From assembly GCA_964035545.1 (NCBI GenBank), contig OZ037766.1, positions 14,064,722-14,128,721 of the forward strand: DNA of 64,000 nt, in the 5' to 3' direction. The position numbers and the translations under genes are program-made. The notes beneath the pieces are model-generated. The model was not told the origin of the DNA and ran no database searches. It saw only the letters and a program-made list of their open reading frames with translations. Numbering within the stretch: the stretch's first letter is position 1; each line of letters begins with the position of its first letter. Positions 1 through 64,000 of this stretch are shown piece after piece. Source of the stretch: Bugula neritina. Taxonomy: Eukaryota > Animalia > Bryozoa.

Positions 1-393
1 ACAGAGTACCTCAAGGAATTATTATTCAACCTAGTCAACTAGTGTAGCTAAGGTATTACATACAGGAGGGGGCAGTCTTTAAGGAATCTGGGTGTATGTT
101 CACATGCAGTTACCTAACTCACAGGAATGTTTTGGCTAAGCCAACTGAATTGTAACTTAACACCATTGATATGCCCTATTGGTTTCATTTTTAAAAAGCT
201 TGTTGTGTTACAATGATATGTTAGTTATCCTTTAAGAAAGTTCAGTATGAAACAGCATTCACTGCTTAATGAAATTCAACTTGGTGCATCAAGCTTGCTA
301 GTCAACATTAGCTGTAGTAAAACAATTTTCTAGTAGCATCAGGCATAGTTCATTATAAACCCCTATTTGGTATCAACAACTGTTATTCAAGCT

Positions 394-441
394 ACTTCTC
401 AAGTCACTTCTCAAGTCACATCTTAAGTCACTTCTCAAGTC
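394..441. repeat. 12-bp tandem repeat (ACTTCTCAAGTC) x4
   Basis: acttctcaagtc acttctcaagtc acatcttaagtc acttctcaagtc read directly. Confidence 0.85.
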
Positions 442-928
442 AAACTCTAGCATTCTAGCTGTCTCATAGTTATGTCTGAATCATAGGCTGTTGCTCTACT
501 AGTATTTCATTATAGTTGGATGTTGGTTTTGATTAAACCATTAGCATTAGCAGGTGCATTATTTAAAAAACAAACTGCATGACTGCTGTATTTACTTTTC
601 CATTAACATGACTTTTATTTATTTTGAAAATGCACCACTCTATTTCTTGTAAGATATGCTACATGCCCACAAATTATTATTTCTCAGCAGGTGACAATTA
701 TTTCTCTAAAGTCGAATTGATAAAAAGCTTCAATATGTGTACTCTTTTTATGCTGCTTTAGCAATTTCTACCCACATGGATTTTTTTCATTTTTAATTAA
801 TGAAAGTTATTTTCAAAATATTCTAAATGATTAATTATTTCCTTTTGTTGCTGCAATTCGCTAGAATTAAAAGTAATTTTCAAGGTCATTTTCCTTGACA
901 AACCAACCATGTTCTTACAATGTTGTAG

Positions 929-3900
929 AGAGTGAGTCATCTCTGATGACCTCAGCCAGGTCTTCTCTTAGAGCTCGCCGAGATCGTTTAGCTCGAAGAG
1001 AGGCTTTACAGAACAAGGATGCTCAGCCTAGGTGTGTACTACTACTCTTTCTACTTGTTGCTACTGGCAAATTGTATAAACGCATGCAAAAACATATATC
1101 CAATTTCACTTGTCAAGTTTTTCCATTTTTTTTTCAATGGTTTTCATCAATCTGAATTTTCACACAAGCATAGTGTTGCACAATATCGTGCGAGTTTTTA
1201 ATATAAGTTGAATTGTACGTAGTCCCACAGCCACCACCCTTACCGAAGAGACCACTGCTAGGACTTACGCACCTCAGATTTCTCAGGGGACATCAGGTAG
1301 ACGTAGGAGTCGTCTCATCAATGAGTACAGTCAGCCTGTAATAGAAACTAATGATGATGAGACAGCACTCTCCCTGATTGCTTCCTCTAATATTCTCTCT
1401 ATGGATGATTCATCAGTTCGAGCTAACAGAGGGCTTACAGGTTAGTTATTGTCATGTCAACTTTAACAAAGCTATGGGGTAACTATGGTTTTATAAAGTA
1501 CATATTGTATAGCAAGGTTCCCTCTAGTGTATATCAAATGCAGAATGCAAATTTAGCACATAGAAAATTAGCAGTGTTTCCTGTGTGTTGTCTTTTTCTG
1601 GAATATTCTTCCAGTGGAGAACTAATATTTTCATATATAGTAGGAAGTTTGTGGGTTATCTCTGTATGAAAGTTAGGCTGTTGTGTATAGACAATCAGAG
1701 TTCACCTTTTATCGTTGAAGTTTTTAAAAAAAATTCTATAAATATGTTCAACAAAACCTTGTTACTTGCTTATTGCATTTAAAATGGTGCTACTGATATT
1801 TATTTTTTCTGTTTGTGTTGGTTATGTTAGGAACACCATTTGAAACCTATTATGAAATTAGAGTCAATTTTTTGTTTTTTTTTCAACACAACACTTTGTT
1901 ACATGAAGATATTTTTTAAGCTGGTAAGTATTTTTAGCCGGTGGTGACTCAGTCACGGTTTCACCCCGAGACAATCAGCGGTCAACACTGAATGCGGCGC
2001 CCTCTGTTGATAGTGTAGCAAGTGATGTGTCTGCAGGTATACATTACAGGATTGGTTGTGTAACCCAGCATACTTAACACAACACAGTGTAACACAATAC
2101 TGCACAGCGAAATGTAGCACAATCTTCTCATGTAGCTCACTTCTATATGAATTTCTAGAGCACTCTAGACTCTACATAGCTATGAGTTGCTAAGTTTGCA
2201 GTGAAGCATGCAGCTTCAAGCTGTATGTATGTTGATGCCATGCCATGCTACTGACCATAATAACCCAGCAAGCTTCACACCACAGTTGCTTTTGCTTTTG
2301 CAGTGCTTGTGTTTTATTTTAATGACGGTATAATATAACAGAACCAGATAAATATGATACATTACATGCAATGTATACAGGTCTGTATTTTTGCAATATG
2401 AGTTCATGAAAAAGTTTGAGCTACTTTAAAAGCTGAACAATTAATTAGTCCATCACTAACTGCAGGTGAGCAAGGCTCTATGAATAGCATGAGGAGATCA
2501 CTCCCAGCTAGTATGAGGTCTAGAAGAACTCGTAAGGACCTTCTAGTTGACGACATGAGGACACGAACACCGAGTAGAGAGCTCATTGCAGGTCACATCA
2601 ACGGGTTAGCAGATTCCACATCCTCTGCATCAAAGGCAAATTGTAACACTAATGGGACAACTCCAGAAAACAACAACAACATGAGGTATGGCTGGGTGGC
2701 AATTAGTGCTTGAACTTGCTATCTGCTCAACATTTCAATGTTGTTTTATTCTAAATGTGTACATACAAAAATAAGACATTTCTCATGATATCTCCAGGGA
2801 TTTTATTGGTAGTCAGGTGAAAAGGTTCTTGTTTTCCAGTGCTAGAGTAAATGGATGATAATAAATTTCACACCTCTTTTACACCATCAAATGTGTTTTT
2901 GGTTGTAATAATTTAATACCTGATCAAGCAAATTTTTTAAAATTGATCTTGCTCTGTGAATAGTAGCTGTGACTTATAGAGTATTATGTTTATGCTGGCA
3001 GAAAATATTGTATTGTTGATGTAGAATAAGTAAACTACTACGTACTGGCAGTTATTTGCTTGAAAGTCAGCTTGTCCAATAAATTACAATTTTCTCTAAT
3101 GTTGATTAGTCTACGGCCAATCTTGCAGCCTGACCATGTAATTCAAAAGAACATGCATCTAAAAACGTCTTGCCAATGAAAACAATTATACAGCTGACTG
3201 TCACAGTTTTTAAATACCCAGTATTAGGTTAGTGTTATATGCTGTCTTTTGGTTAAAATTTAGTGCCAACCAACATCATGTGATGTTGAATGTTTGAAAA
3301 AATTCAAGCAAGAGAATTGTCTCCTTTTTCAAAGCAGGTTCTAGATATCTGTTGTGCTCAATAATTTAATAAGGGTCGGTTGTAAAAGTATAATCTAATA
3401 GTTGGATATTTTCATAAAAACAAATAAGTCATCAAACTTGAAAAAGCCTGAAAGTACATAAACTAATATACACGTTATATAAATTGTCCATCAGTTGGTT
3501 GAAGTTCATGTTGCTACTTAATATTTCAAAGGGCCTATGCTTTTCTACATGACTAAAATAGATCTGGTAGTATATTAAAACATGGTTTAGTTTGCAGTTC
3601 TGTTCCGATGACCAACACTTAAAGCTTTTCAGTTTGACTAATAACAAATTATTTAATTAGCAGTGCAATTTACCCTGAACTGTCATGAGTGACTGTAAGC
3701 AGACCAGAGTCATTATATTATTATGTTACTCGTTTGTTTCACACCTTTCTCTATGGGTTCAGTAGTCAGTGCTTTGTTTTTCACCAACTTTACTATGCAG
3801 TGTGTCAATTTCTTGCATTCATTGATGGCGGACTGATTTAATAGCTTTTTGATACCTTTGTTTAAAGTTAACAATGCATTATGGGTATGATTAGTAGCAG

Positions 3901-6900
3901 TCCAAGCAGCAGTAAGTACTCATTGTTGTTTCTTTGAGGTTGTATCCTTGCTGTCTTCTACAGGCACTCTGTTTAGTTTTTTGTATGCCAGTTTCGTACT
4001 TCTTTGTATTGTATTTTTATTTCGTGTAAATTATTAGAAATGTTGAGTATCGTCAATTTATAATTGTAATGTTTGTTGTATTTTTTGTTAGCTGTACTGA
4101 GTGCGAGTTGTATTAAAATACCTACAGTGTAATGTAGTGAAGTAACATCATTACTTCAAGTTATATCACTATGTTAAATAATGACTGTGTGGAGTAGTAA
4201 TTGTGTGAGGTGGTTGCAATGTGCTTACATAGTGAAGTGGTCATAGTATGTCTACTGCGTGGTAACATGGTGATAGTATGCTTACTGTTACTGTGTGAGA
4301 ATGGACTCGTATATGTTTGTTTGTGTGCACGCAAATGTATATATGTGTATATTGTGACTCCACTATATGCTTTTCTAGATTCATTTATTGGTGTTTTTGC
4401 TACACATTCATATAATTGACTTGGTTGCAAGTTACTATCAGATAATAGGAATGTAACACCTTGGTTGTTATTGTGTTCAGGTAACTATCTTATTCTGTTT
4501 CAAAGAGAAAAATGTAGTCATTGTGTAGATGTATGTAGATGGAATCACTTTACTGAATGTAGATGAAGATGAACTACTAACAAAGCTGCTGGCAAATGCT
4601 GTGAACATCACCTTCCTTTATACTTACAGCCAAGTCAACACAAACAGGCGAAAAAGTCTGTTAGATGAGACAAGCAACTCTAAAGCCGTTCCATCAGATG
4701 TTCTGGACGGGAAGTCGTCTTCTTTGGCAAAGACTCCAGTAGAACGAACTGCTTCTGGCTCAACTACCATGTCTGCCAATGCTGTCGTTGGTGAGACCAG
4801 AGAGGAAAGAATCGCCAGGTAAGTTTTATTTTAATTAAAAATCTAATTCTATAATATAATCTAACATTATGTAGTCACAGATGTAATGACAGTCAACATG
4901 AAGCACTAGTGAAGTTGTCTTCTTTTTCAATACTAAAGCATTATGTTACAACAAAAATAAGGTTCAGCATAATGAATTAATTTAACAGTTGTGGTTGCTA
5001 CTAATGTGTTTTGAGCAGCTATATAACATAGTAACATAGCAATAAATAGCAATTCTAATTTTTTTCAAAAAATCAAGTTTTATTGTTTTTTATGAATTGC
5101 ATAACACTCTTTAAAAATACATATATATCTACCGTATACACTTGTGCTATGCAAATCTCTTTTGTTAACTTTGCTCCTATCAGGTTGAAAACAATGTTTT
5201 AAAACATATATTGGGTTTAAGCTTTATAATTGTTTATTTCGAATAAAATTACTAGAAGCATGTAACTTCACAGTAGGTATAGCATTTATGTAATGTAACG
5301 GAAATGTCTGGCCAAGTTAGCATAATTTTCTATGAGTTATGCAAAAGGCCAATAGTAGATTTAGTATTGGTATATCTGTTTTAGATATAAAGAAATGAGA
5401 AAAGCTGCCTTAGCTGCTAGGAATGCAGAAGAGAATGGTAGTGGTGGAGGCAGCGGGTATATAACAAGACATTTACGCAATCGAGAGCACAGTGGTCATA
5501 GTCATGACAGGTATGTTGCTGGCAAGTAAAACATATACGCTTGATTCATGTCGTCTTCTGCTGTTATATAATCTATAGGCTAGAGCGTTCCTATGCATTT
5601 GCTCTATCTTTGCAAATGCCTATATGATTTATATATTGAAATATTCTAATTTAAAACTTGTCTTGCTTCACTCTGCCAGAAACAGAGAAGATGATACAGG
5701 AAGTGGTTACGTTCCTCGATGGAGAAGATACAACAGAGATGATAATGATATAGCCAGTAGCTCTAACACTTCTAGTATGACAGATTTACATGTGACTAGA
5801 AAAGATTCTTCTGCCAGTAGCGACAGCGTTGACGCTGGACATTGTAAACTTACATACGAGAACCTTAAACTTCATGATAAACTGAGTAGCTCATCACCAC
5901 CCTATTCAAGTCTAAGTAGGCTGGAAGAGGGCCCTGCGATAGCACCCGTACCACTAGAGAGTATTGGGATTGAACCTCAGGCTTCATCTGAACGTAAACA
6001 TTCAGCGTCCAACAGGTTTGTATACAAGTTATCTTGGTGGTTTAGTAGATGCTGCGGTCATTTTCATCCCATCTGTGAATCTGTTGTTTCCTATTTGAGT
6101 CACAACCTCTCTAAGTGGTGTTTTGGAATTAATAAAGGCATTTCTTTTTTCTTATCTAGAGAAGTTTGGGCAAGTAACTGCAGTTGATTATTTATACTTT
6201 TTTTCTCTACTGTTATGTTGTGGTGTTTATTATTTACTACTCTGAATTTAAGAAGAGAGGGCATCATAATTGCCATTAGCTGTTATCATATACAGTGCTC
6301 CCTCCGTACCTCACAGATTCTTTTATCATGAAGTTCTATGGGTCACAAGAAAGGGTTTGAACCCCCATTTTGAGGCTTATGTATACAAGTATAGGGACAA
6401 AATGGTTGAATTTAAAGAAATCACGAGTTAAATCTGGTATTCTACTGTGTCAAGAATTGAGGTTTCAGGACTTGTAGCTTAGTGAGATACAGAGGGACCA
6501 TTGTAATGTCCTTTAGGCTGCTCAATACATACTTGTTGAGATAACTGCTGTTGGTAAAAACTTACAATAATTAGGAGTTAGCTTCCCTCTGTCATGTTCA
6601 GACAACTCATTATTTTGCTAAAGCAATGTGACAAAATGCTCAGGCGATCATATGCTGAAAAACCAGTGTTAGTAATGATATAAAAATAATTTTAGTAAAA
6701 ACATACTTTAACTAAAGTGAGAACTGACAGGGTACTTAGGCTAAACCTGTTGGGAACCATTGGTTTAACAAGTTCTTAGATTTAAGTTTGTTGGAAAGTT
6801 GTTGGAGTTTGCTCATATATCCTAAGGGTCATAAATTTCAATGTAAATAATAAATAACAAATCATAATACAATACCATATTCTCTGAGTTAGTGCTGAGA

Positions 6901-9900
6901 AACATACTAGTGGGAGTTATATTACTTTCATTTCAAATTTGACGTGTTGTCTTTGGAATTGGAGTGAGTTTGTAATCAACACTGTCTTAGTTGTCAACTA
7001 GTTGATTAAACATTGTAGAAATAGAAATTTAGGAGTAAACAAATAAAATCCATTTAATAATTGCAATAGTAATTTAGGCTACTAGTATACATGAGCTACT
7101 AGTATACATGCATTCACCTTTTGATGTAATATGCTATGTTGCAGTATAGCATTTTTACATACTAATTGTATTATTCTATGCCAAGCTTGTAGTATTTTTG
7201 ACATGCAGTAACAACTCAGAGTGAAATTTTTAATTAGGATCTTCAAAACCTGTAGCCCAGCCCATCACTGCAACCCTATCAACTTTAGAAATTTCAATGC
7301 TATAGTCATACCATGTTTTTGATTATCAATATTTTAGATATATCTGCTCAATATGAAAGTTATCTATGCTATTTATCAATCATTTAAGCTGAGTTTAACA
7401 AGCCTAGCAGTTCTACACACTTTGCAATGTCTCATTTACTAGAGGAGGATTAGTTTTCAATATTAGGCTAGGAAATTCACTAATAGATGAGATAGTTCCT
7501 ATCAATGTGATTGGTTCACTGTTTACTGATAACACTAAGTTGACTGTTTAACATTGAGTAACAGACAGACGCTAGCCGTGAGACAGGTAGGTTATAGACT
7601 GTAGAGTAAAGCTAAGTGGATCTCTTTGCATAAATATGCAAGAGATTTAGTCACCTGAATGACTCATACGTCTGTTATTAGTCACTGAGTTTGACTACCA
7701 TTATAGTTTGGTAACTTTGTGTAATGACACTGTAGGAAACACTCTACCACTGACTATACTCCTGTCAATTCACCTGCACTTGGCGATACAGAAATACTGA
7801 GGACTATCAAAAGAAATTCAGCATACAAATCTTTCAGCTTTGACAGGAAAGTTGAATCTTCTACTGAAGCTGATCTTGATTCTACTACTGGCCATCATAA
7901 CTTACAGCCGAGTGGAGCCGAGTAAGTTGAAATACTTTACTAAGCTAGCTTAGTCTGTTTGCCCAGGACTACTATAAGTAGTCCTGTACTATCTTACCTT
8001 TCTAGTGTTTTTTTTTACAGAAAGCCATAAACTGGAGGATCAAAATTCAGTTTGCTTTTTTTATCCTAGGTTACTCTTTACTCTAAAGGTAGGTTATGAA
8101 GTGTACTGTAAGGGTCTATTCAAAAGTTACAGTCTGTATATCACCTTTTGTATAACTTACTTCCTGTTGGTTCAATAAGTGCTAGTGGCAGTATGCGTTG
8201 TACTTTTGCTGTGACTAATTCACCAACCAAATCTTATTGTTACCTACAGAAGTTATTCAAGCAAAAAGTTTGTAATAATGAGCATCAGGCCATTAGATAA
8301 TTAGTGTAGTAGCTTAGTTTGACAAGGATAGTGGTTTGAGTTGTGCACCATTGGGATCTGATAGTAGAATTCTACCATACACATCATCCTCACCAGTTAA
8401 ATACTATAGGTAACCATTTTTGATAGCTGTAGTCATCATCAGCAGGCATAGTTTTGTTAGTTATATTTGAATGATTTTAAATTTTATTACTTTTCATACT
8501 TCATACTTAGCTTATATGCTTGACATGCCGTATCTTAAATCCTAGATTAGCTTTGAGGTGTAACCTTTTAAATTTTTCAAAAGGAATTAATATATTCACT
8601 TAATTAATATCAACTTCATTAAGAACTTCTTTGAGATTTGACAATTGAATCTTTATTAAAAAAGCTATGCATCAATCAACATTAAACTTTTCATATGCTA
8701 GTGATACTTATGACTGCTTTATACCATGTTTGCTTGCCAATTTTATATTTTACAATTTTTGTCAACACCTTTGGAGATTACCAGAACATATGGTTGATTT
8801 CTTGACAGTTCCCATCTAGTTTGGTGACAACACTACAGCCTAACCTGTAGAGTGTAGGCTATGGGAAGTTGACACGATGGCAACTATTGATGTACTTTGT
8901 CAACCCTTGTTAAAATAACACTACAATCACCTTACTACATCCTGCAACATGTTCTCTTGCTTCCTATTTCACCACTTTTCAGTTTTAACACCAAATATAA
9001 TGAGACTGAGTTGACTTGAAGCCAAGTACTATATAAACCTGTTGATTATGATTTATAACATCTCAAAGTTCTCTTTGAGTGAGAAACCAGCTTTATTCTC
9101 ATGCTGTCTGGCAGAACAGTTCTTGTTAACTATTCTTTCTGGTGGGACTCAGCTCTGTTAGGGGTTAGAGTTAAGCAGCTGCTCATCTCTATAAAGAATT
9201 TTTCCATAGCTTACTTGTCTGTAAATCAACAACTTCAAACTTTCCCTCTCTTATGGTTATAATGTGGACTTAGGCTGACAAAGTCGAACATTTTTTGAAT
9301 TAAAGTTACAAATTTTGCACAAAAACTCTATCTCAGGTTGAAGTAATGTAGGGAATGTTTTGAAATTGGAGATTTCGCTATCAAACAGCTTGAGTTACTT
9401 ATATGATTATATGGTTTTATGGGAGCACTCTAGCATTGAAATAACAATTTATTTATGGTTGTTTTGATAGTAGTTCAGTGATAAAAACTATTATAACATG
9501 GTTCGAATTCACAGTCACAGTTGTTGAAGGTATATAGCTGAATGTAAAGCATTAGCCTGTAAAGTTGAGTGCAGTTGCGTAGTTGGGCTAGTCATAAGTG
9601 TCTTGTGACAATAATATAGTTTCTTCTCATTTCTTGCAGTTCAATACTCTTCGCTTCACTTGTAAACTAGACTAGTAATAACCATTATTAATTTATGCAT
9701 CAGTTTAGAACTATACAGTCATTGAACCATAAATTTGTATAATTCGTGTAGAGAGATGCATACAATCAGGTATAGGCTTAACACTAATTTACCAGTATAT
9801 TCTATCACTCACTGATTCACCACTCACTAATGTGTCTATGTAACTTTCAGGTGATTATAAATTATTGTAGAAATATAGCCGATGGTCCTCGAACACCTTC

Positions 9901-12900
9901 CACAGTGAGGGACGGTGGCATCCACAAGAGTAGCGTCCCATCAAATAAAAGTAGGTCTGATAAATACTGTTGATGTAATCGTGGGTGGGGGAGTATTTCT
10001 CTTCATCCTTTTTCTTATCTCTACCAAACCTTTGTGCCTGTCCTCTAACATGATATACCTGAAATATAGCAATAGAACCAAAGCTTCATCAGTATTTGTA
10101 CTAAAGATATAGCTGTTTACAAGTCACATATTAAAAGATACACTTGTTTTTTATAAGTGTTTGAAAACTGTATTTTACCTTTTATTGTGCATTCTTGTTG
10201 TAATGGCAAAATACTTACCAACTCCTTCTGGGATCATTCGTGGTGGTCGTGCTTAGGCTGTATTAGTTCTCTGCTCAACACTATTGCTCTCACAGTTACT
10301 AACAAATCTTACCATTGCCATAGTCTATTTGGTGGGAAATATGTTATGATTCTAAAAAATTAAATTTTATAAACCAAGTGTTCAGATCAATGGCCAGTGT
10401 TGGCTGCAAACAGCTTCATTGGTTTTATTGTCTCATTGTAGGCTAGTCTTTGAATGTTATTAGTGGAGGGCTAATGGCCTAACTAGTAGATTGAGATCAA
10501 GTGGTATTGAACTATATTATAACAATTCATTACTGATTTAAAGCATTTAGCTATATCTATTGAGTTTATTCTTCATAACAAATGTGTATATATTTAAAAA
10601 TTATTGTAAAGTGGGTGTTGTTTGGGTTATTTTCAGTCACAGGAAAGTTCTCTAGGTTGCCTAAAATTTTTGTCTTGACTTATTATTACATTTTTCTTTA
10701 TATTACGGTACAAGCATCTCATTACTATTATAATATAGTATTTATGAAAGTTATTAGGGCTTCATTTCTACATTCCTTATTCATGGCCTCGGTTATACAT
10801 AAGATGATGACATCACCCTTTGTCTTAATTAGTAGCTAAACATTGTTGGTTACACATTGCTCTTAGTTAAAACTCGTGATTTATGACATTATTACTATGA
10901 TATTCTACGGTATATTGTAATGGCTAGTAAAAACTTTAAAAGTCTTTTGTCATTTTGGCAAAAGCAGGAGAATGGTGCACGAAATGGTATGTCCCTTGAT
11001 CTAATACTAAGTTTACCTAGAGGTGGAGCATGGCACTTTTAGCTAGCTACTAACTGAAGTTATTTCCTTTTAAAAAGAATTAGCTGAAAAGTATTACATG
11101 CAACGTAACTTCTTATAAGACCAGAACAGATATATTATAGATGCAAATAGTATTGAAATGTGTTCACATGCCTAACATTAATAGCTGTGATTATATGTGG
11201 TATGATCATTTATCATTATATTGTGTATATTAGTATAAATATAGTTGTAATACTAATATATTCACCTTTAGTATGTAAGACATGCTGGTAGGTGTATACT
11301 ATACCATATGCATTATAAACCGGAATATTCTGTTACAGCACAAGACCAGCCAACTGTGGCGTCTGCTGAAACCAGGGCGTCTGCACAAGCTCACTCCGTA
11401 AGTTTCTACTCTCTCCAATTCACTGATAAGTTCGTTAAATTGTTATGCGTTCATTAATTTTCCAGTCAGAGTTCACATCAGTTTTTCAGCCGACTAGAAA
11501 TCATGTACTATAAAAGCTGTGATTTGAAGTTGTTCTTACCACATGCGCTGGGTTTTTCGTGTTTTAGTGTCAATATAATATGTAGATTTTGTCATCATTT
11601 TATGCAACTTGCTTCAATATATTTTCAGATGGAGACTTCAGTAAAGCGTACTGCCTCTGGTCTTAGTGATAGGTTGAAGAAGTTTGAGGTGCCGTCAGAG
11701 CCCACCTCTTCTGCACCAGTATCCAAATCAGTGGCAAAGCCTAGGAAGGTGAGAGAGTTGCCAACTACTTGTATAGTACAAACTAGAAGTACCAGAATGC
11801 ATGCCCTATTAGCTCGCTCAAGCTATGTTTGTTGTGCCTAATTAGCTTTGGTTATTTGTGCCAGTGTTATTTACATGTATATATAATGCTTTGCCTAAAG
11901 TCCCCTTATTCTTAATTATGCCCTTAATCTGACTATTATTTTTATGGCCTAAATGTGTGATAAAGTCCTTTTAATTATATTCAAATGATAAACTTGTTTT
12001 TATTCACTGAATTTTCACAGCTGTAGACAAGATTGAGGAAGAGTTGCCATGTAGGTATAACCACTGAACCCTCTCTGAACATATGGGTGTTAGGTGTTGT
12101 GGCCCGTTAGATCAGTCTTCTTCTAAACTGTGTATTCCCCTGCTAGTGTATTATGACACATTGCACACTGCGTTGGCTTTAATTGATGTGTTTTTCAACA
12201 GCTGGATGTGTCTCGGTTTTCAATGCGCAGTTCAACAGAAGGTTTAGCCGCGTCCAATAAGGTATCTACACCTGAGTCTCAAGGAGATGCTGTGAGCACA
12301 GCTCATAATCATAATGGTGTATCTGCTCAGGTACTACTCTTTATCCTGTATCAGTTTGTTATTAGCAGAACTTTTACTATTAAAACAGAATTGCTTGACG
12401 TTAGGTGATGGTTTGTCGATGTATTGGTGCTTTGTTCTTTCTGCGTGGTGCAACATGGGTTACAATCTAAATATTTCAGAAGAGTGAGAATGCCGCTGCA
12501 ACTGAACAAGGCCAGTCGGATGGGGTGGTGAAAAGAAAGTCCAACTTGCTGTTGAACAAAGGAGAACCAAGGCCAATTTCTATTGCTTCTGATGAACCTT
12601 TACTTGATCCTCAATTGGCAGCAATGCTGGAGGCAAGGAAAGAGAAATGTGGCGAGTCTGGTGGTAAGATTTACTTTTTAATTGTTTTGTTTTCATATGT
12701 GACTCTTAGTAAATTATATTTGTGTAAAAGAGGGGAGGGGAGGTTGCAAAATGTCCAGATCCCTCCTGTTTGACTATAAGATATCAGAAGCTTCTGACAC
12801 TCTACTGTTCTATTAGTTGCAGACGTTACAAGTATTCTGAAATCTCGAATGATAAAGAGAGGGGATCCTGAGAATAGGAAATCAATGATAAGCGTTTCCG

Positions 12901-15900
12901 ATCGTACTTCGTTCTTCATGTCTGAGCAAGACAGAGCTCAAGGGGCAAAGTCCCAGAATACAAGTTTAGAGCGGGCTGGTTCATTTAGACGCTGTACGAA
13001 GGTACACCAAAGTTATATGCTTGTATAGTTTCCTTTCTCTGTACTTGCATCGTAAACTGTATTGTTTGTTGAATCTCCAGGAAAACATTAGATGGCAATT
13101 TAGCAGTACAACTATTTACACTTGTTTACATGAGCTAGATGCTATATTTGTGACTGTTTAGCTTATACCAGTAGTTGCTTGAACTTTGCTATAGTTTCAT
13201 TTTTATTCTACCTGTGTACTTGTATCTTAAACAGTATTTGTTTGTTAATCTTCAGGAAAAAGTTGTGAAAAAAGTGACGTCTAAAGTTGTTCGAGAAAGG
13301 CCAAGGTCGTTATCCTTGCCCGGTACAGAATGCGAGATGTATGTGGCTAAACTGCCAGCTGGCACTACTCGAGATGACTTTGATCTGCTGAGTCATAAGC
13401 CTTTCCGGGGGCGGCTGCCCTCCTTACCAACTACTAAGGCGGAACTGCGAGAGGCAAAGAATGGTTCGGCTCTTCAGAAATACGTCAAGCCAATCGTGAA
13501 ACGGGAGCCGAAGACAACCGCTCAAAGGAATGGCAGAACGTCTGTTAGAGAGAATGTCAAGCCTACTCGTCCTAGAAACAGTGTTGGAAAACCTCCAATA
13601 GGCAGAGTTAGTAAAACTGATATTTCGGGGGCTGCTACAGCTACTGCAACTGCAAGTGTTAAAAGCCCGGTTTCGAGTCTGATTGATTCACACAATCAGC
13701 ACCCTGGCTCTGCGAACAGGTTTAATCGGCGATCAGCTAGTTTGCGTGTAACTAGCTCAACAGGAAGTAGCGTGAAGGCGGCTGCAGAGAGAGCAAATGC
13801 ACTCGTGGAGTCCCGACGAGTCGCAAGTGTTTCGGTGAATAGAACTGGTAGCAAAGTGGGACAGGCGATTCGGTCAAAGGCTGTGGCAAAAGTCGACAGC
13901 AGACGTAGCTCCACTCATGTGCCGCAGGTAGTCTAATAATATAACATTCAGTAATGCATTTGTTGGAAAATCTATTCCATGTAGGATGCATACATATTAT
14001 GTAAATAAGAGGGACATTCTCTACTTGGAATACAATACATGCTCGAGATTATTATTTATTATTGCTTATTGTTTTCAAATGGTTTTACTTTTGTAAATAC
14101 TTAGTTTTCAAACATTAATTCTTCTAAGCGAAAAGCTTCTAATGCGACTTGCGGAGGCATTAAAGTAATTTTTTATAATGTTTTAATGTGTTTCTCTCGA
14201 TCTCCTTCCAGACTGTTGAAAGTGGCAAGAAGATCAGTGCCATCAGTATTCAAGTGAAATCACCTGTGTCTTCTGAGAGTTGTCTTATTTCTCCCTCTTC
14301 CACTGATACTGCTGGCTCTACTTCAGAAAGACGTGCGGCTGACAGACCCAGAAGGCATAGTGGTCAGTTATAGCTATGATTTCTCTCACCATTACTACTG
14401 TATGTTCGTAAAGTAAGCTTTTGTAACAAAACTAGTTTGTGCTGTTTAATTGCAAACATTCAAACCCTGGCAAACAGATATAAAGTCCTGTAATCTTCCA
14501 TTTCGTTCCCATGATATAAGCTATACCGCCAGAGTTTGTGGTGTTTTGCAGCAAGTACAACCAATAGTAAAGACGTACCTAATTATATGAAGATGACAAC
14601 TTCCAGCATAAAGAAGGACAGACAGTCTCCCGTCTGCTCAATCCTAAGTAACGATGACGCATCAGTAGCCTCCAGCCAATCAAAGCGTCGCCCTAGTAAC
14701 TTGAGGGATGGAGACCTCGGGCACCAGCCATCCTATATGAAGCCTACAAACAGGTATACTGTCTAAATTCCAAATAATTGGACACAATAGATTATATTAA
14801 TCCTTAGTAGTTATTTCCTATTCTATTAAAGAAGACTTTCCGTTTTTTTTTCACTTTTTTAGACCAATAGTGAAAAATAGTGAAAATTTTTGCCATCAGA
14901 GCATATTAGATACAAAATCTTGTTTTTATTATTAACCTCATTAAAAGGGCTTTATACATATTCATTTCCATTTTTTTATGGACATACTTTGATCATGTCT
15001 TTATCCTGATTAAAATAACGAAACTATCATCTATGTAGCTAAGAAATGATGTGCTTATAATTATGTAGAATAAGAAATACTTCTCTTAGGGTGAGGTGAC
15101 TCCTCAATATTTTGAAGGGCTTATATGATATTTATGACAACTCCAAGCTTTACTCTTGTAGTGCTTCATTCATCAAACAGCTGTATTCAAACACATTACG
15201 ACTTTAATTTTCTAAAAAGTTATAATTTTTTTTTTTATTGAAGCAAATTATGTGGCACAATGACTTTTGTAATAGCTCTGTAATACTAATAGTTCCGGTT
15301 AAACAAACTGCATATATTGGGGTTTCTTTAGCTTTGCTCATCGTGTGGAAGCCAAATTGGAGGACCTAACTCCAACAGTTGAAAAGACCAACCACATTCA
15401 AGTAAGATCTAAGCCGATTTCTCAACTTGAGCAAGAAACTGGGGGAGCGCCCTCTTTCATGCGCCCCACAACTAGGTATGCAGTAGTGTTCACAGCTTTC
15501 AGTATCATCTGATGACCATATTATGTACAACATAACCTCCTTTATTGGAAGTTGTCGATTCATTCATATTGTATGCTTACCATGAGTTATCCAGTTTGAA
15601 ACTTTGTAGCTGTTTTTATGTGAGCACGAAACGCCACTCTATCGGATCAATGTAAGATATCTCGGACTGTACCCTTCTATGTTTATCAAGTAGAAATGGC
15701 TGCTTTGCTAGAATAAAGTAGCTTGCTTGATGTAGCAAATTTTCTGCTTGCTATGATGTGGCATATTTCGGTGCGACAAGATTTTTCTGCAGCCTTGCAG
15801 TTTTATTACAGCATATTCTGTTGTATCATGGAAAGTTTAAGATTTACTTTGTCTATCTAACTCAAAAGTTAATGCTATGTAAAAATAGATTCTCCAAATT

Positions 15901-18900
15901 TTAAACTTTTCCACCTTCTTTTTATCAAAGAATCTAATTCTACACTGTATGCATATTTTGTGCTATAATTTGTAAATCTCAGGCTTCTAGTATTGCAAGG
16001 TGCTAGGTGTCATATGACTATATTCGTACTTCTTGGTGTTATTGTGTGTCATTTAATGTTTTAAAAAATGAAGGGAATTGAAAAGAGTCCGAAGTTGTAG
16101 GCTTGGATACTGCTGTAGTGGCATGCTTAGTCAACGGTTATGTGTTTATGTATAGTGAAATCACACCAAACTGAATTAGCTATGCGACTTTAGGACTGTT
16201 AAGTACACTATTAGTTACAGTCACTCAGAATGGGATACTGAAATAATGGGCGTTATATTTACATATATCTGTTAACTGGCTGTTGACACTCTGCTATTTG
16301 CAGCCTCTTCTTTCATATTCTGGCTGAGTGATGGCTAATGGCTGCTTTGATTTCAGATCAGCTTCTGCATATTTTCAAGTTGCTTCTTGTCATTCTCTTT
16401 ATTACTCATTTCTTCCAAGTGTAATTGGTTGTTAAATGTAATGAAATGTGAGTTCATGTAAGCTTCATCGAGCAAGGTTTCCGTTTACTCTTACTTCTCT
16501 TTCTCAACTCTGTTTGATGCCATGTGCAGTACCAAAGCTGGGCACATTTGTTAGATGTTAGATGTTGATAGTTGCTGCTGATTGTCGTGAATATTATAGG
16601 TTGATCAATTTACAGTTTTAATGTGGTAGAGGGAAGCAAAAGTTTTTCTAAAGTGTTTGGAATTTGTATGCTAAATTTGATAGATTTTACTTATCGTCAA
16701 CTACAATAAGTTATGTTGCTGTGTTTCAGTTCTGCTAAGAAGCTGGAGAAAGTTGAGGTTGAAGAGGATAAACCGAGAGTCAAGAACATTGTCTCTCCCG
16801 CACTGCCTGACGGGGAATTACCATCCTATATGAAAGCTACGGAAAGTTATTTCAAGAAAGTGAGTTCTTTAATGGCAAGATTTTAATAAATAATCAATAT
16901 CTATATTGTCTTCTTGCTTACATAAAAATGGAAGTTTCAGGGATATCTCCACCTTGGTCTAAGTGATTATGGTAGTATTCAGTAATATGAAATAATAAAT
17001 AAGAAAAAGTAATTTTTAAAGATGTATAGTTGGAAGTTGTCTTTCCACTTGATGATTTTGAAGTTCTATTTTTTATTTTGATTAGTGCCTGCCTTTAAGG
17101 CTAAAACACACTATCCATGAATATGGCTCTTTAATTAGGCATTCAGTTTACCCATTCAGAGCATACTTGGAAAGATGTAGGGACTAGCAATCAATCTGAA
17201 TAATATATAGAGTGATATTAAATGGAAAATTCTATATGTTTAACTACCCAATCAGTTTAGAATATTTCAGCTCTAATCAAATGTTGCGTTGCAGGAGCAA
17301 AGCTTGAGTAAGTTCTGCAATCAATAGTGTGTGATTCAGTCTCAAACAAGATGTAATATAGCAAACTGAGTCCACAATAAATAGTAAATGCTGTGTTACA
17401 TAATATTATGATATAAGGTTCAGATGTAATAGTTTTATAATATTTTAACATAATGTAAGTATAGCATGCCTTCATCAGTTTAACATGAATTATGACAGTA
17501 CACTGTATGTTGGTATAGGAAAGCACAGAAGTATTTGATGGAAACAGGGTATGTCAAGGTTTCTAGACTTTCTGTAGCACTCCATACTTTATATTCTGAC
17601 CTTTTTATGTGACCCAACTTAATGTGATATACTAGCTGTACGGCCGCACTCTGCTCACTTGACTGATGTCTTGATGTTAACCCGCAGCATGCTCCCTTGC
17701 GCAGTAGGCGTGTATTAGCCAATTATAACCATTTTATTTTTGGAATTTTGACTGTTGACTATCCCTTTAAGTTCTGATGCTCAATGTTTAAAAATCGGAA
17801 ATTTTTTATAACTTATATGCAAGAATGCAGCAAAGAGAACTAAAGAATTCGTTTTAAAAAAATTATCTATATAAGTTACATCAGCCAATAAAAAGTAACT
17901 ATTTACGTTTGGTTATATATATATATGTTGTTAACATTGGAGATGTAAATGTTTTAAGCTAGTACAATAATAGCCTGGGCTCCCCAGGACAAGTCACCCT
18001 TATGCAAAGTGATGTGTTGAGGTTACTGGGTGCCTGCTGCTTTAAATCACTGACAGCATTAAGTATCTTTCAATTTGGTGGTGATGACTGATAGATTCAT
18101 GTGAATAAAGAGAATTAAAATGTTAGTAATGTACCAGCATCTAGCTCAGCCATGACTGACAGACTGCAGTACTTATGCACAATAACCCACTGTTATAGGC
18201 AACTGCTTCTATGTTCCTACTGTAATATCAAATATCATAGCTCTACTTTCATCAATGAACACTTTTGTAAAGGTGGCACATTCACTTTACACCTCTAACC
18301 CTCTCATCTATATGTCACTCTTCTTACTATAGTAGGTTAAATACATGATGCATATTATGTATTGCTGTAATGTAATATGTATGCTATTACATTACATGCA
18401 GATATTATATCCAACAAATAGGTTATTAGGGTTTGTTCGTTTTATGTTAGAGTTATTCTCTCTTGATTATGTTTCACTCCTTTTAAATGTGTTTTGTGTT
18501 ACTTTCATCCAATTTCACTCTATCAATCATAATTATGCTTCTGTTATTTCATATCACTTGATTGTGTTATTACTGCTTGAAATGTCTTTGCAATTTGTGT
18601 AATATTGAAAATTAAAATTTTATACCAACTATTAGCTCATGCTCTTGATGTATTTCTTGTATTTGTTTTCTAATAACCCAGATATTGTAATACTTTCACT
18701 GCAAATACCAAGGAGCTGTGGAACAAAACACAGTCCTGTAGAGTATTCTCTCAATGTTTTATCCTGTGCAATGTTTAGGTGGAACACTTGTTGGAAGACG
18801 AAGTTGAAGAAGCTAGTGCTACTAAAAAGCTATCTGTATCAAAGCCATTGTATGAGAATGAGCTGCCTTCATTCATGAAATCGACAAAAGCATTCGAAGC

Positions 18901-21900
18901 TTTGGTGGCTGTACCTGTGGAGGAACCGCCTGCTGAGCCAAAACCCATAAAGAAGAAGACGGCAAGTGTGGAGCTGATCAATGGAGAGGTACTGTGTGCT
19001 GCTGCTACTACTACTTCCATGTGCCAAAACTAAGCAATAGCAGAGTATTTGTGATCTTGGTGTGTGTTTCATATTGAGCAGTTATAGAATAATTTACATA
19101 AGTAGCTAATATACTAATTCTCCATTTTCATCATGTCTATAGCTTGTTAATGATACTACAAAGTTTTAAACTATTAGGAATACCAAGTGAAATGTGTATT
19201 CATTTTTTTGTATGAAGTATAGTTCACATTTCTTCCTCGCGTATCTCTGCTTTGTCCTGTTCGGGTAGCGCGATCTGTATTTCACATGTTGCAGTCTAAT
19301 CAATTCCAATCTTGCGATATAAAATAAGGTTTGTTGAATATTTGCAGCTACCCTCCTACATGAAGCCCACCAAGAGTTCAGAGCAACACACTGAACCTGA
19401 GAAAATGGACTCGCTCACCGTCGACAAGAAACATAGAAGTAGCTCCACTCTCAAGGGCTCATCTAAACCCTCATCCGCTACTCCTTCTGAAAATGGAGAC
19501 GCTGCACCATTTGGTAAAGCTGTTGAAAGCAGCGACGTTACCGCTGCCTCCCAGTTGGAATCTAGAAAATCGAGCAAATCAGAGAAGCAGAAAGAGAAAC
19601 CTGCAGACGTTGAAAAGAAAATGTTTAGTTTCAGAAAGTCAAAGTTGAGTTCAGGAGACGGGGAGTTGCCCTCCTACATGAAGCCAACGAAGAGCCAGGA
19701 GATCAGGGAACATGTGGTGGCTCACGGAGCTCCAGAGATGTCTTCACTAGAGCTCGCTCTCCAGGGCCCTATGATTGATGATTTCCCTGATCACTCGGCA
19801 ACCGCCAAACCTGCAAAGAAGTTGTCTGTCGGTGGATTTCTCAAGAAGAAGTTTGGTCTTATTAAAGGTATGTGCATTTTTGATGGTCTGCTCTCATTAC
19901 AGTTGTTGAAATTGACCGTTATGAAAACTGTAACTTTTTGTTAACGTGAATGTTTGACACTAGGGATAAAGAATTAATGTTCAAGAAGCTACTGTTTTAA
20001 ATTACATTTACGGCAAGTCTTTCCAAGAACATATTATGTGCTTTCTTCATGAATCTATGTGCTGTTCTGTATACCAGTGTATACAGATGTAAAAAATGTT
20101 GTTTCTCTATGTCTTTGAACATCAAAGCGTCTCAATATCCCAATATGGACAGGCCTTAACAGGGCCTTTCCCCATGATACTTGGCAGATCAAAAATTCCT
20201 ACTTTTACACTACTTGCTGCTTAGTATAAATATGGATGAAAACTACTAGGTCTGTTACATTCACTTGTTGGACTTGCTGCATAACTGATATTATTCTTTT
20301 TGTTATGCATTGAAAGCACCCTCTACTACATGGTAATTGTACATGTCACACACGTTCAGTGCATGTAGGTTAATGTGCATTTCAATAAAAGCTATAGTGG
20401 CACACCTTATTTAGCTATTAGTTATCACTTTATTGTACAATGTTAGGTTACATTGTTAGACAAGATCTGTATTGAATAGCTTCTGTTGCTTAAATTTTTA
20501 CCTGTGTAGTGTTTCACAGGTGTATAACTAGGCTCTGTTTCTTATGGTCTTCTGTGAATAGAATTATTCATTATCTTGCACAAGATCAGAAACTGTGTTA
20601 TACATATAAATTGTTATCAGCAGTAATAATTTAATTTAAGACTACTGTTCACTCTTCTGATATTTCTCCCAGTTAATTAGTCAAGATTCATAAAATATAA
20701 AAAGCTACACGTGCTATTTTACTACTTTTGGAGTTGTTTCTCTTCTCATTCTCCGAATGAAATTCTTAATTTTAGTTTTTTTTCCTTCAAAAGATCAAAA
20801 CTGAGTTCAATGCTTTTGCTAATTTTAAAACAGAATTCTTATATTTACTGGCCTTGCAAGTTTTAACTATAAATTAAATAATACGCAAAATAGTGTAAAT
20901 CAAAGAAGGAGGTACTAAAAAGTGGTAAAGATGAATTTTTATGACACACCAGTTGTATGTCGATAAAAAATGACAGAGCTAGTCATAATAGTATTAATAA
21001 TATTTGTATCATATATATATTTATTTTGAGAAGTTTATGAAGGCAATTAAAGGTAATCAATCCAGCATTACTTGACTTGGAATTATTAATTAGATTCAGC
21101 TATTTAATTATCCTTATTTATTGCACTCTTATCAAAAGTGGCTATAAATATAGTTAGTCTTTTAATCTGTGACAGACTGGCAACTGTCAGATGTTGTCAA
21201 GCTGGTGAAGTTTATATCCATATGATAATATATTGGAAAGTCATATGCGGATAGTTGCCAGAGTTAAGGCCATGCGGTCACCCTAATCATCATTAGTCTA
21301 TTGTAAGGCATTGTGCTAGTACTGCAGGCTAACTACAGCGCTCTGTAACACACTTCTCTATCCGTGAATACAACACACTTCTATTCAAGGAATATTCATT
21401 GATTTTTTTTCTCAGATATAAACTCTATGTCATGTTCACAGCTTGTCATTTCGAGTCTCTATTCAAAAGCATTCGGTAGGTATAAGTTTAAGGTGTGTTA
21501 GCGACACCCTAGTTTTATAGAATGTGTTATTTTTGCTCTGCATGGATTTGGCTGTAGAACTGTGCTCCCTTTTGGAATTATTACTTTTAGATTTTGGTAC
21601 AGTTGCTGTTCTATTTTCCTATAGTTTAACCAAATGTCAACTGCCATTAGATAATCTAGAATGTCTTATTTAGAAGCAAGAACCTAGTTTTCGCATGTAA
21701 GGTTTTCTCCTGTGAGTGTAATTTTGAAATTGCTGCATCTTTGAAGTTTACAAGTATTATGTGTAGCAGTGTTATTGTGTACCACCATGTATAAGTGGGT
21801 CAGTTATTTACCATCTAATTTGTGTGTAAACTTAGTTACATCATACATGATTCACACAATATTTAGCAAACCTACATAATATATTATTAACTTACATTAT

Positions 21901-24900
21901 TACATTGATTACATCAGTAAGCTATCCTGTTTGGGAAATTAAAATATTTATTCGTAAAGTATTAGTTATTTTACGTTTAACATTATACATATAAGATTCA
22001 TGACACTATTTGTAATTATTTTCAGAATATCATTCGACAGCAATATGTTTCTTCTTCTTGCCTCAAACTTTTCTCTACTAAATGTTGTGGTTTAATTATA
22101 TTGAAAATACTTGCAAAACTCTCTGCTACACCTCTAGTTGGTGGAAGAATCACTCACAGATTCTTATTCATTATGAATTGTTATGAACTTGGACAGCCCG
22201 AAGCTGAGTGCCTGTCATTTTATGGTAACATAGTTTATTAGATGGAGCACATTGCGTGATTCATGCTTTTAGTAGTGCTAATAAAATCTCTCAATATAGT
22301 GAAGGCGGGTGGAGCGTCATAACTTCTCTACTGGTAATGTTTTGTAATTTAGAGATATGAGGCAATGCTAGGGCAAGCCAATGATTTGCTACATCGTATT
22401 TATCTAAGTGGCTAGACCTGTTCAAGTATTTACATGATGTTGTTCACTGCCTCGTGTAACATGACTTTGTTGCTCAGTTGACAGTTCGGTTCGTGCTGTA
22501 GGTGGTTCTACTGAGTCCAGCTCAACTGGGATTCTAGGCAAAGGTGCCAGAAGACAAAGCAGCAGCTCTAAACCAACCACTGCAGCAGCAACTGTTAGTA
22601 AACCTTCAGCGAATGAGAAAGCACCAGGGCAGGTAGCTAACGCAGCTAATGCTTCACAGCGAAAAACTACTCAAAGGTTTGTTTATGTCTTTGTATTGAA
22701 TAACTGTTATCAACAGCTGTCTCGGTTTCTGATATATGATCATGTACTCAAGTTATAAACTTGAAGTAGGCCCGCCATAGCTCTAGTGTTCTCAACTACT
22801 ACATGTCCTGCAGTTGCAACTGGACCTTTTTATACTCAGTAGTTTCCCAGTAGTATGTGAACAGTTAAATTTCTCTATAACATTACTCCATTATACTAAT
22901 ACTTTATTAGTCAATGCATTGCCTTATGCTTATGCTGGGGTAGGCACAGTGTTGCAGTCTCTCAATAGCCGAGTTCTAGTGGAAGTTCGTGAGGTAGGTG
23001 TAGTAACGGAGAAATTGAGAAAAGTCTGTGCTCTAGATTAGAAATGTAGCGAAGAAAGTTATGTTCTAACGAGAGTTTCAACCAAGCTAAAATTCATAAA
23101 GAACTTAGACTATTGAAGTTTCTCCACTACTGCACCCAATTAATGACATTGAAGTTGTCTATATGCAGAAATAGAGCAATCATTCTGCAAACTCAAGTGC
23201 CAACCAAGCCTACATTCAGCACCCAAGTGCATCTGCTTACTTGCAGCAGTTCTACAGTTGATATAGCTTGAAATCCTCTACATATATGTAAGGATGTAGT
23301 AGACTACTGACTCTGTAGAGATGAGAATTGGTGTCATATGAATTATACTCTTGTAGCTTATAAGGATGAATTGATTGCTTAGCAGGAGAACCTCCTACGC
23401 AGTTGCTAATATTCTTTGCCCAGATTGCTTCTGGTGCCAATCTATTGGTCACAGGCTCATAATTCACACATATTGATAACCTAATAGACACGGATCACCA
23501 CACTCTGTCACAGTCACTAAACACTCCTATCTGTCTAACTTCAGCTGTGTTCAGTGCTCTTAGCAAAGGTCACTGTTCTATTTTGCAAGATAATGTTGAA
23601 GTTGTGTTGTGGCTTCTCTATAATTAATATTTATGATCATAACTTTTTGTTTGCCATCAGATGATGTTGAAAGAATGGTTATGTACACTTCCTGTAATGA
23701 TTAGATCATGAAATAGTCACCATTACTCTAGCAATGTTCTCTGTTGTCATCTCACAACTAAATTTTGTATGAACAGCCATGACATCACCACTACACCTTG
23801 TGTTGTCTGAAACTCACCAACAAATTTCTGTAACCAGCTGACACCTTGTCATGGTGTCAACCTCTCTCAGTCAACTATAACTTTATCATAATGTGTTTCA
23901 TAAACTAGCCTGTGTTTTCTCTAGGCGGTCAAACTCTATGATAAGTTTACCTGTGACAAGGTAGGCCAAGCTGTGTAGTGAGTGAGACTGAGGGCTGGTG
24001 GACCAAAACTCTCATGCTATTTACGTACTACCTTAACGGCTGCCTAACTTACTATAGTGACTTGTTTGAAACAATCTCTCACTTCGAGAGTGCTTGTCTT
24101 AGTTACATACTAATGTAGTGTAGAAGACTATAATATTCATATATATATTATGCTGACACTGTATAAGAATAGCTCAGTAAATATTATATAATGATGAATA
24201 TATACAGTGTGCCACCAGAATATAAGACGGCTTGCAGCTTCATATTTGACATTTAATGCGTTAAAATAATGTCCAGCTACTGGTCCACTGGGGAATTGTG
24301 CAGTGTATTACACTACATATAATTTTTTATTGTACTACGACCATAATGAATTTTTTGTCAACAGCTAAAATTAAAATTCTAATGTATTTGAGATGGAGTT
24401 GCTGTATTGGTTATTTTAGATATAATGTTATTTTGATAATAATTGGCATTTGTTTAAGTCAAAGCATCATATGTATGCCCTGAATGAATGTCATATCAGT
24501 GACTTTTAATCATACTTTATTATACAAATAGAAATAAATGAAATATGTTTGAATTCTCAGGCTGGTCTTGGGCTGTGCTTAATGCCAAGTTTCTACTGAT
24601 AACTACTCTTGTATGCTGCTACGTTGTAGTCCTTTAGCTGTGCTCAGTATAATCTCTTTCTCACTCTCTAACTCCTTACCATGTAACTGTGTGATATACA
24701 TATATATATTTCAGCTACATAATAGGCAGATTGTAGTTTTCCCTGCCGGTGTACAATTTGTAGACAACCCCTAATCTATAGCATATTCTTCTCCACCACT
24801 GCCCCCACCACCCCCTCAACCACCATTGCAGAGAAAGGTTAATGAGCAGTAAAATCAGAAGTACATAAACTACACTACAAAGTTTTACGAAGCACTCCCC

Positions 24901-27900
24901 TCTTACTCTGTTCTCAAAGTGTGAAAGTTTACTTCTTAGTGACCAACAGAGTTGAGATGCATTTCCCACCAGAGAGGATATCCTAGTAGATGTTTCACTT
25001 GTTGTATCAGTTATGAGAGAATTGCTTGGGTTACCCTTTTCACAGATTCTTGTGTCCACCCCTGGCAGCAGACTACTTGGCTGGCATGAACTGTCATACT
25101 CACTGCTGTTGGTTGTTTCTAGATTATCCATCTTGAAATCGGTAAACGTTTTTATTTGTTCCGAACACGGCTTGTGGTTATTTTTTCTCCTCGTAGCTGC
25201 TGTGCTCTTAGTTGAGCTTTGTAAATTTTTCCTCACTTGTGTTTTCTCCTGGAAGCAAATTGGGGTCCAGAGTCTACTCGTTGGAGCTGTTGCAAGAGAG
25301 TGGAAGGACTCAGCATGGGACAATTTTCTGTATTTTGGAGAGTGATTTCTTGTACTTCCATGGCGAGAGAAATAAGTGCTACCAAATCTTGGCAATGAGC
25401 TGGAAGATCTACTGATTCGATCTGAATCAGATGCGGATGGACTCCCAAACTGCCGACATTTTTTAGTCACCAGCTCTTTTTGTAAACTGCCTATGTGCTG
25501 GCCATGATTTGATATTCTAAGGATGTAACCTTTAAGTGGCTGTAGATCTTCCTTTATATAATCAATGAGTCGTCGAAGGTGAACGGGGGATAACTTCAGA
25601 TTTATTGCGCTCTCCATCTCACCTAGCCTTTGGTTTATCTCATCTAAAATACTGCCTACATGATTGATCACTGATTTCTGGAGATTTAGCCTGTGTTCCA
25701 CAGCATCTTTACTTACTTCTTCATACGAGCACTGGTATGTATGCCGGGTGTCAGATATGTTTACCATTGGGCGCCCAACTGAATGCATGACTTGCTCAAA
25801 GATTGCGCAGGCAGTAGTTGTGCCTGGTTTTACAGCCTCTGTTCACTCTATTATGTCATGAGTTTTGAATCTGGTTTTCTTGTTAGAGCTTAGATACAAA
25901 GGTTTCTGGTCCTCTAGTTTTCTAATAATCATATTTCCTTTTAGCTCCATTGTAGCTCGTCACGTTGTCCTTTGTTGCCTTTGTTGCGTACATTACCAGC
26001 ATAGTATCTATGAAATATTTAGTGATTGTGAATTTTGTCAATAAACTTGTACTCTGTGCTCATGGGATTTCTTACTGTCTTTGCTTGTTTTCTGGTTATA
26101 TTTTGGCTAAGGGAACAGCTTGATTTAGACACTGGATCCGAGGAGACTGTCTCTAGGGGTACAAGTCCCCAGTCTATGCCATCATCATGTAGCCCTATAG
26201 ATCAGCCGCCCAGAATATAGTCTTATGGTTGTCCAAATTTTATGATTAGTTTTTTTTCTGGGCTCTAAAAATGGCTAAGCAACACAAATTAAGGAAAAAG
26301 TCCACTCGGTAGGGACAATAACATTATGTAAACCTTACATTGTTCTTATTAGGCATTGTATGTAGACCATAGCTTTGTTGAGTTCTTCAGATTATGTTTT
26401 TTTGAACCTTCACAGACAAGAATCTCTCTCCACCCCTCTTTCCAGTCCTGCCACCACCTATTAGTATATTCATAGTACTTTCCTAGTATTTGGTTGATTT
26501 GTTTCTTGCAGAATTTCCAACACATATTTTCTTGTTTAAAGTTTGGTGATGTTTTAGTACTGTTATTGAGGCGGAGTCTGACGACATGAATGTCTCGACC
26601 ATGTCTGCTCCACAGCTACTTGGAGCTGGTAAGAATAACAGAACACCATTGGTTAATGTCACTCAAGTGTCCTTGGATGGCGAAGACCACTCAGTACAAA
26701 TGAGAGCTAAAAGGACACCCAGCAATCCTAGTAATAAAGATGTACTTGATCTGACAACTCCAAAGTCTCTTGCTACCAGGTGAGCCAGGAAGTTTAACTT
26801 TTAAATTGGTTAGCATGTTTTAGTTTGTGAGGCATAAAAAGTAATACTAACTAATTAGATTAATTGTAAGTAAGTAAGTAAGTAAGTAAGTAGGCTACCA
26901 GGTATTGCAATCTGAATATTACTTGCCTGGAGCTACTGGTGACTTGGCTACTTGAATATCTACCTTCATAATAAATTTTGTTGCATTTTGACATCAGGCT
27001 ATTCTCTAATATTTTTTGCTAAGTCAGCTTAAGATTTACTCGCACTGTACTTACTGTATTTTAAAGTTACTCGCTCTGTACTTACTGTATTTTAAAGTTA
27101 CTTACATTGTACTTACTATATTTTGAGGTAACTTACATTGTACTTACTATTATTTTGCCACTTTTGAAGTCATATGAGAAGTGCCTCAGTGAGGCTCCGT
27201 GGAACCAAAGCTCAGTCATTGTAAGTCTACTTGTGGGTTTCTGTGTTGGGCTTGTGTAATTCCTGCACTCCTCTAAGTGTGACAATTTCTACTAAATTCA
27301 CAAAACCCGTCCTGCACTGTGACTAAATTATGCCCAATTGGTTAAATTTGCCTGCTCTGTGAAGTTATAGATATGCTTTTCATGTTTAAATTTGATATAG
27401 TTATTAGGCTGTAACATGCTATGATTCCAGAACAAGATTTATATGTAAACTTCATAAAACAAGACTGTTATCATCAATTAAAAGTAGCGTTTAGAGAGAC
27501 AAATTGGCTGCAGCGTTAATAAATGGATTAGTGATGACTACATTGTGTGATGCCATCCAGATATTGCTTTCTCCCCCCTAGACTCTATCTGTTTAAATAT
27601 AGTTTAGTTGACACAGAGGTTGTGTTGAAGCTGTCTTCTTATGTGCTGACTTTGTTTGCACTACAAGAGTTCTTTACCAGTTTCAAGTGAAACCAACTAA
27701 ATAGATTTATCTTCTCTGTGTCATCATTTTTTGGCAAATTTATGAGTCTTTGCATGACAAGTTCTATCAGAAATAATTGAGTTGAAAATAATTGAAATAC
27801 ATTTCAATTCTTGTCAGTGCAATTAAATAAACGAATATGTAAAATATTTTTAAAATATGTAAATGTTAATTTTTTTGTTGGTACTACTAAAAGCTGCAAT

Positions 27901-30900
27901 GGGCACATACTGCAGAGAACTCTTGTATGGTAAACAGAACAGTACTTAGCCTTTGTTTTCTGCTATGTAGAGTAATAGATCTTATCAGCTTTACTAACTA
28001 ACCTCTACTATACTGATTGTTGGAGTAGTCTAAGGTTGCAGGGTGATTATTGCTTAACAGGTACCTTTGCTACTGCATTGGCACTTATACCTCACTGATA
28101 GTGCTGCCTTAGCAATCTGATTTATGACTAAACCTGTGCTGATTGTTGCCATGCTTATTGTGTGGCAGCATTTTTCTTATTGGCAGCAAAAGTTGATCCA
28201 GTAACTGGTTAATAAATGACACTTTTGTTATAAATAATAAGTTTTATTAATACTTATATGAATGTGTTAATTAAATTTTGTGTTGTATATGCACTCACAT
28301 CATATCTTTTAGTGATTATTTGAAGATGTGTAACCTGAAATCTTTTAGACTGGCATCACTGCAGACAAACGGGGAGGAAGGGTGGAAGCGCCGAATTGGA
28401 GAGAAGGACCATGGTAGTTTCAGAGCTGGTAGTATCCATGAAAGGCTGAGTAAAATGGAAAGCAACTCTAAAAGTTGGCAGAAAAATAAAGGACAAGAAA
28501 ATGATGCAAAACAGTTTACTGTGGAAGGCAAAATGGCGAGTGAGTGCTGTTAGGATATAGTGGGCTTTGTTATTAGTATATTCATCACTTTCTAGACTAC
28601 TGCATTGTAAACCCCAAGTTCTCAAACTATGGTATAAATGCACTGCTTTTGAAACAACTGAGAATTTGTTGTCTCCCTTGTTCAATTGGATTTGTAATGT
28701 ATTATATATTTCTGAGTTACAAAATTCAAAATGATAGGTTATAGATTTCGCATAGTATAGAAAGATAAATTAAATGCAGTAGTATATTGTGATATTACTA
28801 CATTACTTTAGAACATAGAGACTACCATTTAAATAATGTTTTAGAAAAGGGAGATATTGCAGTAAGTCCTAGCCCTTTGATGCCAAGAAAAGAGAAAATT
28901 GTGGGAGCTGCAAAGCGAGCAGGATCTTTCAGGTTGAAGAGAGGTGTGTTGGTTTATTTGCTGTCTAAAGCAGAAAGAAAATTAAAAATATCCACAATAT
29001 CACTTCAACTTCTCTTAAAAATCCATTTATTTCACACTTAATTTTCAACGCTGCTTTTTTTGTTGCTCAGTAATTACTCCTATCTTTCTATTATTTTATA
29101 TTTAACCTTAGATGTGTTACCACGCTCATTTAGCTCTAGTGGATTGTTGTGAATAGGTTGCAAACTAGCTTACACATACCTATTATAGTTTTATTTAGAG
29201 CTAATTACAGTTTCATTCTATGTACATGTATTAATCTATAAAAATATTTCAGTCATTCATCAGATTGTGAGTTGTGTTCTCATGTTATTCAGTTATTTAG
29301 TAACCACCCTACATGGCTATGGTTATTGATTAAACTAATCTCTCATTTTATGTGACAGTTTCTTTAGGCTGTGTTCCAGGTAATAGCTGTTCTTATGTAA
29401 CACCTGCTAATATCAGCGTGCAGCTCATTTCACTGGTACATATACATTACATAAACAACTCTTTTGCAATTTTTAATGCAAACTTAAGTAGAATTTGGTA
29501 TACAATGCAGTTTTAGTTTTCAAGGAAATGGAATTTTCGAAATGTCTATTATCTTTACACAATCAAGTAGCTGCATGCTTGCTAGCAGGTGTTACATTCA
29601 GATTCTAATAAACATTAACGTTGGGTCAAGGTGTACATCTATCCACATACATGTTTCTCAATGCATTTAATAACCTCTTACCACAATATTTGGAGTTATC
29701 TGCACTGAATATTCATTAGATAATGTAAAATATTTGTGATTTGTGATGCTGCTAGTATATTTTAGTAGTAATAAATATTTCTAGTTAACAAGGAGTATAA
29801 TATGAATACTTGAGTGTAATAGTGAGTTGTCCTGAGGTATCATGACTTAAACTGGTGAATTATGAACCCGTGTTCTAATATGAATACGGCGACACTTCTA
29901 ACATCAATGCTAACTGCTGAAAATTATTACTCGTATTATTGCTTAGATTTCTAGTTACCTTTTTCAAAATTTATATAAACAACTTTCCAAATTTACTATA
30001 TTACTATCTTTCTAGTCAGCGATTTGCATGTGCCACACCTATCACTGTCCTCTAATCCCACAGTGCAAAAATCTTTAACCAGCAAATGCTTTGTCATTTA
30101 AATACTGGAGTTGAGTTTTGCACAGTTCAGCATTAAGCAGCAACTATAGTAGCAACATTTCGGTGCTGGATCCTTAAAATTATTGTGTGTACCAAAAAGA
30201 TGTAAATGTGCCACCAATGGCGTGCATGTGCAAACTTTCTGTGTATTTATAAACATATTTTATAGTTATCATTTTTATCATTGTATTATATAGCAATGTA
30301 TTTCATATTGCATATCATTAGGGTGTTGAACATTTGTGTCTCTTTTCTATGAATTACTTACAAATATTGGGTTTACGTTTACACTATATTTACCTGTAGT
30401 TTACTTATGATTTATGTAACTCTAGTATTAGTTATTGACAATACTGATAACTCAAATCAGTGTTTGCTTTAGATGTGTTAAATTTTTCATTACTATTTTA
30501 TTATCTGTATTTCAGAGGATAGCAAAGTTCTAACTAAGCCTGCCCGACCACTCTCCGTGCAAGTTCCGAGCAATGCAGATGTGAGAGCAGCTTCGCAGCA
30601 AACAGTTTCGTCAACCGTAGTCAAGGTTCCTGAGATGGATGATGCCGCAGAATTCTTTGCCTCTACGTCCCTTCAGGAGAATATTGAATTGACTTCTGAA
30701 GATTTCGATGATATATTCATGCAGTCGGCCAACCTGTAAGTGTTTAACATTTGTCTGCTTCTAATGTTTAAAATCTAATTATTTTTGCTTGTCAGCATAC
30801 AAAAACAAAGTGTTTTTCGGATTAAAAAAATTGAGGTTTCGACTTTTTATTTCATAGACTGCCCATGGCTTCAAAAATTAAGCCAAAGCGAAAGTTGGCA

Positions 30901-33900
30901 TCAAAATCTACCAATCCATACAGAGCCCTGCAGATGAGACAAGACATCAAGTCTGAGTACACAGAGACTAAGACCAATATTGCTGAGCAGGAGATTAAAC
31001 GGCTCAACAAGAATAAAGGTTTGTGCTAATAATATTACAATATAATACATATACTTAGTGTAGCCATCCTATTTCAAATATTTAATTTATTTTATAGTAT
31101 TTAATAGTCTTACAACAAAATGCATATAATACTTAGTATAAAATAGCTATTAGATTTCTAAGTAGTTTCTTGGAACTAGGATCCTACTCTCAGTGTGGTG
31201 TATTAGCCACTGTCTCCAACTGTACAGTCTTTCACTGTGTAACTATTATGTTTATTCAGTGAAAGAGCAAGCTACTCGCTCAGCCCTTGCTGGACTGGCT
31301 ATCAAGGAAGATATAAACAAAGTTTCTCTGAAAAAGGCTAATCATTCAGAAGTGAAGAACCCGGGTGGCATGTCAGCCGCCCCGTACAAAGACCTCATGT
31401 TAATTCAGATCAAGGGTAGGCGTCACGTGGAAATGAGGCTAGTGAATCCATCACCCAAGTCTGTCAACAGTGGAGATTGTTTTCTCCTTGTAACTAAGAA
31501 TAAAATATTTCAATGGATGGGAGAATTTGCCAATCTCATGGAGAGGTAAGTGAAAAACAACTAAAGTTAGGACTCTTGAACTTCAGCTAGAGGTCAAGAG
31601 TTGTGTTCTACTTGATACAAACACTAATTTTGCTTGTTAGTCAAATCGGTCATTGGTTGCTTGATAAGCCTAGTAACTTGAAGCCAAACAAAGATATTGT
31701 AGTGTTACTGGTTTCAAAGAATGAGGATGTTTTTTTAATGAAGTAGTGAATATAATGTAGGTCCAAGGCTGCTGATTTGACAAGCTACATATTAGCCAAG
31801 AAAGATATTGGCTGCACTCTGGCTAAATCTGTGGAAACTATCGAAGAAAATAAAAACCGCATGAGTCATAATGCAGCCGAATTCTGGAAGCTTCTTGGCG
31901 GAAATCGGTCTTACTCCCGTAAGTAGCTAGTAGTCTGGTTACTCTCATGTTGTTAGTTATAAAGATTGTTGAAAGTATTTCTGTTTGAAACATGTTGATG
32001 AAATAAAGGTAGAAGGTTGGGATATAAGTATTTACAAGATGGGCATGCATATATCCTTGTGTGTCGCTAGACTGTGGCCCTGCTGAAGAGGATGAGTTAT
32101 ATGAAGACTATATAGCCGAGACTAATGCCGTGTATGAGGTGATGGGCTCAGAACTGAACCCTATTGTGGAGTTCAGTGGTCAAGTGCCCAGATATGATAT
32201 GCTCAGCGATGACAAGGTATATCTACTTATAAAGCAGATGTGTTCTTACAACTGTCGCTTGACTAGTCAAAGTTGCTAATGTTTCACGTGTAGATGTATT
32301 TGAACCAGCTTGTAGCCGAGTCACGCTATTTCTATACATGCACTGTCACAGGTGCTGATATTTGACTTTGGAACTGAAGTCTATGCCTGGTGCGGCAAAT
32401 TGGCGAGTATGGAGCTGAGAAGGACGGGTCTCAAATTGGCTAGAGTGCTGTTTCAGGCGGGATACGACTACACCGATTACGATATTAACCCAATGTCACC
32501 GCTCACTCGTAAGTCGAGTTTTCTGATTTCATCCTATGTGTGCTTATAATTGTGTGGTTCTCGTGAACTGCTTATTTCCTGTTTTGTAGTTCCAGAAGCA
32601 GGTGGTCTACCGAAGAAAGCTGACAAACGACCTGATTGGGCAATTTGTGGTAAAGTCACCGCAAATATGGAAACTTTGCTGTTTAAAGAGAAATTTTTTG
32701 ATTGGCCAGAAGCCTCTAGACTGATTCAAGTAAGAATCTGGTTAAATACTGACGCAGAAGCTACATATATCGTATGTAAGAAATGTCTGGCATTGTGAAT
32801 TTATTTAAGAAATTGTTAATAAAGGCCACAGTTTTTACTTCCTTGAGAAAGTATATAGATTACTAGTTACAATCAATTCTCTAAGGGGTCTTGTACTTTC
32901 ACTGCTCTGTTGTAACCTAATATTGATGAAGTATATGAATTCTCTTCCATTCAAAGGTGAAAGAGGTACAGAATACAGGGTCATCATCGCCAGTGGAAGA
33001 GCTTAAAGCATTTGATGTAGATAAAATGGTGGTGAGATCAACTGACCCCGTCACTCTGGTGCTGGAGAATAGTAACGTTGGGAGAGGAGACCAGTGGTGG
33101 GTATCTAAATCATAGTACACTGTGTACTCTATACATAGTACACTGTGTACTCCATACATAGTACACTGTCTACTATGTACATATCTTACTGCAACTTATC
33201 ATCAGTTCGGAGTGCAGCACCAACTTGAAAGTTTCTTCCAATAGGGTGGAGGATGATGATGGTTTGAAGCGTCAGTATGCAATAGAGACACTGGGAGTTC
33301 GCATGTGGCACGTTTCTGCTACAGATTACTACTTGCTGACTGAAGACAGCCACGGACAGCTGTATGACGGCGATACTTACGTAGTGAGGTGGCAGTATCA
33401 GATTAAACAAAGTGGTACGTTATACACAACAGCCGCTACTTTCTTTCTCTTTAGCTTAGTTGGTGCCTTGGTCAAAATAATTTTAGAACATACTTTTTAA
33501 GTAGAAGTACTACATATATATGTAAAGCACACAGCTTAAATAGCCACTGTTTTTAACCTGGTGGGTTATTAATTCTTTTACTTGTTAATAGTGTTAACTC
33601 AAGCCTGTGGAAGTTATAATTGTAGGCGATTTTAAATATTTCCACTTGATTGAGTTACAGCTTTTGCCAGATGTATATTATAATATAAGTATGTATAATT
33701 TTGTGTTGTGCTGTACAGCTGAATATGGTAATATATCATTTCAAAGTACATGGCCCACGTTTGACTCTCTTCTCTGCCCACTTCCCTTTACCCCAACTCC
33801 CCAGCTGCGTGGCTAATTATTTAGAGAGTTAATAATGGTGAAAGCCTGCTCCCTATATTTTAATGAAGTTTTGATTTGTTTTCCACCATTGTTTTATTAC

Positions 33901-36900
33901 TGTCATGCATATCAAGTCATGAGCCTTTTGTGCTAGTGAAGGAAGTCAACACAATTAATTCCATTGCAAAAAGTTCTCATAAGTTCTCGTAACCAAGTAA
34001 TCACGTACCTATTATTCCTCAGTGTATGTATTGCAGGTGTGAGAAGCCTGAAAGGCAATGCTAGTAAGCGCCAGACACAGATGGGACGGGAACGGTGTGC
34101 TTACTTCTTCTGGCAGGGTGCTCAGTCTACAATAAATGACAAGGGGGCGTCAGCATTGATGACCGTAGAGTTGGATGAGGAGAATGGGCCACAAGTTAGT
34201 ACTCACTGTAACCTCTCGGCTCCACCATCTTGAAATTTCACATTTTTATGTGACTCTTGTAGTTACTTATTTGTTGCTAAACAACATACTTCAGCTTAGC
34301 ATAAGAGAGAAAAAATATAGCACTTGAAAATTTTCTGTAGCCAGAAGTATTTTCTGCATCTTGTCTCAGAGTTAATTTGATATAAATAGAAGGTCATGTG
34401 AAGATTATGGTAAACAGCCAACCACTTGTGTTGGCTGTCAGTACTTAGTTTGACAAATTACAAACATGTGGTTACACAGCATTGTGGAATCTATCTAGCA
34501 GATTAACCATGTGTCTAATATGTTTGCCTGTTATTTGCTGTGAAACATGTTATTCCCTGTTTTTCTGATGGTATTTCAAACTTTTTCTAAATTGTAAAAA
34601 AGCTGTCAGTACTGCAGTCTAGTGCTAAGTTCCGCTTTGTTCAAACTCTGTGCAGTTACCATCTATAGTCATATGTACTCGGCCTTTCTCACATTCAGTG
34701 GGTGTTACATTGTCAGGTCAGAGTGGAGCAAGGCTTAGAACCAGCCTGTTTCCTGTCATTGTTTAATGGCCATATGATTACTCACCTCGGCAAACGAGAA
34801 AATGATGGACAGAAAGACACTCATAAGTTATACATTGTGCAGCATGAACACGAGAGAGAAGCTTCATTGCTAGAAGTAGCTGCTTGCGCTGATAATTTAA
34901 GAAGGTAGGCTATACATTTTGTTGTCTAGTCTCTAATATGTAGATTTCACAGTACAATGTGGGTTAGCTTCTCATAATTATGTTCGCGTTATTTATGTTT
35001 GTAGATTTCAAAGTTTGTTATATAATAAATGAGAGTTTCGTTATACAAGTTCTGTAATTATGTTGTAGCCGTGGAGTTTTCCTGTACATCAATACTCAAA
35101 CTGGATGTCTTTTCCTCTGGTATGGATCTCACGCTCCTCAAACTCTCAAATCAAATGGCAGTAAAATAGCCTCATGGATCTCAGAAACATGCCCACTAGA
35201 GGTTGGGCTTAACCATGATTCAACAGTAAAAGTGGTGAAGATTAATGAAGGATCTGAACCTGTAGAGTTCTTCAAAGGTCTTCGGTCAGAGGATAGGAAA
35301 AAATATGATAGTTTGCTCAAAGGTAAATGTCCCAAAATGAATAGTACTGCTATATATGCATAACACTTGCAACACCTGGTATTGTTGTATAGTAATATAA
35401 TAATCAATAAGGTCATGAGTGAAACATTTTTGAACTATTGTTAACTGTTAGCATTTAAGAGGTGTTTATTGACAAACTATATTAAATAGAGAATGTTGTA
35501 AATACTTTGTGCTTTAAAGGAGTGCCGTGGTTTGACATGTAACCATTGCAGCTAACAAGACTTCTCTTTAATCTGCTGGTTGAGATCTGGAAACATTCTG
35601 GCTTTTCTATTTTCTCAATCTAGTCCATTCCATCAAACTAATATAATGATTGTTATATGTTTCAGTACCTTGCTCCAAGCACGAGTACGTACCCAGAATG
35701 TTTCACATGTCCAGTGTAAATATGGTGTTCCAAGTGCAAGAAATGTTCTCTCTAGCCCGATATGAAGGTTACTCTGCCTTCCCCTTTCTCCAGGTTAGTA
35801 TCTTCTCCATCACCGGTTCAAATTGAATCTTTTCTTCATGTAACACATTTACCAACTGAGCTCTAAAGCCTGGCAAGTTTGTGCTCAGTAGTCCGTGAAA
35901 TAATCCTTTAACACATTCACTTGAGGTAACAATAATGTATGTTTCAGTGCCAACTGTACAAGCAACACCAGCCTGCAATAAATCTACTCGACTTTGGAGA
36001 AGATGTTTATTTGTGGCAAGGCTGGTGGCCTCGAGGCTCAGAGGAAATAGAAAATGTTAGTGCTGGATCCGCTAGATCTAGACACACGATTGATAGAAAG
36101 CTAGCCTTAGAGACAGCTATCAACTATTGTAAAGGTATTCTGTTAATTACTCCACATTCAGTATAGGTTTTTTATCAAGACTGCTTTACTTATGTATTTA
36201 TTGAAACATTGTTGTTTTTGTACTTCTTACACTTAAATTTTCTATTTAAAACTACTTTAAGGAATAAATATGCTGGTTTTTGTTTGACCTATATTCTATA
36301 AATACATTTCAACTACAAAACATTAGGATTTACATTTACATTCACTGATGAAGAATACAACATTCAGTTTTACTTTTCTGGGACTAATATCAATGTGTGG
36401 TATTCCAGCTCGAGAGGGGCCGACTCCAAACATGTACTGTGTGTATGGTGGAAAGGAGCCTCTGCAGTTCACCAACCGGTTTGCTTGTTGGGAGGCTGTG
36501 GAAGAGGCCTCGATAGCCAGCACTTTAGATAACAGACCGTCCGTCTTGGAAGATATGCAACTTTGCTTTCAGAGACTCTCTAAATCTGTGTATACTTTCG
36601 AAGAGTTGCAGCAGCGGCCCCTGCCAGACGGTGTTAATCCCAACAAACTAGAAACTTATCTATCCGACAAGGAGTTTTATGTAAGTTCGAAAAGCAACTT
36701 TAATAAAAATATGTGCAATACTCATATACATATAATGTAGTCTGATGGTACTGGCGTTGAAGTGGTGTAAATGCAGTAGTATGTGATGCTAGCAGTTCAA
36801 AATAACTTTATCTTTTCTACTTTCAACGAACTCGTTCATCTCTTTACAGGAAGTGCTGAAGATGACTCGTGAGGAGTTTTCTGCCCTTCCTGGCTGGAAA

Positions 36901-36936
36901 CAAACAAATCTCCGAAAAGAATCAAAACTATTTTAG
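929..36936 (+). CDS. SVIL: Supervillin (villin/gelsolin family; long disordered N-terminus, gelsolin repeats, villin headpiece); multi-exon, 5' end may lie upstream of the window
   Basis: Phase-consistent GT-AG exons: 929-1031, 1223-1440, 1938-2036, 2466-2685, 4630-4818, 5385-5510, 5680-6015, 7736-7921, 9871-9950, 11339-11397, 11629-11748, 12202-12330, 12480-12663, 12823-13001, 13256-13927, 14212-14362, 14552-14753, 15332-15475, 16730-16859, 18779-18988, 19348-19867, 22502-22676, 23925-23960, 26558-26779, 27170-27220, 28349-28539, 28845-28943, 30516-30735, 30858-31018, 31260-31545, 31761-31918, 32071-32216, 32352-32508, 32590-32729, 32957-33096, 33245-33414, 34037-34194, 34717-34904, 35069-35322, 35666-35793, 35948-36134, 36409-36680, 36850-36936. 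Supervillin-type motifs: [135 protein letters not shown]. Headpiece: [15 protein letters not shown]...[16 protein letters not shown]. Confidence 0.95.
6293..6503. mobile_element. Non-autonomous Tc1/mariner-pogo (Tigger-like) MITE, ~211 bp, in a supervillin intron
   Basis: Left end TA|CAGTGCTCCCTCCGTACCTCAC; right end GTGAGATACAGAGGGACCATTG|TA (reverse complement CAATGGTCCCTCTGTATCTCAC). TIR identity is 18/22 with TA on both flanks. The CAGTnnTCCCTC start is typical of pogo/Tigger TIRs. Confidence 0.75.
7078..7110. repeat. Short tandem duplication (GCTACTAGTATACATG x2)
   Basis: gctactagtatacatg a gctactagtatacatg. Confidence 0.75.
24715..25788 (-). CDS. Intronless nested antisense gene: coiled-coil, Ser-rich, C-terminal transmembrane (tail-anchored) protein, possibly KASH-like
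   Basis: 357-codon ORF in otherwise AT-rich, stop-rich intron sequence. Heptad-like helical N-terminal part ([17 protein letters not shown]...IGSLQKEL), hydrophobic segment [21 protein letters not shown], then a 37-aa tail. Minus-strand AATAAA at 24516-24521. An in-frame upstream ATG at 25950 is separated by one TGA. Confidence 0.75.
   Translation of the reverse strand: MHSVGRPMVNISDTRHTYQCSYEEVSKDAVEHRLNLQKSVINHVGSILDEINQRLGEMESAINLKLSPVHLRRLIDYIKEDLQPLKGYILRISNHGQHIGSLQKELVTKKCRQFGSPSASDSDRISRSSSSLPRFGSTYFSRHGSTRNHSPKYRKLSHAESFHSLATAPTSRLWTPICFQEKTQVRKNLQSSTKSTAATRRKNNHKPCSEQIKTFTDFKMDNLETTNSSEYDSSCQPSSLLPGVDTRICEKGNPSNSLITDTTSETSTRISSLVGNASQLCWSLRSKLSHFENRVRGECFVKLCSVVYVLLILLLINLSLQWWLRGWWGQWWRRICYRLGVVYKLYTGRENYNLPIM
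26866..26892. repeat. (GTAA)n microsatellite
   Basis: gtaagtaagtaagtaagtaagtaagta. Confidence 0.9.
27036..27152. repeat. 31-bp minisatellite x~4 (TTACTCGCACTGTACTTACTGTATTTTAAAG)
   Basis: Units start at 27036, 27067, 27098 and ~27129 and diverge progressively. Confidence 0.85.
31260..36936 (+). CDS. SVIL: Supervillin C-terminal gelsolin-repeat core and villin headpiece (sub-region)
   Basis: Gelsolin-type motifs ([67 protein letters not shown]) and headpiece ending at TAG 36934-36936. Confidence 0.97.
33111..33183. repeat. 23-bp tandem repeat x3 (CATAGTACACTGTGTACTCTATA) with an internal inverted repeat
   Basis: Three copies fill about half of a 148-nt intron; the unit contains AGTACAC-T-GTGTACT. 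Confidence 0.85.
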
Positions 36937-37257
36937 TAGTGACAGTTTACTCGTTGCATTTCCACAATACCCGTAATTGACTCGCCAAGTTTACAGTCGA
37001 GTGTTCTATTTTTTTATTCAGTCCTTTAATATTCTGTAGTATGCAAATTCTGTGTTATTTAACTCTAAATAATATGGTTATATGCACATTTCTTGTACTC
37101 AAGACTTAATTGTTTCAAACTTTTCTCAGATCTATGCTAACACAGTTTTTATTGGCGCCATTCTATGAGCATGCATACATTATTTGTGTATTTTAGTATT
37201 GAGTATTAGTAACTACTATAGCAGTGGAGATGTATTTATTAATTCTAGAGCATACAT

Positions 37258-37263
37258 AATAAA
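37258..37263 (+). terminator. Candidate supervillin polyadenylation signal AATAAA
   Basis: Canonical hexamer ~320 nt after the stop codon. Confidence 0.4.
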
Positions 37264-40189
37264 TTATTTATCAATAGTTTAAATTTTAAAACACTGCACC
37301 TTGTATATAACTATAGGCATAAGTGTATGCAATGCATCTGTGATTACTTTATATCTTATTCAGTTAAATCTCAGCAACACTACCTTGTATTTAGTATTGA
37401 GAATTATTGGTGCTGTTGCTTAGTTAGGATTATTTTTATGTTGCTAACCTAACAAAGTGGGCCAACCCTTGACAATTCTGTGTTCTACTCATTATGTCTT
37501 ATTAGCTACAATAATGTTTGAGCAAACGACTATTTGAGTTTGAAAAATATGTAACGAATAGTATGTAATGTTATATAACTTACTTAGTTGTTATAGCATT
37601 GAAATCATTGACTGTATTTTTAAAAAGTGCACTATGCTTGCATGCATTCATCATGTTAATTAAATAATACAATCTTTTAACAATTATTTTGTTTTCCATA
37701 CTAAATTGTATTACTGTGCCTTTTGTTGGTCAAATATTTGTTCCCTGGGCTACTAGACTTATCTGAAACAAACACTGTAAATTACTTGATGGCAGGTTGT
37801 AAAAATTCACCATTTTGATATAATTGTGGGTGTTAATTCAATCATATCAGACTTATTTGAAAAATAGCATTCTAAAATTAATTGATCCTAGTGCTAGTGA
37901 CATGTTACCCTCAAGATGGACTAAAGATGTCGAACCTAACTTCTGAATATAATATAATAGAGCAGTTTCCAAATTAAAGTTCTAAGAAGTAAAGTCAATA
38001 TATTCCCCCATTAAGGAATTACTTTGCAACTTAAGTGTGTTTCTTCACACCTTCCATAATATAGTTTATGGTCTCAACACCTAACAAAAAAAACGTAAAT
38101 ATAAATCAAAGAGAAATGTTGAAGGCTGTGGCACCATAATAGTAGACCAAGTTATAACAAACTTTCCCACCATTATCATAGCAGCCTGAGAAACACATTA
38201 AATTCTCTAAGCTGTGGTTTTTATACACAATAACTGGTGACTGAAGCTACTGCAGTTTATTTATATCTTGTATTTCTACACAAGAATAACTTGAGAATAG
38301 AAAAATTGAAAATGGTCGCTAAATTTGGGACAGGTTGAGCTGCGCATAGCGTGAAGTTATGCTCTTATATTATTCTATCTGAATGCATGGTATAACAAGA
38401 ATAATAAAACTTGTTCATCAAACACAAATGCACTATGTATGTGACACTCACTAATTCTACTCATTATGTCTAGTTACAATGATATTTGAGCAATTCTAGT
38501 GCAATCATTATCTGGTACTATATATTGCTTAAGGTTGAATATAAAAAATTAATCTATGAATATACATAATACACTATAAACTCCAATCAATAATAATTGT
38601 ATTTGTAAGCCAAGACTAACCGGTTCTTAGTAAAATATATTGTATGTTCACAGTCAACAAAATAAATACAGCGTCCATTTTTATAAAAAAAAGCCTTTTT
38701 AGTCATCTAAAAAGCATGTTGTGATTTTATGTAAAATTGACCTAACAGAAGAAAGCTTTAAAGAAATTTAATTTTTTTAAGCTTATTACAGTTGAACTGA
38801 GCTTTAAATAAAGTCAGCAGGGCAGGTTGAACAGAGGCAGTTACCTAATACTCTTACGTTCATTTTTGGCAATGTACGTCTGCCTGCCTGCGTGTATATT
38901 AGGATAACATATTATATTCGTTATATACAAAACTAGCAAAGCTACCTTTTGAAAAGGAAAATTCTATAGGTAACAACTCAATAAGAAATTAAATTAACTT
39001 TAAAGATATTATCAGCTCATTAATTGACTTGACAATTCCCTCTTTATTCATCACAAACATGCCTATCTCTTTATCTCATTGCACTAAATTCACTTTATGA
39101 AAAGGTGTAATCATACATAGGTGATTCAATTGATAGATAGTGAGCATTTTACATAATCTTATATAACCTAAAAATATAACCAACTAGTGAAACTATTTCA
39201 TTTCTCTATATTATATATATTATAGTCATGTGTTCAACCAGTAAGTCTACTAGGTATTATGTTAAGCAGGTATACTGAGTAGTCAATGTCCTAGAAGAGA
39301 TGTATCTCCACCTTAATTCCTGACAATTATAGTCTAGTTTTAACTACAGCAGCAGAAAGTATTAGGGCAGTAGGATTGAACATAGGAATTAAGTATTGTA
39401 GTAAATAATTACTTCAACCACAAAACTTTTTTTATTTACAACTCACCAGGGAATAAGTTTTGTAACCATCAAGAACACAACTTTATTTTGACATGAAACT
39501 TTGCAACAAACTTATCATCTACTTTATTGCAGTAACGGTGGCAATAAATCAGCTATTTTAAAAGATTATTTTTTTAATTTGCTATACGTTACTTGCATGA
39601 CTATTTAATTCAACTTTCTCCATAACTATTTGAGTTGTGCTGTATATACACGCCTTCATTCTGCTAATATGTTATTGCAGTTGTTATTGCTATGAAATCA
39701 TTAAAAGGATCAATTTGTGAGCATCAAAGTTTTGACATATGTATAATTGTCAAAAAAGAAATGGATGTTTTTTAGCGAACTTCAAAGAATAATTGCCACA
39801 AAAGAAATTATGTGCTTATATTTATTAGATAGTTGCTTTTCAGGTACTAAGATGGTTGAAAAAAGTCACAAATTTGATTTTTGTTTGTTATGAAAGTTTA
39901 TGTGTATTAGCAGAATATTCAGCTATAATTATGTTGCACAAGTTTTGTTTTTGCGCTTTTTACAAGAATTTGAGACAATGCATTTTATAAAATTTAAAAA
40001 ATATAATGTTCTAAGAATTTAAACAAATTTTTTCCATATTTAAAACAGATTAAAAATACAATCTGCTTTAAAATGGTGACCAAGATTGTTTGTTATTCAT
40101 TACAAATGAAGCACGGCATATGAAGACATTGCATCATCAATCACGGAGTTGTCTCTCTGAATGATTTTAACGCTATCAAAGCCAAACTA

Positions 40190-40410
40190 CATGATTGGCT
40201 ACTAGTTGTTTATCGAACCTCGGTCTGATAGAAGGAGCCATGCCTCGCTGAATTAGTGTCTGGCACACGCATCCCAAGTAAGCAATTGCACTTTTGTTGT
40301 CAAACGTATTCATTGCTAATTTGAAGTTTGAAATGCTCACTGGGGAAGCAGGGAATACGCCTTAGACAAAAACATAATATGATTCCCAGCACTTTGGTTC
40401 ATGTAATAAG
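40190..40410 (+). promoter_or_regulatory. Candidate promoter and non-coding first exon of the RTK gene
   Basis: Locally CpG-richer island with a reverse CCAAT box (ATTGG 40194-40198), ending in an AAG|GTAATT donor at 40410/40411. The RTK ATG exon begins at an acceptor (gttttag|44688), so an upstream non-coding exon is expected. Inference only. Confidence 0.3.
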
Positions 40411-41880
40411 GTAATTTACATTCTTTATCCTAATGATTATATTAATACTAAAGTAATGTTACTCTAAGTAGTGTAGAAATATTTATCAAGATTGTCATCC
40501 TTAAGATATACCTTATATTATATATACTTTAGACAGGCAATCCAGGGTAAATGCAGCTGTTGATTAGCAATAGCTGTAGTTTTTAATTTTCCGAATTTTT
40601 GGGGTTAAAAATGCTGGAATAAATTAGAAAAATAAATCAACTATTGTCAACTTTAGGCTTTAGCCTAAGAGTAAGAGTACTTTTAATTGCTGGGGCCAGC
40701 TGAAAAAATTAAGTTATGGTAATGGTGAAAGAATGGTGTGCTGATAGGTTACAGTTTTCGGTTTTGTGCGATACTATAGCCTTCATATCACAGATCCTAT
40801 TAGTATTTCTGTTCCATATTTCAAGTATTGATTTGATGTGCAGTGGACATGTAGTCTGTAGTTTTGAGCTGTTGGTTTTATCTGAAAATACGATTTTCAG
40901 TAAGCATGTTGGCGATGTTGCAGTAGAACTGCTGCTAATGTTATGAGAATCAAAAGTTCTAACATAACATCTCCACTCTCTCAATAAAGTATTAGATGTT
41001 AGTAAAGCATAGGCAGCATGACCTTTCAACCCAAAAAGTAAGCGTAAACTTTAGTGACAGATAAAAGTAGTCAATCAGCCATTTCTGTCCTACATCTTAC
41101 AGATTGCATAACCATTGCTGAGTGAACTGCATTTTCCACTAGTCACCTTGTCAATGTTACCACTGTTATCATGCAGGCACCTTAGTCTTTTCACTGTAGC
41201 TATTAACTGAACTTTACGCTTATTTGCATATTTTTTCGATGACAGGCACAATACTGGATTGAGGTTTTGATAAATTTGAATGCATCTAAATCCTTTTAGT
41301 TAAAATTTCTGTGGGACAAACAACTTGAGTTGAATTGAGCCATTGATTGCTCAGTTATAATATCTATAGTGAAATGGTTCAAATTTTATTTACTTACCAA
41401 ACAGGGTTATAAAAAAGTGCTTTTATTGTTGATTTAACAATTACCTTCTACCAGTGCATTTAACTTTTTACCTTCAAGGTAAAAGAAACTGGTAAATATA
41501 CATTTTTTGTGAAATCATTTTCACTGTTTTGACCTGTTTAGTTGAGAGTGCTAATGGTAGGTTACCGTGACTAGGTATGTTTACTTGTACAGCTGCACTA
41601 ATCTGTACTTGTACTGATCTAATCTAGTCTGCTATCATTATTCAGAGGATTATAGGATTATATACCATCAACATCCAGTAGTTATAGTAGTGAGACTAGA
41701 ACCTTAGCCCACTGGAACGCTTATATTCAGGTGAAGGTTACAGCATGATGCCATACTCAAAGTGCAGCTAATAGTTCCATAAAGGTAGCTGCTTAAATAA
41801 CATAAAGGTGTAGTTTCTATAGAGTCATGATATAATAATATAAGAGTTGATAAGTTGCTGTTACTTACCCCGTCGTGTCT

Positions 41881-42272
41881 AGTAGGTACAGTGTTAACTT
41901 ATAGTGATGTGTATAGTACAGTGTTAACTTATAGTGTTGTGTATAGTACTATGTTAACTTATAGTGTTGTGTATAGTACTATGTTAACTTATAGTGTTGT
42001 GTATAGTACTATGTTAACTTATAGTGTTGTGTATAGTACAGTGTTAACTTATAGTGTTGTGTATAGTACTATGTTAACTTATAGTGTTGTGTATAGTACA
42101 GTGTTAACTTATGGTGTTGTGTATAGTACAGTGTTAACTTATGGTGTTGTGTATAGTACAGTGTTAACTTATGGTGTTGTGTATAGTACTATGTTAACTT
42201 ATGGTGTTGTGTATAGTACTATGTTAACTTATGGTGTTGTGTATAGTACTATGTTAACTTATGGCGTTGTGT
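41881..42272. repeat. 30-bp minisatellite x13 (GTATAGTAC[A/T][G/A]TGTTAACTTAT[A/G]GTGTTGT)
   Basis: Thirteen near-perfect head-to-tail units with no spacers; source of the spurious ORF 41855-42274. Confidence 0.97.
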
Positions 42273-42844
42273 AATGGCTCAGTGTAGCACTTGGCGTCAG
42301 GTTCTTCTTGGAAGGTTTGGATTAAGCTTTGCTACTTCCTGCATCCAAATCTGCACAATAGATGGTATAACTTTATTTATCTGCTCTGCGTTTTACAAAT
42401 ACACCTATAAATTTAGCTAATATTGCATTTAATATCTATTCAAATAATATTATGGCTGAGCTCACCCTTTACAAGAGCATTCTTATTTAAAAGCATAGTA
42501 TAGAAAAGCCTGCTGACTTAAGTATTATACTATTGTGGTTTCTTTTATTTACATTGGCCTATATATGCAGGTGCTTTGCCTTTCAATCTGTCATTAGGTG
42601 AAAGGGTATAAACACTGCAATCACACACTAGCTATCAATAGTCTTACTGAGTAATGGCATGTAATAGCATCTCTCATACTGATGGTGGGGGGGGGGGGGG
42701 GAGGGTAAATACGCTCTTCCAATATAGGGGGATATCTAACAACCTAACAACCTTTTTTGTAATTTGGCATTTTCCTCCTGCATATAATAGATTTGATAGT
42801 ATAAATAAATTTTATCATTTGAACTTGGCTTAGGATTAGGAAGT

Positions 42845-42980
42845 ACTTGAGGTCTGGTGGTTAGAATCCCTGGTCTAGAGTGACAAACAAAGGTCAAACC
42901 CCAGCAGCACCATTTGTGAGGTAGAGAAGGGCATCTGGCCAAAGTCATTGCTCCTTTGCTAAATTAAAGCCACGCTGTCA
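42845..42980 (+). mobile_element. Degenerate tRNA-derived SINE
   Basis: A-box-like GGTCTGGTGGTTAG and B-box-like GGTCAAACCCC ~30 nt later, then AAGGGCATCTGGCC...ATTGCTCCT, which resembles the conserved core of many invertebrate SINEs (recalled). No intact cloverleaf. Confidence 0.45.
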
Positions 42981-43295
42981 GTGTAGCTGGTTGTTTTGCT
43001 GCCTAAAGCATTATGTTACTTTAAATTTACTAGCAAGTCTTTCAACCAAGCTTCGTGCTGTTGAGTGTAAAACTAAATGAAGGTCCATGCACAGTTTCAA
43101 AGTTTATTATATTGTTTTGTTCTAGATTTTGGTAGTTGGTTAAGGTGTTTTCAGCATTTCACTAAACAATTTGGCAGTTTTTGCTACTTGTTACTTGTAA
43201 GACAATCTCACCTCAAAAAAACTATATTATAAAATGTAGATTTAAAAAGTCTTCTTTTCTCCTCTACGAATTATATCTAATGTGTCCAAGAAGGC

Positions 43296-43328
43296 CTATC
43301 TATCTACCTATCTATTTATCTATCTATC
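43296..43328. repeat. (CTAT)n microsatellite
   Basis: ctatctatctacctatctatttatctatctatcc. Confidence 0.8.
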
Positions 43329-44220
43329 CAGTGCACTGGAATAGAGAATGGCGTTTTAGAATTGTATAAACTATGGCCTGAATATTAAACTCCTGTGCTC
43401 TTCAACTATTTCATAGTTATTCATTGTTTCTCTTTTCTCCAATCATGACAGGCTAATAATGATAAATGATTGACTGCTGGAGTGCGGAATAGTAAGACAA
43501 ATGAGTAGATTTGTGTTGAATATTATTGCAATAGAAGATGAACATTGGAATTATGATTATAATTTTCATGGGACAACATTTTTTATTTCGGTGTTTTACT
43601 TTGGAACTGCTCACTAGGCTGTTTTGAAGATTTGTACAACTTAGCATCCGCACAATTTACAGAATCAAAAAAATTAGGTTGCTCTAAAGTCTAAATGAAT
43701 GAATCAAGTATGAATAAAAGTTTTAATTTTGCTAAAGTACAGATAGTTTTCTGCATAAAGGTAGTCCCAAGAGCAGCCTGAATGATTTCATAGTTAATGT
43801 AGTAAGCAGTATACATTCAGGTCAACTGAGTCATCACTCCATCAAGTAGGATAAACAATAACAACTGTCTGAGCCAATGAGAATAGCCAGATGACTGGAT
43901 AATGCTGCAATTGACCTTTTCCCCAGTTATTTTTCCTTGTTGCAAAGTGTGTAACTTTATAATCAGCAAATTAATTAAAATAAAATAATATATTTTGCTC
44001 CTTTCTTGACACAAGTCAACTGTACAAATAACTTTCATGATTTGACAGACGTGGTAAAGCAAGTGTCAAATCACGAAATTAATGAGCAAAGAAGAGCATA
44101 TTTAGTTGCTAGAGCTGTTTCCAAGTGACATGTTTTTATGATAAATTTCTCTATCAAGTCAGAAAAAGTTGATTTTCTGGCGGATGTTCTATAGTTTCTT
44201 TAGCAGCCATTGACGTAATT

Positions 44221-44425
44221 TACAATGTGTAATGTAATGTACAATATGTAATGTATAATGTGTATTGTAATGTATAATGTGCAATGTAAGGCATAATGTG
44301 CAATGTAATGTATAATGTGCAATCTAATGTATAATGCTCAATGTAATGTGTATTGTAATGTATAATGTGCAATGCATTGTATAATGTGCAATGTAATGCA
44401 TAATGTGCAATGTAGTGTGTAATAT
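44221..44425. repeat. Degenerate ~19-bp (AATGT-based) tandem repeat
   Basis: Repeated ATAATGTGCAATGTAATGT units, ~10 copies. Confidence 0.85.
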
Positions 44426-44694
44426 AACTATTGTCTAATAATAATGTGATTGGTATAAAAATTTATAGCCAATTGAATTATAGTTTCATATTAAAAAATC
44501 TCTCGGCTTCAAAAGGCATTATAGAATTACAAAAATAGTTTTCTTTGACAAATTTCTAACTTATGCTAAACTTATCAATAGAGAATTCAATAATAAACTT
44601 TTAAAAAATATGTTTGTGCATTTCTTTATTTTCCAATTTCCCAATCACCACTTCCATGTAGTAGAAGTCTCTGCTTGTTTGTTTTAGATTGAAG

Positions 44695-47600
44695 ATGAAC
44701 CAACTCAGCATGGCCCACCTTTTCACTCTTGCATTACTGGTTATTCTTCACGTACCTCTGGTTTCCTCTTTACGAGACCTAATTAATGTTGACAATGAAC
44801 TAGACAATCAGGCGGAGCTAGATTATAGCACTGCCATGAATGGAAGGCTGATCAATGCTGCACAATACAAGACTGCGACATTGGAAAATGGAACTAATTG
44901 TTCCTTTAGCCGAAAAGTGGTACGGTCCATACGGTCATATCCACCAAATTTGTCCATTGATGGAACTATTTCTGATGGAACATCAATACAGGTCAACTGT
45001 GCTGACTTATGCTCTGAAATTGGTACTGCTGCCGTTACTGATAACACACCTAGTGGCAGCTTAACCAAGTTGCAGTCCTCAGAAAATGCAATTCAGAGTT
45101 CAACTTCGACGGATGCCACATACGTAATGGCCTTTACTGTTGACAGGTAAAACTCAACATCTTAAAAAAAATTAATATTGATGATTTGTATATATGCAAG
45201 TAAATTTCTTGCCCAGCTGTGATATACAGGCTTACTTTTAAAAAGCTACTGCTTATATATGTCCTAGCACAGCTGGTTATTTAACAACTATTTGTGATTA
45301 ACTTGTCCTATACATCTTAACATGCGTGTATCCCCTTTAATTAATTCATCCCCATTATCAGAATGAATGTATGCTGTTAAACTTCGGTTGCATTCCGTTT
45401 GGCTGACACTGTAGGGTATTAGTAACACCAATCTTAGAAAGCAATTTGAGCAATGCTGCAACCGGTTAAAGTGCTCTCTGAAATTTACTGAAGTAGCTGA
45501 GGGGTGCTAGTCCTACATGGAGAACCACTGCCTTACTGTTATGCATTGGCAAAACTTGTTACTTTCAGTCACATGCTTGTTTATCATATTAAGCAGCCCT
45601 AAAATGGCCCTCTTTGCCCAGGTGATTCTTTATGGGGACATAATTTTATGATCAAAACTAGCAGCTCATCAGGCTAAAATCTAAAATTACCATTTATTAA
45701 ATTATCATTGCTGAACATTTTTTTCATAAAGGATCAGGTTGCCATGTTATGACTGCGTTGTCTAAAAATTAGCTTTGCTATTTTTGTTGAAAATTACAGA
45801 CTAATTTTGAATATTAATAACTGAGTGGTAAATATACTCAGCACCCTACTTGCAGCCAGAAGACTCATACAATTTATTCACCCTGGTTTTTTTTAATCTA
45901 ACAGCTAACCAGGAACCAGTTTTACTACTCTTTAGTTGGCCATGTTTGTGCAGAAACTCCTCTGACCATATTTTTTGTATAACTTCTCTGATTGGTGAAT
46001 ATTAATAGCAATTTTGACTAACTATGCACTCTACAGCAGTAAATATCTCATTAAAAAATTAAAAGATATTTTTGATGAAAGATGAATAGTGGAAAGTTTA
46101 CATGTATGTCAATTGTTTTGGTGGAAATGAAGTATCACAACTTGACTGTAAAGTCAGCTAGCTTCAGTTATTGGTTGCCATCTGAGTGTCTTGTGGGACA
46201 GTTAGTCACACTTCATATTCACCAAGCCAAAAGTATATTTTTTAAAGTTTTAGCCAATATATTATACATATGTTGAAATGCAGTTTTATGACTTAATTTG
46301 CATCAAATCTGCAAAATTCTAAAAAATCTCATTTATATATACTGTCTTTATGGGAGCTCTAAACTTACCAGTCAAATTAAATGTGGCTGCACAAAGTAAT
46401 ATGTCATCCGTTGTTATTACCATCATCTAACTTGATGTACTCTCAATATTAAATAAAATAGAATGCCTTAAGTAGCTTTGAAAGTATGGGGTGCACGTAA
46501 TTATTAAACTAAAAGCAAGGTTGTATGAAAATATTCAATATATTATTTAGTTATGTATTTCTAGCTTTGCCTTATTTGAGAGAGCTAAACTGTTTATATC
46601 TGTAATGACTAATCTCTAATAGCTGCACCTGATTTTATTAATAGTTTTTTATAGTACAATATAGTTTTATTTTTTATTTGCAGCTTTGCTGAATCCTCTT
46701 TAGAGAATTTCCTGAACGTCATTTTCAGTAGAAATACTTTGAACTATAGCACAACCTTGGAAATAGCAAAATTAGATGAGCCTGGTAAATACTTGCTCAA
46801 GTTTAGATCAGAATTAAGAAATACGCTCAAGGTTATAGAATTGAATGAAGACCAGGAGTACTACCTCACCACTATGGTATTATATTGTAATTCTGTATTC
46901 TTATAGTCTAATGTATAGTATTCCTCTAAGGAAGTTGCTTTTTATAGTGTATAGTTAGTTCTAAGCCCTAAGGTATCGTAGCCTGTTGGCTAGGCAAATG
47001 AGTTACCTAATCTTTTCACATTTTTACGATGATGTCACACTATTTTTAAATTTCTATATGCAAATAGTAAAATTTTTCAGTCAGCCAGTATCCAGTCTTT
47101 ATTTCTTTTGCTGCTGATAAAATAGAGCAATGTTTTACACTTTGTATATAATTCCGGTAGGTTGACAGGCAAACTCAAAGCACGGTGATGATGTTAGATT
47201 CACTTGAAGTTCAACAGATTCTCGCAGTGCCCCACTCTTATATTCTAGAGGATACCTCTACATTCACCTACACAATTCAAGATTGGAAAATATATGACAG
47301 GCTTTTGACTATGCAGTAAGTTGAAGGAGTTTCAAGTGGAACAAAGTGCTGTGTAATTCAAGGCCATTAATGATTTAAGACTATTTTCAAACAAGAACTG
47401 TACAAAATAAATGAGAAAGTCAAAGCCAATTGAAATTTAGCCAGTAGTGTTGGTCCAAGAAGGTCAAAGTCAAGCTAGGGCTGAATAGTCTTGCAAAAGT
47501 ATCTTGGCTACAACTTAAATACAACTTCAAAGTTGGATACTCAATTACATTTACTTTAGAGTTTATCCCCCCCCCCCCTCAAAATCCTCAATTAACGCAT

Positions 47601-50600
47601 TAGTTTGGGCATCCTGACTGTAGCCTTGTGACAATTAGGAACGATAGTTAGGAACAATCCACATTAATAAAACCTTAAAAAATGTAACTTATTTTTGTTT
47701 TTGTTATTTATTAATATTATTGGTCAGTTCTTAAATAATAGCTATGGCACTAGTTGTTTATGGTAAGTGAAAACAGATTTTATTTCATATGGCTAATGTA
47801 AAATATAATATATCATATAGATAATATTATATATAATCTAGATAGTATTATATAGATAATAAAATATTCATAATAGTAATATGAAAATTCATTTTGATGC
47901 TGTTCAGTTTGAATTTAGAATAATTACGAATCAATATTGAAGTCATTTCAGTTTTGTCATTATTGGCTATACTTGGCTATTAAAAAGACTAAAAGCACAA
48001 CAAGAGTTGCCATAGTGATAGTTACAATAACCGTGACTCATAGCTGACCATTATGGTATTAATGTATAACATTACATGTTGAAACAGTTTTCAATAAAGT
48101 TAGTAAATATTTATAAGCTTGCCTGAACATTGTTTTCAAAGACTAAAGTTGAATTGAACAGTTTAGAAATTAAACTAGACAAGGTTCAATTTTCAAGTCA
48201 TTTAGTTAAGCAAATTTGAACAAGGAGTTTCAAGCACCATGGAGTTGAAAAATTTTGATGCACCTAGTTTTGAAGGACATTTTGTTAATTGCTTTAAACT
48301 TGTTTAACACTCCTCACATTTTGTATTGCTAGAAAGCATAAAATATATTCAATCCAGTTACTATCGTATATAGATATTTACGTTTCAAAATACTTTTTTT
48401 TCAAAAAAACTGAGATTTAGAGCATCTAATAACTGCACATATGACTGAAAGACTCTTTTCAGCTCTCTATTATACAACTTCTTCTAATTTTATATTGCAC
48501 AGAATGAGTAAACCTCATGTTTTTGGAGTTAGCAAGTTTTGAAACAAATGAATGGAGTTCAGCACCAATTTTAATTAATAAAAATTTTCAACAGTTTTGC
48601 TTCAAAACTAACTTTATTGTTATAAAAAGATATTTAATTTGATTTGCATCATGTTTGCACATTTTAGAGAGTTGCACAAAATAATGAACGACGGCAAGGA
48701 GCTGATGGCTCAGACAGGAAGACAATGTAGCTGCCCTCAACAGTTTCCACTATTTACCAGATGGCGGCATATCTCTGATGATGTTTGGAGTGGACTCGAC
48801 TGCCATTCCTTGAATGGTTCCACAGCAAGTCGTATCAATCCCAACTCCCACGACATCCAGTTTACTACAGATGGGGATGACTTAACTTACTGGATATCAT
48901 CAACTGACCCTGTGTTCACCAAGATAACAATTGATCTAGGCACCACATATGAGGCAAGCAAGATATCATTCTCATATTTATCTAAAGGATTAGTTGCCTT
49001 AGGAGTTGTATGCAAACACTTGAGTGTATAAAGATATAAGAAAGAAATCCCATAATGACTAATTATATTTTATACAGATATTCTATGCCACTCTTGCCCT
49101 ACTCACTGTACCTGAACATCTGGTCATTACCAAGACTTTCGGTAACACAGAAGATGTACTTTTCTTAGCTACAAATGATTGTTCTTCTACATCCAACCTG
49201 CCCAACGGTTTGCCTCGGGGAAGTCCATTACGGTGTGAAACCGACATGGCAGTTCATGAAAGGTATTCCTTTTGGTGACTTGAAAGAAATTGAAATATTT
49301 TTATTAAAATATTTTAATAAATCAGACTTTTGATTTAATAACAAATGTTTAACTTATGCCATTCTGTATTTACTAACAAAAATTGAAAATACTATAAAAT
49401 ATAACTAGGGAATATTTTTTGCACTTTGTAAGCCTATAGATATAGAAAACATACTTGAAACATGTTTGCAAAAATGATGTGTGATATAAGTATTAATTAA
49501 ACAATACCGCAAGTTATCATCACAATATTTTAATTACACAAAAAAAATGTATGATATTTTTATAGGAACACAGAATCTTCAACAGTTTAATTGACATTTT
49601 TTCAATTTCTCACTAGAGCTAGCTTAACCTTTGTTTTGTACAACACACATAGCCATTATAGTCCTTTCACTATTAGCAACTCATTGTTTTGTAGTGACGC
49701 TGGTAATGACCTATCAGGCGTTATGTTGCTGGATTGGGCAAACACGTTTCTGGTTAAGAATTTGCAGATAGATCTCAACTCATTCCATGCAGCAAGATTA
49801 GACGGAAAGTTTAGCGCGAAATCAGTGTCTATATACATGTATGGGTATGAAGCTCTGGCTGTTGTACACGCAATTCACGAAATAAAAATATATGGAAGGT
49901 TAGTTGACACTTTTGTGTGAAAGTGTATGTAAATAGTGTAGGACTTCACTGGTCCATCTTCCATGTTTGCTATCATAGCACATAGTCATTACTGGACCAT
50001 AACAGCTTGTCACTCAACTGTCCGAATATTTAATAAAACTGAGGTTGAGATTAATTGGAATACGATTACTGGTAAAAAGATCTCATTTGCAGCTATAAAA
50101 AAAAATTGATAAAGTTTCAACAGTCATATTATCTGAGAAAACATTTGTAGTTGTCCAAAATTGCTCTTCCTGAATTCTGATAGGCATAAAAATATCTGTG
50201 AGAATGAAATTTATGTCAAAATATAGTATCTCAATAATTTAATTATCTGGCGAATTTATTAAGAAAAAAAAATGTGATTAAATCTGGCAGCTTTGATAAT
50301 TATTTTATCATAATTCTTTATGGGAAAGAGATATGATTTTCAAGTTTGCCATTTTTCAGTTATATGCTGCTGCCAAATACTCATTGTCAATTGCAACTTC
50401 CTCGTTGCTTAATATCTTAGTTTGTTATACCCGAATAGAACAGAGCAAAGTGGGGATAGGTGAAAAAAAAAATATGTTTGTTATAAGTGCTGTATTATCT
50501 GTAGCTGTGGCTGCTCTCCACGTGGAGAATGTAGCCTTGAGAATGTTGATAGTAGTAGTGTGAGTGCTACTGGTACCAATGGAGCTTCTGGAGTATCGGG

Positions 50601-53600
50601 CCCACTGAGCAGAGTAGCTAGAAGTGCTTCAAGAATATTGCCTCTTCCTGATTATGTTCATTTTGGCTACACCTTTCAAGAAGTCTATGGATATAAGTAA
50701 GATTATTTGTTTTATATCAAAGCATACATGCCTGGTTGTTCATTTGATTTATTGTTTGTGCGCAATGTATGGTATTGATTTTACTTAATTTTGGTTGTTA
50801 TAGAAAATTTCAACATTTTTGCCAGCACCTACATTTGACAAGAGAATTTTATACTTCAAGAAAAAATATTTTGTATTTCTTTCAACTCTAAAGAAAGAAA
50901 TCAATTCCTATTTTATGGGGCAAATGACTTTTTGGTGTAAAAGTCCTGATGCAAAATTATAATTATTTTCTTTCTTATTTGTAAGGTGTCAACTTATATT
51001 ATGTTGAAAACCTGTAATGGTTTGAGATTGTCTAGCATCTTGCATATCAGGAAGTTTAACTAGATTATGTTCTGTTGGTTTCTGAGTGACGCTTGGCAGA
51101 GTCAAAAGCTCTTGAAAGTTTCCTCAAGTCTAAATTATGGAGAATCTTCAGTTTACTTTATAAATCTAACATTAACATGCATGGATTGGTAATAATTGTT
51201 AGCATGTTTCATCCGTATTACAGTTATTGTATTCTTATAATACTCTATAGATGCGACTGTAGTACAGGATATTCAGGACCTCTCTGTGAAGATTGCGCAA
51301 CTAGTTCCTACAAGATTGGAGAGGATTGTGTCGACTGTAACTGTTATAGTGATGCTGCTAATGCTCTAAATCAGTCGTGTGATGCAAGTGGCCAGTGCTT
51401 CTGCGATATGAGTAGACTTCAGCAAACTCAATACCCGAATAGAAAATGTGTAGGTTTTGATGCAAACCATTTAACTCTATAGAAAGTAGCTCCTAATTTA
51501 GCAGTTGTAATGTATTTAGTTTCGCTTAATACAAAGATGTCAATTTTAAAGCAGTAAAATATTCTGAAATTTCATTAAATTGCTTTTAGTTATATATTTT
51601 ATATTTATTCTCAACTCCGACAAAAAACTGCAGTAAACATTTTGTATTAATTATATAAAGATTTTATACCAAAATAGGTAATATTATGTTAATTTTATTT
51701 TCCCAGCACCCGTTTGTGAGCAGCATAAAACCCTCCTTTGGGCCCTTAGCCGGAGGTACTTTAATTACTATTACTGGAGGTTGGCTCAAAGATGTCCCGT
51801 ATGCCACTATAGGATTAGAAAAATGCTATGTCTTAGAAAACAGGTCAGCTTTACTTAATGTTGAATTGAAGCTTTTTCAGGTAGTGAAGTGTTTTGACAG
51901 CATAATATGAAGTTAGTATACCTCATAGACTTGAGTATACATTCAAAACCAGTTGTAGGTGTTCAAGACATTGAATTCTCAAATTTGTGAACTTACAAAA
52001 TAATAAAATTAGTTCACTTTTCTTATGATTTGTTTTTTTAAATGAATATAATTATATAATTATCTTGATTTTGCAAAAGAATTATGAATTGAGCTGTTGC
52101 TAGTTTTAGATCATGTTGATTTCTTTTTGTTTGAAACTAAATTCAAACTTTTGGCGCTGTGTGCGTATAGCAATATATACCATCTTTATTAGTTCACCGA
52201 CATATGCCCTTTCTTCAACAGTTGAATGCTCAGTCATCAAATGTTAAATATAAAAATCTACTATTTTAGGCTAGCTGTAATGTGTCTATCACTGCGTTTT
52301 CATCACTTCAGGTTATGCGAACGGATGTTTCAACCAATGTTTGGAAACAATTGCATAGAATGAAACCACAGTCATAAGTTCATGCAGGCCGAAACCCCAA
52401 ACCCCTATGTACAAGGATCTGTACATTTAAGCAAAGGAAATGCAGTGTATATAAAAATATGAGTCACCCACAATATGTAAGACTGAAGTTACTCTTCTAA
52501 ATTCTTGTTGTTGAGAAAACTTGTGTTTTTCTTTTAGCACACACACTGACTCTCAGTTTTCTTGTCTCACACCAGAAGCAAGTAGTCCAGCGTCGGTTAA
52601 AGTAAATGTGACAGACATTGATTCTACCACGACAAGATTTACGTACAAACCAAACCCTAACATCACCTTAATTGGCAGAGTAGAAGTTACCACAAGGTAG
52701 TTATGTTCTCCCATATTAAGCTTTAGTTTTTTTGTCGAGTGGAAGGTGAGTTCCTTCAACTTAAAAACATAAAGTTCAAATTTAAATCCAATTAAAAAAT
52801 CCACCATTGTGATTTGAAAGTTGCACTACTTTTGTTGTTTCTCTGAATATTTTTATAAAAAATCATACAAAGTTTTAGTTTATTAGTAGAAATTAATGCC
52901 ATTTGCAAAGTTTGTTTTAAAGTTTGAAAATCATAAATTGGTGGTTGTTTGTACTTTGATAACGAATAACATCTACTTATTCGTACAAGAATTTTCTGTA
53001 TATTTATATATTTTATATATATTATACATAATTTAATGTTATATGATAAATTGGGCTTCAAGTAGTTCTTAGCTTTATATTAGTTTATTCATCTTTACTG
53101 TGAACTGCCTGGCTAATATCCAGTCACGTTGGGTTGGGCTGAGACTAGGCCACAGGTACCCAAGCAGCAGTTTGTAAGATCATAGTGTGCTCATAGCCCA
53201 AGAGGGGGGTTTCTAAGAGGATAAAGGATCAGTATAAATATGCTGACTAAACTAACATCAGGTGTTACAAACAGCAACTTATCAGCTGCCAAACTATAGT
53301 TGATTTATAGTTTGCAAGTTGTGGGTATCTAGAAGATAAAACTGTATGGCAACTTTGTTTCTTGGTTACACTTGCAGTGACTGTAGGGGTTGTTGGAGAT
53401 TGCCACTTGCTGTGTGGAACTGCATGAACTCTGCAGTATCATCATATTAATTACATTTGTTGAAGAGAAGTAGATTTTGGTAAAACCTGAAAATGTTGTA
53501 TACTTTGTATATTCAATGCGTTTTATTTAATTTTGTAGCGGAGGTGTGGACATCCCCATAGCTGGTACAAATCTGGACTCCATTGCTAATCCCAAGATAC

Positions 53601-56600
53601 AGGTTACCATCATCTGTAAATCAACTAGTGAGGAGATCGCAACTCTCCAAGGGGTAAGTAATATCGTAATTAAATTTTAAACCTTTCATTTGATTTCTAG
53701 TTGGTCAAACTTGGTAGCCATTTAAACACATTCATAAGAATAAAAAAGGTTGTTGATTTCACTTGTTGACTACTAAAAGCTCAAACATTAAATACAAACA
53801 ACCCGTAGACAGCTTCAAACAACCAATCAATAGGCCAGGCTTATAAACACTCTGCTTAGCCTTTGTTCCTAGGTTTGGTGGTCTGAAAATAGATTTTCTC
53901 ATTCTGTTCAATTCTATTAAATGTCACACATTGAGAATCTAGAAGTTGTATCACAGCGCTCTATAATATTGTCTATTGTTAGAGCTGAAATTTTAACTTC
54001 AATATCATTGCAGTCACTTATGAGAGATTTTGTATAGTAAACTATATTTGTGAGAAGTATAAAATGACAAAGAAATACTTTGCTGTTTTTTTATATCAAC
54101 CCTTATGAATTCGATTTTTTGCTTGAGGCCTTCAAAGTTATGCTCATTAGTTGAATAAAATGTGGCTTGTAGAGTTCCATATTCTAGTATCATAAAAGTG
54201 AATAATGTAATTAGCTCTAATAATAGAGAGCATTTTGTAAAACCAATTAATGAAAAACAGTGAAATCTGAAAAGACAATATAACTGAAAAAATTAAAACT
54301 AGTAAATATTGATTAATAACATTCCGATGTAAAATACTGAAGTATTTGGTACACTTCTTTCATGCTAAATCTTTTAGTATAAAGTGTAAAGCACGAACAT
54401 GTTCAGGTATTTCAAACTGCATACTAGAAACTGATGTTAGTTGGTGCTGTGCTATATAACATATCTTGTATAGCAATGTTGAATAATATATGTTTAGTAA
54501 TGTAATGTAACAGCAACCATATTTTTTAAATATATTGCCAATTGCTAAAAAAATTGTAGAAACATACTGTATCGAATGAATAAAATAAAAAAGCTAAAAT
54601 TTTTTTTAACCATTTATGTATCCTGTGTATCGTATTACAGTGAGCATGTGTGTGTCATATTTAGGATTGCAAGGCTTTAGACTCTCAGAACATGAACTGT
54701 AAAAGTCCCGACTTTACTGGCTCCCTTCAGAATAGTCGCTGTGTTGCCAGCCCGAGTGGGAGGAGGAAGAGGGCCGCGGGAGACAACTCTGACCTCTACG
54801 AGTTCTCTATTGGCTTTGTGTTGGACGGCGTGGAGGAGTTTGAAAAGGCTAAAGACTCTCCTTGGCTCGAAAAGACATCTCAAATGGTGGTGCAGCCCAA
54901 CCCTGTTGTCTTGCAGTTCAGTGAAAGCAACAGAATCCGAGTTGTTAAGTCTGACCATCAACAACTGGAAATTTCTGGCCAGAACATGGAGTCAGGTTAG
55001 TTGATGATCTTCTGTGACTCGAGTTTAAATAATTAGCCAACGGCTATCAGGTTTTCACTGGGATATTCAATTCTAGGCACAGTAATTCAAGACTATATGG
55101 TTAAGATTGGAGTTGGGAACTGCACTACTGCTGTCTTATATCACAACCTGTTAAAGTGCGAAATGCCTGCTCAGCTGCCTGAGGCTGGTAATGATTGGGT
55201 CGCCAGTCCATACGATGAACAAGTGAAAATACCAGCAGTTGTGGTGAGTCTTACCCATTCCCATTGTACAAATGCTAGTTACTATCTTTTGCTGCAATGC
55301 TTGTGTTGGCCATTAATCCTTCATCAATGAGTTGTTATGATTGCATTGATACTTCACCAAGAAGTACCACTTATATAAATGTGCAAAAAATAATCTAATC
55401 ACCTATTAAGGTTACTGGCATAAAGCCACCAACTAAAATAAAACTTTATTAGCAAAGCTGTATTCAGCTAAAGTTTAGTAACTTTAGAATTAAATGAACT
55501 TTCTTCACACTGACATTCAATAAAGTTAGTGAGCATTTACAGTATGGAGCTAGTGTTGCCATATTCAAACAACACTTTCTTGTATCAAAGAACATATGAG
55601 ACTTTTTCAAACAACTATTTCATGGCCATTTATTCATTGTCCTTTGCTGTCTCTAAAAGGAGCAAATAGATTGTAGTATCATGTGTTACAGGTAACCGTT
55701 GGAAACATACACACCCAGGTAGGCTACTTAGTGGAAGAACCTGTGATGCAGCCGCAGAAAGGACAACATGTAGCCACAGCAGTTGCAGTACCTGTTGTAG
55801 TGGTGTCTCTTCTAGTAATCTGTGGAGTGGCAATATTTATAATTGTACGCAGAAAGCAACATATCCAAGTGAAGAAAATAAATAGCTCAATGAAAATGTC
55901 AACAAGATACGTTCATGGTATGTATGACCAAAGAATATTATATTACATTATATCATATTATAGCATACTATGCTATGCTATATTATATTATATTATATTA
56001 CATTTTATTATGTAATATTGTATTATAGTACATTGCATTATATTGTATTATACTATATTATATTACATTATATTATATTATTTTATACTACATTATATTA
56101 TGTTATACTATATTGTATTATATTATATTTTATTATCATCTATTTTTATTATTTAATATTACATTATATTATGTTATATTGCAATATAATATACTGTAGT
56201 ATATTATATTGTATTATATTATACTGTACTATGTTATCTCATACTACATTATATTATATTATACTGTACTATGTTATCTCATACTACATTATATTTTATT
56301 GTATTATATTATATTTTATTATATTATATTATATTATATTGTATTATATTATATTATACTGTACTATGTTATCTCATACTACATTATATTACATTGTATT
56401 ATATTATATTATATTATATTGTATTATATTGTAGGTCCTCAAGGCAAAGGATTTGGTGCAGCTAGTGATCCTTTTGATTCAGAATATATGGAGCAGCTTC
56501 AAGATCGGCTAATTCCCCGAGAACACTTAAAGTTGGGAAATGCATTAGGTCAAGGTCAATTTGGCAAGGTCTTTGCTGGGTCACTTGAAATGAAAAGTGG

Positions 56601-59600
56601 GTTAAAAAAGAAAGTGGCAGTAAAGACAATGAAAAGTAAGATTTTTTGCTAGCTAAAGTTACATTTATATAGCAGTGTACAATCCTTTTATTGCAAAAAT
56701 GCATTGTCGTAATATTTATGTCCTACAACACATTCTATTGTGTTAGAAATAACTAAAAAGCTCTTTGTTGTCATGGAGAAATTCAAGAAGTAGTTATAGC
56801 TCTAAATTATTTTCTAATCTCGTCAACAGTTTTCTACTCATGTGTCACAGCTTTAGTCATTATATTTTATATTTAGCTAAAGTGTTAGAATACAAACGTC
56901 ACTGGATAGCTGCCATATTGGTATGTAATTGAACTGATATTTTATTAAAATTTCTAGCTGATCTTCTCCTTACTGATGTTAAAGCTGTACCTAACTTTCT
57001 ACAAGAAGCTGTTTTGATGAAGGACTTTGACCATCCTAACGTCTTGGCCCTGATAGGGGTGGTGCTGAATGAAGAGAACATTCCCATGGTTGTCATTCCA
57101 CTGATGGTCAAAGGAGACTTGAAGAAAGTACTCCGAGATGAGAATGAAGTATGTTCTCTCCTTTGTAACATGAGTTGAATGGAAGACAATTACATATTGT
57201 CACTTAGTGAATGTCACAGTTATGATTAGTTGAATAAATTTTTAGAATCCGCTTTTAGAAACTCGAGTGATGCTTTTATTTTGACAGCTGACCATAAAAA
57301 CTCCAAAAGCATAATTCACAAAATAATAAAATTGTTGCTATACAAAGATTAAACAGTGGTGATTTTTTTAGAGTCAGCTATTGATAATACTTTACAATGA
57401 CGCTATAATATGACATCATGATAAGAAATGTTTTTCTATCTTCCAACTTTTGTTTTCACGTGCAGGGTTTCGTGGTTGGAGATCTATTGCACTTTGGGCT
57501 GCAAGCTGCATCTGGAATGAGCTATTTAGCTGAGAAGAATTTTATACACCGAGATTTGGCAGCTAGGAACTGTATGGTTGATGAGCAATATCTGGTGAAG
57601 ATAGCGGACTTTGGCTTGTCACATGACATTTACGGGGAGGATTATTACAGAGTGCAGGACAAGACTAAGCCACTTCCTGTTAAGTGGATGGCGTATGAGA
57701 GCCTTACAAGTGGCAAATACACCGTGCAGTCTGATGTGGTAAATTATTTCGCTGATAATTTATAATTTAGTACCTATTAACTATGGGCTACCAAATTGCT
57801 AGTTGAAAATTGTTTTATTGCATGATCACCAAAATAGGCTATTTTCTTTTTATTTTATTTTTGTAAGCATATTATTTCATTTCACATACTCATAGATCGA
57901 TTATAAGTTGTTGGTCATCAAAATTGATATCACACTGTCACTGAATATGAACTTTTCTATGATACTTGCATGTATGCATAGAGAGATAGAGAGAGTTGGA
58001 ACTTGGCAATTGTACAAAAACTAAAGTGTATAATAAGTTGCATAATGTTAATATTATTTTGTTGAAAGTCCAATTTTTAAAGCAGCATAATTTGATTTCT
58101 CAAACAGTAACAAGATTTTCAGGGACTCCACTAAAAACAAATGTCAGATCAAAGTCTGGGTCTTTTACAATCTTTACCTTTTCAATAAGTTATGACTTAT
58201 CTTTGACACCTCATCACTTGCTTACACTCTAATTCAGCACATCATGTCAACTCAAAGCACTTTTGTGGGTATCAAAGGATAAATGTTGAGATACATTCTT
58301 TGAATCATGATCATTTGTTGACCAACAACGCAATTGCCAGGCTATATTTCACTTGCTAATACAGCTCTGGAAAGTTTTCCTTGTTAAATCCAGGAATTCA
58401 TTATTAGATTGTTATTGCGTTAACTTGTGATACATGTTTTGATAAATAGGAAAGTAAATAGTCAGCAAATATTTCTAAATGCCAGTAATGTTTTCTACTT
58501 TGTTCCTTGTCAACAATTGCTATCAACAAACTGCTAGTAAAGTTATGTTCAACTTCACTACCCACACCAAGCTTGACTTGATAATTTCAAAGAAATGAAT
58601 ATTGGGCTGCAACAAATCTACATTAGAATTAGAAAAATATTTTTTCACAGTAGTAAGCAAGTTTAACAAGTTGAATGACTGAAGGCTGTAGAGCATCTCA
58701 TCTGTGATAATTGGTACATTCGTTGCAGTGGTCATACGGAGTGCTTTTGTGGGAAATACTAACGAGAGGAGAGACCCCTTATCCAGGAGTTAACAACTAC
58801 GAAATTAAAGATTTTCTCAAGATTGGCAAAAAACTGGATAGACCAAGTTTCTGCCCTGATGAAGTGTATGTTGCCTATCCTAAATGTGATTTTAAGATAA
58901 TTGCTATTTTTATCTTATGCAGATAAAATGCTGTTGCAAAGTTATAAAACCTAAAATATATTGACTGAACACATTGTATTTTATAAGGAATGACAGATTC
59001 CAAGAAAACAACAATTCAATTAGTTAACAACAACTGTTTTCAAATATATGCTGTATTTAAGAGAGAAATAAATTATGTGATTAGCATGTATGTGGCTTAT
59101 TTGTACTGCAACTGATGCTTAGGTATGACTTGATGTGTCAATGCTGGGACTTGAGACCTTCTGATCGCCCAAAATTCTCCAATATTTGTGAGCTGCTGGT
59201 ATCATTTATGCACTCTGATGGTGAATATAGCCGGCACATTACCAGTCAGATAGAAGATGATTACCTCGTGCAAACCTTTGCGGAAGAAGATAGTCCCATG
59301 TTCAGTGAACCAGCTTCTGAGTAAGTACTCTTTACAGTGAAATAACAGAGAAAAATAGAGCAAACTTGAACTGAACATGAGTTAATGTAAGCTGCAGATA
59401 GTAATGTCTGAACTCTCTGCACCATATTGCAGTGATGAGCATGTGCAGTAGTTTACTATTGAATATTGACTGATATTATTTGTGTACAAGATTCATTTAA
59501 TACTTCATTCTTGCTATAACTACAGATATGCACCTTTGCTCCAGGACAGGTAATGGCTCTTCTTGACTTTTTTGATTATGCAACAATCAATCTTGTGTAA

Positions 59601-60835
59601 TAATTTTCAAAATAGCTAAAAAGATTTCAAGGCTGCCTAAATTTGGCACTTCTTTATGTCATATCGCAACTGGCTATTAACACAATGTTATATAATAACT
59701 TTTCTGAATAAGTTTGTGTTATTATATTAGTAGAATTCTATACTAGTAATATACTTTTTGGCGTATGCCAAACACTGTATTAGTTAGAAGCAGCTCAGGT
59801 GATCTAGTCATACTAAAAGTGATTGGTGACGGATGAAAGTGTTGTTGATCAACTTCGATTACTGCATGTGCTCATTGATTTCACTTTTATTTTCCGCTTT
59901 AGAAGCTAATTCAATAATAAAATGAACTGATTCTATAAAGGATTTGTTCAAACACCACTTCGCTTTGTTTCAAGCAATTTTTGTAGTTGAAGATAGCAAG
60001 TGGAATTATTATATTTTCAAATACTAGAAGCAAGAGGTGCATACCGGTTTTGTATTTCACCAGTTTGTTGCTGGTCTTGTATGTATTACATGCTAATTTA
60101 GCTGAATTGTCGTTCAACCTGTGTGCATGTGTGCGTGTGTATACGAATGTGTGCATGTGTGTGCGTGTGTATTGTATTATTGTGGGTTGGGAATGAGATG
60201 AGCTTATTAGTCAAAACTTAAGATGTTCACTCAAAGTACACCCCAACCAAAAACTGTTACAGTGCCAGCAATGTTTTTATTAATATATTGGGTTTTTCAA
60301 TTTAGAAAAAGATTTTTTAAATGATATATGTTAACTAAAAGTATGACATTCCTGTTATATTTAAAATAAACTAAGTTTTAGCAGTTAATCTAAAAAATAA
60401 AACCAATATTGAAATCTATAAATATTGTATGTACAATTGGTGGCATGCCAGAACTTTAACAACATTGGTTGTTGTAGCTATGACATTGCTGAACCAGTAT
60501 TTGCTGCTCCTGGTAACCCAACCACTTCCAATGACCAATCGTCGCTGAACAAAAGCAACAACAACAGTAACAGATTCTCTCAACCATCTGAAAGAACGAC
60601 TGTTAAAAGGGTTACTAGTGACAACGACTACTTGCAGCCAACGCTCTCCTTAAAGAAACCCAACTCTGCCCTTTCTCTCACTGGTGTTGAAGGCTCCATT
60701 ACATCAAATGGTAAATCTGTTGGCTATAGCAAAAAAGGAAGTAATAATAAATCTGAAAAAATGAATCTGACTGGCATGAAACTTGCTAATCAAGCAGAAA
60801 GAAGCAAGCCTAATCCTTATTTACACGTGTTTTAA
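44695..60835 (+). CDS. Receptor tyrosine kinase, MET/RON (HGFR/MST1R)-like kinase and IPT domains with an usherin-like LamG + laminin N-terminal + laminin-EGF ectodomain; ~1460 aa
   Basis: 21 coding exons totalling 4383 nt, in frame: 44695-45146, 46684-46876, 47161-47315, 48668-48953, 49078-49262, 49695-49898, 50505-50696, 51251-51449, 51707-51843, 52538-52696, 53539-53653, 54665-54995, 55077-55243, 55692-55917, 56435-56635, 56958-57148, 57466-57738, 58729-58865, 59123-59320, 59526-59549, 60478-60835. Signal peptide [28 protein letters not shown] motifs [16 protein letters not shown] and [43 protein letters not shown] followed by RRK. Kinase motifs [69 protein letters not shown]. Confidence 0.93.
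55935..56431. repeat. (ATATT)n-type degenerate pentanucleotide microsatellite filling an RTK intron
   Basis: ~500 bp of TATTA/TATAT/TACTA pentamers between exons 55692-55917 and 56435-56635; source of the Y/I-rich spurious ORFs. Confidence 0.95.
56435..59320 (+). CDS. MET-family tyrosine kinase domain exons (sub-region of the RTK)
   Basis: Catalytic Lys, alphaC Glu, HRD and DFG are all present. Activation loop DIYGEDYY and LPVKWMA are MET/RON/AXL-type. Confidence 0.96.
60120..60171. repeat. Imperfect (GT)n microsatellite
   Basis: tgtgtgcatgtgtgcgtgtgtatacgaatgtgtgcatgtgtgtgcgtgtgta. Confidence 0.75.
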
Positions 60836-61664
60836 TATACATCTATTCATGCATGCAGTTTATTCCCATAGTTGCAGTTCAAAGTACATTTTATTCCACT
60901 TCCATAATTATATGCAGGTTTAAAACCTTCAGGTTTATTATTTTTCACAACACCATGTATGATCTTATATTATTTTTTCTGCCATTTTCTATGCACTGCT
61001 TTAATTTTACATCTGCAACGGGTTGGTTATTTTTTGAGCAATATGCATGCCTTATGTCTAACATATTTATACAAAATCATGATATTATGAAGAATAATTT
61101 TCAATGTATGTTCTATATTAAGTTTTAGCAGAATGCTAGGCTGCATAAAATTTCTCCATTAACTCTTATTTTGCTATTTCTTCATAATTGTCTTATTTAT
61201 ATCATAATCCAATCTTCAATATGTGCATTATACTTACAATTTTATTTTTATTTCAAAACCAATTTTTTTTTCATTCATATTTTGGTAAAAAACTTTTAGC
61301 AAAAGAATGTTGTGTTATTTTATAATTGCAAGATGATTTATTATACCTAAAAGAAAAACTATCAACAAAATATATATATTTTAAGCAAGCAATACTTTAC
61401 TAGTATTGAGCAGATTATAAGTCCTCACTCATAAGATACATTTTATTTAAGCTTCAGTCAATTATTAAACTGGCAGACCTGAAATCTTTAAAAGTACCAC
61501 TTGCTCTTGAAGTCATTGCATTATACCAAAACAACCAGCTATTTATTGCTTTTCACTTTCGTTGCTGCACATAGTTTTTTTTGATGCATTTGAGCCCAAA
61601 TTAACCACAACACATGGCATTGTGCAAGAAACTCTTATATGTAACAGAGTTAAGCCAATTATAG

Positions 61665-62737
61665 TCTCTCCCTTGCAGTCAGTCGATACGACTATGACTG
61701 TTTTATGGATTCGGCTTAAATTTGGTTGCAGCTCTCCACGCAGCTCTGTTGTCAGCTGTCTACTGCCAAGAACTCAAGTTTATTGCTCTCCATTTCATAT
61801 TCCTCTTAGCAACATCTTTAAGTCTGAGTCTAGGTTGCCCTGTATTTCGTTTACCCTCTTTCAGCTGAGAGTAGAGCAATTGTCTTGGTAGCCGGCTATG
61901 TTCCATCCTGTGCACATGGCCTAGCCATCTCAGGTTCTTTTCTATAAGGATGTCAGCCATGCTTGGCAAATTGGCACGTCTTAATATTTCTTCATTCGTA
62001 ATTTTGTCATACCATTTTACAGCCATAATGTCTCTCAATTGCCTCAACATGAGAGCGCTTAGCTTCTTCACCTGTGTCCTGTATATTGCCCATAATTCTG
62101 CTTTATACAGCAGGCTTGAGAGCACAACCGCTCTGTAGACTTTACACTTTACTCTGATGGATACGTGTCTGTTGTTCCAGAGTCTCTGCTGCAGCTTTCC
62201 GTAAGCCGCACTTGTTTTGCCTAGTCTGCTCCGTAGCTCTTTATCTATTTTTGCCGTACAGGAAACAGTGCTTCCTAGATAAGTAAAGTCTGAGGCAATT
62301 ACAACTGGTTCTTGATCTATCATTACAACTTCAGGTTTAGGTGGAGGGTGAATGAGTTTGATTGGCTGGTACATGCATTTTGTCTTTTTAATGTTGATTT
62401 TTAAGCTAAACTGAGCTGCTGCTTTTGCAAAGTTGTTCACCAGCACTTGCATATCTGCAGCGCAATGTGCCACCAAAGCACTGTCACCAGCTAACAACAT
62501 CTCTCTGACTAGGTGTTTGGTAGTACGGGTCTTAGACTTGAACTGAGCCACATCAAAGAGATCAGCCCCATGTCGAGTTTGAATATAAATCCCTTCATTT
62601 ACATTTTTAAATGCCACTTCAAGCATAGCGGTCAAGTATAATAAAAATAGTGTGGGCGCAAGAACACACTCCTGCTTGAAACCATTGGTTACTGCAAACT
62701 CATGAAACTGCAGACTCTGAAATTTTGTAAACTTGCT
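61665..62737 (-). mobile_element. 5'-truncated RTE-clade non-LTR retrotransposon (reverse transcriptase fragment), inactive
   Basis: ORF 61760-62740 has RTE RT motifs (NGFKQECVLAPTLF, FTYLGS, KVYRAVVLSSLLY, LRWLGHVHRM, RLPRQLLYSQL). The catalytic (Y/F)ADD is degenerated to LAGD, and a premature TAG precedes TADNRAAWR. The GA-rich 3' end is flanked by a perfect 9-bp TSD, CAATTATAG (61656-61664 and 62738-62746). Confidence 0.93.
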
Positions 62738-63162
62738 CAATTATAGGCAGTTGGACTAAACTGTTATTGCATAAACTTGTGCAATATAAATTGAAAATGC
62801 TACTAGTAAAAGACAAATTTAATTTTGATATGTACATGCAAGGTTTGCTCTTGCTATAGTAAGCTAGTAATAGCTTTGGGTTCATGACAATGATAATTAA
62901 TTATTAATCATACCGTAAGTTGGTAGAGAAGTTGTGCATTTCTACATTTTATTTAATTATTAAGGGCGTCATGTGGCATAACTTCTTTAATGATACTTAA
63001 CCATCTTTAAAAATGCTAAATTCAAATAAATATATTAAAGCAAAAATACAATCATAATATAAATAAATAAATTTATGCTAATGAGTGCATTAAATAGCAT
63101 AAATTTGTTCTCTTTGATATTATTTACATAACACATCAATGTCATATGTGTGTAAGCTAATT

Positions 63163-63936
63163 TCAGCTTTGAGCAATTGGTTTCATGATCAAGTTTTGTT
63201 TCTTCACCGCAATAACATTTTGGACGTCAATGGCATGTTGTTTTCTTTCTTCTTGTAGCCAGTATAACATCTCTGTTCTGTCCCATTTCATTTTATCTAA
63301 ATAAGGTCGACCCTAAAACAAAAATTGTGTTATCGCTTCACTTAAGAAACATTTTATATCAATTTGTCTTATCTAAAACTATCACAAAAAACTCTATGCA
63401 ACTAATATTCATACAAATTGCTACTTTTCACGGACTTTTATTATAAATATTATAACTGAGCTGAGATGGGGCTTATGTAAAACTTTCATAGTGACATATT
63501 GTCAAACACTGCATAATAATACTAAGTGTAACATAAGTGTACCTGATAAGTCATGATGTCGTTGTAGGTTTCATTTACATACTTCACTGCTTGTTCCACA
63601 CGTTGATGCATATTGTCTAATTTCTAAAAGTCATACAAATTATACGTCATCATCAACAAGATAAAACAATAACTATTTTATCCTTAACTTCTAGCATTCC
63701 ACATATTTTAATTTCTTTTTATGCCATCATATTATAACAAACAATATATAAAAACATACCATGCAGAGTTGTGTTCTCAACTTTGACTCATTGAGTCGTG
63801 CCACAGAAGATCCTCGGTACCCATTTTCAAAGAATCTGTTAGGGTCCGATGCTAAACGCTCAAACGATTCTAGTTCTGATATCATCTGTTCACGCTGTAT
63901 AATTAAGCTGGTGGCAGCCTCCCATGCACTAATCAC
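63163..63936 (-). CDS. CCDC87: Coiled-coil domain-containing protein 87-like (MAP65/ASE1-related C-terminus), last three exons; gene continues beyond the window
   Basis: Exons 63936-63760, 63623-63543 and 63312-63163 (all phase 0, GT-AG) give VISAWEAATSLIIQREQMISELESFERLASDPNRFF...KLDNMHQRVEQAVKYVNETYNDIMTYQ-GRPYLDKMKWDRTEMLYWLQEERKQ...*. This matches the recalled CCDC87 C-terminal signature (ASxPNRFF; GRPYLDKMKxDxxEMLYWLQ). Confidence 0.85.
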
Positions 63937-64000
63937 CTACACATTTAAAGGGCAAACATGTTAAATACGGCACGATTATTATTCCATGCTGTACTTCATA

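Follow-up and report, generated by a model that had tools for sequence, protein, structure and literature searches.

Gene Model and Domain Layout

The window, i.e. the whole stretch of 64,000 nucleotides that was analysed, carries on its forward strand a gene of Bugula neritina (DToL assembly) with 21 coding exons, which runs from the ATG at 44695 to the TAA at 60833-60835 and yields a spliced model of 1460 predicted residues free of internal stops. The predicted order of domains is signal peptide, LamG-like domain, laminin N-terminal domain (LN), laminin-EGF repeat (LE), truncated LE, three IPT domains, transmembrane helix (TM), and MET-type tyrosine kinase, in agreement with the single open frame from signal peptide to kinase that the original prediction had described. 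Every intron ends in AG and, with one exception, begins with GT; intron 4 has a GC donor (48954), and so does its counterpart in the ortholog from the sibling lineage Type S, where 20 of the 20 introns are conserved. Searches were run with single exons as queries, or with the database protein P0015.

The signal peptide (residues 1-25, 44695-44769) was assigned by hydropathy; two relatives (L015 and L018) likewise begin with a hydrophobic stretch. The remainder of exon 1 (44770-45146), a conserved, cysteine-containing N-terminal cap followed by the start of the LamG-like domain, is 31-38% identical to distant relatives, and its match to usherin is not significant. Exon 2 (46684-46876) provides the core strands of the LamG-like domain and exon 3 (47161-47315) its C-terminal part. 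LN is spread over exons 4 (48668-48953, with a weak F5/8 match in Pfam), 5 (49078-49262), and 6 (49695-49898). The first half of LE1, in exon 7 (50505-50696), houses an insert of ~55 residues with a basic, convertase-like site RxxR (residues 528-531; RAKR or RKKR in relatives), and exon 8 (51251-51449; weak EGF_laminin match) adds the second half of LE1 and LE2. Two LE had been predicted; LE1 is present, albeit interrupted by the insert, and the second retains only six of the eight cysteines. Exon 8 ends at a phase-0 junction, beyond which the body of the receptor begins.

The three IPT domains, expected from the original prediction and borne out by Pfam and PDB comparison, extend from exon 9 (51707-51843, first half of IPT1; TIG above cut-off, 6e-8) through exon 10 (52538-52696, second half of IPT1 and start of IPT2), exon 11 (53539-53653, IPT2), and exon 12 (54665-54995, end of IPT2 and start of IPT3) to exon 13 (55077-55243, IPT3), with weak TIG matches in exons 10 and 13. 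A furin-type site, RRKR, is found in exon 12 (residues 792-795, 54761-54772). Exon 14 (55692-55917) encodes the stalk, the TM helix (about 55776-55847), and a basic stop-transfer sequence. Exons 15-19 (56435-59320) comprise the juxtamembrane region and the kinase (residues ~1031-1297, 56524-59210; PK_Tyr_Ser-Thr in Pfam), including the Gly loop, a 15-residue motif stretch, and the activation-loop tyrosines Y1187, Y1191, and Y1192; exons 20-21 (59526-60835) form a low-complexity C-terminal tail with conserved tyrosines. As read from the sequence, the hallmarks of an active receptor tyrosine kinase (RTK) are all in place (signal peptide, one TM, Gly loop, VAVK lysine, αC glutamate, HRD, DFG), and by its motifs the kinase is predicted to be catalytically intact.

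Origin of Head and Body

The NCBI annotation of the Type S draft genome (GCA_010799875.2) shows two genes at this locus, as would be expected if a secreted usherin-like fragment lay next to a headless MET kinase, or if the fusion were a prediction artefact. The split, however, falls inside exon 12 and not at the head-body junction; it results from an assembly error, a 1-bp deletion absent from the short-read contigs, in which the frame is intact, and the same annotation itself connects exon 8 to exon 9. The junction (51449|51707) is in phase 0 and by sequence appears conserved in two other genomes, its intron measuring 257, 245, and 82 bp in the three, and exon 9 possesses neither a start codon nor a signal peptide. 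In a distant species (30-50% identical), LN, LE, and IPT1-3 are colinear across the 82-bp phase-0 intron, with RRKR retained, and the order of head and body recurs in paralogs. Two adjacent genes, or an artefact, are thus very improbable, and the LamG-LN-LE-IPT-TM-kinase architecture very probably belongs to one gene, as had been proposed. By splitting it, the public draft annotation hides an usherin-headed kinase gene.

The head had been described as matching usherin throughout, and for LN this proved correct. Compared with the usherin of the same genome, LN reached z=13.5, with an usherin profile score of 41 bits against a shuffle maximum of 7.8, and identity to it is 27% over 509 aligned residues. 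Three introns coincide exactly in position and phase (chance about 6e-6), such as those following exons 3 and 6; the GC-AG intron after exon 4 lies at an usherin intron position, and the series of intron phases along the head matches that of usherin. The remaining parts of the claim fared less well: the N-terminal motif 'RLINAAQ...' is at chance level (z=0.8; 199 of 500 shuffles equally high), no usherin specificity of the LE match was detectable by profile, and the LamG-like domain is marginal by sequence alone (7 of 500 shuffles). The LamG-like assignment relies on similarity in the ESM Atlas (0.97 to PF13385, TM about 0.6) and not on alignment.

For LN-LE, the ESM Atlas gave leads (features 0.80, TM about 0.5) with netrins and laminins as the nearest clusters. 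Together with the marginal LamG match, this would be compatible with a head taken from a netrin or a laminin chain and combined with an unrelated LamG domain. Neither PF00055 nor, at E<10, the laminins and netrins of the PDB matched this LN, however, and a profile of exon 4 recovered usherin from the genome but none of its laminin or netrin loci. The LamG-LN order is furthermore that of usherin (PMC7317166), and the LN scores and exact introns mentioned above speak against a netrin or laminin source as well, which is very improbable. The head very probably derives from usherin; elsewhere in the genome (G000:C3:5.95-5.96 Mb) lies an usherin-like locus whose LE form a long array.

The body is of MET type, as predicted. 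In PDB searches, exon 16 matched MET first (1e-14), followed by RON (3e-11) and MER (3e-9); with exon 17, MET entries held the top ranks, except for one EGFR-labelled entry 1 bit higher, and a kinase tree of five sequences, with its long branches, is indicative only. The top PDB match of the IPT stalk, from exon 9 onwards, is MET 656-779, such that the stalk starts at the equivalent of MET IPT2. Sema and PSI, the absence of which had also been predicted, gave no Pfam or PDB match in the gene; PF01403 does match elsewhere in the genome, where a Sema-PSI MET-like gene is retained. A copy of the 5' part of usherin (signal peptide, LamG-like, LN, LE) was probably joined in phase 0 to a MET-like duplicate, which contributed its last three IPT, TM, and kinase, with Sema-PSI-IPT1 replaced. 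The gene represents a well-documented instance of exon shuffling, the donor gene being still recognisable from the positions of the introns.

Paralog heads have diverged strongly from one another. The family comparison was made without the kinase clusters on C5, C7, and C3, and MAFFT alignments of multi-exon fragments (A1, A6) were set aside, the fragments having been misplaced. Protein homology searches, with restricted query length and therefore of little weight, did not recover a relative of full length from any other taxon. An architecture outside the described RTK families had been anticipated; in the literature searched no description of an usherin-headed MET-type kinase was found, and the combination is apparently undescribed.

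Selection at the Receptor Tip and Possible Function

Between Bugula neritina and Type S, exon 2, the LamG core, differs by 39 nonsynonymous and 2 synonymous substitutions (dN/dS 5.6; pN 0.25 vs pS 0.05, Fisher p=0.003; pN vs gene-wide pS, p=8e-5). In this single pairwise comparison, the Fisher p becomes 0.07 after correction for 21 exons, and the binomial test survives (0.002). The respective dN/dS values are 0.16 for the kinase, 0.31 for LN, and 0.43 overall; introns are about 91% identical between the lineages, with 91-93% for those flanking exon 2, and pN in a neighbouring gene is at most 0.045. Sequencing error was rejected, since the divergent exon 2 is present in three concordant Type S short-read contigs, and so was an ancient allele or gene conversion, because neither synonymous nor flanking intron divergence is raised. 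These sequence comparisons indicate positive selection on the LamG core, with most of the protein under purifying selection. AlphaFold models (pLDDT 32 and 44) were too poor to place the 30 changed residues of exon 2 on one surface.

Divergence of the tip beyond expectation between sibling lineages suggests recognition of a fast-changing partner, and strong selection on the LamG exon favours such a partner over a conserved matrix protein; that the LamG tip recognises one is somewhat better than an even bet. The gene is best read as a functional member of a family that has expanded in bryozoans and, with similarly modest confidence, as encoding a contact-activated MET-like receptor with a lineage-specific tip. 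Furin-type convertases would cleave the precursor at RRKR, within IPT2, and might also act on the LE1 insert. The outermost LamG-like jelly-roll may bind a surface-bound, fast-evolving partner, candidates being proteins or glycans carried by another cell, a gamete, or a microbe, while LN-LE-IPT could form a rod-like stalk and promote clustering, which would lead to trans-phosphorylation of Y1191/Y1192, and tail tyrosines in YxxQ and YxxP motifs might recruit SH2 adaptors.

Exposed receptor tips commonly come under selection from pathogens, and the tip could have changed to escape a docking pathogen or parasite; the receptor itself would then serve matrix or ciliary adhesion, which the original prediction had coupled to MET-like signalling, with LN-LE contacting a conserved ligand of the host as in usherin. 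Purifying selection on LN would be in line with this, and fibronectin and collagen are in vitro ligands of the usherin LE region (PMC7317166). On the other hand, only 1.5 LE are kept, LE1 is broken by a variable insert, the LE are not detectably usherin-like by profile, and the very divergent paralog heads are easier to reconcile with several ligands than with a single conserved one from the matrix. Adhesion is accordingly possible, though the less probable explanation. The IPT stalk might instead bind a soluble growth factor, HGF-like or other, with the usherin head acting as a spacer or autoinhibitory cap: the stalk corresponds by homology to IPT2-4 of MET, and HGF binding has been reported for MET IPT3-4. 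Sema, the main HGF site, is absent, however; the genome contains at least three isolated kringle matches, but a four-kringle HGF-like cluster was not found, and a dN/dS above 5 is not expected of a spacer, which renders a soluble ligand improbable.

Returning to the contact-activated receptor, a more specific proposal is that bryozoans possess a family of recognition receptors made of an usherin head on MET, this member being a lineage-specific self or species recognition receptor whose LamG tip is undergoing adaptive divergence among cryptic species of Bugula. This is put forward tentatively and is rather unlikely as it stands. Within Type S a single exon 2 protein is shared by the draft genome and the three short-read contigs, which are few samples and partly from one project; L018 and L019 are probably one sample assembled twice, so that their comparison is uninformative on polymorphism. 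No description of the molecules of bryozoan recognition processes was found in the literature searched, and the concentrated positive selection between Bugula lineages singles this gene out as a concrete candidate for them. Were self or species recognition true (colony fusion, sperm-egg, symbiont), bryozoan recognition and reproductive isolation would become accessible at the molecular level for the first time.

Comparison with Known Receptors

The Bugula gene shares with MET and RON the MET-class kinase, an IPT stalk, the activation-loop Y-x3-YY, a single membrane pass, and a furin-type ectodomain site. It differs from them by the lack of Sema and PSI, by three instead of four IPT before the TM, and by the position of the furin site, in IPT2 instead of Sema; its tail also lacks the bidentate YVHV/YVNV docking site and it has no juxtamembrane DYR Cbl motif, both features of MET. 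Plexins have a homologous IPT stalk, and in those of the B type, as in the Bugula gene, the IPT region close to the membrane contains a furin-type site, but their Sema head, PSI, and intracellular RasGAP-RBD have no counterpart in the Bugula gene. The collagen receptors DDR1/2 are likewise RTKs with a galactose-binding-like head fold (discoidin/LN-type) and possible matrix readers, yet the Bugula kinase is MET-type and not DDR-type, with a LamG-LN-LE head and an IPT stalk. Allorecognition receptors of the Hydractinia Alr or Botryllus fuhc type display extreme allelic polymorphism, of which the uniform exon 2 protein gives no sign in the few Type S samples compared. The Met-LP RTKs of Lophotrochozoa and Echinodermata are also invertebrate MET-like kinases with a remodelled IPT-containing ectodomain; theirs is a complete plexin ectodomain with Sema-PSI-IPT array (PMC6374515), in place of which the Bugula gene has an unrelated usherin head.

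Usherin itself is defined by 10 LE, 2 LG, about 32 FN3, and a short PDZ-binding tail, with the LamG-like domain ahead of LN, and missense mutations causing deaf-blindness are enriched in its LamG-LN-LE head (PMC7317166). The Bugula gene agrees with it in the N-terminal order of signal peptide, LamG-like domain, LN, and LE, in LN homology, and in shared gene structure; it departs from it with 1.5 LE instead of 10, without LG or the FN3 array, and with an IPT stalk and kinase where usherin carries the PDZ-binding tail. The LamG-LN-LE head of usherin, the ligands of which are poorly known, can thus join a kinase, which would make the Bugula receptor a natural reporter of what such a head binds.

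Gene model and integrity of the locus

The gene under study, at window 44695-60835 on the plus strand, comprises 21 exons that splice to 1460 aa without a stop, which bears out the single intact frame of the original prediction; all acceptors are AG and all donors GT, with the exception of a GC donor 3' of exon 4. Hydropathy points to a signal peptide and a single TM segment, and an exon-by-exon Pfam search returned laminin EGF, TIG, TM and tyrosine kinase matches and, as had been predicted, no Sema or PSI domain. KAF6040752.1 (P0015), a B. neritina protein from the Type S draft, falls in one cluster with a relative of exon 4; in the ESM Atlas its residues 70-318 match Laminin_G_3 clusters (0.97, TM about 0.6), and its residues 300-660 give a lead-level match to LN-LE of netrins and laminins (0.80, TM about 0.5). 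Two laminin-EGF domains had been proposed: LE1 has 8 cysteines and carries an insert of ~55 aa; LE2 ends after 6 cysteines. The IPT region finds its best match in human MET 656-779, with plexin-A next, and the kinase is of the expected MET type, with MET as best and RON as second match, a full set of catalytic motifs and the activation-loop tyrosines.

The genome behind the window has 216,009,554 bases (longest contig 35,640,107). For B. neritina, both the Darwin Tree of Life assembly tzBugNeri2.1 from Plymouth (PMC11480708) and the Type S draft genome (PMC7576161) are on record. The Type S draft agrees to ~98-99.9% with short-read contigs of its own type but differs by 5-12% from the window in the introns of the gene; the window thus represents a distinct lineage within the species complex, and the two reference genomes, from the Plymouth specimen and Type S (locus L014), appear to belong to different lineages.

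The Type S genome retains 21/21 exons in order and 20/20 splice sites, including the GC donor, without stops, and its ortholog shows 88% amino-acid identity to the window model. Its annotation runs from exon 8 into exon 9 across the head-body junction (intron 51449|51707); the split into two genes that it does show falls solely in exon 12, at a deletion of 1 bp that is absent from a Type S short-read contig. In a distant species, represented by the 3.6-kb metagenome contig L026 (28-52% identity; coverage 1.8; a single in-frame stop early in exon 4), the exons for LN, LE and IPT1-3 follow the same order; their boundaries agree where checked, and the head-body intron is of phase 0 and 82 bp long. 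Because of this conservation, the annotated join and the colinearity of L026, the sequences make one gene a well-supported reading, and two adjacent genes would be a most improbable one.

Upstream, at window 30400-38700 (plus strand), lies a supervillin-like gene with gelsolin and villin-headpiece domains that is syntenic in Type S, and a tandem repeat with a period of about 30 bp (42044-42243) gives staggered, self-overlapping matches to L014. Downstream, a 326-aa ORF on the minus strand (61760-62740) is a retroelement remnant by its weak match to reverse transcriptase, and its sequence finds no counterpart in the Type S locus. Long AT-rich simple-repeat tracts occur upstream of the start (44220-44420) and in intron 14 (55940-56430), which measures 517 bp in the window vs 860 bp in Type S.

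Origin of the head and relatives in the genome

The first nine exons of the usherin gene of the same genome were assembled (C3:5.9567-5.9627 Mb). Against it the LN region scores z=13.5 and the whole head z=18, and a family profile reaches 41 bits (shuffle maximum 7.8). Three introns share codon and phase with usherin (266/271, 362/362, 491/499; chance about 6e-6), a fourth has the same phase within 4 residues, and the phase series 2,0,2,0,2,2 follows that of usherin. Head LN searches did not match laminins or netrins, and PF00055 fails to match this LN. The predicted usherin-like head is supported; the LamG part resembles usherin only marginally by sequence, and the first of the motif pairs cited for the head, at the N-terminus, is not significant, so that the assignment of LamG and the N-terminus rests on fold, position and intron phase. 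A head of other ancestry is quite unlikely.

Both usherin and a MET-like Sema-PSI-IPT-kinase gene (C4:9480400-9492200, minus strand, L037-L038) persist in the genome, which makes the chimera an addition, not a replacement. The C4 kinase has diverged (44% against that of the window) and has a single tyrosine at the position of the MET activation-loop pair. A paralog at C2:14.575-14.590 Mb combines LE, IPT and TM with a divergent head; its kinase is 55% identical to that of the window and groups with it. Another on C5 (12421800-12435100, plus strand, L041-L042) runs from LamG, LN and LE through 3 IPT and a TM-like segment to a tail of tyrosine repeats; no kinase was matched within the stretch read (12.42-12.435 Mb), and the tail, with many tandem QYxD motifs, resembles a phospho-adaptor or co-receptor. 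A weak LN match at C7:3.265 Mb is followed 14 kb downstream by a close kinase. Kinase exons match the genome 19 times at E<=0.001, clusters on C3 and C5 included. From kinase exons alone, a large expansion of MET-like clusters is seen (C3:23.588-23.686 Mb, C5:16.62-16.71 Mb, C5:17.46 Mb, C7:3.25 Mb, C6:14.77 Mb), some of them near IPT matches. A gene on C1 (52400-61050, minus strand, L002-L004) may be a further product of shuffling of this head: it encodes a signal peptide and an LN of the same type, with no LamG, and continues with Ig-like exons and an exon for a haem peroxidase (PF00141). Directly upstream of it, on the opposite strand, is an ankyrin ORF free of introns.

Marine metagenomes supply other head homologues (L013, L015, L018, L022, L054); several belong to a plastic-debris study in which encrusting bryozoans dominate (PMC5069773), and a bryozoan source is likely. 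L015 and L018, distinct head types found together in plastic-debris samples, are each 31-38% identical to exon 1 of the gene, with many exon 1 amino-acid variants in each, and are probably two paralogs or two species.

Divergence of the LamG tip

A pairwise comparison of the window with Type S yields dN/dS values of 0.16 for the kinase, 0.31 for LN and 0.15-0.34 for IPT1-2. Exon 2, the LamG core, reaches 5.6 (39 nonsynonymous, 2 synonymous differences) at 54% amino-acid identity, and its flanking introns are 91-93% identical. Fisher's test gives p=0.003, or 0.07 with correction for the 21 exons; p is 8e-5 when gene-wide synonymous divergence is the reference and 3e-9 when intron divergence is. 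In the upstream gene, as control, pN of coding stretches is at most 0.045. Sequencing error is excluded, because three short-read contigs carry the identical Type S exon 2, and an old allele or gene conversion is excluded by the low dS. Sequence comparison thus shows a signature of positive selection on the receptor tip, the membrane-distal jelly-roll, and the locus adds evidence for adaptive divergence there. In a low-confidence model two predicted strands (aa 159-180) hold a concentration of the changes. For the segment that spans the extracellular juxtamembrane region and the TM (window 55692-55850), the differences from Type S number 12.5 nonsynonymous vs 2.5 synonymous, an excess that is not significant.

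Signalling and comparison with known receptors

The protein has the build of a type I receptor, and its MET-type kinase is intact. The RRKR site of IPT2 is conserved: L026 has it too, and the C5 paralog has a basic cluster in its place; the LE1 insert holds a second basic site, and the tail motifs YxxQ (1018, 1315) and YxxP (1393) are all conserved in Type S. By analogy with RTK biology, the receptor would be processed by a convertase and clustered by its ligand, Y1191/Y1192 would be phosphorylated, and SH2 proteins could dock on YxxQ and YxxP. On balance we favour a LamG tip that recognises a surface-bound, fast-evolving partner. An adhesion receptor for matrix or cilia, its change driven by pathogens, is a less probable reading, and a soluble HGF-like ligand is unlikely.

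Ectodomain swapping is a known process in invertebrate RTKs. No LamG-LN-LE-IPT-kinase receptor turned up in a literature search of incomplete coverage, in line with the unfamiliar architecture originally predicted, and the chimeric gene is real and apparently undescribed. A survey of MET-like receptors, which selected Sema-containing proteins, reported for Lophotrochozoa only the Sema-bearing Met and Met-LP (PMC6374515). With usherin the receptor has the head in common, but it is not itself an usherin; with MET it would be alike in signalling, but Sema, PSI and the number of IPT domains set it apart from that family.
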